IMG/VR virus record: IMGVR_UViG_3300037247_001786
Coordinates: 224,001 to 288,000 of that record
Source: a virus
Taxonomy: Duplodnaviria > Caudoviricetes
Reading direction: 5' to 3' (one strand)
DNA: 64,000 bases
Shown: positions 1-64,000 of the stretch, one piece after another
Layout: each line of letters starts with the position of its first letter
How positions within the stretch are numbered: the first letter of the stretch is position 1
Position numbers and translations under genes: made by a program
The notes under the pieces: model-generated
Database searches by the model: none
What the model saw: only the letters and a program-made list of their open reading frames with translations
Told to the model about the DNA's origin: nothing

Positions 1-3
1 AAA

Positions 4-339
4 ATGGATATATTAAAAGCGAATAATGGAAACGAAACCCAGTATATAGTTAATCGCCATGTTTATGTAAAAGTTTGGGATTATAACAAGAAATTTCTTT
101 TATCACATTTAAAACTTTCGATGACTGAAACTATTTGGGTGTGGATAGGGCTGAATGAAGGGACAATAACAGAGATAGGGGAATTGAGTCATGCTACTTT
201 TGAGGATGCTATAAATAAAGCTGTTAATAATCCTTATGCAACCGTTTATGGGTTTGATTCGTATGAGGAGATGGCAATACATTGGGAAGATATCAAATAT
301 ATTGATACAATAACGACTACTTATAAGGCGAAAAAGTAA
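4..339 (+). CDS. Hypothetical protein
   Basis: 111-aa ORF, codirectional with neighbours; no recognisable motif. Confidence 0.55.
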   Translation: MDILKANNGNETQYIVNRHVYVKVWDYNKKFLLSHLKLSMTETIWVWIGLNEGTITEIGELSHATFEDAINKAVNNPYATVYGFDSYEEMAIHWEDIKYIDTITTTYKAKK

Positions 340-488
340 TGAACAGTTTATTAATTTTGATATATTTATTTATGGGTTATAACTGGGTTCAAAGATATCT
401 CTTAATGAGTGGGGGGGGCTGGACGGGTTTCGCACTCAATTTTTTGTTTTGGCCAATATATTTATTAAGATCAATATTTTTCACTTGA
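339..488 (+). CDS. Small two-helix membrane protein (49 aa; below ORF-track cutoff)
   Basis: ATG overlaps the upstream TAA (TAATG); translates MNSLLILIYLFMGYNWVQRYLLMSGGGWTGFALNFLFWPIYLLRSIFFT* with two hydrophobic segments around GGG. Confidence 0.5.
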   Translation: MNSLLILIYLFMGYNWVQRYLLMSGGGWTGFALNFLFWPIYLLRSIFFT

Positions 489-513
489 AAGTGAAATCAA
501 ATAATGTTAAAAA
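485..513 (+). promoter_or_regulatory. Weak sigma70-type promoter of the GTGAAA class
   Basis: TTGAAA-GTGAAATCAAATAATGT(17)-TAAAAA; -10 is poor. Confidence 0.35.
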
Positions 514-522
514 GGAATTATT

Positions 523-924
523 ATGAGTCAACAAGCAGTTTATGAAGTAGATGATTTTAAAAATGAAGATGTGCTATTAGAAGCTCTTAAAGAAATGGGG
601 TACAAAACTACTGTTCATAAAGAAGCTATAACTTTGAGAACTTATGGTAATCAAGGAAATACTAAAGCCCATATTGTAATATCAAAAGAGCAAGGAGGTT
701 TTAGATATGCTGACTTGGGTTTTGAAAGACTCTCTAATGGAGGGTTTAAGCTTCATGCAGATCATATAGATATTAATAAGCTAGGATTAGTTAAGCTCAA
801 ACAGACATATACTAAATGTTTCATAGCTAAAAGAATTAAAATGCTAGGAACTCAATATGTAATGGGTAAGGGCGAGATAGACCAAAATGGAACTATGAAA
901 TTAAAAGTTAGAGTGATGGAGTAA
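523..924 (+). CDS. DUF1257 (Ycf35-like) domain protein
   Basis: D-x-L-x-x-AL-x-x-MGY start, AHIVI and DLGFER..GGFKLHAD pattern typical of DUF1257; RBS AAGGA. Confidence 0.65.
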   Translation: MSQQAVYEVDDFKNEDVLLEALKEMGYKTTVHKEAITLRTYGNQGNTKAHIVISKEQGGFRYADLGFERLSNGGFKLHADHIDINKLGLVKLKQTYTKCFIAKRIKMLGTQYVMGKGEIDQNGTMKLKVRVME

Positions 925-926
925 TT

Positions 927-1613
927 ATGACAAAGTTAAAAGGTAAAAAGAAAGCTAAAGCAAGACGAAAAAAAATTCAAAACAAACAGATGTCTAAAAC
1001 TGCTTACAGGACAAAGATGTTATCGATGCTTTTGAAATACGATAATGAAATATTGTCTCAAGAATGCAAGACGGTTCCTAAACACAATTCTGACGTATTA
1101 GAAACTATCGCTAAAATGAAAAAAGTTTTAGGTTTTACTGATAATGGAGTTGGACTTGCTGCCTCTCAAATAGGGATTCTTGAGAGAGTTATTGTTATTA
1201 GACCGGATTCTAGAAAATATGAAATAAAGGCTATGATCAATCCTGAGATTATAGAGCATAGCGAACATAAGAAATATGGTATAGAGGGATGCTTGTCATA
1301 TCCTAAGATATATTCTCCTATTGAGAGATATACTTCTATTACGGTAAAATATTTTGATGAGAATTGGAAAGAGCATATTGTAGAGTATAAAGAGGGAGAG
1401 ATAGAGGGAATAATCTTCCAACATGAACTCGAACATCTTTCGGAAGGAGATTGTCAAATTCACGATTGGTGGAAAGATCCAGAAGGGATGAAAGCAAAGC
1501 TCCAGGAAGTTTTTGAGGCTAAAAAAGAAGAAAGCACAGGAGGTTATGACGTAGAAGAGTCAGAAGACCTTCAGAAGGAAAACGAAGAAGAGCCTACTCA
1601 AGAAGATGAGTAA
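927..1613 (+). CDS. def: Peptide deformylase with basic N-terminal and acidic C-terminal extensions
   Basis: All three PDF motifs: GVGLAASQIG, EGCLS, QHELEH. Confidence 0.9.
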   Translation: MTKLKGKKKAKARRKKIQNKQMSKTAYRTKMLSMLLKYDNEILSQECKTVPKHNSDVLETIAKMKKVLGFTDNGVGLAASQIGILERVIVIRPDSRKYEIKAMINPEIIEHSEHKKYGIEGCLSYPKIYSPIERYTSITVKYFDENWKEHIVEYKEGEIEGIIFQHELEHLSEGDCQIHDWWKDPEGMKAKLQEVFEAKKEESTGGYDVEESEDLQKENEEEPTQEDE

Positions 1614-2454
1614 TGTTAAATTATATGAGAAGAAAGACGGTTATGTAGAGTGTAGCCTATGCCCTCATAGATGCCAACTTCGAAGTGGAGAAGCCGGTAA
1701 GTGTTCGGTTCGTAAATGCGATGGGGACTCTATATATTTATCCAATTATGGAGAGTTGGTTTCTGTCGCTATTAATCCGATTGAGAAGAAACCATTTTAT
1801 CACTTCTTGCCAGGTACAAAAACGCTGTCGATTGGATCTTTAGGTTGCCCTCTTAATTGTCTTTATTGTGAAAATCATAAAATAAGTCAAACAGATACCC
1901 ATCATGATAGTCAGGTCTTTTCTGCTGACAAGATAGCGTGTATCGCTATAGAAAAACATTGCAAAAGTGTGTGCATGACGTTCAATGAACCTACTATCTC
2001 TTTTGAATATCTTATGGATGTAGCGGAGGCTTGTCATAAGAGCAATTTAAAGTTTATACTTAAAACAAATGCTTATGTAAATAAAGAGCCATGGGAAGAA
2101 ATCTGCAAAGTAACAGATGCTATTAATATAGACCTCAAAGCTGGGACTAGTGATAGTTTTAAATTTATTACTAATTATCGTTTTCTTAATCAGGTAGTGT
2201 ATAGGATTCATGAGGCTTATGCCTCAGATGCTCATATGGAGATTAGTATTCCTTTATATTATTCCGATGAGGTTTTAGGAGAACAGGTGAAAGAAATTGG
2301 GAAATTTTTATCTTCTATAGATAAAGACATACCATGCCATTTGTTGAAGGTCTTGCCAGCATACAATTACGATGATTTCGTTTTCAATCCTAAAAATATG
2401 GATAAAGCTCAAGAAATATTATCTAATTATATGAATAATATTTTTGTAGAGTAA
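1606..2454 (+). CDS. Radical SAM enzyme, AmmeMemoRadiSam/PflA-like family
   Basis: N-terminal CSLCPHRC..G.C.VR, DPIEKKP-like NPIEKKPFYHFLPG, CPLNCLYCEN (CxxxCxxC), FNEPTI. Confidence 0.85.
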   Translation: MSNVKLYEKKDGYVECSLCPHRCQLRSGEAGKCSVRKCDGDSIYLSNYGELVSVAINPIEKKPFYHFLPGTKTLSIGSLGCPLNCLYCENHKISQTDTHHDSQVFSADKIACIAIEKHCKSVCMTFNEPTISFEYLMDVAEACHKSNLKFILKTNAYVNKEPWEEICKVTDAINIDLKAGTSDSFKFITNYRFLNQVVYRIHEAYASDAHMEISIPLYYSDEVLGEQVKEIGKFLSSIDKDIPCHLLKVLPAYNYDDFVFNPKNMDKAQEILSNYMNNIFVE

Positions 2455-3078
2455 CTATACTTTATCTTTTAGATATCTTGATGCTTGGAAGTGTTCTACT
2501 ATGGGGTCTTTACAGTAGTCCATTATATCAAATATCTTACAATATTCTGGTCCTAATTTTTGAATTTTCAATCCTGGTATGTTACTTTTATTGATTGTAT
2601 TTTGTAGATTTCTTTGATCACATATTCTGGCGACATATACCCCTTTTGCTCGGATAATATTCTTTCTATTTAGTTTGTGCCATATCTTAAAAAGATTTTT
2701 AATTTTATCATTATTCCTATAAAATATTGTTCCACTAAGCATAGTCGGATTTTTTTTATGCCATTTTCCGTTTCTACCTCTTATCTTATAATGAATAGAC
2801 ATATCTCCATCTATTTCTTTTAGAGGTATCTCTCTTTGTATTATACCGTCTGCATCTACATACATAAATAGTTCTGTATCTGGGTTTTTTTCCATAGAAT
2901 TAAGTAATAGTCTAGATTTGTATTTAGTATTTGCATCCCATGACCCTTGATTTTCTATCCCTTCAATGTAGGAGTCGTAACCAAATTTATCGATAGATTT
3001 TTTAAGTTTTTTTATTTCGTTTTCGTATCCTGTATCGATAGTGAAGAACGAGACAACTTTAAATTTATTTTTTTCCAT
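2455..3078 (-). CDS. GT-A fold glycosyltransferase-like (nucleotide-diphospho-sugar transferase)
   Basis: YVDAD DxD motif, LSGTIF, DQ motif, C-terminal HFQASR; paralog of 3065-3655. Confidence 0.65.
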   Translation of the reverse strand: MEKNKFKVVSFFTIDTGYENEIKKLKKSIDKFGYDSYIEGIENQGSWDANTKYKSRLLLNSMEKNPDTELFMYVDADGIIQREIPLKEIDGDMSIHYKIRGRNGKWHKKNPTMLSGTIFYRNNDKIKNLFKIWHKLNRKNIIRAKGVYVARICDQRNLQNTINKSNIPGLKIQKLGPEYCKIFDIMDYCKDPIVEHFQASRYLKDKV

Positions 3079-3655
3079 TTACTTGTCCTTTTAGTCTTCT
3101 TGACGCTTGATTGTGAGAAATTATAGGGTCTTTAATTCTTTTATGAGTTCCGCATTTTGATCCATTAATTTTGCAGTATTTGAGTGAGATCCTTTGTATC
3201 TTTATATTTTTATAGTTATTTTTAAGAACTGAATATAGGGTGTCTTGGTCATAAGTTTTTGGATTTTTTTGATTTATTTCTATCCACTCTTTCATAATAT
3301 TTTTCATCTTATCATTATTTTTAATAAATACTGTCCCGCTAAGTAGCCAACCTTTCTGTTTTCTTTGAGTTATAGTTTTGTGGCAGACAGCTATATCTCC
3401 TGATATATTATCTGTTGGTATTTTCTTATTTACGATAGCATCGGCGTCCAGGAATAGAAAATAATCTTCATCTGGATATTTTTTCATAGCATTTAGTATT
3501 AGATGAGGTTTGTATTTTGTATTTAAATCCCACGATCCCATATTATCTATTCCTTCTACATAGATATTGTGGTCAAATTTTTTGGCAGAAATTTTAAGTT
3601 TATCTATTTCTTTTTCATACCCAGTGTTAATAGTATAGAACGAAGTTATTATCAT
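3065..3655 (-). CDS. GT-A fold glycosyltransferase-like, paralog of 2455-3078
   Basis: FLDAD, LLSGTVF, YDQD, HNQASR; start moved to MIITSF (3655) because the longer ORF overlaps the divergent gene. Confidence 0.65.
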   Translation of the reverse strand: MIITSFYTINTGYEKEIDKLKISAKKFDHNIYVEGIDNMGSWDLNTKYKPHLILNAMKKYPDEDYFLFLDADAIVNKKIPTDNISGDIAVCHKTITQRKQKGWLLSGTVFIKNNDKMKNIMKEWIEINQKNPKTYDQDTLYSVLKNNYKNIKIQRISLKYCKINGSKCGTHKRIKDPIISHNQASRRLKGQVNGKK

Positions 3656-3659
3656 ACAC

Positions 3660-3684
3660 TTATATCGTCTTTTTGTCGATATAA
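3660..3684. promoter_or_regulatory. 8-bp inverted repeat containing GTCGATATA between divergent GT genes
   Basis: TTATATCG-9 nt-CGATATAA. Confidence 0.35.
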
Positions 3685-3704
3685 ATATAAAAGGAGAAAA
3701 TATT

Positions 3705-4385
3705 ATGAAAAAATTTAGCATTGTGATACCAACAAGAAATAGATTAAAAAAATTGTATAATGTTTTAAATACTATTCCTGAGTCTTCAACATATGTTGTC
3801 AAAATAGCTTGTGATGGAGATAAGGCTACTCATGATAGCCTTAAGAAAGATTACCCACATGTAGAGTCTTATTATTTCAAAGACCACAGAGGGTCTGTCT
3901 GGTGTCGTAACGAGATAATAAAGAATGAGACAGATGGAGTTCTTCCTTGTGTAGATGACATAGTTTTCCCAGAAGGTTATTTTGATTATATTTTTGATTT
4001 GTTTAATACAACTTTTCCAGATGATGATGGGGTATTGGGCGTCCGTCAGCAGGGAGAATTTTTCGAAGCCTATTCTCCTACTGGAATGGCTTTGATAGGT
4101 AAAGAATTCTTATCTAGATATCCCGATGGGCAGCTTTACTATCCTAGATATTATCACTTTGCTGCTCAGGAAATATATAATTTATGTAAAAAGATAAAAG
4201 AGCAGACTGAAAAAGAAACTTATAAATTGGCAGACAAATATGTGGTGAAGCACGGGAAAGCTCTTTATAGTAAAAGTATTTTTATGGACATGACTCATAA
4301 GGAGGCTAGGAGATTTAAAAAAAGAGATTTAACAGTAAAAGCCGAATTAAGAAAAACGGATCTAGGGACTTGGGGAACGGTGTAA
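3705..4385 (+). CDS. Glycosyltransferase family 2-like
   Basis: FSIVIPTRNR start, CDGD, CVDDIVF; RBS AAGGAG. Confidence 0.7.
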   Translation: MKKFSIVIPTRNRLKKLYNVLNTIPESSTYVVKIACDGDKATHDSLKKDYPHVESYYFKDHRGSVWCRNEIIKNETDGVLPCVDDIVFPEGYFDYIFDLFNTTFPDDDGVLGVRQQGEFFEAYSPTGMALIGKEFLSRYPDGQLYYPRYYHFAAQEIYNLCKKIKEQTEKETYKLADKYVVKHGKALYSKSIFMDMTHKEARRFKKRDLTVKAELRKTDLGTWGTV

Positions 4386-4386
4386 T

Positions 4387-5235
4387 ATGGGTAACGTCAT
4401 TGACATATCTAATTATAAATGTTTAACTTGTAAATTGTGTTTAACAAAATGTAGTAAAGATACATTTAAAAGTTGCGACAAGTACGTTGAAAATAGAGAT
4501 AAGATAGATAAGAAAATAACTGTAATTATGAATACTTATAGGCGTTCTGATATCTATCTTTCTGAAGCTATAGAATCATTTCTAAAGCAATCTTATAAAA
4601 ATGCTATTTTGCAGATAACAAATACTCATCCATCACCATTAAAATTAGATAAAGATTATGATAATATTGTTATATATAATTTGAAAGATGTTTTTAAACA
4701 ATATCCAAGACATGCGGTATGGTCAGTGTTTAGAGTGAAGACTCCTTACTGGACAATATTAGATGATGATGATATTATACTTCCTTCATATTTGGAAGAA
4801 TTTAATAAGGTTATAGAAAAGAAGGAGGGGCAATACATCCAGATAATTAGGAGAAAAAGGATGTTAGTAGATAAAAATAAAATTTCAAAATTACCATGCG
4901 GCGGTTGGGGAGGGCGTTTGTTAAGTCGTTTTAAAGTTTCTGATTTAAAAAATATATTGAAGAAAAAACCATTTAACAGTTATCAGGGAATAGATAATTA
5001 TCTTACTTGGCATGCTCATTCTGGTATTGTATCGGAAGTTAAGTTGCCTCATACTTATATAACAAGAAGGCAGAAAGATGTCATTCATATATACAAAAGG
5101 AAAGACAATAATCTTAAAGTCGTAAGAAATAGAATATCTAAATCTAAAAAGAAAGCCTATTCAGAAGTTAGGGGAAGTACTGTCTCCCCTCATTGGGAAA
5201 AGGATTATATAAAGGAATATGGAAAATATGTCTAG
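4387..5235 (+). CDS. Glycosyltransferase family 2-like with N-terminal Cys cluster
   Basis: ITVIMNTYRR..YLSEAIESFLKQSY, ILDDDD; CLTCKLCLTKC at N-terminus. Confidence 0.7.
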   Translation: MGNVIDISNYKCLTCKLCLTKCSKDTFKSCDKYVENRDKIDKKITVIMNTYRRSDIYLSEAIESFLKQSYKNAILQITNTHPSPLKLDKDYDNIVIYNLKDVFKQYPRHAVWSVFRVKTPYWTILDDDDIILPSYLEEFNKVIEKKEGQYIQIIRRKRMLVDKNKISKLPCGGWGGRLLSRFKVSDLKNILKKKPFNSYQGIDNYLTWHAHSGIVSEVKLPHTYITRRQKDVIHIYKRKDNNLKVVRNRISKSKKKAYSEVRGSTVSPHWEKDYIKEYGKYV

Positions 5236-6007
5236 TCAGTGGGTATTGCAACATAATGGCTATGGTTTAGGAAATTTTGTGATGGCTACCCCAGCACTTA
5301 AGTTACTCGCAGATAGAAGAGCCTCAAAAGTAGATGTTTTTTTTCAGACAGCATCTATATCTGAGCTTTATAGAGATTGCCCATTTATAAATGTTTTAAA
5401 TAAAAAGCCTAAAAATAAGCCTTTTTTTACAATTAGAATGGTTAAAAGGAAAAAACATGAAAGCGATTCAGAAGCATTGTGTAGGATATTATTAAAAAAT
5501 AAATTTAAGATGCCTCACACGTATATTGACACTGTATCAGAGTTTTCTTTTGATAAAAAAAACAAAAAATGCGTGTCTATCTTTCATGGTTGTTTGGGAA
5601 AAATTTATAAAGATAAAAAGGATATAGGAGTTGAGGCAAGACAGTATATCATAGATCAATTATCGAAAGAAGATGTGGATATTATTTTGATAGGTACGAA
5701 TCGAGATGGAGATAGATATTGGGGCAAGAATAATTTAAAAAATGTTAAAAATTATTTAGGAAAACACTCTTTAAGAAAAAGTGTAGGAATTTTAAATAGT
5801 TGTGATTGTTTTATATCTAATGATACTGGATTGTATCATGTGGCAGGGGCGTTAAGGAAAAAGGGATTAGTTTGTTGGAAGAAAACTAATCATATTAAAA
5901 ATATGTCTCCTTTTGATGGGATAACTCATTCTCGAAGTTCAAAAGGTTATTTCGACGTATATAAAAAAGATATTGATAACTTTATAAAAAGGATAATAAG
6001 AAAATGA
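5219..6007 (+). CDS. Glycosyltransferase family 9 (heptosyltransferase-like)
   Basis: GLGNFVMATPAL N-terminal motif and CDCFISNDTGLYHVAGAL C-terminal GT9 signature. Confidence 0.75.
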   Translation: MENMSSQWVLQHNGYGLGNFVMATPALKLLADRRASKVDVFFQTASISELYRDCPFINVLNKKPKNKPFFTIRMVKRKKHESDSEALCRILLKNKFKMPHTYIDTVSEFSFDKKNKKCVSIFHGCLGKIYKDKKDIGVEARQYIIDQLSKEDVDIILIGTNRDGDRYWGKNNLKNVKNYLGKHSLRKSVGILNSCDCFISNDTGLYHVAGALRKKGLVCWKKTNHIKNMSPFDGITHSRSSKGYFDVYKKDIDNFIKRIIRK

Positions 6008-6924
6008 GAATAGTTTTTAACTTACATCGAGTTGGATTAGGAAATAATGGAGGCAGTAGAACTATTGTTAAATCTGCTGAAGCCCTTGCCTCTCTAGGTC
6101 AAGAAGTTATTATCGCCAGTAATATTAGAAATAAATATACATGGGAACCTATCAACAAAAAAGTTAATTTTATTTGCAGTAAAAATATCCCCAAAGGGGA
6201 TATCATTATTGCTACAGGTATAGGAAGTGTTGGGAGTACAGTCTCCTCTAATTTCAAAAAGAAATTTTATTTTATAAGGGGCTTCGAAACCTGGGCTGCA
6301 AAAAAATCAGTTCTTTTAAAATCTTATAAATCGTTACAATGCATTGTTAATAGCGGTTGGCTTAAAAAAATGCTAAAGAGTAATGGGATAAAATCTAATT
6401 TAGTTTATAACGGTTTGGATTTTGAAGATTTTTACGATATGGATACTGAAAGACATAGTTCTTTAGGAGGATTATATAGCAAGCGGCACAAGACTAAAAA
6501 TCATGATTTTATTTCTAAATATTCCAATGAAAAAAATATTCCGATAGTGCTTTTAAATAGAGATATAAAGGATTCTAATCCTAAAAATATTAATAAATGG
6601 TATAATACTATTAAGGTCTGGGCTTCTCCGAGCGAGCTAGAGGGGTTACATAATCCTCCTATGGAAGCGTCTTTATCTGGTTGCGGTTTGGTTTCTACTG
6701 ATCATCCTAGATCTGGGACATCCGATTATGCCATTTCTAATGAAACGGCATTAATATATAAACATGGAGATATGCGTAGTTTTGATAACCAAGTTACAAA
6801 ATTATTAGAAGATGAACCTCTTCGACAGAATTTAAATAGGAATATGATAAGGTTATTGAAGGATAAAATAGGAACGAGGCAAAAAAATATGCAAAAATTT
6901 ATAGAGATATTGGATAAAAAGTAA
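6004..6924 (+). CDS. Glycosyltransferase family 4 (GT-B)
   Basis: GGSRTI N-terminal loop, VYNG, EGLHNPPMEASLSG (E-x7-E). Confidence 0.75.
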   Translation: MRIVFNLHRVGLGNNGGSRTIVKSAEALASLGQEVIIASNIRNKYTWEPINKKVNFICSKNIPKGDIIIATGIGSVGSTVSSNFKKKFYFIRGFETWAAKKSVLLKSYKSLQCIVNSGWLKKMLKSNGIKSNLVYNGLDFEDFYDMDTERHSSLGGLYSKRHKTKNHDFISKYSNEKNIPIVLLNRDIKDSNPKNINKWYNTIKVWASPSELEGLHNPPMEASLSGCGLVSTDHPRSGTSDYAISNETALIYKHGDMRSFDNQVTKLLEDEPLRQNLNRNMIRLLKDKIGTRQKNMQKFIEILDKK

Positions 6925-6925
6925 T

Positions 6926-7549
6926 ATGAATAAATGTCATATAAGAAAAATAGAAAGCCAGTTCGGAAAAATTATTAAGAGGGAGAGAGTAAGCAGCTGG
7001 AGACAAGTGTACAAATTGCATTTTAAGAGTTCTGTACTTAGACTTGATATACTTAAAAAAAATGACCCCACTTTGATGTATCATAAAATGTGTTTAGATC
7101 AAGGACTTATCTGTTTTCCAAAGATACAGAAAGTTTTTAAGGAAGGTAATCTATGCTTAAAAATAAGTGAATGGATAGAGGGTAGAACTTATTCTGATAT
7201 TTTTAGATCAGGTTCTTTAGAGAAGAGCATGGTTTTTAAAATGGGAAGTTCAGTTGCTAAAGTAAATATGATATCTCAGAATAGACTTCATTTACATAAT
7301 GATGATATTACCTATCATAATGTTATGCTCGATAGAAACGGCAATTTTATCATGTTTGATTTAGATAGGCTATCTTTTATTAAAGATGTGGATGGGGCAT
7401 TGGTTAAGACTTTACTAAAGAGGATTTCAAATAAAGAAATGATAGATTCTTTTTTAGAAGGATATAAAAAACATAGAGATATAAATAATTTGATTTCTTT
7501 GTGCCAGCAGAGAAATTGGAAATGGAAATGGAAAAAAAAAGGAGTGTAA
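6926..7549 (+). CDS. Kinase-like protein (APH/Kdo-kinase superfamily)
   Basis: ISEWIEG hinge, HNDDITYHNV catalytic loop, FDLD metal-binding motif. Confidence 0.55.
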   Translation: MNKCHIRKIESQFGKIIKRERVSSWRQVYKLHFKSSVLRLDILKKNDPTLMYHKMCLDQGLICFPKIQKVFKEGNLCLKISEWIEGRTYSDIFRSGSLEKSMVFKMGSSVAKVNMISQNRLHLHNDDITYHNVMLDRNGNFIMFDLDRLSFIKDVDGALVKTLLKRISNKEMIDSFLEGYKKHRDINNLISLCQQRNWKWKWKKKGV

Positions 7550-7550
7550 T

Positions 7551-8165
7551 ATGAATAAAATTACTATGAAAACATTTAGATCACAGCTAAGTAGTCTAAA
7601 CAAGAAATGGAGAAAGATTTCACCGAAACAGAAGATATATCAAGCTCCGAATAAGAGACTTGCAAACGCTATGGAGAATTTTGATTTTTTGAAAGGATGT
7701 AACGTCTTGGATATAGGATGTAATCAGGGTTTGCATTCTTTAATGTTGTCCAATATATCTAACAGCGTAATAGGATTAGAGGGGAACGAGAATACTTATA
7801 AAAGAGCGTTATGCACTCAAAAGCATTTCTCTTCATTAGGGTATAATTCCAGTAATGTTACTTTTGTAAATAGTCCTCTTAAAGACTTTAATGACTATGA
7901 AGGGGTTAACGCTATATTGGCTTGTTGCTGCATTTACAATATGAACGATGAGAATATAGATAACTTCATTGCCATCTTAAAGCAATGTCATAAATTAATA
8001 TATCAGACGAGACCAGCAGCGAATTCGAGGATCAAAGATAGAAGCAGACACGACCTTTGTTTAGAAAAGGACGTTATTAAGTTTCTAGAGGCAGAAGATT
8101 TTACTATTGTAGAGCATAAGCATTCTAATTCAAAATGGCCAATTTTTTGTGCAGAGAGGAAATAA
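7551..8165 (+). CDS. Class I SAM-dependent methyltransferase
   Basis: VLDIGCNQG motif I, VIGLE motif II. Confidence 0.8.
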   Translation: MNKITMKTFRSQLSSLNKKWRKISPKQKIYQAPNKRLANAMENFDFLKGCNVLDIGCNQGLHSLMLSNISNSVIGLEGNENTYKRALCTQKHFSSLGYNSSNVTFVNSPLKDFNDYEGVNAILACCCIYNMNDENIDNFIAILKQCHKLIYQTRPAANSRIKDRSRHDLCLEKDVIKFLEAEDFTIVEHKHSNSKWPIFCAERK

Positions 8166-8166
8166 T

Positions 8167-8802
8167 ATGAATATAAGTTTCTCAATAACAGCTATGGTCA
8201 GGCCAGAGATTTTGAAGAGGACATTAAAGTCTTTCTCTGCTAATATAAAAGGATTGGATTTAAAAGAATGCGATGTTTTTATCAATGTAGACCCAATACC
8301 AGGAGACGGGAGCCAAGACTCGGTAGTAGATGTGGCTTCTTCGTTTTTTGGGAATGTTATTGCTAGCTTACCGAAGAAACCCAATTTTACGAAAGCCGTT
8401 AACTGGTGTTTAGCAACGGCAGATTCGGATTACCTTTTTCATCTAGAAGACGATTGGGAATTAGTACAAAAGTTTGACATTATAAACGTAATGAAGAAAA
8501 CATTTGCAGATAAGAGAGTACAACAGTTGGCTCTGCGTGCATATTCGTATCCTTATAATAAGGTTTGCCTAAGTCCTAGTATAATGAAGAAGGAATTGTA
8601 CAAAAGCTTCGTTGATAAGTTCGATTTAAAGATAAACCCAGAGATACAATTGAGACCCAGTTGGGTTAATAAATCTACTATCGTCGCTTATCCCAGTAAA
8701 AGAATTATAGTTAAAGACATCGGTAGGTTATGGATAAAAAAATCAGGATATAAGAAGTCGGGTGATAAGAAATTTCAATTTATTAAATGGGAGGAGAAAT
8801 GA
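8167..8802 (+). CDS. GT2-like glycosyltransferase
   Basis: RPEIL..TLKSF, INVD, FHLEDDW; start at MNISF. Confidence 0.6.
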   Translation: MNISFSITAMVRPEILKRTLKSFSANIKGLDLKECDVFINVDPIPGDGSQDSVVDVASSFFGNVIASLPKKPNFTKAVNWCLATADSDYLFHLEDDWELVQKFDIINVMKKTFADKRVQQLALRAYSYPYNKVCLSPSIMKKELYKSFVDKFDLKINPEIQLRPSWVNKSTIVAYPSKRIIVKDIGRLWIKKSGYKKSGDKKFQFIKWEEK

Positions 8803-9716
8803 GAGTAATAGTTTTATACGGGTATATGTCTGATGGAGGACATAATAAGAAAAATCAGAAAATGATAGATGGTATTTTGACTTGCGGCTATAGAGAGTTT
8901 GCAAAAAATGCCGGTTGTATTATCTACCCTTGCATCCAATATAGGCTTAAAGAGTCTTGGGAGTATTCAATGCCTAATCCAGACGATATAGTCGATTTCT
9001 GTAATGATCATCCAGATGCTATTGTTTGGTCTGTGAAATATTCTCCAGAAAAGAATGAGATTCTGTCTCGAATAAAAAACTTTAAGATTCATTATCCATG
9101 CAATGCCAAAAACTCTATAAATTCATACTGTGATATCAATCTAGTGGATACAGAGCAGAGGATGACAAATGCTTCTTGTCGTCTATACTTAAAAGGGAAA
9201 GACCCTGACTTTTGGAAGCCAATAGAAGAGAAGAAGTTTGATTACCTTTTGATGGGAACAAGAGATGACAAGAACCAGAGCTATTTCATTAGGCAGCTAA
9301 ATTCTATTAAGCAGAAGAGGAAGATATTATGGATTGGAGGTAAAGGAAAGGTTAAAAAAACTATAAGAACTCATCATGAGGTTAGTTACACATCAGTTGG
9401 AGGTCCGGAATTTGTCAGTAAGAAAATAGGATTAGCAAAAATAGGAATATTGTATTCTGAGATTGCTAGTGAAGGCTTTCCTCAGTCATTTTTAGAGATG
9501 ACGATGTCCGGAGTCCCTGTAGTTTATGGAGGACCGTATAATCCTCTATACTTCTTTAAGGAAAACTCTTCCAGACCTAAAAAGAAGCATTTAATAATAG
9601 AAGCCGAAGATAGGTTAAAAAAATACAATGCTGATGTTAGTAAGGCTTGCCGAGCTTGTGCCGTTGATCATTATAGTATTGAAAAATCTATAGAAAGGAT
9701 GTGTTCATTTCGATGA
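8799..9716 (+). CDS. GT-B fold glycosyltransferase-like
   Basis: C-terminal SEGFPQSFLEMTMSGVPVV (E-x7-E); resembles 22341-23309; RBS GGAGGAG. Confidence 0.55.
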   Translation: MRVIVLYGYMSDGGHNKKNQKMIDGILTCGYREFAKNAGCIIYPCIQYRLKESWEYSMPNPDDIVDFCNDHPDAIVWSVKYSPEKNEILSRIKNFKIHYPCNAKNSINSYCDINLVDTEQRMTNASCRLYLKGKDPDFWKPIEEKKFDYLLMGTRDDKNQSYFIRQLNSIKQKRKILWIGGKGKVKKTIRTHHEVSYTSVGGPEFVSKKIGLAKIGILYSEIASEGFPQSFLEMTMSGVPVVYGGPYNPLYFFKENSSRPKKKHLIIEAEDRLKKYNADVSKACRACAVDHYSIEKSIERMCSFR

Positions 9717-10813
9717 AAAAAAGAATATTAATTGTAGCCACAATTTATAGATGTGGTCAAAAAATGTATCCAGTTATCCCTCTTCTTTGTCAGAAGTATG
9801 AGATTGATGTCCTTATGTTCAATCAGATGAGTGAGGATACTCCTTGGCATGGAGATAACGACCCAAGACTATTATTCTATAAGAAATGTGTAGAAGATGG
9901 GGCTACTGTCATGCAAGGTCCAAGTGCGGATTATATATCAAAGCATTATAAGGATTTATCTATTGTCTCAAAGATAGATTATGCGAAGTATAATATGATT
10001 CTATTGGATGATAATTTTGTCAAGGGAGGTTGGGGAACACCTCTTCTATGTAGAGAAGCTAGAAAACGAGGCATCATTGTTGTCGCGACTCCTCATGGCA
10101 ATCATGAGTTTGATAGATATGGCATTAAGGATAAACTAGGCGACATATTTGATTATTCCTTTGTTTTTGGAAAAAGAGAACAGCGAGAATTAATTGGTAA
10201 GCATAGAAGGAAGTTTCTTTTGCCTGGAGGAATCCCAGCTAACGATGTCCTCAAAAATTATAAGCGGACTAATGAGAACATTCTAATAGTTGTTAGCTAT
10301 GTAGACAAATTCAACTCTCGCAAAAAGAATCAAAACGGTTATTTACCTTTTACTGAAAAAACATTTTTAGATTTAGGTATTCCAGCCTTGCAGAAAAAGT
10401 ATGGACTAAATGTAATCATCAAAGAAAAAAGTAGATTCAAAAAGGGTTTAGATTACTCTCTGAAACATATGGAGAAATATGAGGGAGTTAAAGTTATTAT
10501 GGACCATCCAGATAACAATCAATTGATTGCTGAATCGGCTCTTCTTGTTTCGGCTCCATCGACATTATGTTTCAAGGCGATGCAGATAGGAATACCCACT
10601 GTATTGTTGAAACGGTATGGGATGACTGGCAATTTTAAGGGCTACGACGGTCTTATCGATATAGGCAAGGATGACATTAATGAGTCTATAGAGAGAGTCA
10701 TTAATAACGAGTATCCTGGTTTTATAGAAGATGTCCTTGAAGGCGGTAACGATTTTTCATCGACAGAGATATATGTAAAAACAATTAATGATATTTTGGG
10801 AGGAACTATATAA
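9713..10813 (+). CDS. Putative GT-B fold / capsule-biosynthesis-like transferase
   Basis: PHGN, GIPAND, LVSAPSTL..KAM..GIPTV pattern typical of GT-B C-terminal domains; inside the glycan island. Confidence 0.45.
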   Translation: MKKRILIVATIYRCGQKMYPVIPLLCQKYEIDVLMFNQMSEDTPWHGDNDPRLLFYKKCVEDGATVMQGPSADYISKHYKDLSIVSKIDYAKYNMILLDDNFVKGGWGTPLLCREARKRGIIVVATPHGNHEFDRYGIKDKLGDIFDYSFVFGKREQRELIGKHRRKFLLPGGIPANDVLKNYKRTNENILIVVSYVDKFNSRKKNQNGYLPFTEKTFLDLGIPALQKKYGLNVIIKEKSRFKKGLDYSLKHMEKYEGVKVIMDHPDNNQLIAESALLVSAPSTLCFKAMQIGIPTVLLKRYGMTGNFKGYDGLIDIGKDDINESIERVINNEYPGFIEDVLEGGNDFSSTEIYVKTINDILGGTI

Positions 10814-11769
10814 TGTTTGATTTTATAGTTTATGTTTCAAGCCGCAATAATTATGATATGTTAGAAAACGAAGTGATTAGAAATGTATTTTATCCAAATA
10901 TTATTTTTGTCAATGTAGATGATGGTTCCTGTGAAAAAGAGAAGTCAAAAGGCATGAGAATTTGCAAAGAGAACAACATTCCTTTTATAGAAAATGAAAA
11001 ACGAGGGTTACAGTGGGCTACAAAGTCTGTTGTTAATTACGCTAAGAAAAATCATCCGAATGTAAAATTTTTAATACATTTCCAGCATGATAACTATCCT
11101 ATGTTTATAGATTTTTATACAAAATTTCAGCGTTATATAGATAGTGGCTTTTTGGATGAATTTGGAACTATTGGATTTAATATTCTTGATATAGATGGAA
11201 GGAACACCAAAAAGTCTTACAAGTTAAAAAAGGATAAAGGGAAAGATGTCTTAGGCATGTGCGGCGTTGCTAATTTAGAGGAATCTAAAGCCGTATATTA
11301 TTGCAATAATCACATTTCTATGGATTGGAAAATATGGGGAAACCCTTTTGCGGTGGAATCTGTTATGTGGTGTTGTTTAGCAATTAATATAGAACTTTTT
11401 GAGAAATATATAGACGTTACGGACAAATACCATTTGCATTTATGGGGAGCGGATATATGTTATCAATTCTGCAAAAATAATATATATAACGTTGCTCTTC
11501 CTGATCTTTACGTTACGAATCATATGGCGTTGAAATCTAAATACGATATATCATCTAATTCAGCCAAAGGCTCTAAGGGTGGCGATGAATATCATTTTGG
11601 GCATAACAACCATCATAGTATCTTTAGAGAAAGATTTGGTTTTTGTTGGAAAGATTCTAGGAAGACTTTCGCAAAGGTTAAAAACGAGTACAAAGAAACG
11701 CTGTTGTATAAGTTTTTTAACCATAATATAAAAAATGGACCTCTCAAGACATGGGATATGCAGTTATGA
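10813..11769 (+). CDS. GT2-like glycosyltransferase
   Basis: VNVDDGS, FQHDNY, WGADIC. Confidence 0.55.
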   Translation: MFDFIVYVSSRNNYDMLENEVIRNVFYPNIIFVNVDDGSCEKEKSKGMRICKENNIPFIENEKRGLQWATKSVVNYAKKNHPNVKFLIHFQHDNYPMFIDFYTKFQRYIDSGFLDEFGTIGFNILDIDGRNTKKSYKLKKDKGKDVLGMCGVANLEESKAVYYCNNHISMDWKIWGNPFAVESVMWCCLAINIELFEKYIDVTDKYHLHLWGADICYQFCKNNIYNVALPDLYVTNHMALKSKYDISSNSAKGSKGGDEYHFGHNNHHSIFRERFGFCWKDSRKTFAKVKNEYKETLLYKFFNHNIKNGPLKTWDMQL

Positions 11770-12761
11770 AAATTGTAATCATCATTGGGACGAGACCCCA
11801 GTACATAAAGATAAAACCTCTTTATGACTATTTAAAAAATAATAATATTGACAGTTATTTAATTGATACAAACCAGCATTATTCAGACAGTGTCTCAAAG
11901 AACATCATAGAGGGTTTAGATTTAGAGATAGACCAGAATCTTCAAATCAAATCAGGTGACGAGATGTCTTTTTTATCAGATGCCCTCACATCTATTTCTG
12001 AGGCATTGCAATCTGTATGCGATGAAGGAGACGTAGTTGTAGTTATCGGCGATACAAATAGCACTCTCGTCTCTTCTATCGTAGCTAAAAAACTAGGGCT
12101 AAGATTAGCTCATATCGAAGCTGGTATTAGATGTAACGATAGATCTCGCCCAGAAGAACTAAACAGGATAGTTGTCGATAGCTTATCGGATGTCCATTTT
12201 ATTTCTAGAAAAAGAGATTCTTCAAATGTTTCAAATCCTATTTATGTCGGAGATTTAGAGTACAGTTTTTTATACAGTATAGAGCATAAATATAACGACA
12301 TTACATATGATGGAGATATATTACTAACTATCCACAGGCAAGAGAATATGAATGTATCAGTTTTATATAATATTTTCGAATACTGCCATTCATTAGAACA
12401 GCCGATACTCTTTCCAATGCATCATAGATCCAATAATTTTATCAAAGCCAACGGTATTAATATCCCGAATAATATCAAGATTATTGAGCCTTTGGAATAT
12501 TTCGATATGATACAAGTTATGAGAAATTGCAAAGGAATCATCACGGATAGCGGTGGAGTTTCTAAGACTTCTCCTTTTTTTGGAAAGAAATGTATCATAC
12601 CTCTTAAAAAAATAGAATGGTCCGAAATAATTGATGCTGGCTACGCTACAAACGAATTAAAAACAGGCTGGTTTGACGATTGTAAGATAGACAGAGATAT
12701 GAATTTTTATTACGCAGAAGATAGTTGTAAGACTATCTTGAAGGGATTATATGGAAAGTAA
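11766..12761 (+). CDS. Non-hydrolysing UDP-N-acetylhexosamine 2-epimerase (WecB/WbpI-like)
   Basis: IIGTRPQYIK, DTNQHY, GDTNSTL, AHIEAGIR, PEELNR, TDSGG. Confidence 0.85.
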   Translation: MKIVIIIGTRPQYIKIKPLYDYLKNNNIDSYLIDTNQHYSDSVSKNIIEGLDLEIDQNLQIKSGDEMSFLSDALTSISEALQSVCDEGDVVVVIGDTNSTLVSSIVAKKLGLRLAHIEAGIRCNDRSRPEELNRIVVDSLSDVHFISRKRDSSNVSNPIYVGDLEYSFLYSIEHKYNDITYDGDILLTIHRQENMNVSVLYNIFEYCHSLEQPILFPMHHRSNNFIKANGINIPNNIKIIEPLEYFDMIQVMRNCKGIITDSGGVSKTSPFFGKKCIIPLKKIEWSEIIDAGYATNELKTGWFDDCKIDRDMNFYYAEDSCKTILKGLYGK

Positions 12762-13308
12762 GTTTTTCGTACATGAATCATCATATATTGATGGAGAACC
12801 TAATATTGGAAAGGGTACGTTGATATGGCATTTTTCGCATGTACAAGAAGGAGCTATAATAGGAAAGAATTGTACTATCGGTCAAAATGTGAATATCGCT
12901 TCTGGTGCCATCATCGGGGATAACGTAAAGATACAGAACAACGTTAGCGTTTATGACGGAGTTATTATTGAGGATGATGTATTTATCGGACCTTCAGTTG
13001 TCTTTACTAATGTTATTAATCCTAGAGCTTTTGTTCAGAGGAAAGACGAGTTTAAGAAAACGATTGTTAGAAAAGGGTCTTCGATAGGAGCTAATGCTAC
13101 GATTGTATGCGGTTTAAATATTGGGGAATATGCCCTAGTGGGGGCCGGTTCGGTAGTAACTAAAAACGTCATGAGTAATGAGGTTGTTGTAGGGGTTCCC
13201 GCCTTAGTTATAGGTAGGATATGTGCTTGTGGTAATCTTATTAAGAAGAATAGAGAGAATACTATGGTGGTATTTGAATGTAGTCGCTGTAATGAAAAGA
13301 TTCATTAA
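12751..13308 (+). CDS. wbpD: UDP-2-acetamido-3-amino-2,3-dideoxyglucuronate N-acetyltransferase-like (hexapeptide repeat)
   Basis: HESSYID..IG.GT.IWHFSHV, KIQNNVSVYDGV, GPSVVFTNVINPRAF, GANATIVCG. Confidence 0.85.
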   Translation: MESKFFVHESSYIDGEPNIGKGTLIWHFSHVQEGAIIGKNCTIGQNVNIASGAIIGDNVKIQNNVSVYDGVIIEDDVFIGPSVVFTNVINPRAFVQRKDEFKKTIVRKGSSIGANATIVCGLNIGEYALVGAGSVVTKNVMSNEVVVGVPALVIGRICACGNLIKKNRENTMVVFECSRCNEKIH

Positions 13309-13328
13309 GATGTTCATAAGGAGAATTA

Positions 13329-14264
13329 ATGAAGAAGTTTGCTTTGATAGGAGCTGCTGGATATATAGCTCCGAGGCATATGGATGCCATAAAAAAGACT
13401 GATAATATATTAGTCGCTGCTATAGATAAGAACGATTCCGTTGGAATCATAGACTCTTATTTTCCAACCTCAAGTTTTTTTACCGAGTTCGAGAGATTCG
13501 ATAGGTATATCGAGAAGATGAATCTTACAGACCCCGTGGATTACGTTTCTATCTGTTCTCCTAACTATCTACATGACGCACATGTCAGATTTGGTTTGAG
13601 GGTAGGAGCGAATGTTATTTGTGAGAAGCCTTTAGTTATTAATCCTCGCAATTTAGATTCTTTGGAAAAGATAGAGGAGATGTCTGATGGTAACGTTAAT
13701 TGTATATTGCAACTAAGGCTAAGCGAGGCATTTAAACAGATAAAAGAAAAAGTAGATAATGCTGATGATATTCTAGATATTGATGTTACTTATATTACTT
13801 CAAGAGGACAATGGTACACTTATTCTTGGAAGGGGGATGACCAGAAGTCAGGTGGAGTCATTTACAATATTGGGATACATCTCATTGATATGCTATGTTA
13901 CGCATTAGGGGAACCAATCCAAAATATCGTTCATCTTAACGAGAGTCGTAAGTCTGCTGGGTATATGGAATTTAAAAAAGCTAGAGTTAGATGGTTTTTA
14001 TCAATTCAAAATAGCGATATTCCAGAAGATATTAAAGACAGTACTACATATCGTTCGATTACTATAAATGGAGAAGCTATAGATATGTCTTTCGGTTTCC
14101 AGGATTTGCATGTCAAGGCTTATAAAAAGATATTGGATGGAGAAGGATTTAGTATGTCAGATGCTAGAACGGCTTTACAAGTTGCTTATGATATTAAAAA
14201 TTCAACTCAAGTTGGAATTAAGGGCGATTATCATCCATTACTATTAGACTTAAAATTTAGATAA
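13329..14264 (+). CDS. wbpB: UDP-GlcNAcA 3-dehydrogenase, Gfo/Idh/MocA family
   Basis: FALIGAAGYIAPRHM.AIK, SICSPNYLHDAH, ICEKP, YITSRG.WY..SWKGD..KSGG...NIGIH, RARVRWFLSI. Confidence 0.9.
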   Translation: MKKFALIGAAGYIAPRHMDAIKKTDNILVAAIDKNDSVGIIDSYFPTSSFFTEFERFDRYIEKMNLTDPVDYVSICSPNYLHDAHVRFGLRVGANVICEKPLVINPRNLDSLEKIEEMSDGNVNCILQLRLSEAFKQIKEKVDNADDILDIDVTYITSRGQWYTYSWKGDDQKSGGVIYNIGIHLIDMLCYALGEPIQNIVHLNESRKSAGYMEFKKARVRWFLSIQNSDIPEDIKDSTTYRSITINGEAIDMSFGFQDLHVKAYKKILDGEGFSMSDARTALQVAYDIKNSTQVGIKGDYHPLLLDLKFR

Positions 14265-14274
14265 GGGACATTTT

Positions 14275-15243
14275 ATGAATATTCTACTCACAGGCGTCGC
14301 AGGCTCGATAGGTTCATTTCTTTTGGATTCTCTTTTAGAGAGAGGGCATACCGTAGTTGGCATTGATAATTTAATATATGGGCGTATGGATAATATCAGC
14401 CACAATCTATCCAATGATAATTTTACCTTTATAGACGGAGATATAACAGAATATGATTTTTTTTCAATGGAACAAAAGTTTGATTGCATTTGCCATCTAG
14501 CGGCTTTAAAGAAAATAGGCAATATGTCAAATTGGAAGAGAACAGATTTAATCAGAAACAATTTTGCTATTCAGCGGTTGTTAAGATTAGCTGTAGAACA
14601 AGATTGTAAGTTTGTCTTCTCATCTACTTCTGATGTCTATGGAACATCAGAAGATTTACCTTTTAGAGAAGATGGAGATTTGAAAATTGGACCGTCTGAT
14701 GTAGAGAGGTGGGATTACGCCGCTTCAAAACTTTTCGATGAACACGTATGTTTTTCTTATGCCGATGATTACGATATCGATTTAGTTGTCATTCGATATT
14801 TTGGTGCTTATAGCGATAGATCTAAATGGCAGTACGGAGAGCATATACCGTTGTTTATCAAGAGGGCAATGGAAGGAGAAGAGATAACTGTTCATGGAGA
14901 TGGATTACATACCAGGAGCATGTGCCATATAGATGATGCGATAATAGGGACGATACAGTCTATTGAATTAGAATCCGCTAATGGACATATTATTAATATC
15001 GGTTCAAATGAAGAAATGACCATATTAGAACATGCTAAAACTATATGGAGAATTGTTAACGGAAATGAAGAGCCTAATATAAAATTTATTCCAATGAAAG
15101 AAGTTTTTGGTAAATATAGAGAGATACAAAGAAGAGTTCCTGACTTAACAAAAGCTAAAAAACTTTTGGATTATGAACCTAAAATTTTATTTGAAGATGG
15201 CATAGCAGATGTCGTTGCAAAGATTAGGAGAAAAAATGATTAA
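14275..15243 (+). CDS. NAD-dependent epimerase/dehydratase (extended SDR; UDP-glucuronate decarboxylase/ArnA-like)
   Basis: TGVAGSIG, HLAA, SSTSDVYG, YAASK (YxxxK), GDGLHTRS. Confidence 0.85.
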   Translation: MNILLTGVAGSIGSFLLDSLLERGHTVVGIDNLIYGRMDNISHNLSNDNFTFIDGDITEYDFFSMEQKFDCICHLAALKKIGNMSNWKRTDLIRNNFAIQRLLRLAVEQDCKFVFSSTSDVYGTSEDLPFREDGDLKIGPSDVERWDYAASKLFDEHVCFSYADDYDIDLVVIRYFGAYSDRSKWQYGEHIPLFIKRAMEGEEITVHGDGLHTRSMCHIDDAIIGTIQSIELESANGHIINIGSNEEMTILEHAKTIWRIVNGNEEPNIKFIPMKEVFGKYREIQRRVPDLTKAKKLLDYEPKILFEDGIADVVAKIRRKND

Positions 15244-16882
15244 CGGTAAAAAAGTTTTAGCCATTACTTTAGCCAGAGGCGGCTCTACGAAAATAAAAAA
15301 GAAAAATATCGTAGACATTAATGGAAAACCGTTGTTGCAATACACAACTGATGAGGTTAAGAAAAGCAAGTATATAGACAATTATGCTGTTTCGACTGAT
15401 GATAAAGAAATAGCTCATGTCTGTACGGAAATGGACGTTCCTTATTATTGGCGTAATAATGAAAATGCAACAGACATAGCTAAGTCTTCCGATGCGTTGA
15501 TTGAGGTAGTAAATTATTTCGGCGGCAAGTATGATTATATCGTAGAAGTTATGTGTACTAACCCTTTAAAAACCGTTGAAGACATAGACGGATGTATAGA
15601 GAGAATAGAAGAGGCAGGAGGAGATTCAGTAGTTTCTGTTGTTAGAATATACGACCATCATCCAGCAAGATTAAAATATCTTGATGAACATAATGTCATG
15701 CAGGACTTTGTACCTGAAATTTTAGAGAGCAGAAGGCAAGACTTAACGCCTCCAGCGTATATCAGAAATGGCTCTATCTATGTAATGACTAAAAATTTTC
15801 TACTGACAGAAAAAAGTAGATACAATAAATCAAGTCAGGCTTACATAATGTCAGAGGATAACACTATTAATATTGACGAGAAGAGAGACTTGCTAATTGC
15901 CAAGTATATACTTCAAGAGAGGAACGGATTGAAAGTTCTATGCATTACACCTGTGTCCCACATCGAGGGACTAGTAGACATGCTTGAGCAATGCGGAGAT
16001 GTGACCTATAAGGTTGATATCGACAGGCAGGGGGCAAGAGATAGCCTATTAAGGGACAAGTATAATGTTATCTATACGAATCCTAACAAGATGACGTTTA
16101 GGATAGATGAAGAGTTATTAAAAGGGACTTCTGTAGAAATAGTTTGCACGGCATCTACTGGGACTAATCATATAGATATGAATTATTGTGAGAAAAATAA
16201 TATTGAAGTTATTTCACTTACAGTCGATTATGAAATAATCGAAAAAATAACGTCTACCGCTGAGATGGCTTTTACACTAATGTTATCTCTTATCAGGAAC
16301 CTTCCAAAAGCGGTGGATGGAGTTAAGAAATATGATTGGAATTATGAGAACTATATAGGGCGACAGCTAAATTGTTTAGATGTAGGAATTATTGGATACG
16401 GAAGGCTCGGCAAACATTATGCTAGATTCTGTGAGCCATTTTTTAGAAATATATTTATCACTGACCCTTATAAAAAAGTAGACGATAAGTATTATCAGAC
16501 TGATTTCGACCATTTACTAAAAGAATCAGATGTGGTTGTCTTGCATGTTCATTTGAATGATGATACTTATCATATGATTAACGAAACGACTATAAGTAAA
16601 ATGAAAAATGGTGCTTATTTGGTTAATACGTCAAGAGGAGACATTGTTGATGAAGAGGCTGTTATTGATGCTATTAAATCTGGCAAGCTAAAAGGGTACG
16701 CAACCGATGTAATTTCCGATGAACTATGTGAAGGCTTGGAAAACAGTAGTTTAATAAAGGCTATGAAAGAAGGGCATAATATTATAATTAGCCCTCATAT
16801 TGCTGGCATGACGAAAGAAGCACAAGAATTAGCTTATCGTAGGGTTGCCACAAGGTTATTGGAGAAAATAAATGAAAAATAA
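15236..16882 (+). CDS. neuA: CMP-nonulosonate synthetase (NeuA-like) fused to a D-2-hydroxyacid dehydrogenase
   Basis: N-terminal LARGGSTKIKKKN, RNGSIY, NIDEKRD; C-terminal TASTGTNHID, GIIGYGRLG, LVNTSRG, ISPHIAG. Confidence 0.85.
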   Translation: MINGKKVLAITLARGGSTKIKKKNIVDINGKPLLQYTTDEVKKSKYIDNYAVSTDDKEIAHVCTEMDVPYYWRNNENATDIAKSSDALIEVVNYFGGKYDYIVEVMCTNPLKTVEDIDGCIERIEEAGGDSVVSVVRIYDHHPARLKYLDEHNVMQDFVPEILESRRQDLTPPAYIRNGSIYVMTKNFLLTEKSRYNKSSQAYIMSEDNTINIDEKRDLLIAKYILQERNGLKVLCITPVSHIEGLVDMLEQCGDVTYKVDIDRQGARDSLLRDKYNVIYTNPNKMTFRIDEELLKGTSVEIVCTASTGTNHIDMNYCEKNNIEVISLTVDYEIIEKITSTAEMAFTLMLSLIRNLPKAVDGVKKYDWNYENYIGRQLNCLDVGIIGYGRLGKHYARFCEPFFRNIFITDPYKKVDDKYYQTDFDHLLKESDVVVLHVHLNDDTYHMINETTISKMKNGAYLVNTSRGDIVDEEAVIDAIKSGKLKGYATDVISDELCEGLENSSLIKAMKEGHNIIISPHIAGMTKEAQELAYRRVATRLLEKINEK

Positions 16883-17636
16883 TATTTTATTTTGTTCGGC
16901 GACTGCCAATGACAGATTTGAAGAAGCTTTATGCATGTTTACTACGATAAAAGATATTTATCCTGAAGCGAAGTGTCATTTTGATGCCATCTTTTTTACA
17001 GACGAACAGGTTAAATACTTTGAAGATTTAGGGGTTATCGTTAAAAGGTTTGATACTAAAGAAGATTTGCCTCTGTTATTCAGTGGAACTAAGGATGCTC
17101 GAAGGTCCATAAGTCAGAAAGAAATGGAGACTATAGGTTATAGGGCTAATACGGAATGGAATTTGATGTATGCCTCTTGGAGGTTATATATGTTGCCTAG
17201 AATTATGAAGGAATATGACGCTCCAATTATGTGGTTAGATACAGACTGTATGGTCAGAAAAAATATAGATGAATTTTTAAATAAATCTTTGAATTATGAT
17301 TTTTCTGTCAATTTAAGAAATAAATTAGAAGAGAGAAGGCAATTATTGTCAGCAGTCTTTGTCGTGAATAATACCCCTAAAGGGAAAAAATGTCTTGAGT
17401 TAATGCCTCAAATATATCTAGAGCTTTTTGAAAAAGCTATATGGTGGGCCGACCCCTGGAGTATTAATGCATCAAGAATAAGAAGCAAATGTGAAACTTG
17501 GAATTTTAGTTATGGAAAATATGCTGATAATTTTCTTAGGGGGAAATCCTCTATTTGGCACGCGAAGGCGGCGGGAGTGACAAAAAAAGTTTGGATTAAT
17601 GAAACAAAAAGATTTTTAAAAAGATATAAATTATAG
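16872..17636 (+). CDS. GT-A fold transferase-like protein
   Basis: IMWLDTD DxD motif, SAVFVV, WADP, IWHAK; similar layout to the 2455/3065 pair. Confidence 0.5.
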   Translation: MKNNILFCSATANDRFEEALCMFTTIKDIYPEAKCHFDAIFFTDEQVKYFEDLGVIVKRFDTKEDLPLLFSGTKDARRSISQKEMETIGYRANTEWNLMYASWRLYMLPRIMKEYDAPIMWLDTDCMVRKNIDEFLNKSLNYDFSVNLRNKLEERRQLLSAVFVVNNTPKGKKCLELMPQIYLELFEKAIWWADPWSINASRIRSKCETWNFSYGKYADNFLRGKSSIWHAKAAGVTKKVWINETKRFLKRYKL

Positions 17637-17647
17637 GAGATTATAGT

Positions 17648-18436
17648 ATGGCAAAATTAATTGCAGAATTAGGATGGAATCACATGGGCGATATTTCAAT
17701 TGGTAAAGAAATGATATCCGCTGCTAAAGAGGCTGGAGCAGATTATGCAAAGTTTCAAACTTGGAAAGTCGAAAGGCTTATTGATGGTCCTTGGGATCAT
17801 GATGGTCGCCGACAAATTTACGAAAAAGCTGAATTAACAAGAGAGAAGCATCAAATTTTTAAAGACTATTGCGATTCAATTGGGATTAAGTTTTTAACTT
17901 CATGTTTTTGTATTAAAGATTTAGATATGGTTAGAGAGTTCTGCGACGAGGTTAAGATACCTAGTCCGGAAGGGTATAGCACAGATCTAATTAGTCAAGC
18001 TATTAAAAAGTTTGACCATGTTTATCTGTCAACAGGAGCTTCTTATGTAGATGAGTATATCCATCGATGGACATATGAGAATCTAACTTTATTGCATTGC
18101 GTTTCTTCTTATCCTTGTAGTATAGAAAATATAAATCTACCTAAATTAAAATTTTTACAAAGCGTCAGCCCTAGAGTGGGATATAGCGGTCATTATCAAG
18201 GGACATATGATGCCATAGCCGCTATTAGTTTAGGAGCTACTGTTATCGAGAAACATTTTACTATTGACCACGATTTGCCAGGTAGGGATAACAAATTCGC
18301 GTTATTGCCTGATCAATTTAAAGAAATTAGCGATTTTAATAAAGTTTTTTCTAGCATGGATATGAATAGGGGTTTGGGTATTCAAGATTGCGAAAATGAT
18401 TATAGAACTTATCAAAAAGGAAGATGGGGGGTATAG
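17648..18436 (+). CDS. neuB: N-acetylneuraminate (nonulosonate) synthase, short form without C-terminal SAF domain
   Basis: IAELGWNHMG, AGADYAKFQT, LSTG, LLHCVSSYP, GYSGH, IEKHFT. Confidence 0.9.
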   Translation: MAKLIAELGWNHMGDISIGKEMISAAKEAGADYAKFQTWKVERLIDGPWDHDGRRQIYEKAELTREKHQIFKDYCDSIGIKFLTSCFCIKDLDMVREFCDEVKIPSPEGYSTDLISQAIKKFDHVYLSTGASYVDEYIHRWTYENLTLLHCVSSYPCSIENINLPKLKFLQSVSPRVGYSGHYQGTYDAIAAISLGATVIEKHFTIDHDLPGRDNKFALLPDQFKEISDFNKVFSSMDMNRGLGIQDCENDYRTYQKGRWGV

Positions 18437-19323
18437 TGAATAAGATTTATATATCAGCTTTGTCTCGCGGAGGCTCTAATGTTATTGCGGCATTACTTCA
18501 TAACCATGAAGAGTTATATACTGTTGCTAGAAGAGATTGGAGTCAATTCAGGAATAAGGGTTCGATTAATATTCCTAAACTTTCGGAGCATTTGTCTAAA
18601 ACTAAGAAGTCTATATATTATCGAGGAGGCTTTCAGAAAGACTTATCTAAAGTAAAATATTTTGTTTTTGACAAGTACCTTGAAAAGGATTTTGATTTTA
18701 AATGCCCAGAAAAAGACTTAGTTTTGACTGTCGTCAGAAATCCTTTTGCTATCGTAAATTCGATGGATAATTTCGGAAAGAAATATGATTTTAAGGCTTG
18801 GAGACAGAATAAGAAGACCATAAATAAGATTATAGGATTTCGTTTTGTAGAGATGATTAAGAATTGCAGGGGGAGGAATAAAATAACTATACAATTTGAA
18901 GATTTGATTAAGGACTACAATAAGGTTCTTGCTGATGTTCATACTGGTATAGGGGTTCCTTATATCCCCCACACATCGTTCGAAGAAGTCTTTGCGAACA
19001 ATGGTTGTATATATTGCGGTGGGAAGTTTAAAGTAGAGGAGACGGATTGCTCAGATGCTTCAACCGTTCTTGTGGAAAGGAATCTAAAATTTGCACCGAG
19101 ACTTCATTTTTGTTGTGAAAATGATAATGCTTTTACTTTAGGGTATGGAGGGTTTAATCCCTGTCAAGAGATATCTGAGCCTAAAGGTTGGAGAGATAGC
19201 ATGACTGAGAGTAATTACGAATGCGTCTATTCTCATATTTCCGACAAACTAGGAGAGGATATCGCTAAGAAATTTTCGGATAATAATGTTACACTGAATG
19301 ATATATTAAACATAGAGGTCTAA
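18424..19323 (+). CDS. Sulfotransferase-family protein
   Basis: SRGGSN PAPS-binding-like loop followed by LLHNH, VRNPFAIVNS, IQFEDL. Confidence 0.55.
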   Translation: MGGIVNKIYISALSRGGSNVIAALLHNHEELYTVARRDWSQFRNKGSINIPKLSEHLSKTKKSIYYRGGFQKDLSKVKYFVFDKYLEKDFDFKCPEKDLVLTVVRNPFAIVNSMDNFGKKYDFKAWRQNKKTINKIIGFRFVEMIKNCRGRNKITIQFEDLIKDYNKVLADVHTGIGVPYIPHTSFEEVFANNGCIYCGGKFKVEETDCSDASTVLVERNLKFAPRLHFCCENDNAFTLGYGGFNPCQEISEPKGWRDSMTESNYECVYSHISDKLGEDIAKKFSDNNVTLNDILNIEV

Positions 19324-19331
19324 GAACTTTA

Positions 19332-28860: not shown

Positions 28861-29209
28861 TTGTAATAAAAAAGAAAGAATCCCCGGAAAAACGTATGTA
28901 TCTTCTACAAGAATATATGATTATGGAGATTGGATAAACTACGATAGATTTCTAACTTTATTGAAAGAAGGGCATCAAGAAGTTCGAGATAAAAAAAGAT
29001 TTAATGATAGACCCGTTTATATTTTCTTCATGGAAGACGATGATGACCTCTATGTAGAGTTTTGGGGAGAAGAGATGGAAAGCGACGAGGATTTTGAGGA
29101 TAGATTGAAACGAATAGAACTGTCCGAGAGAACACAAGATGAAAGAGATTATCAAGATCTGAAGCTGAGAGCTGATAAGTTGGGATATGATGTAATTAAA
29201 AAATCATAA
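28841..29209 (+). CDS. Hypothetical acidic protein
   Basis: 122-aa ORF in operon; ESDEDFEDRL. Confidence 0.5.
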   Translation: MHIDSDDCNKKERIPGKTYVSSTRIYDYGDWINYDRFLTLLKEGHQEVRDKKRFNDRPVYIFFMEDDDDLYVEFWGEEMESDEDFEDRLKRIELSERTQDERDYQDLKLRADKLGYDVIKKS

Positions 29210-29216
29210 ATAATAC

Positions 29217-29244
29217 TTGATAGTGTTTTTATTTTGTGTATAAT
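29217..29244 (+). promoter_or_regulatory. sigma70-type promoter with extended -10
   Basis: TTGATA-16 nt ending in TG-TATAAT. Confidence 0.7.
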
Positions 29245-29291
29245 TTTAGAATAACTGTAACTCTTTTATAAAATGAAAAGGATATTTTACT

Positions 29292-31307
29292 ATGCTGGAA
29301 CAAATTGATTATGAACAACTGATTAAAAGAATTAATGACAGAAGAGCAGAACTATTAAGAGCTTCTAAAAAGTTGAAAAAGAAGTTTATAGGAATAGATA
29401 GGATCATCGATTCCGTTATCGCTAATATTAATGTATGGTATACTATGCCAGAATTAATAACTCGTCCTGTTATTGTTAATTTGTGGGGAATGACAGGCGT
29501 TGGAAAAACTGATCTCATAAGAACACTTGTAAAAGAATTAAAATATGGTGACAGATTTCTTGAGATCCAGTTGACAAATAAAGGTGGATTTTTTCATAAT
29601 ACTATTCAACAATCTTTAAGTAACTCATCTATTGAATTCGATTCTCCTGGTATCTTACTTTTGGATGAGGTTCAAAGATTTAGAACGAAGGAAGAAGACG
29701 GATCAGAAATACATGATTGTAAGTTTCAAGATCTATGGATGCTTTTAAGTGATGGGTGTTTTTCTAATAACGCCGGTTTCAAAGAAAGTCTTATTGAACT
29801 TATTTTTGACGGAAAGTATTATAATCAACTCGATGACGAGGACGAAGAAGAGGAGACATCCCGAGAAGAATTGCTTAAGAAAAAAGATAAGGAGAAAAAA
29901 AGAAAATATCATAGAAGTTACTATTCTGCAAAAGCATTGAAGAAAAAACTTAGGCTCACAGAAACCGTAGATGAGCTTATGAAATGGACTAATAACAAAA
30001 AAATGGATGTGGTATTAAAGGCTCTTAATAGTAGTCAAACTTTTGAAGGAGATAGTTATAGCAAACTACTAATATTTATTTCTGGAAATTTAGATGAAGC
30101 TTATAACATGGCAGATCAGACAGGCGATGCAGATTCTGATGCCGATGTTTTTCACGAATTTTCATCTAAAATTAATATCGTTGATATTAAAGATTCTTTG
30201 AACAGGCGTTTTAAACCTGAACAGATTTCAAGATTTGGAAATATTCATATTATCTATTCTTCTCTCAGCAGAATAAATTATCAAAAAATAATACGGAGAA
30301 AAATTAGAGAGGTAGTAAAGGGAGTAAAAGATAATCACGGCGTAACCATTAAAGTAGATAAGTCTGTGAATGAGTGTATCTACAGAAATGGCGTTTTTCC
30401 TGCTCAAGGAGTGAGACCCGTCTTTTCCTCTGTGTCAGCGTTATTGGGTAATTCGATACCTACTTTTGTCTTAACTGCTATAGAAAAAAACAAAAAAGAT
30501 ATTTTTCTAGAATATAAAAAAGACAATATTGTTGCGACCATAGATGGAGAGCAATATAAATATGCGATTGAATGTTCTATAGACAAGATTAAAGAAGATA
30601 ATAACGAAGATGGAAAAGTCAAGACATCTGTTCATGAAGCGGGGCATGCAGTCGCTTATGCTTCTGTATTCGGGATATCTCCTACTCAAATGGTAAGCTC
30701 GACATCTTCTAGCTTTGCCTCTGGATTTGTAGGGATGCACCAAATAACTAATTCCTTAACAGATGTTCGTCATAAAATCGTTACGTTGATGGCTGGTAGG
30801 GTTGCAGAAGAGATCGTCTTTGGAGAAGACTACATTTGTGCTGGAGCGAAAGGGGATATCTCAAAAGCGACGAGTTTAGCTTCCAGCTATTATAGAGATT
30901 GGGGAATGGGGGACGCCGATAGTCATATTCAGAGTCCATACTACGATACCCCTGGAAGTGGTAATTATGATGTTATGGCTGCTAATACATTGATAGAGAA
31001 AATGGTTTCTGACTGTAAAGCAACGGCGAAAAATATCATTATTGAAAATATAGATTTGTTTAACGATGTTACCGATAAATTGATAAAGAACGGAGAAATA
31101 AAACCTCACGAATTTAAGAGGATTGCAGTTAAGAGAGGTATGGAGGTAGAAGTCGTTCCTCCAAAACAATCCGTTATGAATAGATTTGGCGACAAATTAA
31201 AAGAATTTAAAAAAAATGGAAGTAAGTCTCAAAGAAAAAGAGATTCTCTGATTAGATGCTCTCCAAAACCAAAAATAAATATAGCAGCTTCGACGAAAAA
31301 AGAGTAA
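29292..31307 (+). CDS. Soluble AAA+ ATPase (ClpB-D2/HslU-like) fused to FtsH-type M41 zinc peptidase
   Basis: GMTGVGKT Walker A, LLLDE Walker B, RFKPEQISRF, then VHEAGHA, LMAGRVAEE, GAKGDISKAT, WGMG. Confidence 0.75.
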   Translation: MLEQIDYEQLIKRINDRRAELLRASKKLKKKFIGIDRIIDSVIANINVWYTMPELITRPVIVNLWGMTGVGKTDLIRTLVKELKYGDRFLEIQLTNKGGFFHNTIQQSLSNSSIEFDSPGILLLDEVQRFRTKEEDGSEIHDCKFQDLWMLLSDGCFSNNAGFKESLIELIFDGKYYNQLDDEDEEEETSREELLKKKDKEKKRKYHRSYYSAKALKKKLRLTETVDELMKWTNNKKMDVVLKALNSSQTFEGDSYSKLLIFISGNLDEAYNMADQTGDADSDADVFHEFSSKINIVDIKDSLNRRFKPEQISRFGNIHIIYSSLSRINYQKIIRRKIREVVKGVKDNHGVTIKVDKSVNECIYRNGVFPAQGVRPVFSSVSALLGNSIPTFVLTAIEKNKKDIFLEYKKDNIVATIDGEQYKYAIECSIDKIKEDNNEDGKVKTSVHEAGHAVAYASVFGISPTQMVSSTSSSFASGFVGMHQITNSLTDVRHKIVTLMAGRVAEEIVFGEDYICAGAKGDISKATSLASSYYRDWGMGDADSHIQSPYYDTPGSGNYDVMAANTLIEKMVSDCKATAKNIIIENIDLFNDVTDKLIKNGEIKPHEFKRIAVKRGMEVEVVPPKQSVMNRFGDKLKEFKKNGSKSQRKRDSLIRCSPKPKINIAASTKKE

Positions 31308-31335
31308 CATACAAAAAGATAACGCTTAACTGAAA

Positions 31336-31368
31336 GGCTCCTACTTTTAAAGTAGGGGTCTTTTTTTT
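31336..31368 (+). terminator. Intrinsic terminator
   Basis: GGCTCCTACT-TTTAA-AGTAGGGGTC stem (with G-U pairs) followed by T8. Confidence 0.8.
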
Positions 31369-31377
31369 ATAAAAAGA

Positions 31378-31406
31378 TAGAAAAGTGAAATAAAAAAAGA
31401 GATAAT
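31378..31406 (+). promoter_or_regulatory. sigma70-type promoter (AGTGAAA class)
   Basis: TAGAAA-AGTGAAATAAAAAAAGA(17)-GATAAT. Confidence 0.6.
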
Positions 31407-31413
31407 CTTCAAT

Positions 31414-32172
31414 ATGGCACGTAGAAGAAAAAAGAAGAAAAAAGTTGTAGGTCAATATGGGGAAGTAGTTTTACCCGATATTAAGGGGGCTATAAAAGCC
31501 ATAGCAAATAGATACAGGCAAAATCTCCCCTCTATGACGATTCTCCTAAACTTTAATGCTTTGGGAAAGAATTTCATCTTTCAGAGACTACACTCTTACC
31601 CCATTGATACCATGAAGCACATCGCCATATCTAATAGTGTTTTATTTACAGCAGAATGGAGTGCGGATGGAGCCAATCAATATAAACTGCCAAAATCTTT
31701 TTTTGAAACAGAAAATAAAAAAGGTAGTAGACGTACCGAGTGGGGGGATGTTAGTAGTTTCTATCCTAGTAAAGATATATCTATAAGCAGTTATATATGG
31801 ACAGATAGTATGGATGTCCAATCTGAAATTAGAATAGATAGTATTAAAAGTATTAATATGTATGGTTGGGGGTTTGAGGTCATAGGAGACATTCTCAGCA
31901 TGATAGCGATAAAAGGGGACTCTGTCATATCTCATTCTCTTAGAGATGTCTCTATGGACACAGTGAACCTCTCTTTTAAATATAGGGATATGGTTGCTGA
32001 CAATAACGAATTAATAGTTCGTTGGAGTGAGCCGGGCTACGAACCTATAAAAGAGGCAGTCGATGATTTTGACACTATTCTCTTCGGAGGTAAAGATAAA
32101 GACGATAAAAAGAAAATAGATAAAATTAAAAATATAGGTCAGAGATCTTTGGATAATATTATATTAGAATAA
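31414..32172 (+). CDS. Hypothetical protein with basic N-terminus
   Basis: 252-aa ORF starting MARRRKKKKK. Confidence 0.6.
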   Translation: MARRRKKKKKVVGQYGEVVLPDIKGAIKAIANRYRQNLPSMTILLNFNALGKNFIFQRLHSYPIDTMKHIAISNSVLFTAEWSADGANQYKLPKSFFETENKKGSRRTEWGDVSSFYPSKDISISSYIWTDSMDVQSEIRIDSIKSINMYGWGFEVIGDILSMIAIKGDSVISHSLRDVSMDTVNLSFKYRDMVADNNELIVRWSEPGYEPIKEAVDDFDTILFGGKDKDDKKKIDKIKNIGQRSLDNIILE

Positions 32173-32214
32173 AAACAAGTAGTAATGTGATTAGATACTT
32201 GTCATAATAAGAAC

Positions 32215-32478
32215 ATGTCGAAGTCAGAAAAAGAATTTAAAGAGTATATGCTTAAAACCATAGGTGAGATTTTAGAAGAAACCCATCAGGTAAGTGATGA
32301 TAGCTGCCCTTTCTGTTGTCAACCTGAATACCCTGTTGACGAAGACGGAGAAGAAATGGGATTGGGAGAGGACTGTTCCGAAGCAGAAGAATGGCGTATA
32401 GATCATTATGATGATTGTCTCATCACTATTTTAGAAAAACAACATACGAAAATTCAAAAATACGGCGTTTGGTATTAA
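32215..32478 (+). CDS. Small acidic Cys/His protein
   Basis: CPFCCQ ... HYDDC. Confidence 0.5.
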   Translation: MSKSEKEFKEYMLKTIGEILEETHQVSDDSCPFCCQPEYPVDEDGEEMGLGEDCSEAEEWRIDHYDDCLITILEKQHTKIQKYGVWY

Positions 32479-32483
32479 TTCGG

Positions 32484-32636
32484 ATGATAACTAAAAAACA
32501 AGCAATAGAAGTTGCTGAAAAATCAGCTAGTAAAATACCAGATGATGATTGGTGCGACGAATGTGGATGGTTGTTTGATATGATTGTTAATGGAATTGAA
32601 GATATAGAGGAAGAAAAAAATGAAAACAAAAAATAG
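32484..32636 (+). CDS. Small hypothetical protein
   Basis: MITKKQAIE...WCDECG; fills the gap in the operon. Confidence 0.4.
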   Translation: MITKKQAIEVAEKSASKIPDDDWCDECGWLFDMIVNGIEDIEEEKNENKK

Positions 32637-33210
32637 CAAAGTAATGATTGATTTTGGACCTGCCGATGATGGTGGACTTATAAAAGGAGCAACATGTTTC
32701 CTGTCAGGACCAATTGACCGGGTTGCAGATGACGGAGTCCAATGGAGAAATTACATTAAAGAACAGTCAGAGAAAAGAGATTTAGGCTTAAGTTTCTTCG
32801 ACCCTTGTGATAAGCCAGAAGGTCTTGGTTCGGAAATAGGAATTGAGAAGAATAAAGTTCGAGATCTTCTTCAAGAAGGAAAATGGGAAGAGGCTCAAGA
32901 TTTTGTAAAAGTATTTAGGAGATATGACCTGAGAGGAGTTGATACTAGCGATTTTCTCATAGTTAAGGTTGATATGAATGTCCACATGTGCGGAACTTAC
33001 GACGAACTCTTTACAGCGGAACGAGAGCAGAAACCTATTTTTATTATTATGGGAACTGGGCAAAAGAAGTTAGATATTCCAACTTGGTTAATCGCTTTTA
33101 TTCGTCCCGATGAAATCTTTGAGACAGAAGATGAGTGCCTCGACCACCTTGAGAAATTGAATAAAGGTGAATTGGAATTTGATAGACGTTGGGTTCCAAT
33201 AAAATATTAA
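32620..33210 (+). CDS. Nucleoside 2-deoxyribosyltransferase-like protein
   Basis: FLSGPID...WR...FFDPCDK, YDL..VD.SDFLIV, GTYDELF..KP. Confidence 0.65.
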   Translation: MKTKNSKVMIDFGPADDGGLIKGATCFLSGPIDRVADDGVQWRNYIKEQSEKRDLGLSFFDPCDKPEGLGSEIGIEKNKVRDLLQEGKWEEAQDFVKVFRRYDLRGVDTSDFLIVKVDMNVHMCGTYDELFTAEREQKPIFIIMGTGQKKLDIPTWLIAFIRPDEIFETEDECLDHLEKLNKGELEFDRRWVPIKY

Positions 33211-33239
33211 TGGAAAAGTGAAATAGTTAAGAATATAAT
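33211..33239 (+). promoter_or_regulatory. sigma70-type promoter (AGTGAAA class)
   Basis: TGGAAA-AGTGAAATAGTTAAGAA(17)-TATAAT. Confidence 0.7.
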
Positions 33240-33273
33240 TTAAATAGTTAATTATTAATGGAGATAGTAAAAG

Positions 33274-33750
33274 ATGGCAAAAGAAAAACCGATGTATGAA
33301 TTAGTAGAAGAGTTTTCACAATTGGCTACAGGTCTTGTGGAAAAATATCCAGAAGTATTTTATGGGATAGAAGTTAATAAAATTCGTTGTGTTAAGGTAA
33401 CAAATAAAGATAGAGACGATAAGAAGCAAAGATTATATGAGGTTCAGGCCGTAAAGATGCCTGTTCTTATGGATGCTCCTTATGGATGGTATATCACCGT
33501 TTGGCATAATTTCTGGGACTCCTTTACCGAAAAACAGAAATTGTTGCTTGTTGCAGATGCCCTTCATCACATTCCTAAGAATGCAGTAGAAGATGAGGGC
33601 AAGGTTGTTCCATGTGACGTTAAGGCACATAGCACAATGGTAAGAACTTTTAAAGGCATAGACTATTTAGATGACCCTGATATGCCTCATCTTTTGAATG
33701 AAGAAGTTAAATGGATTACTAATAAATTAGATGTTGATGAACAAGAATAA
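33274..33750 (+). CDS. Phage metallopeptidase-like protein with degenerate HExxH
   Basis: YITVW..FW..F.E.QK.LL.ADALHHI ... DV..HS..V layout of phage putative metallopeptidases; HE replaced by DA. Confidence 0.45.
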   Translation: MAKEKPMYELVEEFSQLATGLVEKYPEVFYGIEVNKIRCVKVTNKDRDDKKQRLYEVQAVKMPVLMDAPYGWYITVWHNFWDSFTEKQKLLLVADALHHIPKNAVEDEGKVVPCDVKAHSTMVRTFKGIDYLDDPDMPHLLNEEVKWITNKLDVDEQE

Positions 33751-33768
33751 TAAATAGGAGAATATGAT

Positions 33769-34227
33769 ATGCCATACCAATTATGTATGAGAGATGAATA
33801 CGGACAAGGGAGTATACTCTTTTCCGATAACGATTTAGATAAAGCCATTCAACACGGCAAACGATTAATAAATTCTGCGAATGTTGATAACGCTTTAACC
33901 GTTGAGGATAAAAAGCAGAATTGGGAAACTTTCATGATAGAGATAGATGTTCCTGATGATGTTCCTGGAATAGATAATCTTCCTTATACCTATGCTGGCA
34001 AGGATGGCAGAGGTGTGGATCAAGTATTTGATAGCGAGAATACAGTTACCAAGCTTTCGGAAATAGAAGAAATGGTTACTCTTAAAATGTATTTAGGCGA
34101 TCTAGATAAGAAGCCTTGGTATGCTTCGGTTCCTAGTAGAAAAGTTAGAGGAGAAGAGGATATGATAGGCTCTCTGACTCATCCTTCTTTGCAAGGAAAA
34201 AATATCATATATATTAGAAGTCTTTAG
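33769..34227 (+). CDS. Hypothetical protein
   Basis: 152-aa ORF, RBS AGGAG. Confidence 0.6.
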   Translation: MPYQLCMRDEYGQGSILFSDNDLDKAIQHGKRLINSANVDNALTVEDKKQNWETFMIEIDVPDDVPGIDNLPYTYAGKDGRGVDQVFDSENTVTKLSEIEEMVTLKMYLGDLDKKPWYASVPSRKVRGEEDMIGSLTHPSLQGKNIIYIRSL

Positions 34228-34236
34228 GAGATAGTA

Positions 34237-34443
34237 ATGTATAGGGTAGACGAATTTTTAGAATATTGTACTAGACCAAATCGAGCAAAATCTTGTTATG
34301 ATGGTAAGTGGGTTAATGCTAGACCATTACCATTCTATTATGGCATTTTAACTAAAGGGTATTGGATAGAACGAAAAAAGAGAATGAAAGACGCTAAGGC
34401 AGTTTTACAAGGTAAAGCTGTGGCGGTTACCTGGGAGGGATAA
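34237..34443 (+). CDS. Small hypothetical protein
   Basis: RBS AGGAG; WVNARP...DAKAVLQGKAVAV.W. Confidence 0.55.
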   Translation: MYRVDEFLEYCTRPNRAKSCYDGKWVNARPLPFYYGILTKGYWIERKKRMKDAKAVLQGKAVAVTWEG

Positions 34444-34445
34444 TA

Positions 34446-34964
34446 ATGAATCATACTAATGATTGTAATTATTGCGTAAATAAATTTAAATTTAAGTTTA
34501 AATATAGAAAATGGTCGGAAGTAACTAAAGTTCTTTACGATAAAGCAGTAACACGATTTTCTCCAATTGAAACAATTACTTTTATGTTTAAAGGTAAGTC
34601 ATGGATAATTGACTATACTTGTGGGGCAAAATTTGGTGTTGACGCCGGGGCAGTTTCTGATGATTATCTCCATCTTTATTTAACAGAACCATTAACTTAT
34701 ATGCAAGCAAAAAAGAAAAATGAATCTATGGGAAGAGATGTATGGTTAACTCCTTTTGAAGAAGTTAAATCTTTATCGCCTGATAAAGATTTAAAACGTC
34801 TTAAAACTATAAGTAAAGAAGCTGCAAAATTAGATTTACTTATAACTATAGATGATGTTTTCGGCGATAACTTACATCATTATTGTGGCATAAAGACAAT
34901 AAAAGGTAATGAGCATATTAAAATAATGCTTGAAGAAGCATATAGTTGTGGAGAAGATAAATAA
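34446..34964 (+). CDS. Hypothetical protein
   Basis: 172-aa ORF in operon. Confidence 0.5.
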   Translation: MNHTNDCNYCVNKFKFKFKYRKWSEVTKVLYDKAVTRFSPIETITFMFKGKSWIIDYTCGAKFGVDAGAVSDDYLHLYLTEPLTYMQAKKKNESMGRDVWLTPFEEVKSLSPDKDLKRLKTISKEAAKLDLLITIDDVFGDNLHHYCGIKTIKGNEHIKIMLEEAYSCGEDK

Positions 34965-35638
34965 TGGCAAAAAAATTAATAGTAGGGGTATCTGGAAAAA
35001 AACAATCAGGTAAAAATACTATGTGTGATTGTTTATATAAACTTTTTACTGAAAAATATTCTCCTGAAGATGTTTCGATATTAAGTTTTGCAGATGCTCT
35101 AAAACAAAAAGTTTGTAAAGATGTCCTTGGTCTAACGGAAGAACAGGTGAATGGCACAGATGAGCAAAAGAATACTTTGACTATTTATAAGTGGGAAAAT
35201 TTACCTCATGAAATAAGGCATCATAATAAAATTGGATGCGGCTATGCTCCTAACGGAGAAGTTTGTGAGTATATAAAGCCTACAGGGTATATGACAGCAA
35301 GAGAAATTATGCAAGTTGTGGGTACAGATATTTTTAGAAATTATTTTGATGATAATATTTGGGTCAACGCTACCTTAAGAGATATAGAGAAAAGTGATGC
35401 TAAGGTTGTCTTAATTAGTGATGTTCGTTTTCCTTGTGAAGTAGAGTCTCTTATTAAAGAGGGTGGATACGTTATTAGATTATTAAGAGATGTTTGTGAG
35501 GCTGATTCTCATTCTTCAGAAGTAGCTTTAGATGATTTTAATTTTGAGAAAAAGAATTGTATTATTTTTGACAATAAAGATATGAGTATAGAGCAGCAAA
35601 ATGAAGAAACTATAAAAATTTGTAATAATTTAAAATAG
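34964..35638 (+). CDS. Deoxynucleoside monophosphate kinase (T4 gp1-like)
   Basis: GVSGKKQSGKNT P-loop, SFADALK, REIMQVVGTD, ISDVRFPCE, HSSE. Confidence 0.85.
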   Translation: MAKKLIVGVSGKKQSGKNTMCDCLYKLFTEKYSPEDVSILSFADALKQKVCKDVLGLTEEQVNGTDEQKNTLTIYKWENLPHEIRHHNKIGCGYAPNGEVCEYIKPTGYMTAREIMQVVGTDIFRNYFDDNIWVNATLRDIEKSDAKVVLISDVRFPCEVESLIKEGGYVIRLLRDVCEADSHSSEVALDDFNFEKKNCIIFDNKDMSIEQQNEETIKICNNLK

Positions 35639-35648
35639 GAGAATAACA

Positions 35649-35897
35649 ATGTTTTTAAATGTAAAAGAATACCAAAAGGATAGAGAAGTAGTGATCAACA
35701 CAGATAATATTTCATATTTTCATGAGAATAAAGATGGTGACAATGTATATACTCACATAAATTATATTAAGGGGTCTTTTATACATGTTGAAGAGAAGTA
35801 TGATGATTTGAAATTTATACTTACAGGGGCAGATGATATGTTTTCTTATAATCTAGCAGTATTTGAAACGGAAGCAAAACACAATGAAAACAACTAG
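35649..35897 (+). CDS. Small hypothetical protein
   Basis: RBS AGGAG; INTDNISY..E...T.I beta-rich pattern. Confidence 0.5.
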   Translation: MFLNVKEYQKDREVVINTDNISYFHENKDGDNVYTHINYIKGSFIHVEEKYDDLKFILTGADDMFSYNLAVFETEAKHNENN

Positions 35898-36087
35898 TTG
35901 CGATATTTGCAAAAATAAATTTTCTAAAAGAGACAATTATGTCAGTGGGTCACTTATTGTTAGGGGAAATGCTAATCGCTATGACAATGGGATTTATCGA
36001 CATATTGATGAGTTTGATGTTTGTGAAAAATGTCTTATAGTAGTTGATAAATTTATAGAAAAGTTAAAGAATGAGAAGGAGAAATAA
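35884..36087 (+). CDS. Small zinc-ribbon protein
   Basis: CDICK ... DVCEKC. Confidence 0.55.
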   Translation: MKTTSCDICKNKFSKRDNYVSGSLIVRGNANRYDNGIYRHIDEFDVCEKCLIVVDKFIEKLKNEKEK

Positions 36088-36090
36088 TTA

Positions 36091-37215
36091 ATGGCAACAG
36101 AAATACCATTATCAATTAAATATAGACCTCATAAGTTGTCAGAAGTTATTGGACAGCCAGTAGTAGTAAAAGCTTTTTCTAATGCTTTTAAATATAAAAC
36201 TCTTCACCACGCTTATATCCTTGCAGGAAAATTTGGGACAGGTAAAACCACTGTGGCTCGTATAGTAGCTGCTATGGAAAATTGCGTTAAAGGACCAACA
36301 CAGGAGCCATGTGGAGAATGTAAAAATTGCAAAGAGATATTCGCAGGTACATCTTTTGATATCAGAGAGATGGATGGTGCCAGTAATCGAGGCATAGATG
36401 ATATTAGACAATTGAAAAAAGAAGTTTATCAATCTCCTTTAGAATGTCGTACTAAATATATAATTATTGATGAAGCTCATTCTCTTTCTAGAGAGGGAGC
36501 AGAAGCCGCTTTAAAAATAATAGAAGAGCCACCAGAAAAAGTTCGTTTTATTTTAGCAACAACCGAGCCTCATAAAATTAAAGAGACTATTCATAGTCGT
36601 TGCATTATGTGGAAATTTAATAAAGTAGGTTGGGCGGAACTTTATACTCACTTAAAAAATATTGCTGGAAAAGAAGGATTAGAGTATGATGACGACGCGT
36701 TAAAGATATGTGCCAAGGCTTCTAAGGGAAGTGTTCGAAATGCTTTAGTTAATTTACAGACTATAATGAATTACGTTGGTGAAGATAGGATAACTACTCA
36801 GTCTGTTAAGGAGTCGCTGGGAGCTATAGATGAAAAACTTTATTTTGATTTAATGGATTCTATATCTCAGGGAGATGCTGCTAAGGCACTTTATTATATT
36901 AACTATTTGCTTATGGATGGGAAAGAGGTTGGTCTCATTATTAATGGTATCAATAACCATGTTTGTCATCTGTTAAAAGCGAGAATACTAAAAAAAGATT
37001 TATCTCAATTCTCTTTTAGCGAAGAAGAGTCAAAAAGGTATTGCGAACAATCTGATGCCATGGCCAGTGGAAAAGCTCTTTTATCCATGATGAGACATCT
37101 GCGAGAGATATCTTTTGGGATTAATTACAATTTAGATCCGCAGTCAGAATTGGAAGAATTTGCTATTAGTGCAATACAAGAAGTTAAAACTGCAAAGGCT
37201 AGAGCATCTGTTTAA
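36091..37215 (+). CDS. dnaX: DNA polymerase III clamp loader gamma/tau subunit (gamma-length)
   Basis: KYRP..L.EVIGQ, HAYIL.GKFGTGKTT, CGECKNC, EMDGASNRGIDDIR, IIDEAH, EEPP, TIHSRC. Confidence 0.95.
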   Translation: MATEIPLSIKYRPHKLSEVIGQPVVVKAFSNAFKYKTLHHAYILAGKFGTGKTTVARIVAAMENCVKGPTQEPCGECKNCKEIFAGTSFDIREMDGASNRGIDDIRQLKKEVYQSPLECRTKYIIIDEAHSLSREGAEAALKIIEEPPEKVRFILATTEPHKIKETIHSRCIMWKFNKVGWAELYTHLKNIAGKEGLEYDDDALKICAKASKGSVRNALVNLQTIMNYVGEDRITTQSVKESLGAIDEKLYFDLMDSISQGDAAKALYYINYLLMDGKEVGLIINGINNHVCHLLKARILKKDLSQFSFSEEESKRYCEQSDAMASGKALLSMMRHLREISFGINYNLDPQSELEEFAISAIQEVKTAKARASV

Positions 37216-37240
37216 TAACTAAGTGATTATATATATCCTG

Positions 37241-37272
37241 TTATGTCGATATACAGTTAAATATCGATATAA
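37241..37272. promoter_or_regulatory. 12-bp inverted repeat upstream of the sigma factor gene
   Basis: TTATGTCGATAT-ACAGTTAA-ATATCGATATAA (one mismatch, G-U in RNA). Confidence 0.5.
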
Positions 37273-37289
37273 AAAATAAGAGGGTATAT

Positions 37290-38039
37290 ATGACTAAGTC
37301 TAAAAAGACGGCGACTAAAAAGAAGAGGAAAAAAGAGATTCCTTTTAAAGATATGGATTTTCCTGATTTAGTAGACATTGTTAAAAGCAGGGGCAGGGTT
37401 GATAAGAATAAAGTTAATGCGGCGTATAACGAGATACAGTCTAGAATGAAAATAAAAATAGGCTACCTTGTGCATAAATTTTATATCCCAGGACATACGA
37501 CAGATGATGTGAATCAAGAGGCACTATTAGCATTGCGTTATAAGGCTATTCCTGATTATAAGAAAAATGTTATAGGTAAAAATGGACCTTATCCGTTTGA
37601 TAAATTTGCTGTTTTATGTATCAGAAGGCATTTGTCAACATTGTTGAAGACCTGTTATCAGAATAAACAAAAAACTTTAAATACTAGCTTATCTTTAGAT
37701 CAAGATAGAAACGAGTCATCAGAAGAAGCTCTATTCTTGGTAGATATTATTCCTAGAACAGAAGGGAATATTTTAGAAGAAATAGGGGATAAAGAATATT
37801 ATAAGTTTTTATTTAATAAGCTATATGAGAGATTGTCCAAATTTGAAAAGCAAGTATTTTTATTATATGCTCAAAAATACTCTTATGAAGAGATAGCTGT
37901 CCTTATCCATAAAAGAAATAAGAGAGATAATAAAAAAAATAAAAAGGTTAAAGATATCATAAAAAGTGTGGATAACGCACTTTCTCGGATGAAGCAGAAA
38001 GCAAAAGAAGTGTTCAAGCAGCATGGAGATGGAGAGTAG
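37290..38039 (+). CDS. RNA polymerase sigma factor, sigma70 family, SigH-like
   Basis: DDVNQEALL, F.KFA.LCIRR, NTSLSLD, LSKFEKQVF..Y..SYEEIA..KSVDNALSRMKQK (SigH-type region 4). Confidence 0.85.
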   Translation: MTKSKKTATKKKRKKEIPFKDMDFPDLVDIVKSRGRVDKNKVNAAYNEIQSRMKIKIGYLVHKFYIPGHTTDDVNQEALLALRYKAIPDYKKNVIGKNGPYPFDKFAVLCIRRHLSTLLKTCYQNKQKTLNTSLSLDQDRNESSEEALFLVDIIPRTEGNILEEIGDKEYYKFLFNKLYERLSKFEKQVFLLYAQKYSYEEIAVLIHKRNKRDNKKNKKVKDIIKSVDNALSRMKQKAKEVFKQHGDGE

Positions 38040-38080
38040 GCTATAGGTTTCATATTTTCCGAAAAAGATAAATAAAGTTG

Positions 38081-38109
38081 TAGAAAAGTGAAAAGATAAA
38101 CATTATATT
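38081..38109 (+). promoter_or_regulatory. sigma70-type promoter (AGTGAAA class)
   Basis: TAGAAA-AGTGAAAAGATAAACAT(17)-TATATT. Confidence 0.65.
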
Positions 38110-38144
38110 TGAAGAAGAACATTAAAGAATAAACAGGAGAAATT

Positions 38145-39380
38145 ATGGAATTTAATATTAATGTCACAAAATTGTTAAACTCTTTGGGTCCGGTAGCTGA
38201 TATTTCCACAAAAAATACAGTAAAAGATTTTGAAGGGTCATTCATGACATCTATTAATGTCAGAGACAATGAACTCGAATTAGTAGCTCATGGAGGAAAC
38301 GCTTGTATCATATCTAAACTTTTGAATTCAAAAATAGATAAACTAGGATACGAATGTGTTAAGGAAGGAAGTGCTGTTGTAGAAACGAAAAAGTTATTTA
38401 CGACATTGAGTTCTTTTCGACCTAATAAAGAGATATCTGTTACAATGAAGAAGGGTGAATTAGAAATAATTTGCGATAAAACAGAAGAACAGTCTTTGCC
38501 AACTTCTAAGAACAGAGTTGCCTCACCTATGTTATCTGATTCTATTTCTGTAGAGATAGATGTTAATAGAGAGATATTTATTTCTGGTATGCAGAAAGTT
38601 CATTTTTCTGTGGGTATAGAGGAATTTAGACCTCAGTATCTTTGTCAGGTATTTGACATCTCGAAAACTGGAGCGAGGTTTATAGGAGGCAATGGGGCAA
38701 GATTTGCTATTAATGAGATAACTGGTAAGGGAATTTCCACTACAGATAAAAAACAAAGAGTTATCTTTCCTAAAAATAATATTCCTAATATAATTTCTAT
38801 TCTCAAGACATCTTCCTCAGAGAAGATATCTTTAAAAGAAGGGAAAGCAACTAAAATTAATAGTGATCAAATTATTATTGAATTTGATGAAATTACTATA
38901 ATTTTATTAGGTATAGATACTAATCTTAAAACTCAATATGCCGACGTTGATAAAATTTTAGGGTTTAACCATCCTTATCAATTTAAGGTTGATCTCGACG
39001 ATTGGAAGTATCCTACAAAAGGAACAAGAGCTACATACAGCGAAGAAATGAAAAGTGCCAGTCTTGTTCATAATGCTGAAATAGAAGTAGATACAAAGAA
39101 AGACAAATTTATAGTCAAGACAGATACTAATATGAAGTCAAAAAGAACTGTCCCCGTTACAGTTATTCAATCCGGCGATGATGAAAAGGTTACTTTAAGA
39201 TGTAATTCTTTATATCTTGCAGAAATGATTAATCAGGGATACGACAGCGGCACTATGATTATGAGATTCATAGATGAAGATAAACCTATTGTTGTTGATT
39301 ATCCGGATCTTGTAGATGGAGTTAGGGATACTGTTGAGAAATACAGTATGTTTTTCACTACTTCTAGGAAGAAAAAATAG
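38145..39380 (+). CDS. dnaN: DNA polymerase III beta sliding clamp (divergent)
   Basis: Three-domain length; FRPQYL..VF, FIGGNGARFA (ATDG.RLA equivalent), YADVDKIL, CNSLYL.EMI, KPIVV. Confidence 0.8.
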   Translation: MEFNINVTKLLNSLGPVADISTKNTVKDFEGSFMTSINVRDNELELVAHGGNACIISKLLNSKIDKLGYECVKEGSAVVETKKLFTTLSSFRPNKEISVTMKKGELEIICDKTEEQSLPTSKNRVASPMLSDSISVEIDVNREIFISGMQKVHFSVGIEEFRPQYLCQVFDISKTGARFIGGNGARFAINEITGKGISTTDKKQRVIFPKNNIPNIISILKTSSSEKISLKEGKATKINSDQIIIEFDEITIILLGIDTNLKTQYADVDKILGFNHPYQFKVDLDDWKYPTKGTRATYSEEMKSASLVHNAEIEVDTKKDKFIVKTDTNMKSKRTVPVTVIQSGDDEKVTLRCNSLYLAEMINQGYDSGTMIMRFIDEDKPIVVDYPDLVDGVRDTVEKYSMFFTTSRKKK

Positions 39381-39383
39381 CAT

Positions 39384-40541
39384 ATGAATATTAATGCTTT
39401 TATATTAATGGGAAATTGGCTGGAACGTACTTCTACTCTTGATAAGATCAAGGCATCTATGGGTGAATATGAGTTAGAAGTATATGATGAGTCTTACAGT
39501 TGGGAGTACGTCCAACAAGCCCTTTTAGAGCATTCTTGTTTTGACCAGAATAAATTAATAATCATTAATGGATTGCCTTCAGTAAAAGATAAAGATCCAT
39601 CTGCTTCTAGAACTAAAGTTCTTAATGGTTTAAAAAAGATACTTCCTATGGTTGACGGGAATACCTGTGTTGTTCTTAATGGGATAACAATAACAAGTAA
39701 GAAGTTTTTGGATGCTGTTAACGAGAAAGTACACATAAAAAGCTTTGATATAACTGTTCCCAAAAGAAACGCCCAGGGAAGTGCGGTTAAGAGATTGGTA
39801 GCTTATTTTACATCAAAAGATAAAACGATTAATGATAGTGATGCATATCTTGCAGTTGATTCTATTAATTATAATAGCAAGGATGTTAATCTTGATAAGG
39901 TTTTTCTTATGGCTAAGAAAATAGAAAATCTTGTTGGTGGACGAAAGAAAGTCACTCATGAAGATATAGTATCGATATGTTCTCTGTCTCCTGATTTTTT
40001 AATATGGAATCTTTTTAAAGCTTTAGATAATCAAGATTTTGCGGAGGCTTTAGCATTAATAGATAAGATAGCCAGCAGGAGTCTTTCTTTTGAACATGAA
40101 ATAATAATGGCTCTTAGTGTAATGATATGGAAATTTAGACAGTTACTATTTGTTCGGTCTTGTTTAGATAGCGGTTTAAAGATCAAAGATATAGAAGTCA
40201 GTTTAGGAAGGCTAGTTAAATGGAATAAAAGCGGTCAGGGGGTAAGACGACATGTAGTCCCTCAAGAGACTAAGAAGGATAAAACTCCTATCTCTATGTA
40301 TACAAAGCCATCGATAAATATGTTATTTAATAATACTTATGGAAAATCTCCGATATCTTGTTACTCACAAGAGCATCTTTTAAGAGTACTCCCTATAACC
40401 GAGATGTGTTTAAGAAAAATAAGGTCGGGATGCTCAGAAGGAGAAATAAGAATAGTATTAGAGATACTTTGCTTAGTGATTTGTAATGAAGTAGAATATA
40501 ATGTTGCAAAAGAGATTTTTAAAAGTAATTATTGTTTATAA
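39384..40541 (+). CDS. holA: DNA polymerase III delta subunit-like
   Basis: LLEHSCFDQNKLIII, I..EDIVSI, LIWNLF.AL..QD...AL..I; adjacent to dnaN/dnaX. Confidence 0.7.
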   Translation: MNINAFILMGNWLERTSTLDKIKASMGEYELEVYDESYSWEYVQQALLEHSCFDQNKLIIINGLPSVKDKDPSASRTKVLNGLKKILPMVDGNTCVVLNGITITSKKFLDAVNEKVHIKSFDITVPKRNAQGSAVKRLVAYFTSKDKTINDSDAYLAVDSINYNSKDVNLDKVFLMAKKIENLVGGRKKVTHEDIVSICSLSPDFLIWNLFKALDNQDFAEALALIDKIASRSLSFEHEIIMALSVMIWKFRQLLFVRSCLDSGLKIKDIEVSLGRLVKWNKSGQGVRRHVVPQETKKDKTPISMYTKPSINMLFNNTYGKSPISCYSQEHLLRVLPITEMCLRKIRSGCSEGEIRIVLEILCLVICNEVEYNVAKEIFKSNYCL

Positions 40542-40561
40542 TAAAGTGTAGTTACAAAAGT

Positions 40562-40819
40562 ATGGATATATTTCATTTAAATAAGATAAATAAAAAGGCT
40601 TTATCTCTTAATAAAGAAATTATAATAATAACAGAGTTTTGTGAAAAATATGCTCAAGATCCATCGGAACAGAACGGTTCAATTATGATAGAGGCTATTA
40701 TTGAAGCCGATAAGAATTTAAAAGATATTAAAAAAAGTGTAGCTGATTTAGTCAATAAAGTAGATAAAGAAGTTGTAGACATCTCTAAAAAAGAGAATGG
40801 ATATATAATTAAAGATTAG
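40562..40819 (+). CDS. Hypothetical coiled-coil protein
   Basis: ORF in operon. Confidence 0.45.
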   Translation: MDIFHLNKINKKALSLNKEIIIITEFCEKYAQDPSEQNGSIMIEAIIEADKNLKDIKKSVADLVNKVDKEVVDISKKENGYIIKD

Positions 40820-40832
40820 CGGAGATAAAAAA

Positions 40833-41027
40833 ATGCCAGAAAAAGAGATAGAAATAAATATTGATAAAGAAGGAAAAGTTTCTGTAGAAGCATTCGGCTT
40901 TAAAGGACATGGTTGCGAAGAATCAATTAAGTTTATAACTGAGGGTCTTGGGAGGCAAACAGAAATACATAACAAGGCTGAACATGGAGATACCCAATCA
41001 GTTGAAATAAATCAAAATATAGGTTAA
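40833..41027 (+). CDS. DUF2997 domain protein
   Basis: IEINIDKEGKVSVEAFGFKGHGCEE...LG pattern. Confidence 0.75.
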   Translation: MPEKEIEINIDKEGKVSVEAFGFKGHGCEESIKFITEGLGRQTEIHNKAEHGDTQSVEINQNIG

Positions 41028-41039
41028 TGAGGAGATAAG

Positions 41040-41339
41040 ATGGCTTTTAAAAAAGTAACCAACTCGAAAACAGATGGAATGTATATTCTTAATAAGTCGG
41101 ATAAGGACAGATATCCTAATGGGTTTCAGTATATTATAGATTCGATAATCTATACAGTAAGGGAAGATGTAACAAAAGACGCTGGTTCAGAAATGAGAAG
41201 AGTAATTTGTTCCGATGGGGCAACTGAGATAATGACGTTAGAGACTATAGATCTAGATTTAAAAGAACCTGGTGCAGAAATACTTGATGACGGTTTGCCT
41301 AAAGAAGATAAAATAGAAGAGGGGGGAGACAGTAGATGA
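41040..41339 (+). CDS. Hypothetical protein
   Basis: RBS GAGGAG; 99 aa. Confidence 0.55.
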   Translation: MAFKKVTNSKTDGMYILNKSDKDRYPNGFQYIIDSIIYTVREDVTKDAGSEMRRVICSDGATEIMTLETIDLDLKEPGAEILDDGLPKEDKIEEGGDSR

Positions 41340-41515
41340 ACAGTGAAAGAGTAGATGAACGCAACTGCAAGACTCATAAATGTGATATAGGTCCAAAAGT
41401 TTTAAAAGTAACTTCAAGGAATTATATCGGCAGAAACCAGTTGTGCCCTTGTCGTAGCGGTAAAAAATATAAGAAATGTTGTCTCTTAAAAAGGGAATAT
41501 ACTCCAGATGAGTAA
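41336..41515 (+). CDS. Stand-alone SEC-C (zinc-binding) motif protein, 59 aa, missed by ORF track
   Basis: Translates ...IGRNQLCPCRSGKKYKKCCLLK...; ATGA overlap with upstream gene. Confidence 0.8.
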   Translation: MNSERVDERNCKTHKCDIGPKVLKVTSRNYIGRNQLCPCRSGKKYKKCCLLKREYTPDE

Positions 41516-41705
41516 AGAAATAGAAATTACAATACCGAGTTTCGGTGGAATAAAAGTTAGTAGGTCCAATCATAAAGAGAATGAAGCTTTGATGGAGTTT
41601 TTGACGAAGTTGTTAGATGAAGAAATGCATGATGAAGTTAAGAAGTTTTTTGAAGAAGAAAACGATGTAGAACTGTTACATGGCTCAGAATCTTTTTGTG
41701 GTTAA
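41508..41705 (+). CDS. Small acidic hypothetical protein
   Basis: 65 aa, overlaps SEC-C ORF, ends FCG. Confidence 0.5.
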   Translation: MSKEIEITIPSFGGIKVSRSNHKENEALMEFLTKLLDEEMHDEVKKFFEEENDVELLHGSESFCG

Positions 41706-41724
41706 TGACCCCTAATTCAATACG

Positions 41725-41779
41725 CTCCTATATTTAGGTCGATACATATGTATACGACTTTAAATATAGGAGTTTTTTT
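41725..41779 (+). promoter_or_regulatory. Long hairpin that sequesters the ruvC Shine-Dalgarno (may also act as terminator)
   Basis: CTCCTATATTTA..GTCG.ATACAT/ATGTAT.CGAC..TAAATATAGGAG then T7 then ATG at 41780. Confidence 0.7.
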
Positions 41780-42493
41780 ATGTCAAAATATAAAATAATT
41801 ATTTCTAACGACCCTGGTCTCACAGGCGGGATTACCATTTTAGATGGTAAAAAAGAACCTCAAATACATGAAATGCCAGTTGAAGAAGTAGTTGTAAATA
41901 AGAAGAAAAAGAAAATTTATGACCTTGATGCCATCGCTGCTATATTAGAACCATACCGAGATAAAGATGTTCTATACATACAAGAATTGGTATCAGCGAT
42001 GCCTGGCAATGGAAACGTCTCTATGTTTGGCTTCGGGAGGTCAAGCGGTTCAACTCTTGGAATTGCAGCGGGAGTTGGTTTCGATAGATACGAAGTTCGA
42101 CCTCAAGTATGGAAAAAGCAATTTCCCAAATTAGAAACCCCTATTTTTAAAGATTTGAAGCTTGAAGCAAAAGAACTAAGATCTTTAGGGAAGACGGATA
42201 GGGAAGAGCTAAAAAGGCTTAAAGCATTACAGAAAACATTAAAGGATAAAGCCCTAAAAAAAGCGAATAAGAAAGAAATAGATAAAGTGAAAGCAGTGGT
42301 TGCCTTAAATGCCGCCGGTGTCACTAAAATCAATGCCAAGGCAAAATCAGAAGCTAAAAGAGCTTCGAGATCTCTCGCTTCTGAATTGTATCCTAAATTG
42401 GCTCATCGTTTCAAGAGAGTTAAAGACGATGGCTTGGCAGAATCTTTGTTAATTGCAATTTTTGGAAAAGAAACTCAGGATGAACTGGTATAA
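41780..42493 (+). CDS. ruvC: RuvC-like Holliday junction resolvase with Lys-rich coiled-coil insertion
   Basis: NDPGLTGG, IQE, SMFGFGRSSG, PQVWKK, DDGLAESLLIA. Confidence 0.8.
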   Translation: MSKYKIIISNDPGLTGGITILDGKKEPQIHEMPVEEVVVNKKKKKIYDLDAIAAILEPYRDKDVLYIQELVSAMPGNGNVSMFGFGRSSGSTLGIAAGVGFDRYEVRPQVWKKQFPKLETPIFKDLKLEAKELRSLGKTDREELKRLKALQKTLKDKALKKANKKEIDKVKAVVALNAAGVTKINAKAKSEAKRASRSLASELYPKLAHRFKRVKDDGLAESLLIAIFGKETQDELV

Positions 42494-42872
42494 ATTTGCA
42501 CAATTTAAAGTTATAGATAATGAAGGGGGTCTCGATACAGACCTCCCCTCTGGACAAAATTATACAGATATCGGACATGATTGGTATTATGGTTATGAGG
42601 ATGATTTTGAAGCAGGTAATTTTAATTATATGTGGCAATTGGTTAATGGGGCAATTGATATTGAAAAGGAAACAGAAGAAATATATGGGCATGGAGATGT
42701 AGAAAGATGGTACGATGTTCCTGAAACTTATAGTGGAAGGTATGAGCAGAGTGGAAGATTATCAATAGTTAGACCCCAAAGAGGAGCTAGTCAATTTAGA
42801 CAAATTCCTCAATCTGTTAAAGATTTATTAAAACAAAAATTTCCAGAGGCTAAAGAGCTTTACGTTTATTAA
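42480..42872 (+). CDS. Hypothetical protein, MxWYK family
   Basis: Starts MNWYKFAQ at 42480. Confidence 0.6.
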   Translation: MNWYKFAQFKVIDNEGGLDTDLPSGQNYTDIGHDWYYGYEDDFEAGNFNYMWQLVNGAIDIEKETEEIYGHGDVERWYDVPETYSGRYEQSGRLSIVRPQRGASQFRQIPQSVKDLLKQKFPEAKELYVY

Positions 42873-42887
42873 GATAGGAGATTAATT

Positions 42888-43259
42888 ATGGGTTGGTACA
42901 AATACGCAAAAGATTTTTATGAGAGAAATATTCTTAATCATAAAATAATATACTTAAAAGGGTTAAGCGATCATCTAGATGGATTGTCTAAATTAGTATT
43001 TCAAAGCGGTAAAAATACGAGAATAGCAAGTCGTAAAATAGTAACCGGCAAAAAGATAACTTCTTATCCCGAGTTAAGGGATATTCTTATAGAAGCTGAT
43101 TCGGTGGTGTTAGATAGTCCTTGGAAATTCAAAGCTTTATGTAAAGAAGCTATGTATCAAATAGAAGGAATGGTTTTCGCACTGGAAGATGAGAGAGAAG
43201 CATTTACACTGGGTAACCAAAAAAAGAGAGTTCAAAAAGGATGGGTAGATAATGTCTAA
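42888..43259 (+). CDS. Hypothetical protein, MxWYK family
   Basis: RBS AGGAG; starts MGWYKYAK. Confidence 0.6.
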   Translation: MGWYKYAKDFYERNILNHKIIYLKGLSDHLDGLSKLVFQSGKNTRIASRKIVTGKKITSYPELRDILIEADSVVLDSPWKFKALCKEAMYQIEGMVFALEDEREAFTLGNQKKRVQKGWVDNV

Positions 43260-43902
43260 AAAAGATACTGCAATACAAAAAAGAAAAGATGACCCTATGG
43301 TTATCCCTTATTTAAAGACAGATAAAAGAGGCGACATTTGCCATGTAACTTGCAAGTTATGCAATGCTGAATGTAGGGAAGAGGCAGAAAACTATTTTGA
43401 CTCTACTCCTAATTACAGGGCATTAGTAAGGTGGTTGAAGGATAACCATGACATAGAGATATCTTATCCAGCGGTAAGAAACCATATCATCTATCATTAT
43501 CAAGCTAATCAGAAATATCAATATATGGAAGGCTACGCTGATGATATTAAAAAGTGGATGCAAATGCCTAATGAGCGTATTCCCGCTTTAAAGAAAAGAA
43601 GGGCGATACTCGAAAGAGAAATGGTAGGACTAGGGGCTGATATTGACGGACTAAAGGGAGAAGAAAAGAGAAAAAATATAGAATTAATGAAAAAGTTGGC
43701 TGATACTCTTTTGGTTTATGATACAAAGATAGATGAACTTTATAAGAGAATGGAGCCAGTAACGATGGTCTTAACTCAACTTAATATAATTATGACGGAT
43801 GTTGTCAATAACTCACACGAAGATGAAACGAAAGAAGCATTTGACGAAGTTTTAAATAAACTAGAAAGTGCTATAGGCGACATTATTGATTCTGAGGAGT
43901 AA
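43252..43902 (+). CDS. Putative Zn/HTH DNA-binding protein with coiled coil
   Basis: CKLC...ISYPAVRNH..YH followed by long helical region. Confidence 0.5.
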   Translation: MSKKDTAIQKRKDDPMVIPYLKTDKRGDICHVTCKLCNAECREEAENYFDSTPNYRALVRWLKDNHDIEISYPAVRNHIIYHYQANQKYQYMEGYADDIKKWMQMPNERIPALKKRRAILEREMVGLGADIDGLKGEEKRKNIELMKKLADTLLVYDTKIDELYKRMEPVTMVLTQLNIIMTDVVNNSHEDETKEAFDEVLNKLESAIGDIIDSEE

Positions 43903-43904
43903 AA

Positions 43905-44120
43905 ATGAAAGAGAGACAAACTGAAAATCATAAAAAGATAACAGCAACTACTTCTATAGGTAGTAAAAATAGAACGGTTGGGCTTACCTCTAAACCAAGA
44001 GAAAAAAAGAAAAGAAGTATAAATGCAAATAAATCTACTCCCATAAAGAGAACAGGGAATAGATCTCAGCCTAAAACCAAAGGCTGTTCTGGATGTTCTA
44101 GATATTCAAGGAATAACTAA
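43905..44120 (+). CDS. Small basic protein
   Basis: RBS GAGGAG; Lys/Arg rich; ends GCSGCSR. Confidence 0.5.
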   Translation: MKERQTENHKKITATTSIGSKNRTVGLTSKPREKKKRSINANKSTPIKRTGNRSQPKTKGCSGCSRYSRNN

Positions 44121-44124
44121 TAAA

Positions 44125-46491
44125 ATGAATGAAAAAAGAGAAAATTTCCTTAAAGTATTGGGAAGGTTTAGGTACTTATTCAGTTATCTATGCGTAAATC
44201 CTGATCTCATTATAAAAGATTTAGAAAGTATGCCTTCTTATGGAGATGTTGTATATCCTTGTGACGTAATAGAGTTAAGGAGTATTCTAGAGGATATGAT
44301 AATCAAAGATAGTGAATCGATACCCTTCTTCTCTCAAAAATTTTCAGAAAAATATTTAAAAAGATTTCCTATTTTTTTAGTTGTAAGTGAAAAAAAACTA
44401 TGCTACGATAGGCAAGATATTAAGGCTTTAAAGATTTATGATGTCCAAAAACTCGACATCAGCGAAGCTATTAAAAGAATTGTGATAAATGAACCTATCT
44501 CTTCAGAAGTGAAGAAAACTATTCTTAAAATAATTAGAGATACAGGTTGCAAATTAGAATGTGTGATATCAAATAGCGTACCTGGTATAAGTAGTATCAA
44601 TCCGAAATTAAGTTCTAAAAGAAACGGAAAAATGATGAAGAAGTGTCAAACAGTAGATCTTCCTAATGTAAGGTTAACAACTAAAGAAAAGCAGATATTT
44701 GATTTTTTAACAGATGTTAAAAGATCTTTCAATCTCGATATCGAATTCAGAGTAGCGGGTGGATGGGTTAGAGATAAATTAATGGGCAAGGAAAGTGATG
44801 ATATCGATATCGCTATCAGCAATATGACTGGCTCCCAATTAGCGGAATACATAAAAAGACATCCTCAAGCCAAACAGATAATGGGGAAAGACTATACCGT
44901 TCCTGTAAATCCAGAAAAATCAAAACACTTAGAGACTGTAGCTATTGAGCTATTTGGTGATAAGATAGATTTTGTCAATCTTCGTTCAGAGACATATGGA
45001 GATACAAGAGTACCAACAATGGAAATGGGCACTCCTGAAGCCGATGCAGAAAGAAGAGATTTAACTATAAACTCTTTATTCTACAATATAGAAACAGGTA
45101 AGATAGAGGATTATGTCGGAGGTCTTGAAGATATGAAGAATAAGGTTCTTCGTACTCCTATGGATCCGGTACAAACTTTTAAAGATGACCCTTTGCGTAT
45201 GTTGAGAGCAGTTAGGTTTAAAAGTCGCTTCCCAGACTTCCAGGTTGACCCAGGACTCGTCGAAGCGATGAAAGACCCCCAAGTACAGGATGCTTATAGA
45301 AATAAGGTCTCGCCCGAACGTGCTGGACCTGAGATAATGAAGACAATGATAGGGGAAGACCCAGTCGAGGCTTTAAGAATGTTATTTGATACAGACCTCT
45401 ATAAGAGCGTTTTTCATGTGCCAGATATGGAGAACATAAGTCCAGATGGTATAAACATGGATCAAAGAACTCCTTGGCATAAATATAACCTTAAGGACCA
45501 TACTTTAGAAGTTGTAAAGAATCTTAATAATATAATGATGGAAAAAGGTGAAGACAATAAGATGAGAGGTCTAATGAATCTCGCCGCTTTATTTCATGAT
45601 TTTGGAAAGATGAAAAATGATATACCTACTCCTCATCCTAAAAATCCAGAGCAAATGCAATATATCAATCATGAGAAGGCATCAGCTCGCATGGCTGAAG
45701 ATATATTAAAATCAATAGGTGTTGGTAAGGATGATAGAGATATAGTTAACCAGGTGGTAAAATTCCACATGGCCCCTCATTCTTCTGGACAGTGGGGTAA
45801 TAAGGGGAAAGCTAACTTTTTAAGAAGAACTCGTATGCATGGAAAAGAGGAAGAACATAAAGATTTATGGAAATATATCTTTTACCATGCTCAAGCTGAT
45901 GATATGTCTTCACAGCCTGATGATTATAACCAAGAGGAAAGAGAAAAATTATTTACTGATTTTCAACAGTATGTAGAAACTCCTCCTACTCCTCCAAAAT
46001 TATTAGTCAATGGGAATGATGTAAAAGAGGTTTTTGGAGATATTCCTCCAGGTCCTTGGATTAGCGAAATACTAAGGCAAATGCAAGAGAGACAAGACTC
46101 TGGCGAATTTAATACTTATGAGGAAGCCATAGGGGTACTTAAAACTCTAGCTCCTCAACAAAATATAGGAGATAATAATATGACTGCTAATTGGTACGGA
46201 AAAGTTAAGGTGTCTCAACAGTCTCGCCCTCATCCCTTGCCTAAAGAAGATGAGGCAGACGTAGTAAAAGGACCTAAGCCTCATGCTCCTAAATATGAAG
46301 TAGGTATGAAAGTTAATGACAGACGTAAGGGAGTAGCTCTAAAACAAGAGTACGGAGAGGTTAGTAAAATAGAAGGGAATAGTATGAAAATAACATGGTT
46401 CGACAAAGACGGCAAAAAGGCGAAAGAAGAACTTTTTGATATGGTCGAAGACACTGTTCCTCTTTCTCTTATAGTTGGCACTTCTAATTAA
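44125..46491 (+). CDS. cca: Class II tRNA nucleotidyltransferase (CCA-adding enzyme) with HD domain, flanked by unknown N- and C-terminal modules
   Basis: VAGGWVRD..DDIDI, IDFVNLRSETY, RRDLTINSL, DDPLRMLRAVRF; HTLEV...HDFGK HD motif. Confidence 0.9.
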   Translation: MNEKRENFLKVLGRFRYLFSYLCVNPDLIIKDLESMPSYGDVVYPCDVIELRSILEDMIIKDSESIPFFSQKFSEKYLKRFPIFLVVSEKKLCYDRQDIKALKIYDVQKLDISEAIKRIVINEPISSEVKKTILKIIRDTGCKLECVISNSVPGISSINPKLSSKRNGKMMKKCQTVDLPNVRLTTKEKQIFDFLTDVKRSFNLDIEFRVAGGWVRDKLMGKESDDIDIAISNMTGSQLAEYIKRHPQAKQIMGKDYTVPVNPEKSKHLETVAIELFGDKIDFVNLRSETYGDTRVPTMEMGTPEADAERRDLTINSLFYNIETGKIEDYVGGLEDMKNKVLRTPMDPVQTFKDDPLRMLRAVRFKSRFPDFQVDPGLVEAMKDPQVQDAYRNKVSPERAGPEIMKTMIGEDPVEALRMLFDTDLYKSVFHVPDMENISPDGINMDQRTPWHKYNLKDHTLEVVKNLNNIMMEKGEDNKMRGLMNLAALFHDFGKMKNDIPTPHPKNPEQMQYINHEKASARMAEDILKSIGVGKDDRDIVNQVVKFHMAPHSSGQWGNKGKANFLRRTRMHGKEEEHKDLWKYIFYHAQADDMSSQPDDYNQEEREKLFTDFQQYVETPPTPPKLLVNGNDVKEVFGDIPPGPWISEILRQMQERQDSGEFNTYEEAIGVLKTLAPQQNIGDNNMTANWYGKVKVSQQSRPHPLPKEDEADVVKGPKPHAPKYEVGMKVNDRRKGVALKQEYGEVSKIEGNSMKITWFDKDGKKAKEELFDMVEDTVPLSLIVGTSN
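46180..46491 (+). CDS. Possible internally initiated in-frame protein (103 aa, MTANWYGK...)
   Basis: AGGAGA-7 nt-ATG in frame inside cca; N-terminus resembles the MxWYK motif. Confidence 0.45.
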   Translation: MTANWYGKVKVSQQSRPHPLPKEDEADVVKGPKPHAPKYEVGMKVNDRRKGVALKQEYGEVSKIEGNSMKITWFDKDGKKAKEELFDMVEDTVPLSLIVGTSN

Positions 46492-46505
46492 GTAAGGATA
46501 TTATT

Positions 46506-47426
46506 ATGGCAGATCCTAATGGAACATTTTTACAAATAGCTTACGGAGGATATATGTTAGTATCTCCTTCTACTACAGTTAAAGAAACATTAGTGTATTC
46601 TGAACCAGGTTTTACGACTATGAGTCCAATAGAATTTGCTATTCCTAAAAGTGATCAATTTTATTTTATAATTAGAAAAAGAAATAATATTTTTGGAACA
46701 ACTTTTGAGGATACAGATATTACTAATTTAGTAACAACGGTAACAGATGCTACTTGGGGTATAAATCTTGAATCGAACTTAGAGGATTTTAGTTCATCGG
46801 TTGCGTCTTATGATGCAAATTGGGAAGATGGTCAATCCGATGCTAAAAAAGTTATTTTAACTGTTAATAGCGGAACTCCCCTTGCCGATCCAGTTAGTAG
46901 GATTAGAGTTATTGATTGTAAGATAAAAGATAAAAGAGATAACGCCTTTTTGTCATTTAGAGTTTTGGTAGATGATTCCAATAAGGTTTTTAATTATCTA
47001 TTAGTAGATTCAAATACAGTCACTCAAAGAGATGACTCTTCTACCTCTGGGTCTACTTTAATTGCAGAGCTTGACGGAGAAGGAGATTCTCATATTTTAA
47101 TATCGCCATTTGCTTCTTTTTTTGAGGTTTCTAAGGGGAGCCATGATTTTGATTATCCTTTAAATACTATTTTCTATAAAAGACAATCAACATATAATAA
47201 AGAAAATTTTACTTATCAGATAAGCGGCTATAGCGATTCTTTTCTGTTAGAGAATGTTAGAATTAAAAATGTTCCCGGATATCCTCAAATGGGAGTTGTT
47301 ATTATAGATAGAAATCTATTTGCAGAAATAGCAAGTGTAGAAAGAGAGATATATGTAGATTTGGAAGTAAGGGGCATTATTAGTGAAATGAGAGATACTT
47401 TTAGGGTTAATTTTGTTAGGACATAA
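46506..47426 (+). CDS. Hypothetical beta-rich protein, probably virion structural
   Basis: Acidic, Ser/Thr/Asp-rich, beta-strand pattern; lies among MxWYK genes. Confidence 0.5.
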   Translation: MADPNGTFLQIAYGGYMLVSPSTTVKETLVYSEPGFTTMSPIEFAIPKSDQFYFIIRKRNNIFGTTFEDTDITNLVTTVTDATWGINLESNLEDFSSSVASYDANWEDGQSDAKKVILTVNSGTPLADPVSRIRVIDCKIKDKRDNAFLSFRVLVDDSNKVFNYLLVDSNTVTQRDDSSTSGSTLIAELDGEGDSHILISPFASFFEVSKGSHDFDYPLNTIFYKRQSTYNKENFTYQISGYSDSFLLENVRIKNVPGYPQMGVVIIDRNLFAEIASVEREIYVDLEVRGIISEMRDTFRVNFVRT

Positions 47427-47427
47427 A

Positions 47428-47928
47428 ATGAGTTGGTACAAACAAGCAAATAATAAAGCTATTTTTGATAAGATAAAAACTATTTTAAAAACTAATAGTT
47501 TTATAAGAAGTCTTATGTCAGATTATAATATATCTACAGAAGATATAGATCAGCATTTAGATTTTGAAATTAAAGAATTGGACGGCAAGTTTGCAGAAGG
47601 TAATGGATTGTTGATAACTCTTGATCCAAAATTATTTGCAGAGAAAGATTTCTTTAAAAATAAATTTCATTTTGTAGTTCATGAGTTCTTTCATTGGATA
47701 AAAAGGCGTTCAGAATCTAAGTTTTACTTTAATGACTCAGAAGAAGTTCAAAGTTTTGTATTGGCTATTGCTTGGGAAATTATTGCCGGAAAGGGTAGCG
47801 AAGAAATATACAAATCAATATATCCAATAGTTGAAGCTCATTTTGAAAATAAAGAAAACTCTCAAGAAGTATTTGAAGATATGATAGATAAAGCTAATAA
47901 ACTCATTGAGGTTCATCAGAGTAGTTAA
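47428..47928 (+). CDS. MxWYK-family protein with HExxH zincin motif
   Basis: Starts MSWYKQAN; VVHEFFHW followed by DSEEVQS. Confidence 0.6.
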   Translation: MSWYKQANNKAIFDKIKTILKTNSFIRSLMSDYNISTEDIDQHLDFEIKELDGKFAEGNGLLITLDPKLFAEKDFFKNKFHFVVHEFFHWIKRRSESKFYFNDSEEVQSFVLAIAWEIIAGKGSEEIYKSIYPIVEAHFENKENSQEVFEDMIDKANKLIEVHQSS

Positions 47929-47959
47929 TTTATTACATACAGGAGTAAATTAGTGTCGC

Positions 47960-50344
47960 ATGGCAATACACATAATAGAACTAATTAACCCTTGCGATAG
48001 ACCTAATTGTGGAGATTTTCCCTTTTTAGAGTTCGTAAGTTTTCCAGGAACGGCAGCCCATTTGCAAAATATGTCAGTGTCATGGAGAATACTTAATACA
48101 GATTCTGTTCCTACAAATACAGAAGTTCATTACTCGTTGAATAGCTCTTCACTCGATAATAGAGTTAATTCAGCAACGTCAAATGGCATTTATAGTGCTG
48201 GAGATAACTTATTTTCTATTATACCTTTTCAGGGGAAGCATGGGGTATTGTTAATACAGGCAAGAGCTATTATTGATGGAGTAATGTATCTTAGCGATAT
48301 CGAGTCTATTGTTATTGACATCTCTTCAGCTAGTTGTTTTCCTGAATGGATTGTTGATCCAGATACACCAGGAAATTTACGAACTGATGTCTATATGGAA
48401 TTTGGGACATGGTATGTTCCAGATCATATACAGATAATAGGTAATTACGATACGGACACTTGTTCAGGAAATGTACTCTATGATACTGGATGTGCAAGTA
48501 CGTTAGATCGTAATTCAAGATATCCGGGAGCTTATCCTCCGACACTGTGGAACTCTGGTTTGCAGTTATACCCTCATGATGAAGCTTTATATTTAAATAG
48601 TAGAGATAAGTTACCTGATGTGGCTGATTTTCAACTCGGAGGTATTTGGCATGATTGTTTCCAAATACATGAGTCTGATTTGCCTATAGGGGTAAGAACG
48701 GTTCCTAATTGTTTTAACAGTTCAGGGACTGCCTACGCTTTTTATGTTTTAGGTCCAGACTTTAGTATAGACAGATTTGGAAGTACAAAAACAGATGACT
48801 TAGACTGCCAAGACGTTAGAACTCTTAAAGCAACAATACACTATCAGACTTATACTATAAGAGATGATATAATAGTGTTCTCTAGCTCTTTAGGAGACCC
48901 TTGTAATGAGCCTATAGATCCCGATAAAGTACTATGGAGAAGTGGTTGCGTTGGGACAGCACGTGGCGAGGGTCCTGGATTGTCAGGTGGTGAATTCGGA
49001 TCGACAGGAAAATATGATACTTTTAAATATTCAGAAATTGATACTCCTTTTACTATTTCTGTCCTCCCTAATTGTGGTGGGACTTCCGGGACAGCGTGGT
49101 GTGCTAAGGTTTATTACGAAGACGGGTCGTTAGCTTGGGATAATTGTGGAACAGATACTCCTGTCTGTTCAGATAGTGATACGGAAGCACCTACTCCTGA
49201 TCCGGCTACGTTTGCTATTGCTCCTGGTGCTGACAGCGATACTGCTATCAGTATGACGGCTACGACTGGAACTGATGCTACGGGGCCGGTTGAATATTAC
49301 TTTGCTGAAACTTCCGGCAGTCCTGGAGGTAATGATTCCGGATGGCAGACATCGCCGAGTTATACCGACAGTGGTTTGACCGCAAGTACTCAGTACACTT
49401 ATACGGTTCAGATGCGTGACTCTGTAACACCTCCGAATGTCGGCACCTCATCGTCTTCTGTCAATGCGACTACGAACGACCCTCCAACTTTTACTCTAAA
49501 AGACACTATAGATGATGGAGGGTCTGCTTTAAATGTATGGGGTGATGGTACTCATATTTATTTGGCAAATGCAGATAGTTTAAGGGCTTACACTTTTAAT
49601 GGAACAATTTTTATTAATGTAGGAATTAAAATTGACGGTGGCAATTTGAAAGTTGGCGTATGGGGTGATGGTACTTATATTTATTTGGCAAATAAGGGAG
49701 ATGGTCTAAGGGCTTATACCTTTAATGGTACAACTTTTACTCTAAAAGACACTATAGATGATGGAGGGGAAGCTTTTAATGTATGGGTCGATGGCACTTA
49801 TATTTATTTAGCAAATGATACTGATGGTTTAAGAGCTTACACTTTTAATGGAACAACCTTTACTAATGTAGGGCATGAAGTCGTCGGAGGGGAAGCTTTT
49901 AATGTATGGGGTGATGGTACTTATATTTATTTGGCAAATAAGGGAGATGGTCTAAGGGCTTATACCTTTAATGGTACAACTTTTACTCTAAAAGACACTA
50001 TAGATGATGGAGGGTCTGCCGTAGGCATATGGGGTGACGGCACTTATATTTATTTAGCAAATGATACTGATGGTTTAAGAGCTTACACTTTTAATGGAAC
50101 AACCTTTACTAATGTGGGGCATATAGATGATGGAGGCTTTGCTTTCGGCGTATGGACAGACGGCACTTATATTTATTTAGCAAATGATACTGATGGTTTA
50201 AGAGCTTATACCTTTAATGGAACAACCTTTACTAATGTGGGGCATATAAATGATGGAGGTAATTCTAGAAATGTTTGGAGCGATGGTACTTATATTTATT
50301 TGACTAGTAGCAATAGTGGTTTGAGAGCTTATACTTTTGTATAA
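47960..50344 (+). CDS. Large modular surface/virion protein: duplicated Cys-rich domain, FN3-like domain, 7-bladed LVIVD-like beta-propeller
   Basis: Two TY.VPD/IRD..G C..PNC..SGTA copies; VEYYF..SGWQ..YTD.GL..TQYTYTVQMRD FN3; seven ~41-aa repeats. Confidence 0.7.
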   Translation: MAIHIIELINPCDRPNCGDFPFLEFVSFPGTAAHLQNMSVSWRILNTDSVPTNTEVHYSLNSSSLDNRVNSATSNGIYSAGDNLFSIIPFQGKHGVLLIQARAIIDGVMYLSDIESIVIDISSASCFPEWIVDPDTPGNLRTDVYMEFGTWYVPDHIQIIGNYDTDTCSGNVLYDTGCASTLDRNSRYPGAYPPTLWNSGLQLYPHDEALYLNSRDKLPDVADFQLGGIWHDCFQIHESDLPIGVRTVPNCFNSSGTAYAFYVLGPDFSIDRFGSTKTDDLDCQDVRTLKATIHYQTYTIRDDIIVFSSSLGDPCNEPIDPDKVLWRSGCVGTARGEGPGLSGGEFGSTGKYDTFKYSEIDTPFTISVLPNCGGTSGTAWCAKVYYEDGSLAWDNCGTDTPVCSDSDTEAPTPDPATFAIAPGADSDTAISMTATTGTDATGPVEYYFAETSGSPGGNDSGWQTSPSYTDSGLTASTQYTYTVQMRDSVTPPNVGTSSSSVNATTNDPPTFTLKDTIDDGGSALNVWGDGTHIYLANADSLRAYTFNGTIFINVGIKIDGGNLKVGVWGDGTYIYLANKGDGLRAYTFNGTTFTLKDTIDDGGEAFNVWVDGTYIYLANDTDGLRAYTFNGTTFTNVGHEVVGGEAFNVWGDGTYIYLANKGDGLRAYTFNGTTFTLKDTIDDGGSAVGIWGDGTYIYLANDTDGLRAYTFNGTTFTNVGHIDDGGFAFGVWTDGTYIYLANDTDGLRAYTFNGTTFTNVGHINDGGNSRNVWSDGTYIYLTSSNSGLRAYTFV
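49487..50341 (+). repeat. Seven coding tandem repeats of ~123 bp (246-bp dimer period)
   Basis: 49658-49768 identical to 49904-50014 (111 nt); unit DGG..VW.DGTYIYLAN..GLRAYTFNGT. Confidence 0.9.
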
Positions 50345-50398
50345 TATTGGATAGTCAATCCTCATTTTTTGCAAGAAATGGGCATTTTTACTTCATAT

Positions 50399-50427
50399 AA
50401 AGGTTTTTTATCGTAAAAATAGAATGA
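50399..50427 (+). promoter_or_regulatory. Candidate SigH-type promoter
   Basis: AAAGGTTTT-11 nt-ATAGAATGA resembles the Firmicutes SigH consensus (AGGA..GAAT) with two mismatches. Confidence 0.3.
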
Positions 50428-50471
50428 TAAGTGATACAAAATCGCTTATAATTCTATACAGGAGACCTCAA

Positions 50472-51176
50472 ATGCGAAAGCTAAAAGTTACCCGATACAA
50501 ACAGAAACCAGGACATTGTGCGATTGCCGCTTGTGCGACAGTAGGGAATTCTCACAACCAAGGTATAGACTATGAACAATCTCAAGAAATAGCTAAAAAG
50601 AAAGTGGTGAAAAATATAGATGAAGGTTTGGATTCTGGCGAAATAGGAAGTCTTCTGAACCATTTAGGGTTTCAAAAAGTAACTGTAGTTACCACAAATT
50701 TACATATTTTTGACTATTCATGGAACAAATATAAAAAGAATCATCTTATTTCTACAATGAAAGAGATGGGGAAATTTTATAAAGGAGAATATCGAGAAGT
50801 TCTCAAATCCTTACGCAAATGGTTAGAATTGGAACAGTTCGATAATAACATAATCATAGATTATGATTTTAGCAAATATATAAGACAAACCTTAGATAAT
50901 AAGAACCCGCTTGTTTTATCATTTAATTGGACAATGTATTTTAAATATACCAAACAAGGAGAAACTAAGCTTGACTCGATTAAAGGAGAAATGGAAGAAC
51001 ACGCTGTTGTTGCTTACGGGTATAGTAAGAAAGGGGTATATATTTGCGACAGTCACCATGAATGCTATAAATATAAATTGAAAAGATATAGAAGTGGACT
51101 TTACGTTATTCCTTGGGAGCATCTTATGACGATAATGGGTTTGGGGGATTTATACATACCAGAATGCTATGAATAA
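50472..51176 (+). CDS. Peptidase C39-like cysteine protease
   Basis: YKQKPGHCAIAA (Q..C), EHAVVAYGY (H), ICDS (D); RBS AGGAG before ATG 50472. Confidence 0.75.
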   Translation: MRKLKVTRYKQKPGHCAIAACATVGNSHNQGIDYEQSQEIAKKKVVKNIDEGLDSGEIGSLLNHLGFQKVTVVTTNLHIFDYSWNKYKKNHLISTMKEMGKFYKGEYREVLKSLRKWLELEQFDNNIIIDYDFSKYIRQTLDNKNPLVLSFNWTMYFKYTKQGETKLDSIKGEMEEHAVVAYGYSKKGVYICDSHHECYKYKLKRYRSGLYVIPWEHLMTIMGLGDLYIPECYE

Positions 51177-52335
51177 TAAAACAATAACAATTGATAAAAA
51201 ACTTTATGATAAATTAATTTCTAATGAAAAAGAAATTGAAAAAAGTTTACATCTTAACGAGACATTATTAGACGCTATTCCCCATCCTGCGATGCTTATT
51301 GATAAACATAGAATAGTTTTAGCGGCTAATGAAAAAGCTAGAGATATGGGAGCCCAAGTAGGAGGTCTTTGCTATGAAGGATTTTCTACATGTCGAGATA
51401 TCTGTAAAAGTCAAGGTAATTGCTGTTTCTGTAACAGAGAATTAGATATAGATCAGATGGACAGTAAGAATATAGAAATAGAAGCTTACGATAATGTTTG
51501 GGATACATGGTGGGTACCTGTTGATAAGAGTTCTTTTCTTCATTATTCTGTTGATATAACAAATATCCGTAGAGGTGAACAGATTTTAATCGAGTCGGCA
51601 AAAGAGTTAGAATCCAGCAATAAGGAGCTTGAGCAATTTGCATATATTGCTTCTCATGACTTACAAGAACCTCTTAGAGTTGTTTCTACCTATTGCCAAC
51701 TTATTGAAATACTAGCGGATAAGATTTATTTTCGATCTTTAAACAAACAAGAAAAAGAAGAACTTCATCAATATATAACATTTACTACAGACGCTACAAA
51801 TAGAATGCGTTTTTTAATAAAAGATTTATTAGAATTTTCGAGAGTGGGAATGTCTGATGATGATTATGAGATGATAGATATCAATGATGTAATTAAAAAT
51901 ACTATTAAAGATTTTGAGATAGCTATTCAGGATAATGATGCAATTATAGAACATGCATCGATGCCAACCATTATGGGTAAAAGAAGAAGAATAAGCCAAG
52001 TTTTTCATAATATCGTTAGCAATGCAATGAAATTTAAAAGTGATAGAGATGTAGTTATTTCCATTGGGGCAGAAGAGAGGAAAAACGACTGGCTATTTTC
52101 TATTTCAGATACTGGTATAGGTATCGTTGAAGATCAACAAGAGAGAGTCTTCGGTATTTTTAAGAGGCTTCATAGTAGGGAAGATTATCCCGGAACTGGT
52201 ATAGGGTTAGCTTTAGTTAAGAAGATAGTAGAAAATCATGGAGGAAAAGTGTGGATAGAATCGATTGTAGGAGAAGGCTCTACTTTCTATTTTACTATTC
52301 CTAAAAGTTGGGAAATGATAAAAACGATAAAATAA
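51169..52335 (+). CDS. Soluble PAS sensor histidine kinase (Cph1/bacteriophytochrome-type transmitter)
   Basis: EQFAYIASHDLQEPLR H-box, NIVSNAMKF N-box, DTGIGI, FKRLH, GTGIGLA, GEGSTFYF; Cys-rich PAS; no TM segment. Confidence 0.92.
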   Translation: MNNKTITIDKKLYDKLISNEKEIEKSLHLNETLLDAIPHPAMLIDKHRIVLAANEKARDMGAQVGGLCYEGFSTCRDICKSQGNCCFCNRELDIDQMDSKNIEIEAYDNVWDTWWVPVDKSSFLHYSVDITNIRRGEQILIESAKELESSNKELEQFAYIASHDLQEPLRVVSTYCQLIEILADKIYFRSLNKQEKEELHQYITFTTDATNRMRFLIKDLLEFSRVGMSDDDYEMIDINDVIKNTIKDFEIAIQDNDAIIEHASMPTIMGKRRRISQVFHNIVSNAMKFKSDRDVVISIGAEERKNDWLFSISDTGIGIVEDQQERVFGIFKRLHSREDYPGTGIGLALVKKIVENHGGKVWIESIVGEGSTFYFTIPKSWEMIKTIK

Positions 52336-52344
52336 TTATTTTGT

Positions 52345-52373
52345 TTGTAAAGTGATTTATTATTTAGTATATT
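52345..52373 (+). promoter_or_regulatory. sigma70-type promoter (AGTG class)
   Basis: TTGTAA-AGTGATTTATTATTTAG(17)-TATATT. Confidence 0.6.
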
Positions 52374-52412
52374 GATTAAAGTAATATTCGATTATATGTC
52401 GAGTATAAAGTG

Positions 52413-52465
52413 GGCAGTCGTAGAACTGCCAATAGAGAGGTAGCCGTAGATGCTACCATAGAGAG
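52413..52465 (+). promoter_or_regulatory. Two tandem leader hairpins with identical loop and tail
   Basis: GGCAGT-CGTAGA-ACTGCC-A-ATAGAGA and GGTAGC-CGTAGA-T-GCTACC-ATAGAGAG. Confidence 0.65.
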
Positions 52466-52496
52466 TAAAAGTTTAAAGTAAAAGGAGAGAATAACC

Positions 52497-53369
52497 ATGA
52501 GTTATGATCAAAAAATCGCGTCCGCACGGGCAACAATCAATTCTCACAACGAGAATATCGAAGCAGAAAATCAAATCAATTTCGACGAGTTCTTAAAATC
52601 ACTTCAAAAAGAAGGCGGGACTTCAGAAGCATCTTTATCTCAATGTAGTTGGGAGCTATTGCAGAAATTAAGTCTTCCTATTCTTATCGCTAAACAAGTT
52701 GGTAAGATATTTAGAGGTAAATCAGATGGAAAGAATAAAACAGTCTATGTATCTGAAAGAAAAGCTTCATGCATGACCCCAGTAGAGCTTCTTGAAAGAT
52801 ATATTCCTCAAGATATTGACAATGCTGTTGGAGAAAGACTTCAAAAAGTATCAAGAGGGCTACTTTGTATTGTCTTTAATGATGACGGTTCAGTTAATGT
52901 AGAAAAATCTGCTGAACTTATAAAAGACATACAAAATGATTTGCCGGAAATAGATAAGGTTTCAGTTGACGGTGTCCCAAAACAGGTTTTCCGAATTGGA
53001 GAAAGAACAGATAATTATGCTGATGAAAATCCAATTTATCCTGGTAGAGTATTGAGGTCAGGAGAGACTTGTGACCAAACTTTGCGTTCTTGGAAGGGAG
53101 TTGATATTACGATCAGACAGCTATTGCATTTGGCGGTAACAGAAACTGATGAGATTACTATTAGCTCTATTGAAGATGCTCATAATGTTTTAGACAAAGC
53201 TGTTGGTTCAAATGCTTTTAAGATAATTCAAAGTAGATATCCAGAATCTTCAATTCTTTGGCAGAAGCGTCTTAAAACAGGGAAACTTCCTATATTAAAA
53301 ATTGCATTAGGAACAAATAGTTCTAATAGTAAAAAGGATGATCCTTTCTACGCAAATAGAACTTACTAA
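52497..53369 (+). CDS. Hypothetical protein
   Basis: 290 aa, RBS AAGGAG. Confidence 0.65.
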   Translation: MSYDQKIASARATINSHNENIEAENQINFDEFLKSLQKEGGTSEASLSQCSWELLQKLSLPILIAKQVGKIFRGKSDGKNKTVYVSERKASCMTPVELLERYIPQDIDNAVGERLQKVSRGLLCIVFNDDGSVNVEKSAELIKDIQNDLPEIDKVSVDGVPKQVFRIGERTDNYADENPIYPGRVLRSGETCDQTLRSWKGVDITIRQLLHLAVTETDEITISSIEDAHNVLDKAVGSNAFKIIQSRYPESSILWQKRLKTGKLPILKIALGTNSSNSKKDDPFYANRTY

Positions 53370-53376
53370 TCTTTTA

Positions 53377-53400
53377 AGGGGCAGCGATGCCCCTATTTTT
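53377..53400 (+). terminator. Intra-operon terminator-like hairpin
   Basis: AGGGGCA-GCGA-TGCCCCT followed by ATTTTT. Confidence 0.6.
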
Positions 53401-53418
53401 AATATAGGAGAAAATCAA

Positions 53419-54672
53419 ATGAGTACAAAAATGAACGTAAAAGAATTTATTTGCACTTTGCATATGCCAAATAAATTAGAACAGATAATTGTAAATGGCG
53501 AAGAAAGACCACATTCTCTACCTCCAGGAAATGCAAGAGAAGCTCATCCTGTTGATTCTTACCCTGCTTGCCCAGACAGTTGGATGAATGGGTCAGATAT
53601 CGCAAGTAGTTATTTCGTAGGAGTAGAAGAAGATAAGGGTATGTGGATGGATTTTAACGATTGTCATTTTCTAGATAGGGATGTTGCTGTAGTAATTAGT
53701 GTTCAGGGAATTAACCCTATTACTGGTCAAAAGACAGATACTTTAAGATTAGAGCAATATAAAGAAAAGTGTCCTATCCATGATGTTTCTTTTCAACAGG
53801 ATAATTATTGTCCTAAGTGTAAGTTTGACTGGCCAGATCAAAATTATTTAGCGACTACAGGAACTAATCATCCTTATTTCTGGTTAGATGGTTTCCGCAG
53901 ACCTGATGGAACTGTTAGACAATACATCTTTACTTCTGAAGAGTTAAAGGGGGTAGCTAGTCAGTTGATAGGAAAAGATAAAGTCTATGCTATAGGTATC
54001 GCTTTTTATTACAGTAAAGAGAAAAAACCTGTTAGACAGAAACCTATCTCCTCTAGATCAGTTTGTATGGATTTTGACAATGATTTTATTCATAAATATA
54101 CTCCGCATACTTATGGACCTACTTCTATTGATTGGGACTCTACGAATGTTCCAGATATGATAATAGGAGGAGATACTTCTTGGCAAACAGATTTAGATTT
54201 TCAATCTGAGACATTGTCTGGGAAGGGGGGGTTAACTTGTGGGAAGATATCAGCTCAAAACCATGAGCCTAAAATAGGATGCAATGCTTTTAAATCTCTT
54301 GGACCGACAACAAAAGAGGGAATATTTCTTCCTGACCAATCTTCTTCAAAGGCTGGGTTATGTTCGCCGAACCTTATAGGCAGAAAACCTGGGGGCGTTG
54401 TCAAAGCTAAAAAATCTAAAACTTATAAGGTAAATAGCATGTCTATACCTATTGAAAAGGTTAAGGCTGTTAAAAAACTTGAGGTTGGTGCAGGGGCTTT
54501 AATAAGTCAAAAAATTAATAGAGATCCTGAGAAGATGGAATATTGGGAAGAAGAGCCTGCTGGCATGATTTATATTAATTACTGCGATGTAGAAACTTCT
54601 TCGAAGATAGTTGAAGCTGGAAAGATAGAAAAGCAGTCTGAAGGCTTTATGAAAGATATAACTGTAGGTTAA
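53419..54672 (+). CDS. Conserved-looking protein of unknown function (LPPG..MW.DF..QNY..WLDG..VRQ family)
   Basis: RBS AGGAG at MSTKM; motif string recalled from an uncharacterised bacterial/fungal family; internal CPIH..CPKC ribbon. Confidence 0.5.
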   Translation: MSTKMNVKEFICTLHMPNKLEQIIVNGEERPHSLPPGNAREAHPVDSYPACPDSWMNGSDIASSYFVGVEEDKGMWMDFNDCHFLDRDVAVVISVQGINPITGQKTDTLRLEQYKEKCPIHDVSFQQDNYCPKCKFDWPDQNYLATTGTNHPYFWLDGFRRPDGTVRQYIFTSEELKGVASQLIGKDKVYAIGIAFYYSKEKKPVRQKPISSRSVCMDFDNDFIHKYTPHTYGPTSIDWDSTNVPDMIIGGDTSWQTDLDFQSETLSGKGGLTCGKISAQNHEPKIGCNAFKSLGPTTKEGIFLPDQSSSKAGLCSPNLIGRKPGGVVKAKKSKTYKVNSMSIPIEKVKAVKKLEVGAGALISQKINRDPEKMEYWEEEPAGMIYINYCDVETSSKIVEAGKIEKQSEGFMKDITVG

Positions 54673-54677
54673 ATTTT

Positions 54678-54713
54678 ATAAAAGAGGATCTATTAACGTA
54701 GGTTCTCTTTTAT
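54678..54713. terminator. Bidirectional terminator between convergent genes
   Basis: ATAAAAGAGGATCTA-TTAACG-TAGGTTCTCTTTTAT followed by T tract. Confidence 0.8.
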
Positions 54714-55123
54714 TTTTTTCTTTTTTTGAAGTTTAACGAATAAGTAGCATAATTGATTGATCTGGAAAGTTCTTTTTTATTTTCGATTACTTCTCCTTTA
54801 ATTAAGAAATCTCTTATTCCGTGTTTAAAGGCTTCCGTTCCAATAATATGATCTTCTAATCCAGTTAATATAATTATGGGTGTTTTTATTTTATTGTTTT
54901 TAAGTTCTTCTGTCATTAAGGTTATTGTTTGAATACCTTCACTTTCTGGCAATCCTAAATCTAATAAAATAAGATCAAATTCTTTTTCTTTTAATTTCTG
55001 GAAAGCTTTAGATAAGCTACCGCACTCTTCTATTTGCAAATTTTCAAATAAATCATATTCTTCAATATATTTTTTATAAATTTTTCTATCTGCTGGGTTG
55101 TCGTCAATAATTAATATCTTCAT
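54710..55123 (-). CDS. Stand-alone response regulator (REC only)
   Basis: ILIIDD, ILLDLGLP phospho-Asp, LTG, LIKG. Confidence 0.9.
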   Translation of the reverse strand: MKILIIDDNPADRKIYKKYIEEYDLFENLQIEECGSLSKAFQKLKEKEFDLILLDLGLPESEGIQTITLMTEELKNNKIKTPIIILTGLEDHIIGTEAFKHGIRDFLIKGEVIENKKELSRSINYATYSLNFKKRKK

Positions 55124-55145
55124 TTTTTTCCTCTCTGATTCTACA

Positions 55146-55583
55146 TTATTTTATATTTGGCATTTTTGTTGATTTTATCCAAAAGTCGCTGAAAACTTTT
55201 ATTTTCTCGAATAATTCTTCTACATCAAATGTTTTTGTGATATAGGAATTGGCATATAATGAATATGAGGTATTAATATCACCAATATCATCTGATGTAC
55301 TATATATTATTATCGGAATAAGTTTGTATGTTTCATCTGTCTTCAAGCACTCTAAAACTTCAAATCCATTTTTTACTGGAAGATTAAGATCTAGAACTAT
55401 TATATTAGGTGTTTTAACATCGTTGAAGTCGCCCTGTTTGAAGATATAATCTATTCCTTCTTGTCCATCTTTGACATGGAATATCTCCATGTTTTCGATA
55501 TTGGCATTATCAAGTGCTTTTTTAAGAAGTACAAAATCAGGTTTACTGTCTTCTATTACTAGAATTTTAAAAGTGTTATTCAT
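55146..55583 (-). CDS. Rcp1-like single-domain response regulator
   Basis: ILVIEDS, LDLNLP..NGFEVL, IPIII.STS, ANSYITK; start at MNNTF (55583). Confidence 0.9.
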   Translation of the reverse strand: MNNTFKILVIEDSKPDFVLLKKALDNANIENMEIFHVKDGQEGIDYIFKQGDFNDVKTPNIIVLDLNLPVKNGFEVLECLKTDETYKLIPIIIYSTSDDIGDINTSYSLYANSYITKTFDVEELFEKIKVFSDFWIKSTKMPNIK

Positions 55584-55654
55584 GAGGGAACCTTTATTTA
55601 AAAAATAATTCATATTATTATCTTCTGTAATACACTAAGATATCTTCTATTTTT

Positions 55655-55683
55655 TTGTAAAGTGAAATGTTATAATATACAAT
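55655..55683 (+). promoter_or_regulatory. sigma70-type promoter (AGTGAAA class)
   Basis: TTGTAA-AGTGAAATGTTATAATA(17)-TACAAT. Confidence 0.7.
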
Positions 55684-55717
55684 TATTGCAAAGTACTTAA
55701 ATATAGGAGAGATAGTA

Positions 55718-56656
55718 ATGAGAGGAAATATACCAACGATTAATATATGCGGAAGAAGTTTACCTGAAGCATGGGAAAAAGCAGTAATAGCAGTTTGGGA
55801 TAAGGGTCTTGACATTAAAACGCAATATGACAAACCAGAAGATCCCCCAAGTAAAGATGCTACTGTTATGATTACAGTAGAAGACCCGTTTGCCGAACCA
55901 AGAATTCATAAGAATTTCCCAGGTGGACCAGAAGAACTCGAATCATATAATCAAGAAGTTCTAGACGGTATTCACAATCATTGGATTGATCCAGAGAACG
56001 GCAAATGGACATATACTTATAATGAGAGATTATATAAGTATACTCCCACAGAGGATTTGAATAATTCTAAATCTCCGAGACCTTTCGAGATTGTTGATCA
56101 AATTCAATATATTATTGACAATTTAGCTAATAGTAATTACAGTAGACGGGCACAGGGTATCACCTGGCAACCAACTTGTGACCCGAAGACATATGACCCC
56201 CCTTGCCTTCAAAGGATCTGGTGCCGTATGCCAGAGGATGAGGATGGGGTTCTCGTATTGAATATGAATTCTCATTGGAGAAGCAGAGATCTTTTTAGAG
56301 CGTGGTTTATGAATGTATACGCTATAACTAATCTTCAAAAAAGAATAGCAGATGCTATATCTGAAAAAATTGGAAGAGAAGTAAAAGTTGGAAGATATGT
56401 CGATATCAGTGATTCTCTTCATCTTTACGGTAGTTATCTTAATGATATCGAACCAGAGATAAAGAAGATGAAAGAAAAACCTATGTTTACTGAAAAATCT
56501 TCTAATAGATACACTGAAGATTATTTGCAAGAGATTAAAAAGAATATAGAACAGAGAACCTATCTAACAACTAGTCCAGCATTCGAAATAATGACAGAAG
56601 AGGCAAGAGAAAATCTTAAAAGGAACCCTGATTTTTATGCAAAGCCAAATGGATAA
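55718..56656 (+). CDS. thyA: Thymidylate synthase (ThyA fold, archaeal-like short type)
   Basis: YTYNERL, SRRAQGITW, PPCLQ catalytic Cys, WRSRD, MN, SDSLHLY. Confidence 0.85.
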   Translation: MRGNIPTINICGRSLPEAWEKAVIAVWDKGLDIKTQYDKPEDPPSKDATVMITVEDPFAEPRIHKNFPGGPEELESYNQEVLDGIHNHWIDPENGKWTYTYNERLYKYTPTEDLNNSKSPRPFEIVDQIQYIIDNLANSNYSRRAQGITWQPTCDPKTYDPPCLQRIWCRMPEDEDGVLVLNMNSHWRSRDLFRAWFMNVYAITNLQKRIADAISEKIGREVKVGRYVDISDSLHLYGSYLNDIEPEIKKMKEKPMFTEKSSNRYTEDYLQEIKKNIEQRTYLTTSPAFEIMTEEARENLKRNPDFYAKPNG

Positions 56657-57083
56657 AAAAACACTTTTTGATATTATAGATTTAGAAGATGGCGATTCTT
56701 CTGTTTTGTTGGCTCAGGTTAAAATGAAGAAAGACTCTTCCAGTGCTAAATATGGTAGATTATATTTTTGTCGGCGTAAATTATCAGAGTATAATGCTAA
56801 ATATAACAGCATTTGTCCATGGTGTAAAGAGAAAAAAGATTTTTTGAGATTATCACTTGACCACGACAAGTTAATGTGTTATAATTGTTTCTATGAAGGT
56901 ATGCAAGCAGATGCAGAGCTTTCTTCCTATCATGGTATTTCAGTTGAAGATGTTGAAGGGTTTATGTATGATGACGAATGGGAAGAACTCTGGGAAAAAG
57001 AAAATCCCCATATGATATTGAATGAAGAAGATGATAAATATTATGACATTAGAAAAAAGGTAGCGACGAAAAATGAATCTTAA
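56649..57083 (+). CDS. Hypothetical zinc-finger protein
   Basis: CPWC...CYNC. Confidence 0.5.
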   Translation: MDKKTLFDIIDLEDGDSSVLLAQVKMKKDSSSAKYGRLYFCRRKLSEYNAKYNSICPWCKEKKDFLRLSLDHDKLMCYNCFYEGMQADAELSSYHGISVEDVEGFMYDDEWEELWEKENPHMILNEEDDKYYDIRKKVATKNES

Positions 57084-57366
57084 AGATTATATAGATAATG
57101 ATTTACCTTTAGCTGGATATCCTAATTTTAGAACGGGGCAGCTTAAGCGTTTTTATCCCCGCAAACCTCGTAGTTGTCATAATTGTGAATTTGTAATGAT
57201 AGATGAATTTAGTTTAGAAAAAGAGGGATGCAGTACAGGATTTAATACTAAAATAGATGGTGAGAAAATGAAGCCATTAGAAAAATGTTATCCTGTTAAA
57301 GATAATAATACGATGTCTGATTTGCACGCAGATGCTGTGGGTATAAAAATTGAAGAATTGAGATAA
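57073..57366 (+). CDS. Hypothetical protein
   Basis: CHNCE...C...C pattern. Confidence 0.45.
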   Translation: MNLKDYIDNDLPLAGYPNFRTGQLKRFYPRKPRSCHNCEFVMIDEFSLEKEGCSTGFNTKIDGEKMKPLEKCYPVKDNNTMSDLHADAVGIKIEELR

Positions 57367-57376
57367 AGGAGTAAAA

Positions 57377-57574
57377 ATGGCTATTGCTAAAACAAGATTG
57401 CATATTATCTGTGGCATATGTGGCAGTAATGAATATCTTAAATTCGAAATTAATTTAACAGGAAACTGCGATAATAACGGGGATGAATTTCCTGCGGTGT
57501 TTATCACTTGTGGGAACTGCTCGTCATTAACAGATCTTTCTGAAGTTATTGATGAAGAGAAAGAAAGTTTATAG
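57377..57574 (+). CDS. Small zinc-ribbon protein
   Basis: CGICG ... CGNC; RBS AAGGAG. Confidence 0.6.
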   Translation: MAIAKTRLHIICGICGSNEYLKFEINLTGNCDNNGDEFPAVFITCGNCSSLTDLSEVIDEEKESL

Positions 57575-57585
57575 AGAGAAACAAA

Positions 57586-58620
57586 ATGAATTGGGCAAGA
57601 AAACAATTTAGAGAAGCAGTTTTTGACAGAGATGAGTATCGGTGCGTCATATGCGGGGAGACTGATGACTTAGCGGCTCATCATATAATTGAAAGAAGGC
57701 TCTGGGGGGAATCTCAAGGTTACTTTGGCGATAATGGAGTTACTCTCTGTCAGGAGCATCATATCAAAGCAGAGCAGACGGTGCTGTCTTGTGATGAACT
57801 TCGAGAGGCTGTTGGTATTAAGAGTATAATGTTACCAGAACATTTGTATGAAGAGTATGTCTATACTAAATGGGGGGACATTATACTGCCAGATGGAAGG
57901 CGACTCAAAGGAGAATTGTTCTTTGATGAGTCAGTTCAAAAAATATTAAAAAGCGGTAATATGCTTGATAGTTATTGTAAATATGTCAAATATCCCAGAA
58001 CAATGCATTTGCCGTGGAGTGGCAAGACAACAGATGATGATAGAATGCTAACAAGTACAAAACATTTTACAGGAAAAGAAGTTGTTGTGACGATAAAATT
58101 AGACGGGGAAAACTCTTCTTTATATAAAGGTTATTTTCATGCTCGTTCTATAGATGGAAATTCTCATCCTTCTCAAAGTTTTGTTAAGAATCTTCATTCT
58201 CAAATATCTTATGATATTCCAGAAGATTGGCGTATCTGTGGAGAAAACTTATATGCGAAACATAGTATAAAATATGATCATTTAAAATCTTATTTTTTGG
58301 TATTTTCAATATGGAATGAGAGAAATGAATGCTTGAGTTGGGACGATACCTTGTTATGGGCTGAGTTGTTGGGGTTAGAAACTGTTCCTGTTATTTATGA
58401 AGGGAAATGGGATGAATCGAAGATAAAATCTTTGGCAACTATGACAGATCATCAAGGTGACCCAGTAGAGGGATATGTTGTTAGATTGAGAGACTCGTTT
58501 GATTACGGTTCTTTTAAAGCATCGATAGCTAAATATGTTTCTAAAGAATTTAGAGAAGGTTTGAAACATGAGTATAATTGGAGATATAAACCTTTCGAAG
58601 TTAATAAGGTGGAAAAGTGA
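57586..58620 (+). CDS. HNH domain fused to Rnl2-like RNA ligase
   Basis: N-terminal CVICG..AHHI..NGVTLC..HH; KYPRTMHL, KLDGEN motif I, GENLYA, FLVFSI, EGYVVR, AKYV. Confidence 0.85.
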   Translation: MNWARKQFREAVFDRDEYRCVICGETDDLAAHHIIERRLWGESQGYFGDNGVTLCQEHHIKAEQTVLSCDELREAVGIKSIMLPEHLYEEYVYTKWGDIILPDGRRLKGELFFDESVQKILKSGNMLDSYCKYVKYPRTMHLPWSGKTTDDDRMLTSTKHFTGKEVVVTIKLDGENSSLYKGYFHARSIDGNSHPSQSFVKNLHSQISYDIPEDWRICGENLYAKHSIKYDHLKSYFLVFSIWNERNECLSWDDTLLWAELLGLETVPVIYEGKWDESKIKSLATMTDHQGDPVEGYVVRLRDSFDYGSFKASIAKYVSKEFREGLKHEYNWRYKPFEVNKVEK

Positions 58621-58874
58621 TTAGAGCTATAGTATCATTGACGTTGGTTTATCCTTATGTTCAATCAATTATGAATTTATTTGATTTTATAAGTTTATGG
58701 GGATGCAATTTAGTATCTGCTAAAACGATAAGTAATGTGGCTGTAATTTCTATTCCAGCAGATAAATTTAAAATGCTATTTGGAGAAAACCCCCGAAAAG
58801 GTAAATATAAAATACCAACTGGTTCGGAATATTTTTTAGTAACGGCAGAAGTTAAGGAAGTAATGACAAAATGA
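58617..58874 (+). CDS. Hypothetical protein
   Basis: GTGA overlap with ligase stop. Confidence 0.45.
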   Translation: MIRAIVSLTLVYPYVQSIMNLFDFISLWGCNLVSAKTISNVAVISIPADKFKMLFGENPRKGKYKIPTGSEYFLVTAEVKEVMTK

Positions 58875-59785
58875 GCAAACAAACAACTTACATCTTAATT
58901 GGATTACCTGGTAGCGGAAAATCTACTTGGGCTATCAATCACGTGAATAGCGAAACAAGAGTGAAGACGGAGCCTAATTTGAATGGATGTGTTATTATTA
59001 GTAGAGATACTATTCGCCATATGTTGAACGGAAATTATGCTTATATTGAAGACCAACAAGAGCTAATCACCGAGATCGCAGCATCCGCCGCATCCGCTGC
59101 CCTCAAAGAGGGTAAAGATATTATGGTTGATCAACTTAATATCAATAAAGAAGACAGAAAAGAAGTAACCGATTTTATTATCAAACATTTTGAGAGTAGA
59201 GATGAAGTAAATATAATATTTATTCATTTTACAGAAGAACAAAACAATGTTGAAAGAAGGATGAGAGGTGATTGTAGAGGAGAGTATGGAACTTATCATC
59301 AAAGAGTTATTAATAAATCAAAAAAGAAATATGAAGAAGTTGATGAGTCGGAAAATTACGATGTATTTATGCAGATAGATGGTCAAGGAGTTGTCTCTCA
59401 CTGGAGAGTTAATTGCAATGTTGAAGATACAAGTATCTCTAATTCTTTTTCTAGAAAAGAAATAAGAAATTTAAGTTGGAGTATTGCCGAATTTATATAT
59501 CCTCGACTTAAAGCTTTTAAAGAAGAGATTTGTGGTTATCCATCACATTTAGATTATAAAAATGGAAAGTTAAGGCATAGTCGTCGTCACGGACCACTTG
59601 CAAATAGGGCAACACCTAAACTTTGGGAAGAAATTATAGATAAGATGATACTTGCTTTCGAGTTATGGCTATCATGTGATGACTGGAAAGATGAGGTAAA
59701 CAGTAAAGAGTACAATAAAAAATGGGCAAAAATAGATGAGGGATTCGGCTTGTTCCGTAAATATTTTAATGGATTGTGGATCTAA
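58871..59785 (+). CDS. AAA_33/PNK-like kinase with C-terminal accessory domain
   Basis: LIGLPGSGKST, SRDTIR, IMVDQLN, R..R lid. Confidence 0.8.
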   Translation: MSKQTTYILIGLPGSGKSTWAINHVNSETRVKTEPNLNGCVIISRDTIRHMLNGNYAYIEDQQELITEIAASAASAALKEGKDIMVDQLNINKEDRKEVTDFIIKHFESRDEVNIIFIHFTEEQNNVERRMRGDCRGEYGTYHQRVINKSKKKYEEVDESENYDVFMQIDGQGVVSHWRVNCNVEDTSISNSFSRKEIRNLSWSIAEFIYPRLKAFKEEICGYPSHLDYKNGKLRHSRRHGPLANRATPKLWEEIIDKMILAFELWLSCDDWKDEVNSKEYNKKWAKIDEGFGLFRKYFNGLWI

Positions 59786-59786
59786 T

Positions 59787-59996
59787 ATGAAATGTGATAC
59801 TTGTAAGAATAATATTTTTCATCCAGCGGATACATGGCAGGCGGTTGCTGAAGGCGGCTCTGATCCTTATGCCTATTATTATTGTAGTAAAAATCATTGG
59901 GACTCTGATCCTGGATGTTTAGGTTTAGACTTTGATTATGTTGATGACGAAGACCCTTGGGAAGATTGTAAAGATTATAAAGAGAAAGGTAAGTAA
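59787..59996 (+). CDS. Small Cys-rich protein
   Basis: CDTC...CSK..C. Confidence 0.45.
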   Translation: MKCDTCKNNIFHPADTWQAVAEGGSDPYAYYYCSKNHWDSDPGCLGLDFDYVDDEDPWEDCKDYKEKGK

Positions 59997-59997
59997 A

Positions 59998-60516
59998 ATG
60001 CAAAATATATATATTATGATGGGCTTGCCCGGTTCAGGTAAAACTACTTGGGCTAAGAGGATAGCGGCTATAACAGGAGCTATTATCGTTGGTAGAGATG
60101 ATATAAGATATATATTAAGACATAACCATATATATGATGGGTCAAAGAGGAATAAAAAATTTGTTTGGGACATCTCTCAATATATGATAAAAGAATCTTT
60201 GCAAAGAGGATTTGATATTATTCTGGATCAAATGAGCTTAACTAGCAAAAACAGAAAAGATACTGTAGATCTGGTAAAAAAATATGCACCTGGGGAAATT
60301 AGAATACTTGTACTGCACTGTACGGAAGAAGAGAATAACGTAGAGAGAAGAATGAAAAGCGATATGGCGTGGGGAGACGAAAAATACTATATTGATTTAA
60401 TGAATAAGTTAAAAAAAGAAATAGAATTTCCTGACAGTAAGAAAGAGGGATTTGACGGGGGAATTATAATTTCTCCCAATGCGAGTATAGATGAAGTATA
60501 TTCGGCTATCTCGTAA
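59998..60516 (+). CDS. AAA_33/PNK-like kinase, paralog of 58871-59785
   Basis: MMGLPGSGKTT, GRDDIR, IILDQMS, EENNVERRM shared with paralog. Confidence 0.8.
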   Translation: MQNIYIMMGLPGSGKTTWAKRIAAITGAIIVGRDDIRYILRHNHIYDGSKRNKKFVWDISQYMIKESLQRGFDIILDQMSLTSKNRKDTVDLVKKYAPGEIRILVLHCTEEENNVERRMKSDMAWGDEKYYIDLMNKLKKEIEFPDSKKEGFDGGIIISPNASIDEVYSAIS

Positions 60517-60544
60517 AAATAATTTATAGGAGAGAATAGAAAGG

Positions 60545-61171
60545 ATGGTAAGAATACAATCGCCAAATAAAATAATTTTGGCAAAAAAGAAAAAAAAGAA
60601 GATAAAGATTTTTTTAGACATGGATGGGTGTATTAGCGACTGGCTCGGGGCAGCTTGTAATCTTTGTGATATAGACTTAAATGATACCGATATCAGAGAA
60701 GGCTTAAAAAAGAAAAATGGTTTTTTAGAAGACTTCGTAGATGAAAAAGTATTATGGAAAAACATTGAAGAAGCAGGTGTAGGCTATTGGGAAAATTTAG
60801 ATATATTTCCTTGGGCTAAAAAACTTTATAAGAGTTTAGAAGAATTGGGAGATGATTTTTCTATATTATCTTCACCAGGGAAATTTACAGAAATAGCATC
60901 ACTAGCATGTGACGGCAAAGTTTTATGGCTGGATAAACATTTCGATAATAAAAAGAATTACATATTTGCGTATAATAAATCTATTTGTGCAAGTGAGAAT
61001 ACCATTCTCGTAGATGATAGTCAACATAAAATTGACCCATTTGTCGAAGAGGGAGGGCACGGTTTCTTATGGCCAAATCCTCTATCTTTGATAGACGGAG
61101 ATAAGGATGTCGATGATACTATAGATGAGTTAGTTGATTATATTGAGAGGATGAAAGATGGAGAAGTATAA
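60545..61171 (+). CDS. HAD-superfamily 5'(3')-nucleotidase-like phosphatase
   Basis: FLDMDG motif I, ILSSP, GK..WL, ILVDDS. Confidence 0.85.
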   Translation: MVRIQSPNKIILAKKKKKKIKIFLDMDGCISDWLGAACNLCDIDLNDTDIREGLKKKNGFLEDFVDEKVLWKNIEEAGVGYWENLDIFPWAKKLYKSLEELGDDFSILSSPGKFTEIASLACDGKVLWLDKHFDNKKNYIFAYNKSICASENTILVDDSQHKIDPFVEEGGHGFLWPNPLSLIDGDKDVDDTIDELVDYIERMKDGEV

Positions 61172-61553
61172 GGATGTTTATGAAGATTGGAAAAACTCCA
61201 CTGATATAGATAAATTTATTGACTATGATGAATATACCGATGGAAAAAAATATCTTGAAAATTTTTACAAAGAAATTGAGGCTGTTTTGGAGTTAGTTCC
61301 AGAAGGTCTTTTCTTGTCTCAATCTCCTGAACTTAATCCTTGGGAAGCTACCTTCCATTGGTATTCTGATGGAAGAATGTTAGAGATATTGATAGAGTCA
61401 GGAGAGGAATGTATTAAAGCTAGTAGGGAGCCTGACGCTTTCGCAGGGGAGTTTAAATTTGGAGACCCCTTTGATGGTTTTTATGAGAGTAAAATAGAGA
61501 TAGAAAACAAAGAGCGAATTAAGGAGCTATTTAAATGGCTTCTTGATGAATAA
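61158..61553 (+). CDS. Hypothetical acidic protein
   Basis: 131-aa ORF in operon. Confidence 0.5.
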   Translation: MEKYKDVYEDWKNSTDIDKFIDYDEYTDGKKYLENFYKEIEAVLELVPEGLFLSQSPELNPWEATFHWYSDGRMLEILIESGEECIKASREPDAFAGEFKFGDPFDGFYESKIEIENKERIKELFKWLLDE

Positions 61554-61578
61554 ATAGAATTAGCAGAGGAGAAAAAGA

Positions 61579-61893
61579 ATGATAGAATTAACAGATGATA
61601 GCTTCCAGGAGGAAGTAGAAAAATGCGACATACCTGTATTAGTTGATTTCTGGTCAACGTGGTGTAATCCCTGTAAAATGATGGCACCAATTCTTGAAGA
61701 AGTAGAAGAACACTTTTCAGATAAGATAAAAGTTTGCAAAGCCAATGTGGAAGATGTTCCTGATGTTATTTCGGAATATATGGTTGCCGCTCTTCCAACT
61801 TTAATATTAATAAAAGATGGTAATGTGATAAAAAAAGAAGTTGGATTAAAAACTAAAGATGCACTGATCTCGATGATAGAAGAGGTCTTGTAA
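61579..61893 (+). CDS. trxA: Thioredoxin
   Basis: VLVDFWSTWCNPCKMMAP, ALPTL. Confidence 0.95.
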   Translation: MIELTDDSFQEEVEKCDIPVLVDFWSTWCNPCKMMAPILEEVEEHFSDKIKVCKANVEDVPDVISEYMVAALPTLILIKDGNVIKKEVGLKTKDALISMIEEVL

Positions 61894-61897
61894 TTAC

Positions 61898-62188
61898 ATG
61901 GAAGATAAATGGTATTCGTTAAGATGTAGAGTATTGTTAGCAGAGGAACTTAGAGTATCTCCAGATGATTTAGATATAGAATCAATTTCAGAGATGTTCC
62001 AGAACGCTGACTATCAAGAAAAAGATGAGGAAGGGGCTTATCGAGCCGTTTTGCGTCCTGAAACGAAAAGGCAAGAAGAAGCGATTGTCAATAACTACTA
62101 TGAGGTTATTGTCAATAGAATGATATGCGAAGAGTATCCTTTTCAAGGATTTTTTGATCATATTCGTTCTATTCGGGGGCTTAAATAG
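61898..62188 (+). CDS. Hypothetical protein
   Basis: 96-aa ORF. Confidence 0.45.
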   Translation: MEDKWYSLRCRVLLAEELRVSPDDLDIESISEMFQNADYQEKDEEGAYRAVLRPETKRQEEAIVNNYYEVIVNRMICEEYPFQGFFDHIRSIRGLK

Positions 62189-62462
62189 GTTGAAAATGCT
62201 CAGCACCTTTTTTATCTGTAAAGTGGACTACTGTTCCCATAGTAGAGGAGTATATTCCGTGAATGGTAATTTTCCCTTTATGCAATAAGCGATGACAGCT
62301 AGTGCAGAGACAGATACAATTTGTTGTTTCGTATTTGCCCCCGTCAGCTCCTGGAGTCCCCCAACGATGAACATCTAAAAGGTCATAATCGTCTTCGTGA
62401 CAGAGAGAACATTGCTTTGCTCTTTGTTTGAATAATTTTTTTGAACCAAATGGCTTTTTCAT
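62181..62462 (-). CDS. HNH endonuclease (free-standing, possibly mobile)
   Basis: CSLC...LDVHR..GGKY..NCICLC.SCHR.LH. Confidence 0.8.
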   Translation of the reverse strand: MKKPFGSKKLFKQRAKQCSLCHEDDYDLLDVHRWGTPGADGGKYETTNCICLCTSCHRLLHKGKITIHGIYSSTMGTVVHFTDKKGAEHFQPI

Positions 62463-62472
62463 ATTTTATCCG

Positions 62473-62501
62473 TAGAAAAGTGAAACTATATAATATACTA
62501 T
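62473..62501 (+). promoter_or_regulatory. sigma70-type promoter (AGTGAAA class)
   Basis: TAGAAA-AGTGAAACTATATAATA(17)-TACTAT. Confidence 0.65.
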
Positions 62502-62554
62502 CTAATAATCGAAATATAAATAAATAAAGTTTAATTTAAAAAGGAGAACTAAAA

Positions 62555-62935
62555 ATGAATTTTAACAAAGTTATTTTGATGGGTCGCTTAACAGCAGATC
62601 CAGAACTAAAAAGTGGAAACAACTCTAAATATGTAGATTTTTCCATTGCGGTAAACAGGGCTTACAAAGAGAATAAGGAAGTCCATTTTTTCAATTGTAG
62701 GTCTTATGGTCCTATTGCGGAAACTATCAGTAAGCATTTCCAAAAAGGAAGACCTATTCTTATCGAGGGTCGTCTAGACAACAATCGTTGGGAAGATGAA
62801 AAAGGGAAACACAGTATTGTGAGAATCATAGCGGAAGAATTTGAGTTTGTTGATTCTCCAAAGAAAAACGATACACAGGAGAATACGACTCCAGTAGTAG
62901 GAGTTTCAGGAACTGGCGGATACGATCCCCTTTAA
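62555..62935 (+). CDS. ssb: Single-stranded DNA-binding protein
   Basis: NKVILMGRLTADPEL, FSIAVNR, KG..ILIEGRL, acidic tail YDPL. Confidence 0.95.
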   Translation: MNFNKVILMGRLTADPELKSGNNSKYVDFSIAVNRAYKENKEVHFFNCRSYGPIAETISKHFQKGRPILIEGRLDNNRWEDEKGKHSIVRIIAEEFEFVDSPKKNDTQENTTPVVGVSGTGGYDPL

Positions 62936-62947
62936 AGGAGTGCCCAA

Positions 62948-63805
62948 ATGATAAAATTGAAAAAATTAAAATTAACTAACTATTGCGGATTTCAATCACT
63001 TGATATAGATTTTGATTCATGGACGATTTTATATGGGCCGAATGGCTCTTTTAAGAGTAGTTTGCTAGAAGCAGTAAGAATGGTCTCTTGTCCAATGACC
63101 TTTACAAGAGATTGTTCTCTGCTTTTTCGTAAATTAACTTATCATCCTGATTACAAACCAGGTTATGAGGGTTTTGATACTAGCAGGACAGAACTGCATA
63201 TAGAAGGTATTTTTGAAACTACTGATGGAGATAAAAAAGTTATTATCCAAAATGATTGGACACCCGAAGGGTCAGGAACTATATGTAATGAGATAAGTGA
63301 GATATCTCAAAGTCCCACTATCTATATTGATGCAGATCATCCCTTAAATATGAGTAGATTTCAGTTGATAGGAAAATATCAGAAAGAATTCGTAGATTTT
63401 GCTAAAGTAGTATATGGTTTAGATTGTTATCTAGATACTAAAAGAGGTAACGTATGCCAGACATACGATGCCGAGACAAGGGAAACTATCGAATTTATTA
63501 CAGATTTTATTATAGTTAAAAAAGGTAATACTAAAGTTCATTTTAAAAGTATGAGTGATGGCGAAAAGAAAATAGCAACTTTGCTTAGAACTCTTTTTAA
63601 TAGATGTTATAAAAATGATGAAAATACAAATGATATAATCTTGATTGATAATATTGCTCAACACATATACTTTAAAAGGCATATGATATTAATAGAAAAA
63701 CTTAAAGAATATTTTCCAAATAAACAATTTATTATTACCACCCACTCCCCTGTTATTATTGATCAAATGGATAAAAACTGCCTATTAGATATGGAAAATA
63801 TTTAA
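62948..63805 (+). CDS. ABC/SMC-type ATPase (AAA_21-like) with degenerate Walker motifs
   Basis: L.NYCGF, GPNGSFKSS, MSDGEKK signature, ILIDN, ITTHSP. Confidence 0.7.
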   Translation: MIKLKKLKLTNYCGFQSLDIDFDSWTILYGPNGSFKSSLLEAVRMVSCPMTFTRDCSLLFRKLTYHPDYKPGYEGFDTSRTELHIEGIFETTDGDKKVIIQNDWTPEGSGTICNEISEISQSPTIYIDADHPLNMSRFQLIGKYQKEFVDFAKVVYGLDCYLDTKRGNVCQTYDAETRETIEFITDFIIVKKGNTKVHFKSMSDGEKKIATLLRTLFNRCYKNDENTNDIILIDNIAQHIYFKRHMILIEKLKEYFPNKQFIITTHSPVIIDQMDKNCLLDMENI

Positions 63806-63821
63806 AATTATCGGAGAAGAA

Positions 63822-64000
63822 ATGAGTAGTAAATTAGATAAAATAAGTGTAGGTTACTCCGGTCTTACAGATTCGATATACTTATATCGGTTTGGTAAAG
63901 ACCAAGGTGAAGCTCTCGATAAGAGAGATGCAGAGAAAGATGTTCTTGCTTGTATTACAGAAAAAATGATGTGGGGAGCAGACAAAGGGTCATCGATGGA
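63822..64000 (+). CDS. Hypothetical protein, truncated by window end
   Basis: RBS GGAG; MSSKLDKISVGYSGLTDSIY... open to 64000. Confidence 0.5.
   Translation, partial: MSSKLDKISVGYSGLTDSIYLYRFGKDQGEALDKRDAEKDVLACITEKMMWGADKGSSM

What the first reader, a model, noticed from the sequence alone, without database searches (positions are those of the whole stretch)
15236..19323. Unusual nonulosonic-acid module: NeuA fused to a 2-hydroxyacid dehydrogenase, SAF-less NeuB, sulfotransferase
The cytidylyltransferase is fused in one ORF to a full SerA/LdhA-type dehydrogenase. NeuB stops before the usual antifreeze-like (SAF) domain, no hydrolysing NeuC (the epimerase present has IEAG, the non-hydrolysing type) is seen, and a sulfotransferase follows. 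The product may be a non-canonical 9-carbon sugar (reduced or epimerised, acyl-substituted or sulfated) rather than Neu5Ac, possibly a sialic-acid mimic on the virion.
Basis: partly seen in the sequence, partly recalled or inferred. Interest (0 to 1): 0.6.

Follow-up and report, generated by a model that had tools for sequence, protein, structure and literature searches.

The report
Phage cassette for unknown acidic sugar
A 461-kb phage carries an intact copy of a widespread but unstudied gene set (sugar-acid synthase, CMP-activating enzyme joined to a dehydrogenase, small glycosyltransferase) that most likely makes and attaches a sialic-acid-like sugar nobody has identified, and which also occurs in the ocean's most abundant bacteria.

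Summary
ORF 15236-16882 is one open frame joining a CMP-sialic/Kdo-type cytidylyltransferase (CT) to a complete D-2-hydroxyacid dehydrogenase (DH). The NeuB homologue (17648-18436, 262 aa) has no SAF domain but keeps all catalytic residues. The nearby epimerase is non-hydrolysing. ORF 18424-19323 is a divergent sulfotransferase-fold protein.

None of this is unique to the window. CT and DH are fused or adjacent in 82 of 102 related loci (SAR11, SAR86, Prochlorococcus, Magnetococcales, Elusimicrobia, many phages). They usually sit with a NeuB-like synthase and a small GT2, forming a four-gene cassette. The window's fusion is a recent stop-loss between two translationally coupled genes. About 30% of known NeuB-family proteins lack SAF.

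The enzymes fail every curated cut-off for Neu5Ac, Pse and SerA equivalogs, so the product is probably a CMP-activated ulosonic acid of unknown structure. In two Anaerolineae loci a LarA-type 2-hydroxyacid racemase replaces DH. This suggests the accessory enzyme works on an alpha-hydroxy-acid centre, for example a second carboxyl end. That step is inferred, not shown.

The epimerase belongs to a separate WbpB/WbpD/WbpI module. This scan has already noted the same cassette on other DNA several times. I found no paper describing it.

The parts
15236..15928 (+). Cytidylyltransferase half of the fusion (CMP-ulosonate synthetase type, CTP_transf_3).
   Evidence: Pfam PF02348 gives 79.8 bits. The motifs LARGGS..K.KKN, SRRQDL, YIRNGSIY and NIDxxxD are invariant across 20 fused homologues. 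The best NCBIfam match is PseF at 107 bits, below its cut-off of 205.7.
15929..16882 (+). D-2-hydroxyacid dehydrogenase half of the fusion. It begins at a TTG where split relatives have the ATG of a separate gene.
   Evidence: Pfam PF02826 gives 161 bits and PF00389 36.9 bits. GxGxxG (G396/G398/G401), D419, R476, E505 and H530 are invariant. The junction was compared with split relatives. The best NCBIfam match is PGDH at 168.8 bits, below its cut-off of 454.
16872..17636 (+). GT-A, GT8-like glycosyltransferase (P0123) with a DTD motif. It is a lineage-specific insertion between CT-DH and NeuB.
   Evidence: Only 3 homologues were found. The nearest ESM Atlas clusters carry Nucleotid_trans or Glyco_transf_8. 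The AlphaFold2 model has pLDDT 75. Foldseek top hits are glycogenin, UGGT, LARGE1 and LgtC, E about 1e-7.
17648..18436 (+). SAF-less NeuB-like PEP-dependent ulosonate synthase (P0124, 262 aa).
   Evidence: Pfam NeuB gives 178.7 bits. The TIGR03569 and TIGR03586 cut-offs are not met. Catalytic residues were mapped onto N. meningitidis NeuB and are conserved in its clade. It lies in a 24-member SAF-less clade with 99% support.
18424..19323 (+). Divergent PAPS-sulfotransferase-fold protein (P0122). It is a lineage-specific insertion between NeuB and GT2.
   Evidence: 34 homologues were found. 16 of 23 match Sulfotransfer_3. R15/G17/N19 and R105/S113 are conserved. The AlphaFold2 model has pLDDT 91.5. 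Foldseek top hits are SULT7A1, TPST1/2 and retinol dehydratase.
19332..19973 (+). Small GT2 glycosyltransferase, the fourth member of the conserved cassette. It is the candidate transferase for the CMP-sugar.
   Evidence: Pfam Glycos_transf_2 gives 62.2 bits. A homologue directly follows NeuB in 35 loci. In other cassettes it is fused to a degenerate CTP_transf_3 domain.
14275..15243 (+). SDR of the UDP-glucuronate decarboxylase / UDP-GlcA 4-epimerase group. Its stop overlaps the start of the fusion gene.
   Evidence: The best PDB sequence matches are UXS1 (137 bits, E = 5.5e-39) and 6zl6, deposited as 'Epimerase domain-containing protein' and which I recall to be B. cereus UDP-GlcA 4-epimerase.
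11751..14264 (+). Separate WbpI-, WbpD/WlbB- and WbpB-like module for the UDP-2,3-diacetamido-uronic acid route. This is context and not part of the ulosonate cassette.
   Evidence: WbpB 3OA2 matches at E = 2.8e-96. WlbB 3MQG matches at E = 6.6e-52. UDP-2,3-diacetamido-2,3-dideoxy-glucuronic acid 2-epimerase 8SXV matches at E = 2e-38.

Best explanation
Window 15236-19973 holds a phage copy of a conserved, uncharacterised four-gene cassette.

Proposed pathway:
1. A SAF-less NeuB-like enzyme condenses phosphoenolpyruvate with an aldose or aldehyde-acid supplied by the host. This gives a 3-deoxy-2-ulosonic acid.
2. The D-2-hydroxyacid dehydrogenase changes an alpha-hydroxy-acid centre of that sugar or its precursor.
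3. The cytidylyltransferase makes the CMP-sugar.
4. The small GT2 and/or the GT29- and Maf-like genes 15 kb upstream transfer it to a glycan.

In this phage lineage the translationally coupled CT and DH genes recently merged through loss of the stop codon. A GT8-like transferase gene and a sulfotransferase-fold gene were inserted into the cassette.

Shown: the domain identities, intact catalytic residues, gene linkage, the independent origin of the fusion, and failure of every curated Neu/Pse/SerA membership test.

Inferred: the reaction order, the substrate of the dehydrogenase, the GT2 as transferase, and the identity and target of the sugar.
For: - Domains and motifs.
- Fused homologues at 33-75% identity, plus many stand-alone DH at 45-68%.
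- 64 bacterial and 38 viral loci were recovered. CT and DH are fused in 27 and fused or adjacent in 82 of 102. NeuB is present in 84. NeuB is followed by the GT2 in 35.
- The NeuB tree places the window in a SAF-less clade of 24 rows (99*), next to huge-phage contigs.
- NeuB residues E7, K35, Q37, K103, S106, E108, Y155, S180, H182, E201, H203 and D214 are conserved. They correspond to NmNeuB E25, K53, Q55, K129, S132, E134, Y186, S213, H215, E234, H236 and D247.
- The CT tree needs 4-7 fused/split changes. The window and P0003 form a fused pair (99*) among split relatives.
- At the junction, TTG replaces the ATG of the downstream gene.
- CT is fused to LarA (Lar_N) instead of DH in L057 and L063. 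L057 also carries a NeuB and both carry a GT2-CT' gene.
- The GT2 is fused to a degenerate CT-like domain in other cassettes.
- GT29-like and MptE/Maf-like genes lie just upstream of the window.
Against: - No enzyme of the cassette has been assayed, and I found no paper on it.
- No gene in the phage releases a free aldose, whether a hydrolysing epimerase or a phosphatase, so the synthase substrate is unknown.
- GT2 enzymes normally use NDP-sugars or polyprenyl phosphates rather than CMP-sugars.
- A lone D-specific dehydrogenase does not obviously give the same result as a LarA-type racemase.
- The LarA fusions occur in only two loci, and the NeuB of L057 lies outside the three cassette clades.
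- UDP-sugar 6-dehydrogenase, which a uronic-acid route would need, is absent from this phage.
Confidence: 0.65

Rival explanations
1. The accessory enzyme (DH here, LarA elsewhere) does not act on the ulosonic acid. Instead it supplies a small D-2-hydroxy acid. This could be D-lactate from pyruvate or from L-lactate, or D-glycerate from hydroxypyruvate. That acid becomes an acyl or ether substituent of the sugar.
For: Both a D-2-hydroxyacid dehydrogenase and a LarA-type racemase can yield a D-2-hydroxy acid from a common metabolite (enzyme-family knowledge). N-glyceroyl and N-lactoyl nonulosonic acids are known from my own knowledge and were not checked here.
Against: The conserved core has no acyl-activating ligase or acyltransferase. 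Fusion to the CT argues for consecutive steps on the same sugar.
Confidence: 0.15
2. The module makes an ordinary known sugar (CMP-Neu5Ac, CMP-Kdn or CMP-Kdo) from host ManNAc, mannose or arabinose-5-P. The dehydrogenase is an unrelated SerA/LdhA-like metabolic gene that merely happens to be fused.
For: The NeuB catalytic residues are canonical. The best NCBIfam names are NeuB and PseF for the ulosonate enzymes and PGDH for the dehydrogenase.
Against: CT-DH linkage is kept in 82 of 102 loci across many phyla and phages and has been fused several times independently. All equivalog cut-offs are missed by a factor of about two or more. The R314 and F288 contacts of the SAF domain for the N-acetyl group are absent.
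Confidence: 0.1
3. The conserved small GT2 is not the transferase. It is a nucleotide-sugar hydrolase that frees the aldose for NeuB, by analogy with PseG and NeuC. Transfer is then done by the GT29- and Maf-like genes.
For: The GT2 directly follows NeuB in 35 loci. No other aldose-releasing enzyme is in the core. CMP-sugar-type transferase genes lie upstream in this phage.
Against: In many cassettes the GT2 is fused to a degenerate CMP-sugar-synthetase-like domain. That fits binding of the CMP-sugar better than hydrolysis of a UDP-sugar. No GT2-fold hydrolase of this kind is known to me.
Confidence: 0.15
4. The single ORF is an assembly or sequencing artefact: a lost stop between two separate genes.
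For: The closest large-phage relatives (L066, L067, L068) have separate genes.
Against: A 75%-identical orthologue on an independent contig is also fused (555 aa). A 100%-identical 548-aa call is recorded as two member sequences. Fused forms exist in at least 27 other loci.
Confidence: 0.03

Closest known systems
Bacterial CMP-Neu5Ac pathway: NeuC, NeuB (N. meningitidis SiaC, PDB 1XUU/1XUZ) and NeuA
   Same: Both have a TIM-barrel PEP-dependent synthase with the same metal-binding and catalytic residues, a CTP_transf_3 cytidylyltransferase with the same P-loop and RRQDL motifs, and sialyltransferase-type genes nearby.
   Different: The window has no SAF domain, so the R314 and F288 contacts to the N-acetyl group are missing. 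It has no hydrolysing epimerase. It has an obligatory D-2-hydroxyacid dehydrogenase partner and a GT2 partner. Scores are far below the TIGR03569 cut-off (167 against 399.65).
Pseudaminic acid enzymes PseI (PDB 8H2C) and PseF
   Same: PseI is the best solved-structure match of the synthase (E = 7.6e-26). PseF is the best NCBIfam match of the CT half (107 bits).
   Different: Both matches fall below their cut-offs (139.6 against 340.25; 107 against 205.7). No PseB, PseC, PseH or PseG genes are present, and the genome has no aminotransferase.
SAF-less NeuB homologues of environmental bacteria (PMC8208679; PDB 6NCS, 290 aa)
   Same: These are also short NeuB-family proteins without the antifreeze-like domain. 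About 30% of UniProt NulO synthases are of this kind, mostly from environmental organisms.
   Different: None has an assigned product. The window's clade has its own conserved C-terminal tail (C-E...GRW) and a KFQTW motif.
Bifunctional NeuA of E. coli K1 (CT plus O-acetyl esterase) and bifunctional CDP-ribitol synthase Bcs1 (CT plus reductase). Both are cited from my own knowledge.
   Same: In each, a nucleotide-activating enzyme is fused to an enzyme that modifies the same sugar.
   Different: The partner domain and the chemistry differ. Here it is a 2-hydroxyacid dehydrogenase, or a LarA racemase in two loci.
WbpB/WbpD/WbpI pathway to UDP-ManNAc3NAcA (P. aeruginosa, Bordetella)
   Same: Window 11751-14264 matches WbpI-type 2-epimerase, WlbB/WbpD and WbpB strongly.
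   Different: This is a separate module. WbpA and WbpE homologues are absent from the phage genome.

Membership tests
N-acetylneuraminate synthase NeuB (TIGR03569 equivalog) | Whole-protein score above the curated cut-off (399.65 bits). | tested here: not met
   The score is 167.1 bits, covering model positions 3-248 of 329.
N-acetylneuraminate synthase NeuB | A C-terminal SAF (antifreeze-like) domain supplying R314 and F288 to the partner's active site. | tested here: not met
   The protein ends at residue 262, and there is no PF08666 hit in it or in the next ORF.
NeuB superfamily (PF03102) PEP-aldol synthases | Metal ligands H215 and H236, plus E25, K53, Q55, K129, S132, E134, Y186, E234 and D247 (NmNeuB numbering). 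| tested here: met
   All are present in the window protein and conserved in 20-24 of 24 clade members. Pfam gives 178.7 bits.
Pseudaminic acid synthase PseI (TIGR03586) | Score above the 340.25-bit cut-off. | tested here: not met
   The score is 139.6 bits.
CMP-ulosonate synthetases (CTP_transf_3, PF02348) | Family score above the cut-off, a P-loop R..GS..K.KN, an RRQDL motif and an acidic NIDxxxD metal motif. | tested here: met
   The score is 79.8 bits against a cut-off of 22.6. The motifs are invariant in 20 homologues.
Pseudaminic acid cytidylyltransferase PseF (TIGR03584) | Score above the 205.7-bit cut-off. | tested here: not met
   The score is 107.3 bits.
D-isomer-specific 2-hydroxyacid dehydrogenases | A GxGxxG NAD site, an Asp after strand beta-B, and the catalytic Arg-Glu-His triad. 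| tested here: met
   PF02826 gives 161 bits. G396/G398/G401, D419, R476, E505 and H530 are invariant.
D-3-phosphoglycerate dehydrogenase SerA (TIGR01327) | Score above the 454-bit cut-off. | tested here: not met
   The score is 168.8 bits. VanH, formate dehydrogenase and glyoxylate reductase models score nearly as well.
PAPS-dependent sulfotransferases | The sulfotransferase fold with a 5'-PSB loop and a 3'-PB motif (Arg...Ser). | tested here: met
   Foldseek top hits are sulfotransferases. 16 of 23 homologues match PF13469. R15/G17/N19 and R105/S113 are conserved. The protein's own Pfam score is sub-threshold (E = 0.14).
PAPS-dependent sulfotransferases | Sulfotransfer activity and an identified acceptor. 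| not testable with these tools
   This needs an enzyme assay with PAPS.
Hydrolysing UDP-GlcNAc 2-epimerase NeuC (TIGR03568) | Score above the 235.9-bit cut-off. | tested here: not met
   ORF 11751-12761 scores 47 bits for NeuC and 173.5 bits for wecB. Its best PDB relatives include UDP-2,3-diacetamido-2,3-dideoxy-glucuronic acid 2-epimerases.

The most novel reading that the evidence does not exclude
The cassette makes a CMP-activated ulosonic acid that carries a second alpha-hydroxy-acid centre, for example a 3-deoxy-ulosaric (two-carboxyl) sugar built from a uronic or other aldehyde-acid. The DH, or LarA in some lineages, sets or oxidises the carbon next to the distal carboxyl. This sugar class has not been described in bacteria or phages. 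It would be present on the surfaces of SAR11, SAR86 and Prochlorococcus and would be remodelled by their phages.
Probability: 0.3. Interest if true: 0.75.

Novelty: new variant of a known kind. Interest (0 to 1): 0.5.

Why it matters
Sialic-acid-like sugars shape recognition between cells, phages and grazers. This cassette is present in the numerically dominant marine bacteria and in many of their viruses, yet its product is unknown.

Identifying the sugar would add a member to the small set of CMP-activated sugars. It would also explain what a SAF-less NeuB does. And it would give a handle on how large phages rewrite the host surface or decorate their own particles.

The natural fusions give direct, testable clues to the order of steps. 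These are CT-DH, CT-LarA, and GT2 with a degenerate CT-like domain.

Tried and rejected
- A search for longer, multi-domain relatives of the fusion found none.
- Six literature searches for the cassette, for phage or SAR11 NeuB, and for heptulosaric-acid biosynthesis gave nothing relevant. The 2HADH knowledgebase paper does not mention cytidylyltransferase fusions.
- PHROGs gave no family for NeuB, P0122, P0123 or the neighbouring ORFs.
- I tested whether ORF 19981-20694 is a degenerate second CT like the one after the GT2 in L069. It shows no similarity, and the genome has only one CTP_transf_3 gene.
- I considered the WecB-like epimerase as a source of ManNAc for NeuB and rejected it. It groups with WbpI-type enzymes and sits in a WbpB/WbpD/WbpI block.
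- I considered 2,3-diacetamido-mannuronic acid as the NeuB substrate and rejected it on chemical grounds. The resulting C6 would carry nitrogen, so no pyranose ring could form.
- I could not place the NeuB on a tree with characterised NeuB, LegI, PseI or Kdn synthases, because no reference sequences could be fetched. NCBIfam equivalog scores were used instead.
The NeuB dimer and the fusion protein were therefore not modelled.

Full report
**Setting.** The window is bases 224001-288000 of a 460,978-bp IMG/VR virus record with direct terminal repeats. GC content is about 33%. Bacterial-type replication and RNA-repair genes mark it as a huge phage: a clamp-loader subunit, topoisomerase IA, a CCA-adding enzyme and an RNA ligase. 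Bases 3705-23309 form a + strand glycan island of tightly packed, often overlapping genes.

**Observation.**
- The ORF at 15209/15236-16882 is open throughout. Pfam places a CTP_transf_3 cytidylyltransferase at residues 18-193. A complete D-2-hydroxyacid dehydrogenase follows, with the NAD domain at 355-532 and the catalytic domain spanning 257-552.
- The NeuB homologue at 17648-18436 has 262 residues. It covers only the TIM-barrel part of the NeuB and PseI models, and no SAF domain follows.
- The Epimerase_2 gene at 11751-12761 has 'AHIEAGIR'. It scores 173.5 bits for WecB against 47 bits for NeuC.
- The ORF at 18424-19323 has no significant Pfam hit of its own. A full HMMER scan found 34 relatives. 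Of 23 aligned, 16 match Sulfotransfer_3 and 4 match Sulfotransfer_1.
- Its model (pLDDT 91.5) retrieves PAPS sulfotransferases first. The PSB-loop residues (R15, G17, N19) and 3'-PB residues (R105, S113) are conserved.
It is a GT8-like GT-A glycosyltransferase.

**The fusion is one state of a conserved gene pair.**
- The protein database holds fused homologues at 33-75% identity from Elusimicrobia, Flavobacteriaceae and others. It also holds many stand-alone dehydrogenases at 45-68% identity to the C-terminal half.
- Scans returned 64 bacterial loci and 38 viral loci. The bacterial ones include Pelagibacteraceae, SAR86, Prochlorococcus, Magnetococcales, Elusimicrobia and Planctomycetes.
- In 27 of the 102 loci CT and DH are fused. 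In 82 they are fused or within 300 bp. Split pairs typically have overlapping stop and start codons, such as TAAATG or ATGA.
- On a tree of the CT domain the fused/split state changes at least 4-7 times. The window plus the 75%-identical P0003 form a fused pair (99% support) nested among split phage relatives.
- At the junction the window reads ...ERN-G-L(TTG)-KVLCITP, where relatives have a stop followed by M(ATG)-K-I-L-C-I-T-P.
- The fusion is thus a recent loss of the stop codon between coupled genes. It is real and conserved in a sister phage, but unremarkable as an event.

**The cassette.**
- Labelling the neighbours by homology shows a recurrent core of CT, DH, NeuB-like and a small GT2. 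The order is either CT-DH-NeuB-GT2 or NeuB-GT2-CT-DH.
- NeuB is present in 84 of 102 loci. A homologue of the window's GT2 (19332-19973) directly follows it in 35.
- The window has the same core, interrupted by the GT8-like gene and the sulfotransferase-fold gene.
- The NeuB tree resolves three cassette-linked clades:
  - a SAF-less clade of about 270 aa (24 rows, 99% support), which holds the window protein beside huge-phage contigs L066-L068, SAR86, SAR11, Scalindua and Prochlorococcus;
  - a still shorter clade of about 232 aa (30 rows);
  - a SAF-bearing clade (19 rows).
- Mapping onto N. meningitidis NeuB shows that every catalytic and metal-binding residue is kept in the window protein and its clade. 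A conserved C-terminal C-E...GRW tail stands where SAF would be.
- A published survey found that about 30% of 13,941 UniProt NulO synthases lack SAF, mostly from environmental organisms (PMC8208679). One such protein is in the PDB (6NCS). SAF loss is therefore not new in itself.

**What the product is not.** The synthase scores 167 bits against a cut-off of 400 for NeuB, and 140 against 340 for PseI. The CT scores 107 against 206 for PseF. The DH scores 169 against 454 for SerA, with VanH, formate dehydrogenase and glyoxylate reductase models close behind. The phage genome has one NeuB and one CT. It has no DegT-type aminotransferase and no UDP-sugar 6-dehydrogenase. The Neu5Ac, Leg and Pse routes are therefore not encoded.

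**The epimerase belongs elsewhere.** The epimerase and its two neighbours match other enzymes. These are WbpI-type UDP-2,3-diacetamido-2,3-dideoxy-glucuronic acid 2-epimerases (E = 2e-38), WlbB/WbpD (E = 6.6e-52) and WbpB (E = 2.8e-96). They form a separate module. The SDR just upstream of the fusion is nearest to UDP-glucuronate decarboxylase (UXS1). Next comes 6zl6, deposited as 'Epimerase domain-containing protein', which I recall to be a UDP-GlcA 4-epimerase.

**Clues to the mechanism.**
- In two Anaerolineae loci the CT is fused to a LarA (Lar_N) domain instead of a 2-hydroxyacid dehydrogenase. Each locus also has a GT2-CT' fusion gene, and one (L057) has a NeuB downstream.
- From established knowledge of the family, LarA enzymes racemise or epimerise the alpha-carbon of 2-hydroxy acids. 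The anomeric C2 of a ulosonic acid has no alpha-hydrogen. The shared target is therefore most simply another alpha-hydroxy-acid centre. It could be a distal carboxyl end (a ulosaric acid made from a uronic or aldehyde-acid) or a small D-hydroxy acid that becomes a substituent.
- UDP-sugar 6-dehydrogenase and UXS/UGA-epimerase-like SDR genes lie in 36 of the 102 loci, often beside the cassette. This fits the first option. They are common in glycan loci, however, and the dehydrogenase is absent from this phage.
- In the SAF-bearing cassettes the GT2 is fused to a CTP_transf_3-like domain that has lost the P-loop, RRQDL and metal motifs. In phage loci L069 and L072 a truncated second CT follows the GT2. 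A GT2 tied to a dead CMP-sugar synthetase domain is best read as the transferase that takes the CMP-sugar. A hydrolase role is not excluded.
- Just upstream of the window lie two MptE/Maf-like ORFs (33 and 25 bits, below the 34.6 cut-off) and a GT29-like ORF (34.4 bits, above the 23 cut-off). These are further candidate CMP-sugar transferases.

**Verdict.**
- The finding is real, and its general reading is supported: this is a non-canonical sialic-acid-like sugar.
- The features called unusual are the hallmarks of a widespread, uncharacterised cassette rather than peculiarities of this phage.
- Earlier notes of this scan describe the same cassette on several other genomes. I treated them as leads. 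I re-derived the linkage, the degenerate GT2-CT domain and the Wbp module independently.
- New here:
  - the dating of this particular fusion;
  - the CT-LarA alternative;
  - the confirmation of the sulfotransferase fold and the GT8-like insert;
  - the conserved tail of the SAF-less clade.
- The carbon number of the sugar, whether it is the sulfated residue, and whether it ends up on the virion or on the host surface all remain open.

Noticed in passing
L057:9989-12013 and L063:2651-4663: In two Anaerolineae genomes the cassette's cytidylyltransferase is fused to a LarA (Lar_N) nickel-pincer 2-hydroxyacid racemase domain instead of the dehydrogenase. A GT2 gene fused to a degenerate CT-like domain also lies in each locus, directly downstream in L057.
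   Followed up: partly
L029:8188-9546, L064:10343-11725, L003:12621-14039, L069:11885-12490: The cassette's GT2 is fused to, or followed by, a second CTP_transf_3-like domain. In the fused (453-473 aa) forms this domain has lost the P-loop, RRQDL and metal-binding motifs, so it is a likely pseudo-enzyme or CMP-sugar-binding module. The separate L069 copy keeps its P-loop but is truncated at the C-terminus.
   Followed up: partly
window 11751-14264: Strong WbpI-, WbpD/WlbB- and WbpB-like genes lie in tandem. The phage genome has no WbpA-type 6-dehydrogenase and no WbpE-type aminotransferase, so the pathway must lean on the host.
   Followed up: partly
L104:9707-11955 (genome 221707-223955, just before the window): Two MptE/Maf-like (DUF115) ORFs sit just under the Pfam cut-off, and one GT29 sialyltransferase-like ORF sits above it. 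They are candidate CMP-sugar transferases about 15 kb from the cassette.
   Followed up: partly
L104:6554-7357: A metallo-beta-lactamase-fold protein matches the anti-Pycsar Apyc1 family (64 bits, cut-off 50). This is a likely counter-defence gene.
   Followed up: no
L104:2140-3012 and L104:8254-8919: A CYTH domain is fused to a DUF488-N3a domain. Nearby is a cREC_REC 'cyclic-phosphate processing receiver' protein. Both look like nucleotide-signalling or RNA-end genes.
   Followed up: no
window 17648-18436 and its clade (for example L066:14716-15516): The SAF-less ~270-aa NeuB clade shares a conserved C-terminal tail (C-E...GRW). This tail may replace the arginine that the SAF domain normally lends to the partner subunit. 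The clade also has KFQTW where N. meningitidis NeuB has KHQTH.
   Followed up: partly
L067:11632-13254: A related 298-kb phage contig carries two tandem SAF-less NeuB paralogues.
   Followed up: no
window 9701-11769: Two ORFs have no Pfam or PHROG family. Homologues of the second lie directly upstream of the CT gene in several phage loci and one Pelagibacter contig, and homologues of the first lie nearby in the same loci. The ESM Atlas places the second among phage-specific GT2-like proteins.
   Followed up: partly
window 51169-52335: A complete histidine kinase (HisKA plus HATPase_c) is encoded by the phage.
   Followed up: no

What the first reader, a model, noticed from the sequence alone, without database searches (positions are those of the whole stretch)
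50472..55583. Complete phage-borne two-component phosphorelay (PAS kinase + two REC-only regulators) bracketing a regulated operon
The kinase has intact H, N, G1, F and G2 boxes, no TM segment, and a Cys-rich PAS (CY-x6-C-x3-C-x5-CC-x-C) that could bind Fe-S, heme or zinc. Both regulators keep the acidic pocket, phospho-Asp, S/T and Lys. In bacteria this Cph1-type kinase is usually followed by an Rcp1-like REC and then a REC-output protein. Here the second REC ends right at the signalling helix (RSINYA), so the output domain is gone, and the regulators are inverted with a two-gene operon inserted between. A lytic-looking jumbo phage with its own cytoplasmic sensor and no DNA-binding output may sense host redox or energy state and act by protein contact or by cross-talk into host signalling. 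This is the best candidate for an undescribed system in the window.
Basis: partly seen in the sequence, partly recalled or inferred. Interest (0 to 1): 0.8.

Follow-up and report, generated by a model that had tools for sequence, protein, structure and literature searches.

The report
Huge-phage kinase with two bare receivers
A 461-kb uncultured phage and at least nine related huge phages carry their own, long-inherited bacterial-type signalling set (one sensor kinase and two small phospho-receiver proteins with no output domain). These viruses probably sense something during infection, but the signal and the target are unknown.

Summary
The window is part of a 460,978-bp virus genome with terminal repeats. 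It encodes one soluble PAS-HisKA-HATPase_c histidine kinase (51169-52335, +) and two stand-alone receivers on the opposite strand (54710-55123 and 55146-55583/55613). All catalytic motifs are intact.

The set is not decaying: dN/dS is 0.05-0.2. The same layout of one kinase and two REC-only proteins recurs in about ten related huge-phage genomes. Their kinase cores form one well-supported clade apart from cellular kinases. Their divergence tracks that of backbone genes, which fits a single old acquisition. Sensor domains were swapped between lineages, and one relative has a membrane sCache sensor.

- No Hpt protein exists in the genome, so this is a branched two-component system, not a phosphorelay.
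- The two genes in between (X and Y) are an older, always-linked pair. They occur in 36 related loci without any kinase or receivers, so they were not inserted and nothing marks them as the regulated target.
- Cofactor binding by the cysteine-rich PAS domain is untested.

I found no paper describing this. The scan has noted other phage-borne kinase/receiver cassettes on other DNA. Verdict: a new variant of a known kind, of moderate-to-high interest.

The parts
50429..50452 (+). Promoter-like motif (AAGTGA, 12 nt, TATAAT) in front of the peptidase-kinase pair
   Evidence: It belongs to a motif class found 14 times on the + strand, against 7.3 +/- 2.7 in shuffles. Function is inferred.
50472..51176 (+). 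C39_2-like cysteine peptidase (234 aa). Its stop overlaps the kinase start by 8 nt.
   Evidence: Pfam Peptidase_C39_2, E 4.6e-8. The same 8-nt overlap with the kinase occurs in L007 and L008. The gene is also present in relatives without a kinase (L014), so it is backbone rather than strictly part of the signalling set. dN/dS 0.10-0.14.
51169..52335 (+). Soluble sensor histidine kinase (388 aa): PAS-like sensor 1-145, DHp with H163, and catalytic ATP-binding domain
   Evidence: Pfam; PDB matches 8f71, HK853 and bacteriophytochrome kinases; motif invariance; no TM segment; the only HATPase_c in the genome; dN/dS 0.05-0.13.
51370..51432 (+). Cysteine cluster C68-x6-C75-x3-C79-x5-C85-C86-x-C88 inside the PAS-like domain
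   Evidence: All six Cys are kept in the ten close phage relatives. C68, C86 and C88 are also kept in the bacterial homologues P0017 and P0028. The cofactor is unknown.
52344..52373 (+). Promoter-like motif upstream of X (TTTGTAAAGTGA, then TATATT). The same 12-mer recurs at 55654.
   Evidence: Variants of the motif are kept upstream of X and of the thymidylate synthase gene in relatives.
52497..53369 (+). Gene X (290 aa), unknown function. It is a backbone gene of the phage clade and is not shown to belong to the signalling system.
   Evidence: No Pfam or PHROG match. 72 homologues. Model pLDDT 85. Only residues 4-78 resemble HhH/SAM-like domains, weakly (Z 6.6). Always next to Y.
53377..53394 (+). 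GC-rich hairpin plus T-run between X and Y (terminator-like)
   Evidence: Function is inferred.
53419..54672 (+). Gene Y (417 aa from the Met shared with relatives), unknown function. It has a beta-sandwich built from residues 1-205 and 354-400, with a disordered middle.
   Evidence: 479 homologues. Model pLDDT 76. No PDB match. Fold matches only uncharacterised viral and bacterial proteins.
54678..54713 (.). 16-bp hairpin at the convergent junction of Y and REC-A (terminator-like for both directions)
54710..55123 (-). REC-A: stand-alone receiver (137 aa) with D7/D8, D55, T87 and K109
   Evidence: Pfam Response_reg, E 1.7e-19. Invariant residues in 24 sequences. Nearest solved relatives are the receiver of a dual-sensor kinase (6oap) and NtrC1. 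Nearest cellular relatives are N-terminal receivers of 500-1700-aa proteins.
55146..55583 (-). REC-B: Rcp1/RcpA-type stand-alone receiver (145 aa from the Met shared with relatives; the open frame runs to 55613) with E21/D22, D75, T106 and K127 in 155-aa numbering
   Evidence: Pfam. RcpA 1k68, E 4.6e-31 over the whole length; Rcp1, E 1.5e-26. Invariant residues.
55654..55683 (+). Promoter-like motif for the thymidylate synthase gene, in the divergent region shared with REC-B

Best explanation
This is a functional, phage-owned, branched two-component system that a subclade of huge phages has inherited vertically since one old acquisition.

Proposed mechanism:
1. The soluble kinase dimer reads an intracellular cue through its cysteine-rich PAS domain. 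The cue is most plausibly redox state, a metal or an Fe-S cluster.
2. It autophosphorylates on H163.
3. It passes the phosphoryl group to the aspartates of two single-domain receivers: the Rcp1-type REC-B, which is its cognate type, and REC-A.
4. Neither receiver, nor any other protein of the phage, carries a DNA-binding or enzymatic output. The output must therefore go through protein contact with a phage or host protein, as with CheY, DivK or Rcp1. Alternatively one receiver serves as a phosphate sink that sets the level of the other.

The transmitter and both receivers are conserved across lineages while the sensor domains are exchanged. This suggests a fixed output fed by inputs tuned to each phage's host or habitat.

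Shown here: gene integrity, catalytic motifs, purifying selection, conserved 1:2 stoichiometry, monophyly of the kinases, absence of Hpt and of output domains.

Inferred: phosphotransfer itself, the cue, the target and the sink role.
For: - Domains and motifs are intact.
- dN/dS is 0.05-0.20 for kinase and receivers against two relatives at 61-73% identity. Where dS is saturated, pN/pS is 0.21-0.31.
- The same kinase(+) ... REC-A(-) REC-B(-) layout occurs in about ten phage genomes.
- Four related genomes each hold exactly one HisKA kinase and one adjacent pair of short receivers, and no receiver with an output domain. The same holds for this genome.
- All nine phage kinase cores fall in one clade of 25 rows (support 100/100, stem length 0.71), apart from 91 other kinases.
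- Pairwise divergence of the kinase core and both receivers tracks that of backbone genes X and Y (Spearman rho 0.54-0.80; median identity about 50% for all five genes).
- The kinase core and REC-B match the two halves of one solved bacteriophytochrome/response-regulator entry, 8avv.
- Sensors differ between lineages: Cys-PAS alone here; an extra PAS in the 505-aa relatives; PAS_9; multi-PAS; and TM + sCache_2 + PAS_4 in one relative.
- PAS fold is supported at TM 0.66-0.76.
Against:
- The host is unknown.
- Conserved gene order within one clade is a single evolutionary event, so it does not independently prove that the three proteins work together.
- The kinase and receiver genes are not adjacent and lie on opposite strands.
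- The H-box reads H-D-L-Q-E, not the H-E/D-x-x-T/N pattern that I recall as linked to phosphatase activity. The sink idea rests on that recollection alone.
- The Cys cluster has no counterpart in any solved PAS domain, so the cue is a guess.
Confidence: 0.6

Rival explanations
1. The module works mainly on the host's signalling network rather than as a closed phage circuit. In this reading the phage kinase phosphorylates host response regulators that do have DNA-binding or enzymatic outputs. The two bare receivers, or one of them, drain phosphate from host kinases. That could silence a stress response or a two-component-based defence of the Detocs type.
For: The phage has no output domain of its own. 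In Detocs a stand-alone receiver is proposed to act as a phosphate buffer (bioRxiv 10.1101/2023.01.24.525353, read). REC-A gives weak hits to receivers of a candidate defence system in PADLOC (PDC-M60B/C, E 1e-9). One relative outside the subclade has a lone receiver without a kinase.
Against: Kinase and both receivers are always kept together at a fixed 1:2 ratio and diverge in step. That is what a matched kinase-receiver set would show, and less so decoys aimed at varied hosts. REC-B is of the type cognate to this kinase class. No host is known, so no host partner can be named.
Confidence: 0.2
2. One reading: the two genes between kinase and receivers (X and Y) are the regulated operon or the direct protein targets of the phosphorylated receivers.
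For: In every genome that has the signalling genes they flank X-Y in the same way. X has a long leader with hairpins and a terminator-like hairpin after it. X residues 4-78 weakly resemble HhH DNA-binding modules (Z 6.6).
Against: X-Y is adjacent in all 48 locus entries, and 36 of them have no kinase or receiver nearby. Five near-complete X-Y genomes have no HisKA kinase anywhere, and three have no receiver at all. The promoter-like motif before X is the phage's common one, also found before the peptidase, the thymidylate synthase and other genes. No receiver has a DNA-binding domain that could regulate a promoter.
Confidence: 0.1
3. The genes are passengers recently captured from a bacterium. 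They are decaying or have no role in infection.
For: Kinase and receiver families are typical bacterial ones. PHROGs already lists scattered phage kinases and receivers of unknown function.
Against: dN/dS is 0.05-0.2 with all catalytic residues kept. The phage kinases are monophyletic on a long stem. They co-diverge with backbone genes down to about 45-50% identity. No close bacterial donor exists: the best named cellular hit is 39% identical over the full length.
Confidence: 0.03

Closest known systems
Cph1/Rcp1 and bacteriophytochrome/response-regulator pairs (for example PDB 8avv, RcpA 1k68, Rcp1 1i3c)
   Same: The HisKA/HATPase_c transmitter is of the same subtype (E about 1e-28 to bacteriophytochrome kinases). 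It is paired with a stand-alone Rcp-type receiver (E 5e-31). The output of the Rcp-type receiver is by protein contact and is poorly understood in bacteria too (own knowledge).
   Different: There is no GAF/PHY photosensory module, so this is not a phytochrome. The sensor is a cysteine-rich PAS domain. The kinase and receiver genes are not adjacent. There is a second, unrelated stand-alone receiver. The system is encoded by a virus and forms a virus-specific clade.
Branched one-kinase/two-receiver systems with a phosphate sink (CheA with CheY1/CheY2 in Sinorhizobium; LovK/PhyK with LovR) (own knowledge)
   Same: One kinase and two single-domain receivers with no output domain. One receiver could act as a sink.
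   Different: No chemotaxis or general-stress components are present. The sink role here is only inferred.
Detocs (DtcA kinase, DtcB buffer receiver, DtcC receiver-effector; bioRxiv 10.1101/2023.01.24.525353)
   Same: A kinase plus a stand-alone receiver proposed to buffer phosphate, in the setting of phage-host conflict.
   Different: No receiver-effector protein is present. No PADLOC match was found for the kinase. The system lies on the phage side, not the host side.
Other phage-borne kinase/receiver cassettes noted by this scan on other DNA (e1-5357790, e1-5375828, e1-3280471, e1-5341058)
   Same: Uncultured large phages carry a histidine kinase with stand-alone receivers, conserved among related phages. 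Per those notes, none is described in the literature.
   Different: Those are different genomes, gene orders and sensor types (LOV, envelope-linked, lysis-cassette-linked). I did not test relatedness to this clade.
NreB-type Fe-S PAS oxygen sensor kinases (own knowledge)
   Same: A cytoplasmic kinase whose PAS domain carries a cluster of cysteines.
   Different: The Cys spacing differs from what I recall for NreB. No sequence match was found to any solved PAS domain. The cofactor is unknown.

Membership tests
HisKA-class sensor histidine kinase (Pfam PF00512 + PF02518) | DHp domain with a phospho-acceptor His in an H-box | tested here: met
   HisKA, E 1.8e-9, above cut-off. H163 in S-H-D-L-Q-E-P-L-R is invariant in 14 homologues.
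HisKA-class sensor histidine kinase (Pfam PF00512 + PF02518) | Catalytic ATP-binding domain with N, G1, F and G2 boxes | tested here: met
   HATPase_c, 95.9 bits. N281/N285, D314/G318, F328 and G342/G344/G346 are invariant. Aligns over 235 residues to 8f71 and HK853.
HisKA-class sensor histidine kinase (Pfam PF00512 + PF02518) | Autophosphorylation and phosphotransfer activity | not testable with these tools
   Needs biochemistry.
Phytochrome-type kinase (Cph1/BphP) | PAS-GAF-PHY photosensory module with a bilin-binding Cys | tested here: not met
   No GAF or PHY domain was found by Pfam in this 388-aa protein. Only the transmitter resembles BphP kinases. It works like the transmitter half but is not a phytochrome.
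Rcp1/RcpA-type single-domain response regulator (REC-B) | Full-length similarity including the C-terminal extension, with no output domain | tested here: met
   1k68, E 4.6e-31, residues 16-152 against 4-139 of 140; 1i3c, E 1.5e-26.
Rcp1/RcpA-type single-domain response regulator (REC-B) | Acidic pocket, phospho-Asp, Thr/Ser and Lys | tested here: met
   E21/D22, D75, T106 and K127 are invariant in seven orthologues.
Rcp1/RcpA-type single-domain response regulator (REC-B) | Gene adjacent to its cognate kinase | tested here: not met
   It is separated from the kinase by X, Y and REC-A and lies on the other strand, here and in all relatives.
Multi-step phosphorelay (His-Asp-His-Asp) | An Hpt or Spo0B-like phosphotransfer protein | tested here: not met
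   No Hpt (PF01627) match in the complete genome at E <= 0.1, while the control genomes ring. A Spo0B-like protein was not searched for.
Multi-step phosphorelay (His-Asp-His-Asp) | Hybrid kinase carrying its own receiver | tested here: not met
   The kinase ends after HATPase_c at residue about 380 of 388.
Classical response regulator transcription factor | Receiver fused to a DNA-binding output | tested here: not met
   There are only four REC-like frames in the genome. Two are these short proteins. The other two are Zn-ribbon plus cREC-like proteins. The same pattern holds in four relatives.
Detocs defence system | Receiver fused to a PNP or other effector domain | tested here: not met
   Both receivers are bare. 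There is no PADLOC hit for the kinase and only a weak PDC-M60 receiver hit for REC-A.
Fe-S or metal-binding PAS sensor (NreB-like) | Cofactor-ligating Cys set within a PAS fold | tested here: inconclusive
   PAS fold is supported (TM 0.66-0.76). Six Cys are conserved in close relatives and three in bacterial homologues. There is no match to any solved PAS domain. Cofactor identity needs spectroscopy.

The most novel reading that the evidence does not exclude
A lineage of huge phages runs a virus-autonomous sensory pathway. Its output stage (one transmitter and two receiver-only proteins) is conserved, and its sensor modules are interchangeable. Here the sensor is an intracellular cysteine-rich PAS domain. 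In a relative it is a membrane-inserted extracytoplasmic sCache domain. The virus could thus read the state of the infected cell, or even of its surroundings, and adjust its long infection programme by protein contact with phage or host machinery.
Probability: 0.4. Interest if true: 0.8.

Novelty: new variant of a known kind. Interest (0 to 1): 0.6.

Why it matters
Known cases of phages that 'listen' (arbitrium, quorum-sensing receptors on phages) use one-component receptors (own knowledge). A complete kinase-to-receiver pathway has been kept for a long time by a clade of 220-550-kb phages. Its sensors have been exchanged between lineages and it has no transcription-factor output.

This would show that very large viruses carry their own signal-processing layer. 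The kinase is soluble and the receivers are small, so autophosphorylation, phosphotransfer specificity, cofactor content and binding partners can all be tested without culturing the phage. It also offers a natural set of matched kinase/receiver pairs with swapped sensors for studying how inputs are rewired.

Tried and rejected
- GenBank phages: blastn of the region and tblastn of Y found nothing. tblastn of REC-B found only about 30%-identical receivers in unannotated records.
- The search for related loci with single proteins found almost nothing. The alignment-based scan worked.
- Function of X and Y:
  - Pfam, PHROGs, NCBIfam and PADLOC gave nothing.
  - Profile search of PDB sequences gave nothing.
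  - Foldseek against PDB gave nothing at E <= 0.001.
  - The VIA-align wide search gave only Z <= 4.7 for Y, and Z 6.6 for the first 78 residues of X.
  - BFVD and the Atlas gave only uncharacterised proteins.
- Complex prediction with X + Y + REC-A as partner: no answer (score 0.00). This is not evidence either way.
- Bacterial context of the Cys-PAS homologue P0017 shows no adjacent Rcp-type receiver.
- The exact 12-mer TTTGTAAAGTGA occurs twice. That is not significant by the shuffle test with one mismatch allowed: 24 of 100 shuffles reach two matches. Only the generalised motif is enriched.
- Pseudogenisation is rejected.
- Six searches and one full-text check found no paper on huge-phage two-component systems. 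The jumbo-phage survey PMC7824862 discusses only the non-kinase cREC domain.
Full report
**What is there.** The window is bases 224,001-288,000 of a 460,978-bp virus record with direct terminal repeats, estimated complete. Almost all genes are on the + strand. They include a clamp loader, sliding clamp, CCA-adding enzyme, RNA ligase and polynucleotide kinase. No tyrosine integrase was found.

Between 50.4 and 55.7 kb lie six genes:
- a C39_2-like cysteine peptidase (50472-51176, +);
- a histidine kinase (51169-52335, +), whose start overlaps the peptidase stop by 8 nt;
- two genes without any family match, called X (52497-53369) and Y (53419-54672) here;
- on the minus strand, two receiver-only proteins: REC-A (54710-55123) and REC-B (55146-55583, with the open frame running to 55613).

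A ThyA-like gene follows on the + strand.

- Pfam finds HisKA and HATPase_c in the kinase and Response_reg in both small proteins, all above cut-off.
- The H, N, G1, F and G2 residues are invariant in an alignment with 13 homologues.
- No hydrophobic segment long enough for a membrane helix exists.
- The cysteine pattern C-x6-C-x3-C-x5-CC-x-C sits at residues 68-88. It is kept in all close relatives. Three of the six cysteines are also kept in bacterial homologues.
- Pfam hardly recognises residues 1-145 as PAS (E 0.1). The Atlas model of this very protein superposes on PAS domains of many kinases at TM 0.66-0.76. I accept a PAS fold.
- Both receivers keep the acidic pair, the phospho-aspartate, the threonine and the lysine in all seven orthologues compared. 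REC-A keeps them in 24 sequences.

**It is a phage lineage trait, not a stray gene.**
- A search of 5.8 billion proteins found twelve kinases 65-73% identical over the full length.
- The contigs that encode three of them show the same six genes in the same order and orientation.
- More distant contigs share about 45-50% identity in X and Y. They include records of 548 kb, 351 kb, 298 kb and 219 kb. All keep X, Y, REC-A(-) and REC-B(-) tightly packed, with a PAS kinase zero to five genes upstream on the + strand.
- Against two relatives, dN/dS is 0.05-0.20 for all six genes. Where dS is saturated, pN/pS is 0.21-0.32.
- In a maximum-likelihood tree of 116 kinase cores, the nine kinases from known phage loci lie in one clade of 25 rows (support 100/100, stem 0.71), apart from 91 other kinases. 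Several of the unlabelled rows in that clade come from contigs that also carry Y.
- Pairwise identities of the kinase core, REC-A and REC-B rise and fall with those of X and Y (Spearman rho 0.54-0.80; medians near 50% for all five).

Together this points to one old acquisition followed by vertical descent.

**Stoichiometry and outputs.**
- This genome has a single HATPase_c kinase and four receiver-like frames.
- Two of the four are REC-A and REC-B. The others are a Zn-ribbon protein with a sub-threshold receiver match, and a Zn-ribbon plus cREC protein beside a NADAR gene. The cREC type is the non-kinase kind described for jumbo phages in PMC7824862.
- Four related records each hold exactly one HisKA kinase and one adjacent pair of 137-160-aa receiver frames, plus one weak cREC-like frame.
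- No Hpt domain exists in the genome.

The system is therefore one kinase with two bare receivers. It is not a His-Asp-His-Asp relay, and it has no transcription-factor output in any of five genomes.

**Family assignments.**
- The transmitter is closest to 8f71, HK853 and bacteriophytochrome kinases.
- REC-B is a clear Rcp1/RcpA-type regulator over its whole length (E 5e-31).
- Kinase and REC-B match the two parts of the same solved bacteriophytochrome/regulator entry, 8avv. REC-B is therefore the likely cognate partner.
- The kinase has no GAF or PHY module and is not a phytochrome.
- REC-A is only about 28% identical to REC-B. Its nearest solved relatives are the N-terminal receiver of a dual-sensor kinase (6oap) and NtrC1.
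- In a library of 1.8 billion representatives, REC-A's closest non-stand-alone relatives are N-terminal receivers of 500-1700-aa multi-receiver proteins (35-39% identity). At least 17 clusters of 126-147-aa stand-alone proteins, at 40-67% identity, form its own family.

Descent of REC-A from a receiver-output protein is plausible, but the bare state is old and stable.

**Sensors are swapped.**
- The window's kinase and one relative have the Cys-PAS alone.
- The 505-aa relatives add a second PAS in front, and one adds a third.
- More distant phage kinases carry ordinary PAS_9 or PAS_4 domains, several PAS domains, or an N-terminal membrane helix with sCache_2 followed by PAS_4.

A conserved output stage with changing inputs is the most informative feature for function.

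**The genes in between.**
- X and Y are adjacent in all 48 locus entries examined. 36 of these have no kinase or receiver within 9 kb.
- Five near-complete genomes of that kind have no HisKA at all. Three have no receiver.
- X-Y is therefore an older backbone pair, and the signalling genes were added on either side of it.
- X, the peptidase-kinase pair, the thymidylate synthase gene and several other genes share a promoter-like motif: AAGTGA, 11-16 nt, TAnnnT. It occurs 14 times on the + strand against 7.3 +/- 2.7 in shuffles. The receivers lack it.
- Terminator-like hairpins follow X and sit at the Y/REC-A junction.

Nothing singles out X-Y as the regulated target. A complex prediction of X, Y and REC-A gave no answer.

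**Mechanism proposed.** See Best explanation. Integrity, selection, stoichiometry, monophyly and lack of outputs are shown. Phosphotransfer, the cue, the target and a sink role for one receiver are inferred.

**Novelty.** Six searches of 8.4 million full texts found no description of such a system in huge phages, and the huge-phage survey (Nature 2020) does not mention kinases or regulators. PHROGs lists scattered phage kinases and receivers of unknown function. This scan has noted other phage-borne kinase/receiver cassettes on other DNA. The parts are ordinary. The new elements are a long-lived virus-specific lineage, bare receivers as the only outputs, and sensor swapping. I rate it a new variant of a known kind.

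Noticed in passing
window 52497-54672; loci L007-L015 and L024-L061: X (about 290 aa) and Y (about 360-500 aa) are an invariably adjacent gene pair in all 48 related huge-phage locus entries. Neither has a family, a solved-structure match or a known function. Y has invariant Cys, Trp, and Asp-Gly-Phe-Arg positions, and a beta-sandwich completed by its C-terminal 60 residues across a disordered linker.
   Followed up: partly
window 52336-52496 and the equivalent leaders in L007-L015: The 5' leader of X carries two hairpins here. In nearly all relatives, including those without the kinase, runs of TTTAGAG/TAGAGT-like repeats lie directly before a strong AAGGAG ribosome-binding site. This could be a conserved translational or RNA-binding element.
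   Followed up: partly
window, + strand: 24061, 25473, 31383, 33216, 38086, 50429, 52350, 55660, 62478: A promoter-like motif (often GAAAAGTGAAA, then 11-16 nt, then TAnnnT) lies just upstream of many + strand genes. It is about twice as frequent as in shuffles. It is probably the phage's own main promoter class.
   Followed up: partly
L004:692-1842 (genome about 219.8-220.9 kb) and L003:1228-1884 (genome about 443.7-444.3 kb): A NADAR gene is followed by a Zn-ribbon plus cREC protein (PF20274, 44 bits). Elsewhere there is a second Zn-ribbon protein with a weak receiver match. These fit the kinase-independent cREC systems of jumbo phages (PMC7824862) and are unrelated to the kinase cassette.
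   Followed up: partly
window 55718-56656 versus L008:5267-5902, L009:9296-10192, L011:9234-10100: The gene after REC-B is a ThyA-type thymidylate synthase here and in L007 and L012. In L008, L009 and L011 a ThyX (Thy1) gene sits at the same position. This is non-orthologous displacement at a fixed locus.
   Followed up: no
L012:3168-5252 (= L026): The orthologous kinase of a 351-kb relative has an N-terminal membrane helix and an sCache_2 domain. It is a phage-encoded kinase predicted to sense outside the cytoplasm.
   Followed up: partly
L009:5411-6019, L012:5419-6036; protein P0238: A VWA-domain gene sits directly before X in two relatives. A Y homologue is fused to VWA_CoxE. Atlas proteins with a Y-like fold are fused to VWA, ubiquitin-like or PDZ domains. 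This hints that Y belongs to a wider family of unknown function.
   Followed up: no
model of window 53419-54672: In BFVD the Y model matches uncharacterised proteins of giant eukaryotic viruses and of baculo-, asco- and iridoviruses at Foldseek E 4e-7 to 8e-4, but with low TM scores.
   Followed up: no
window 51169-51176: The peptidase stop and the kinase start overlap by 8 nt here and in L007 and L008. This suggests translational coupling in this sublineage. In other relatives the peptidase lies kilobases away from the kinase or occurs without it.
   Followed up: partly
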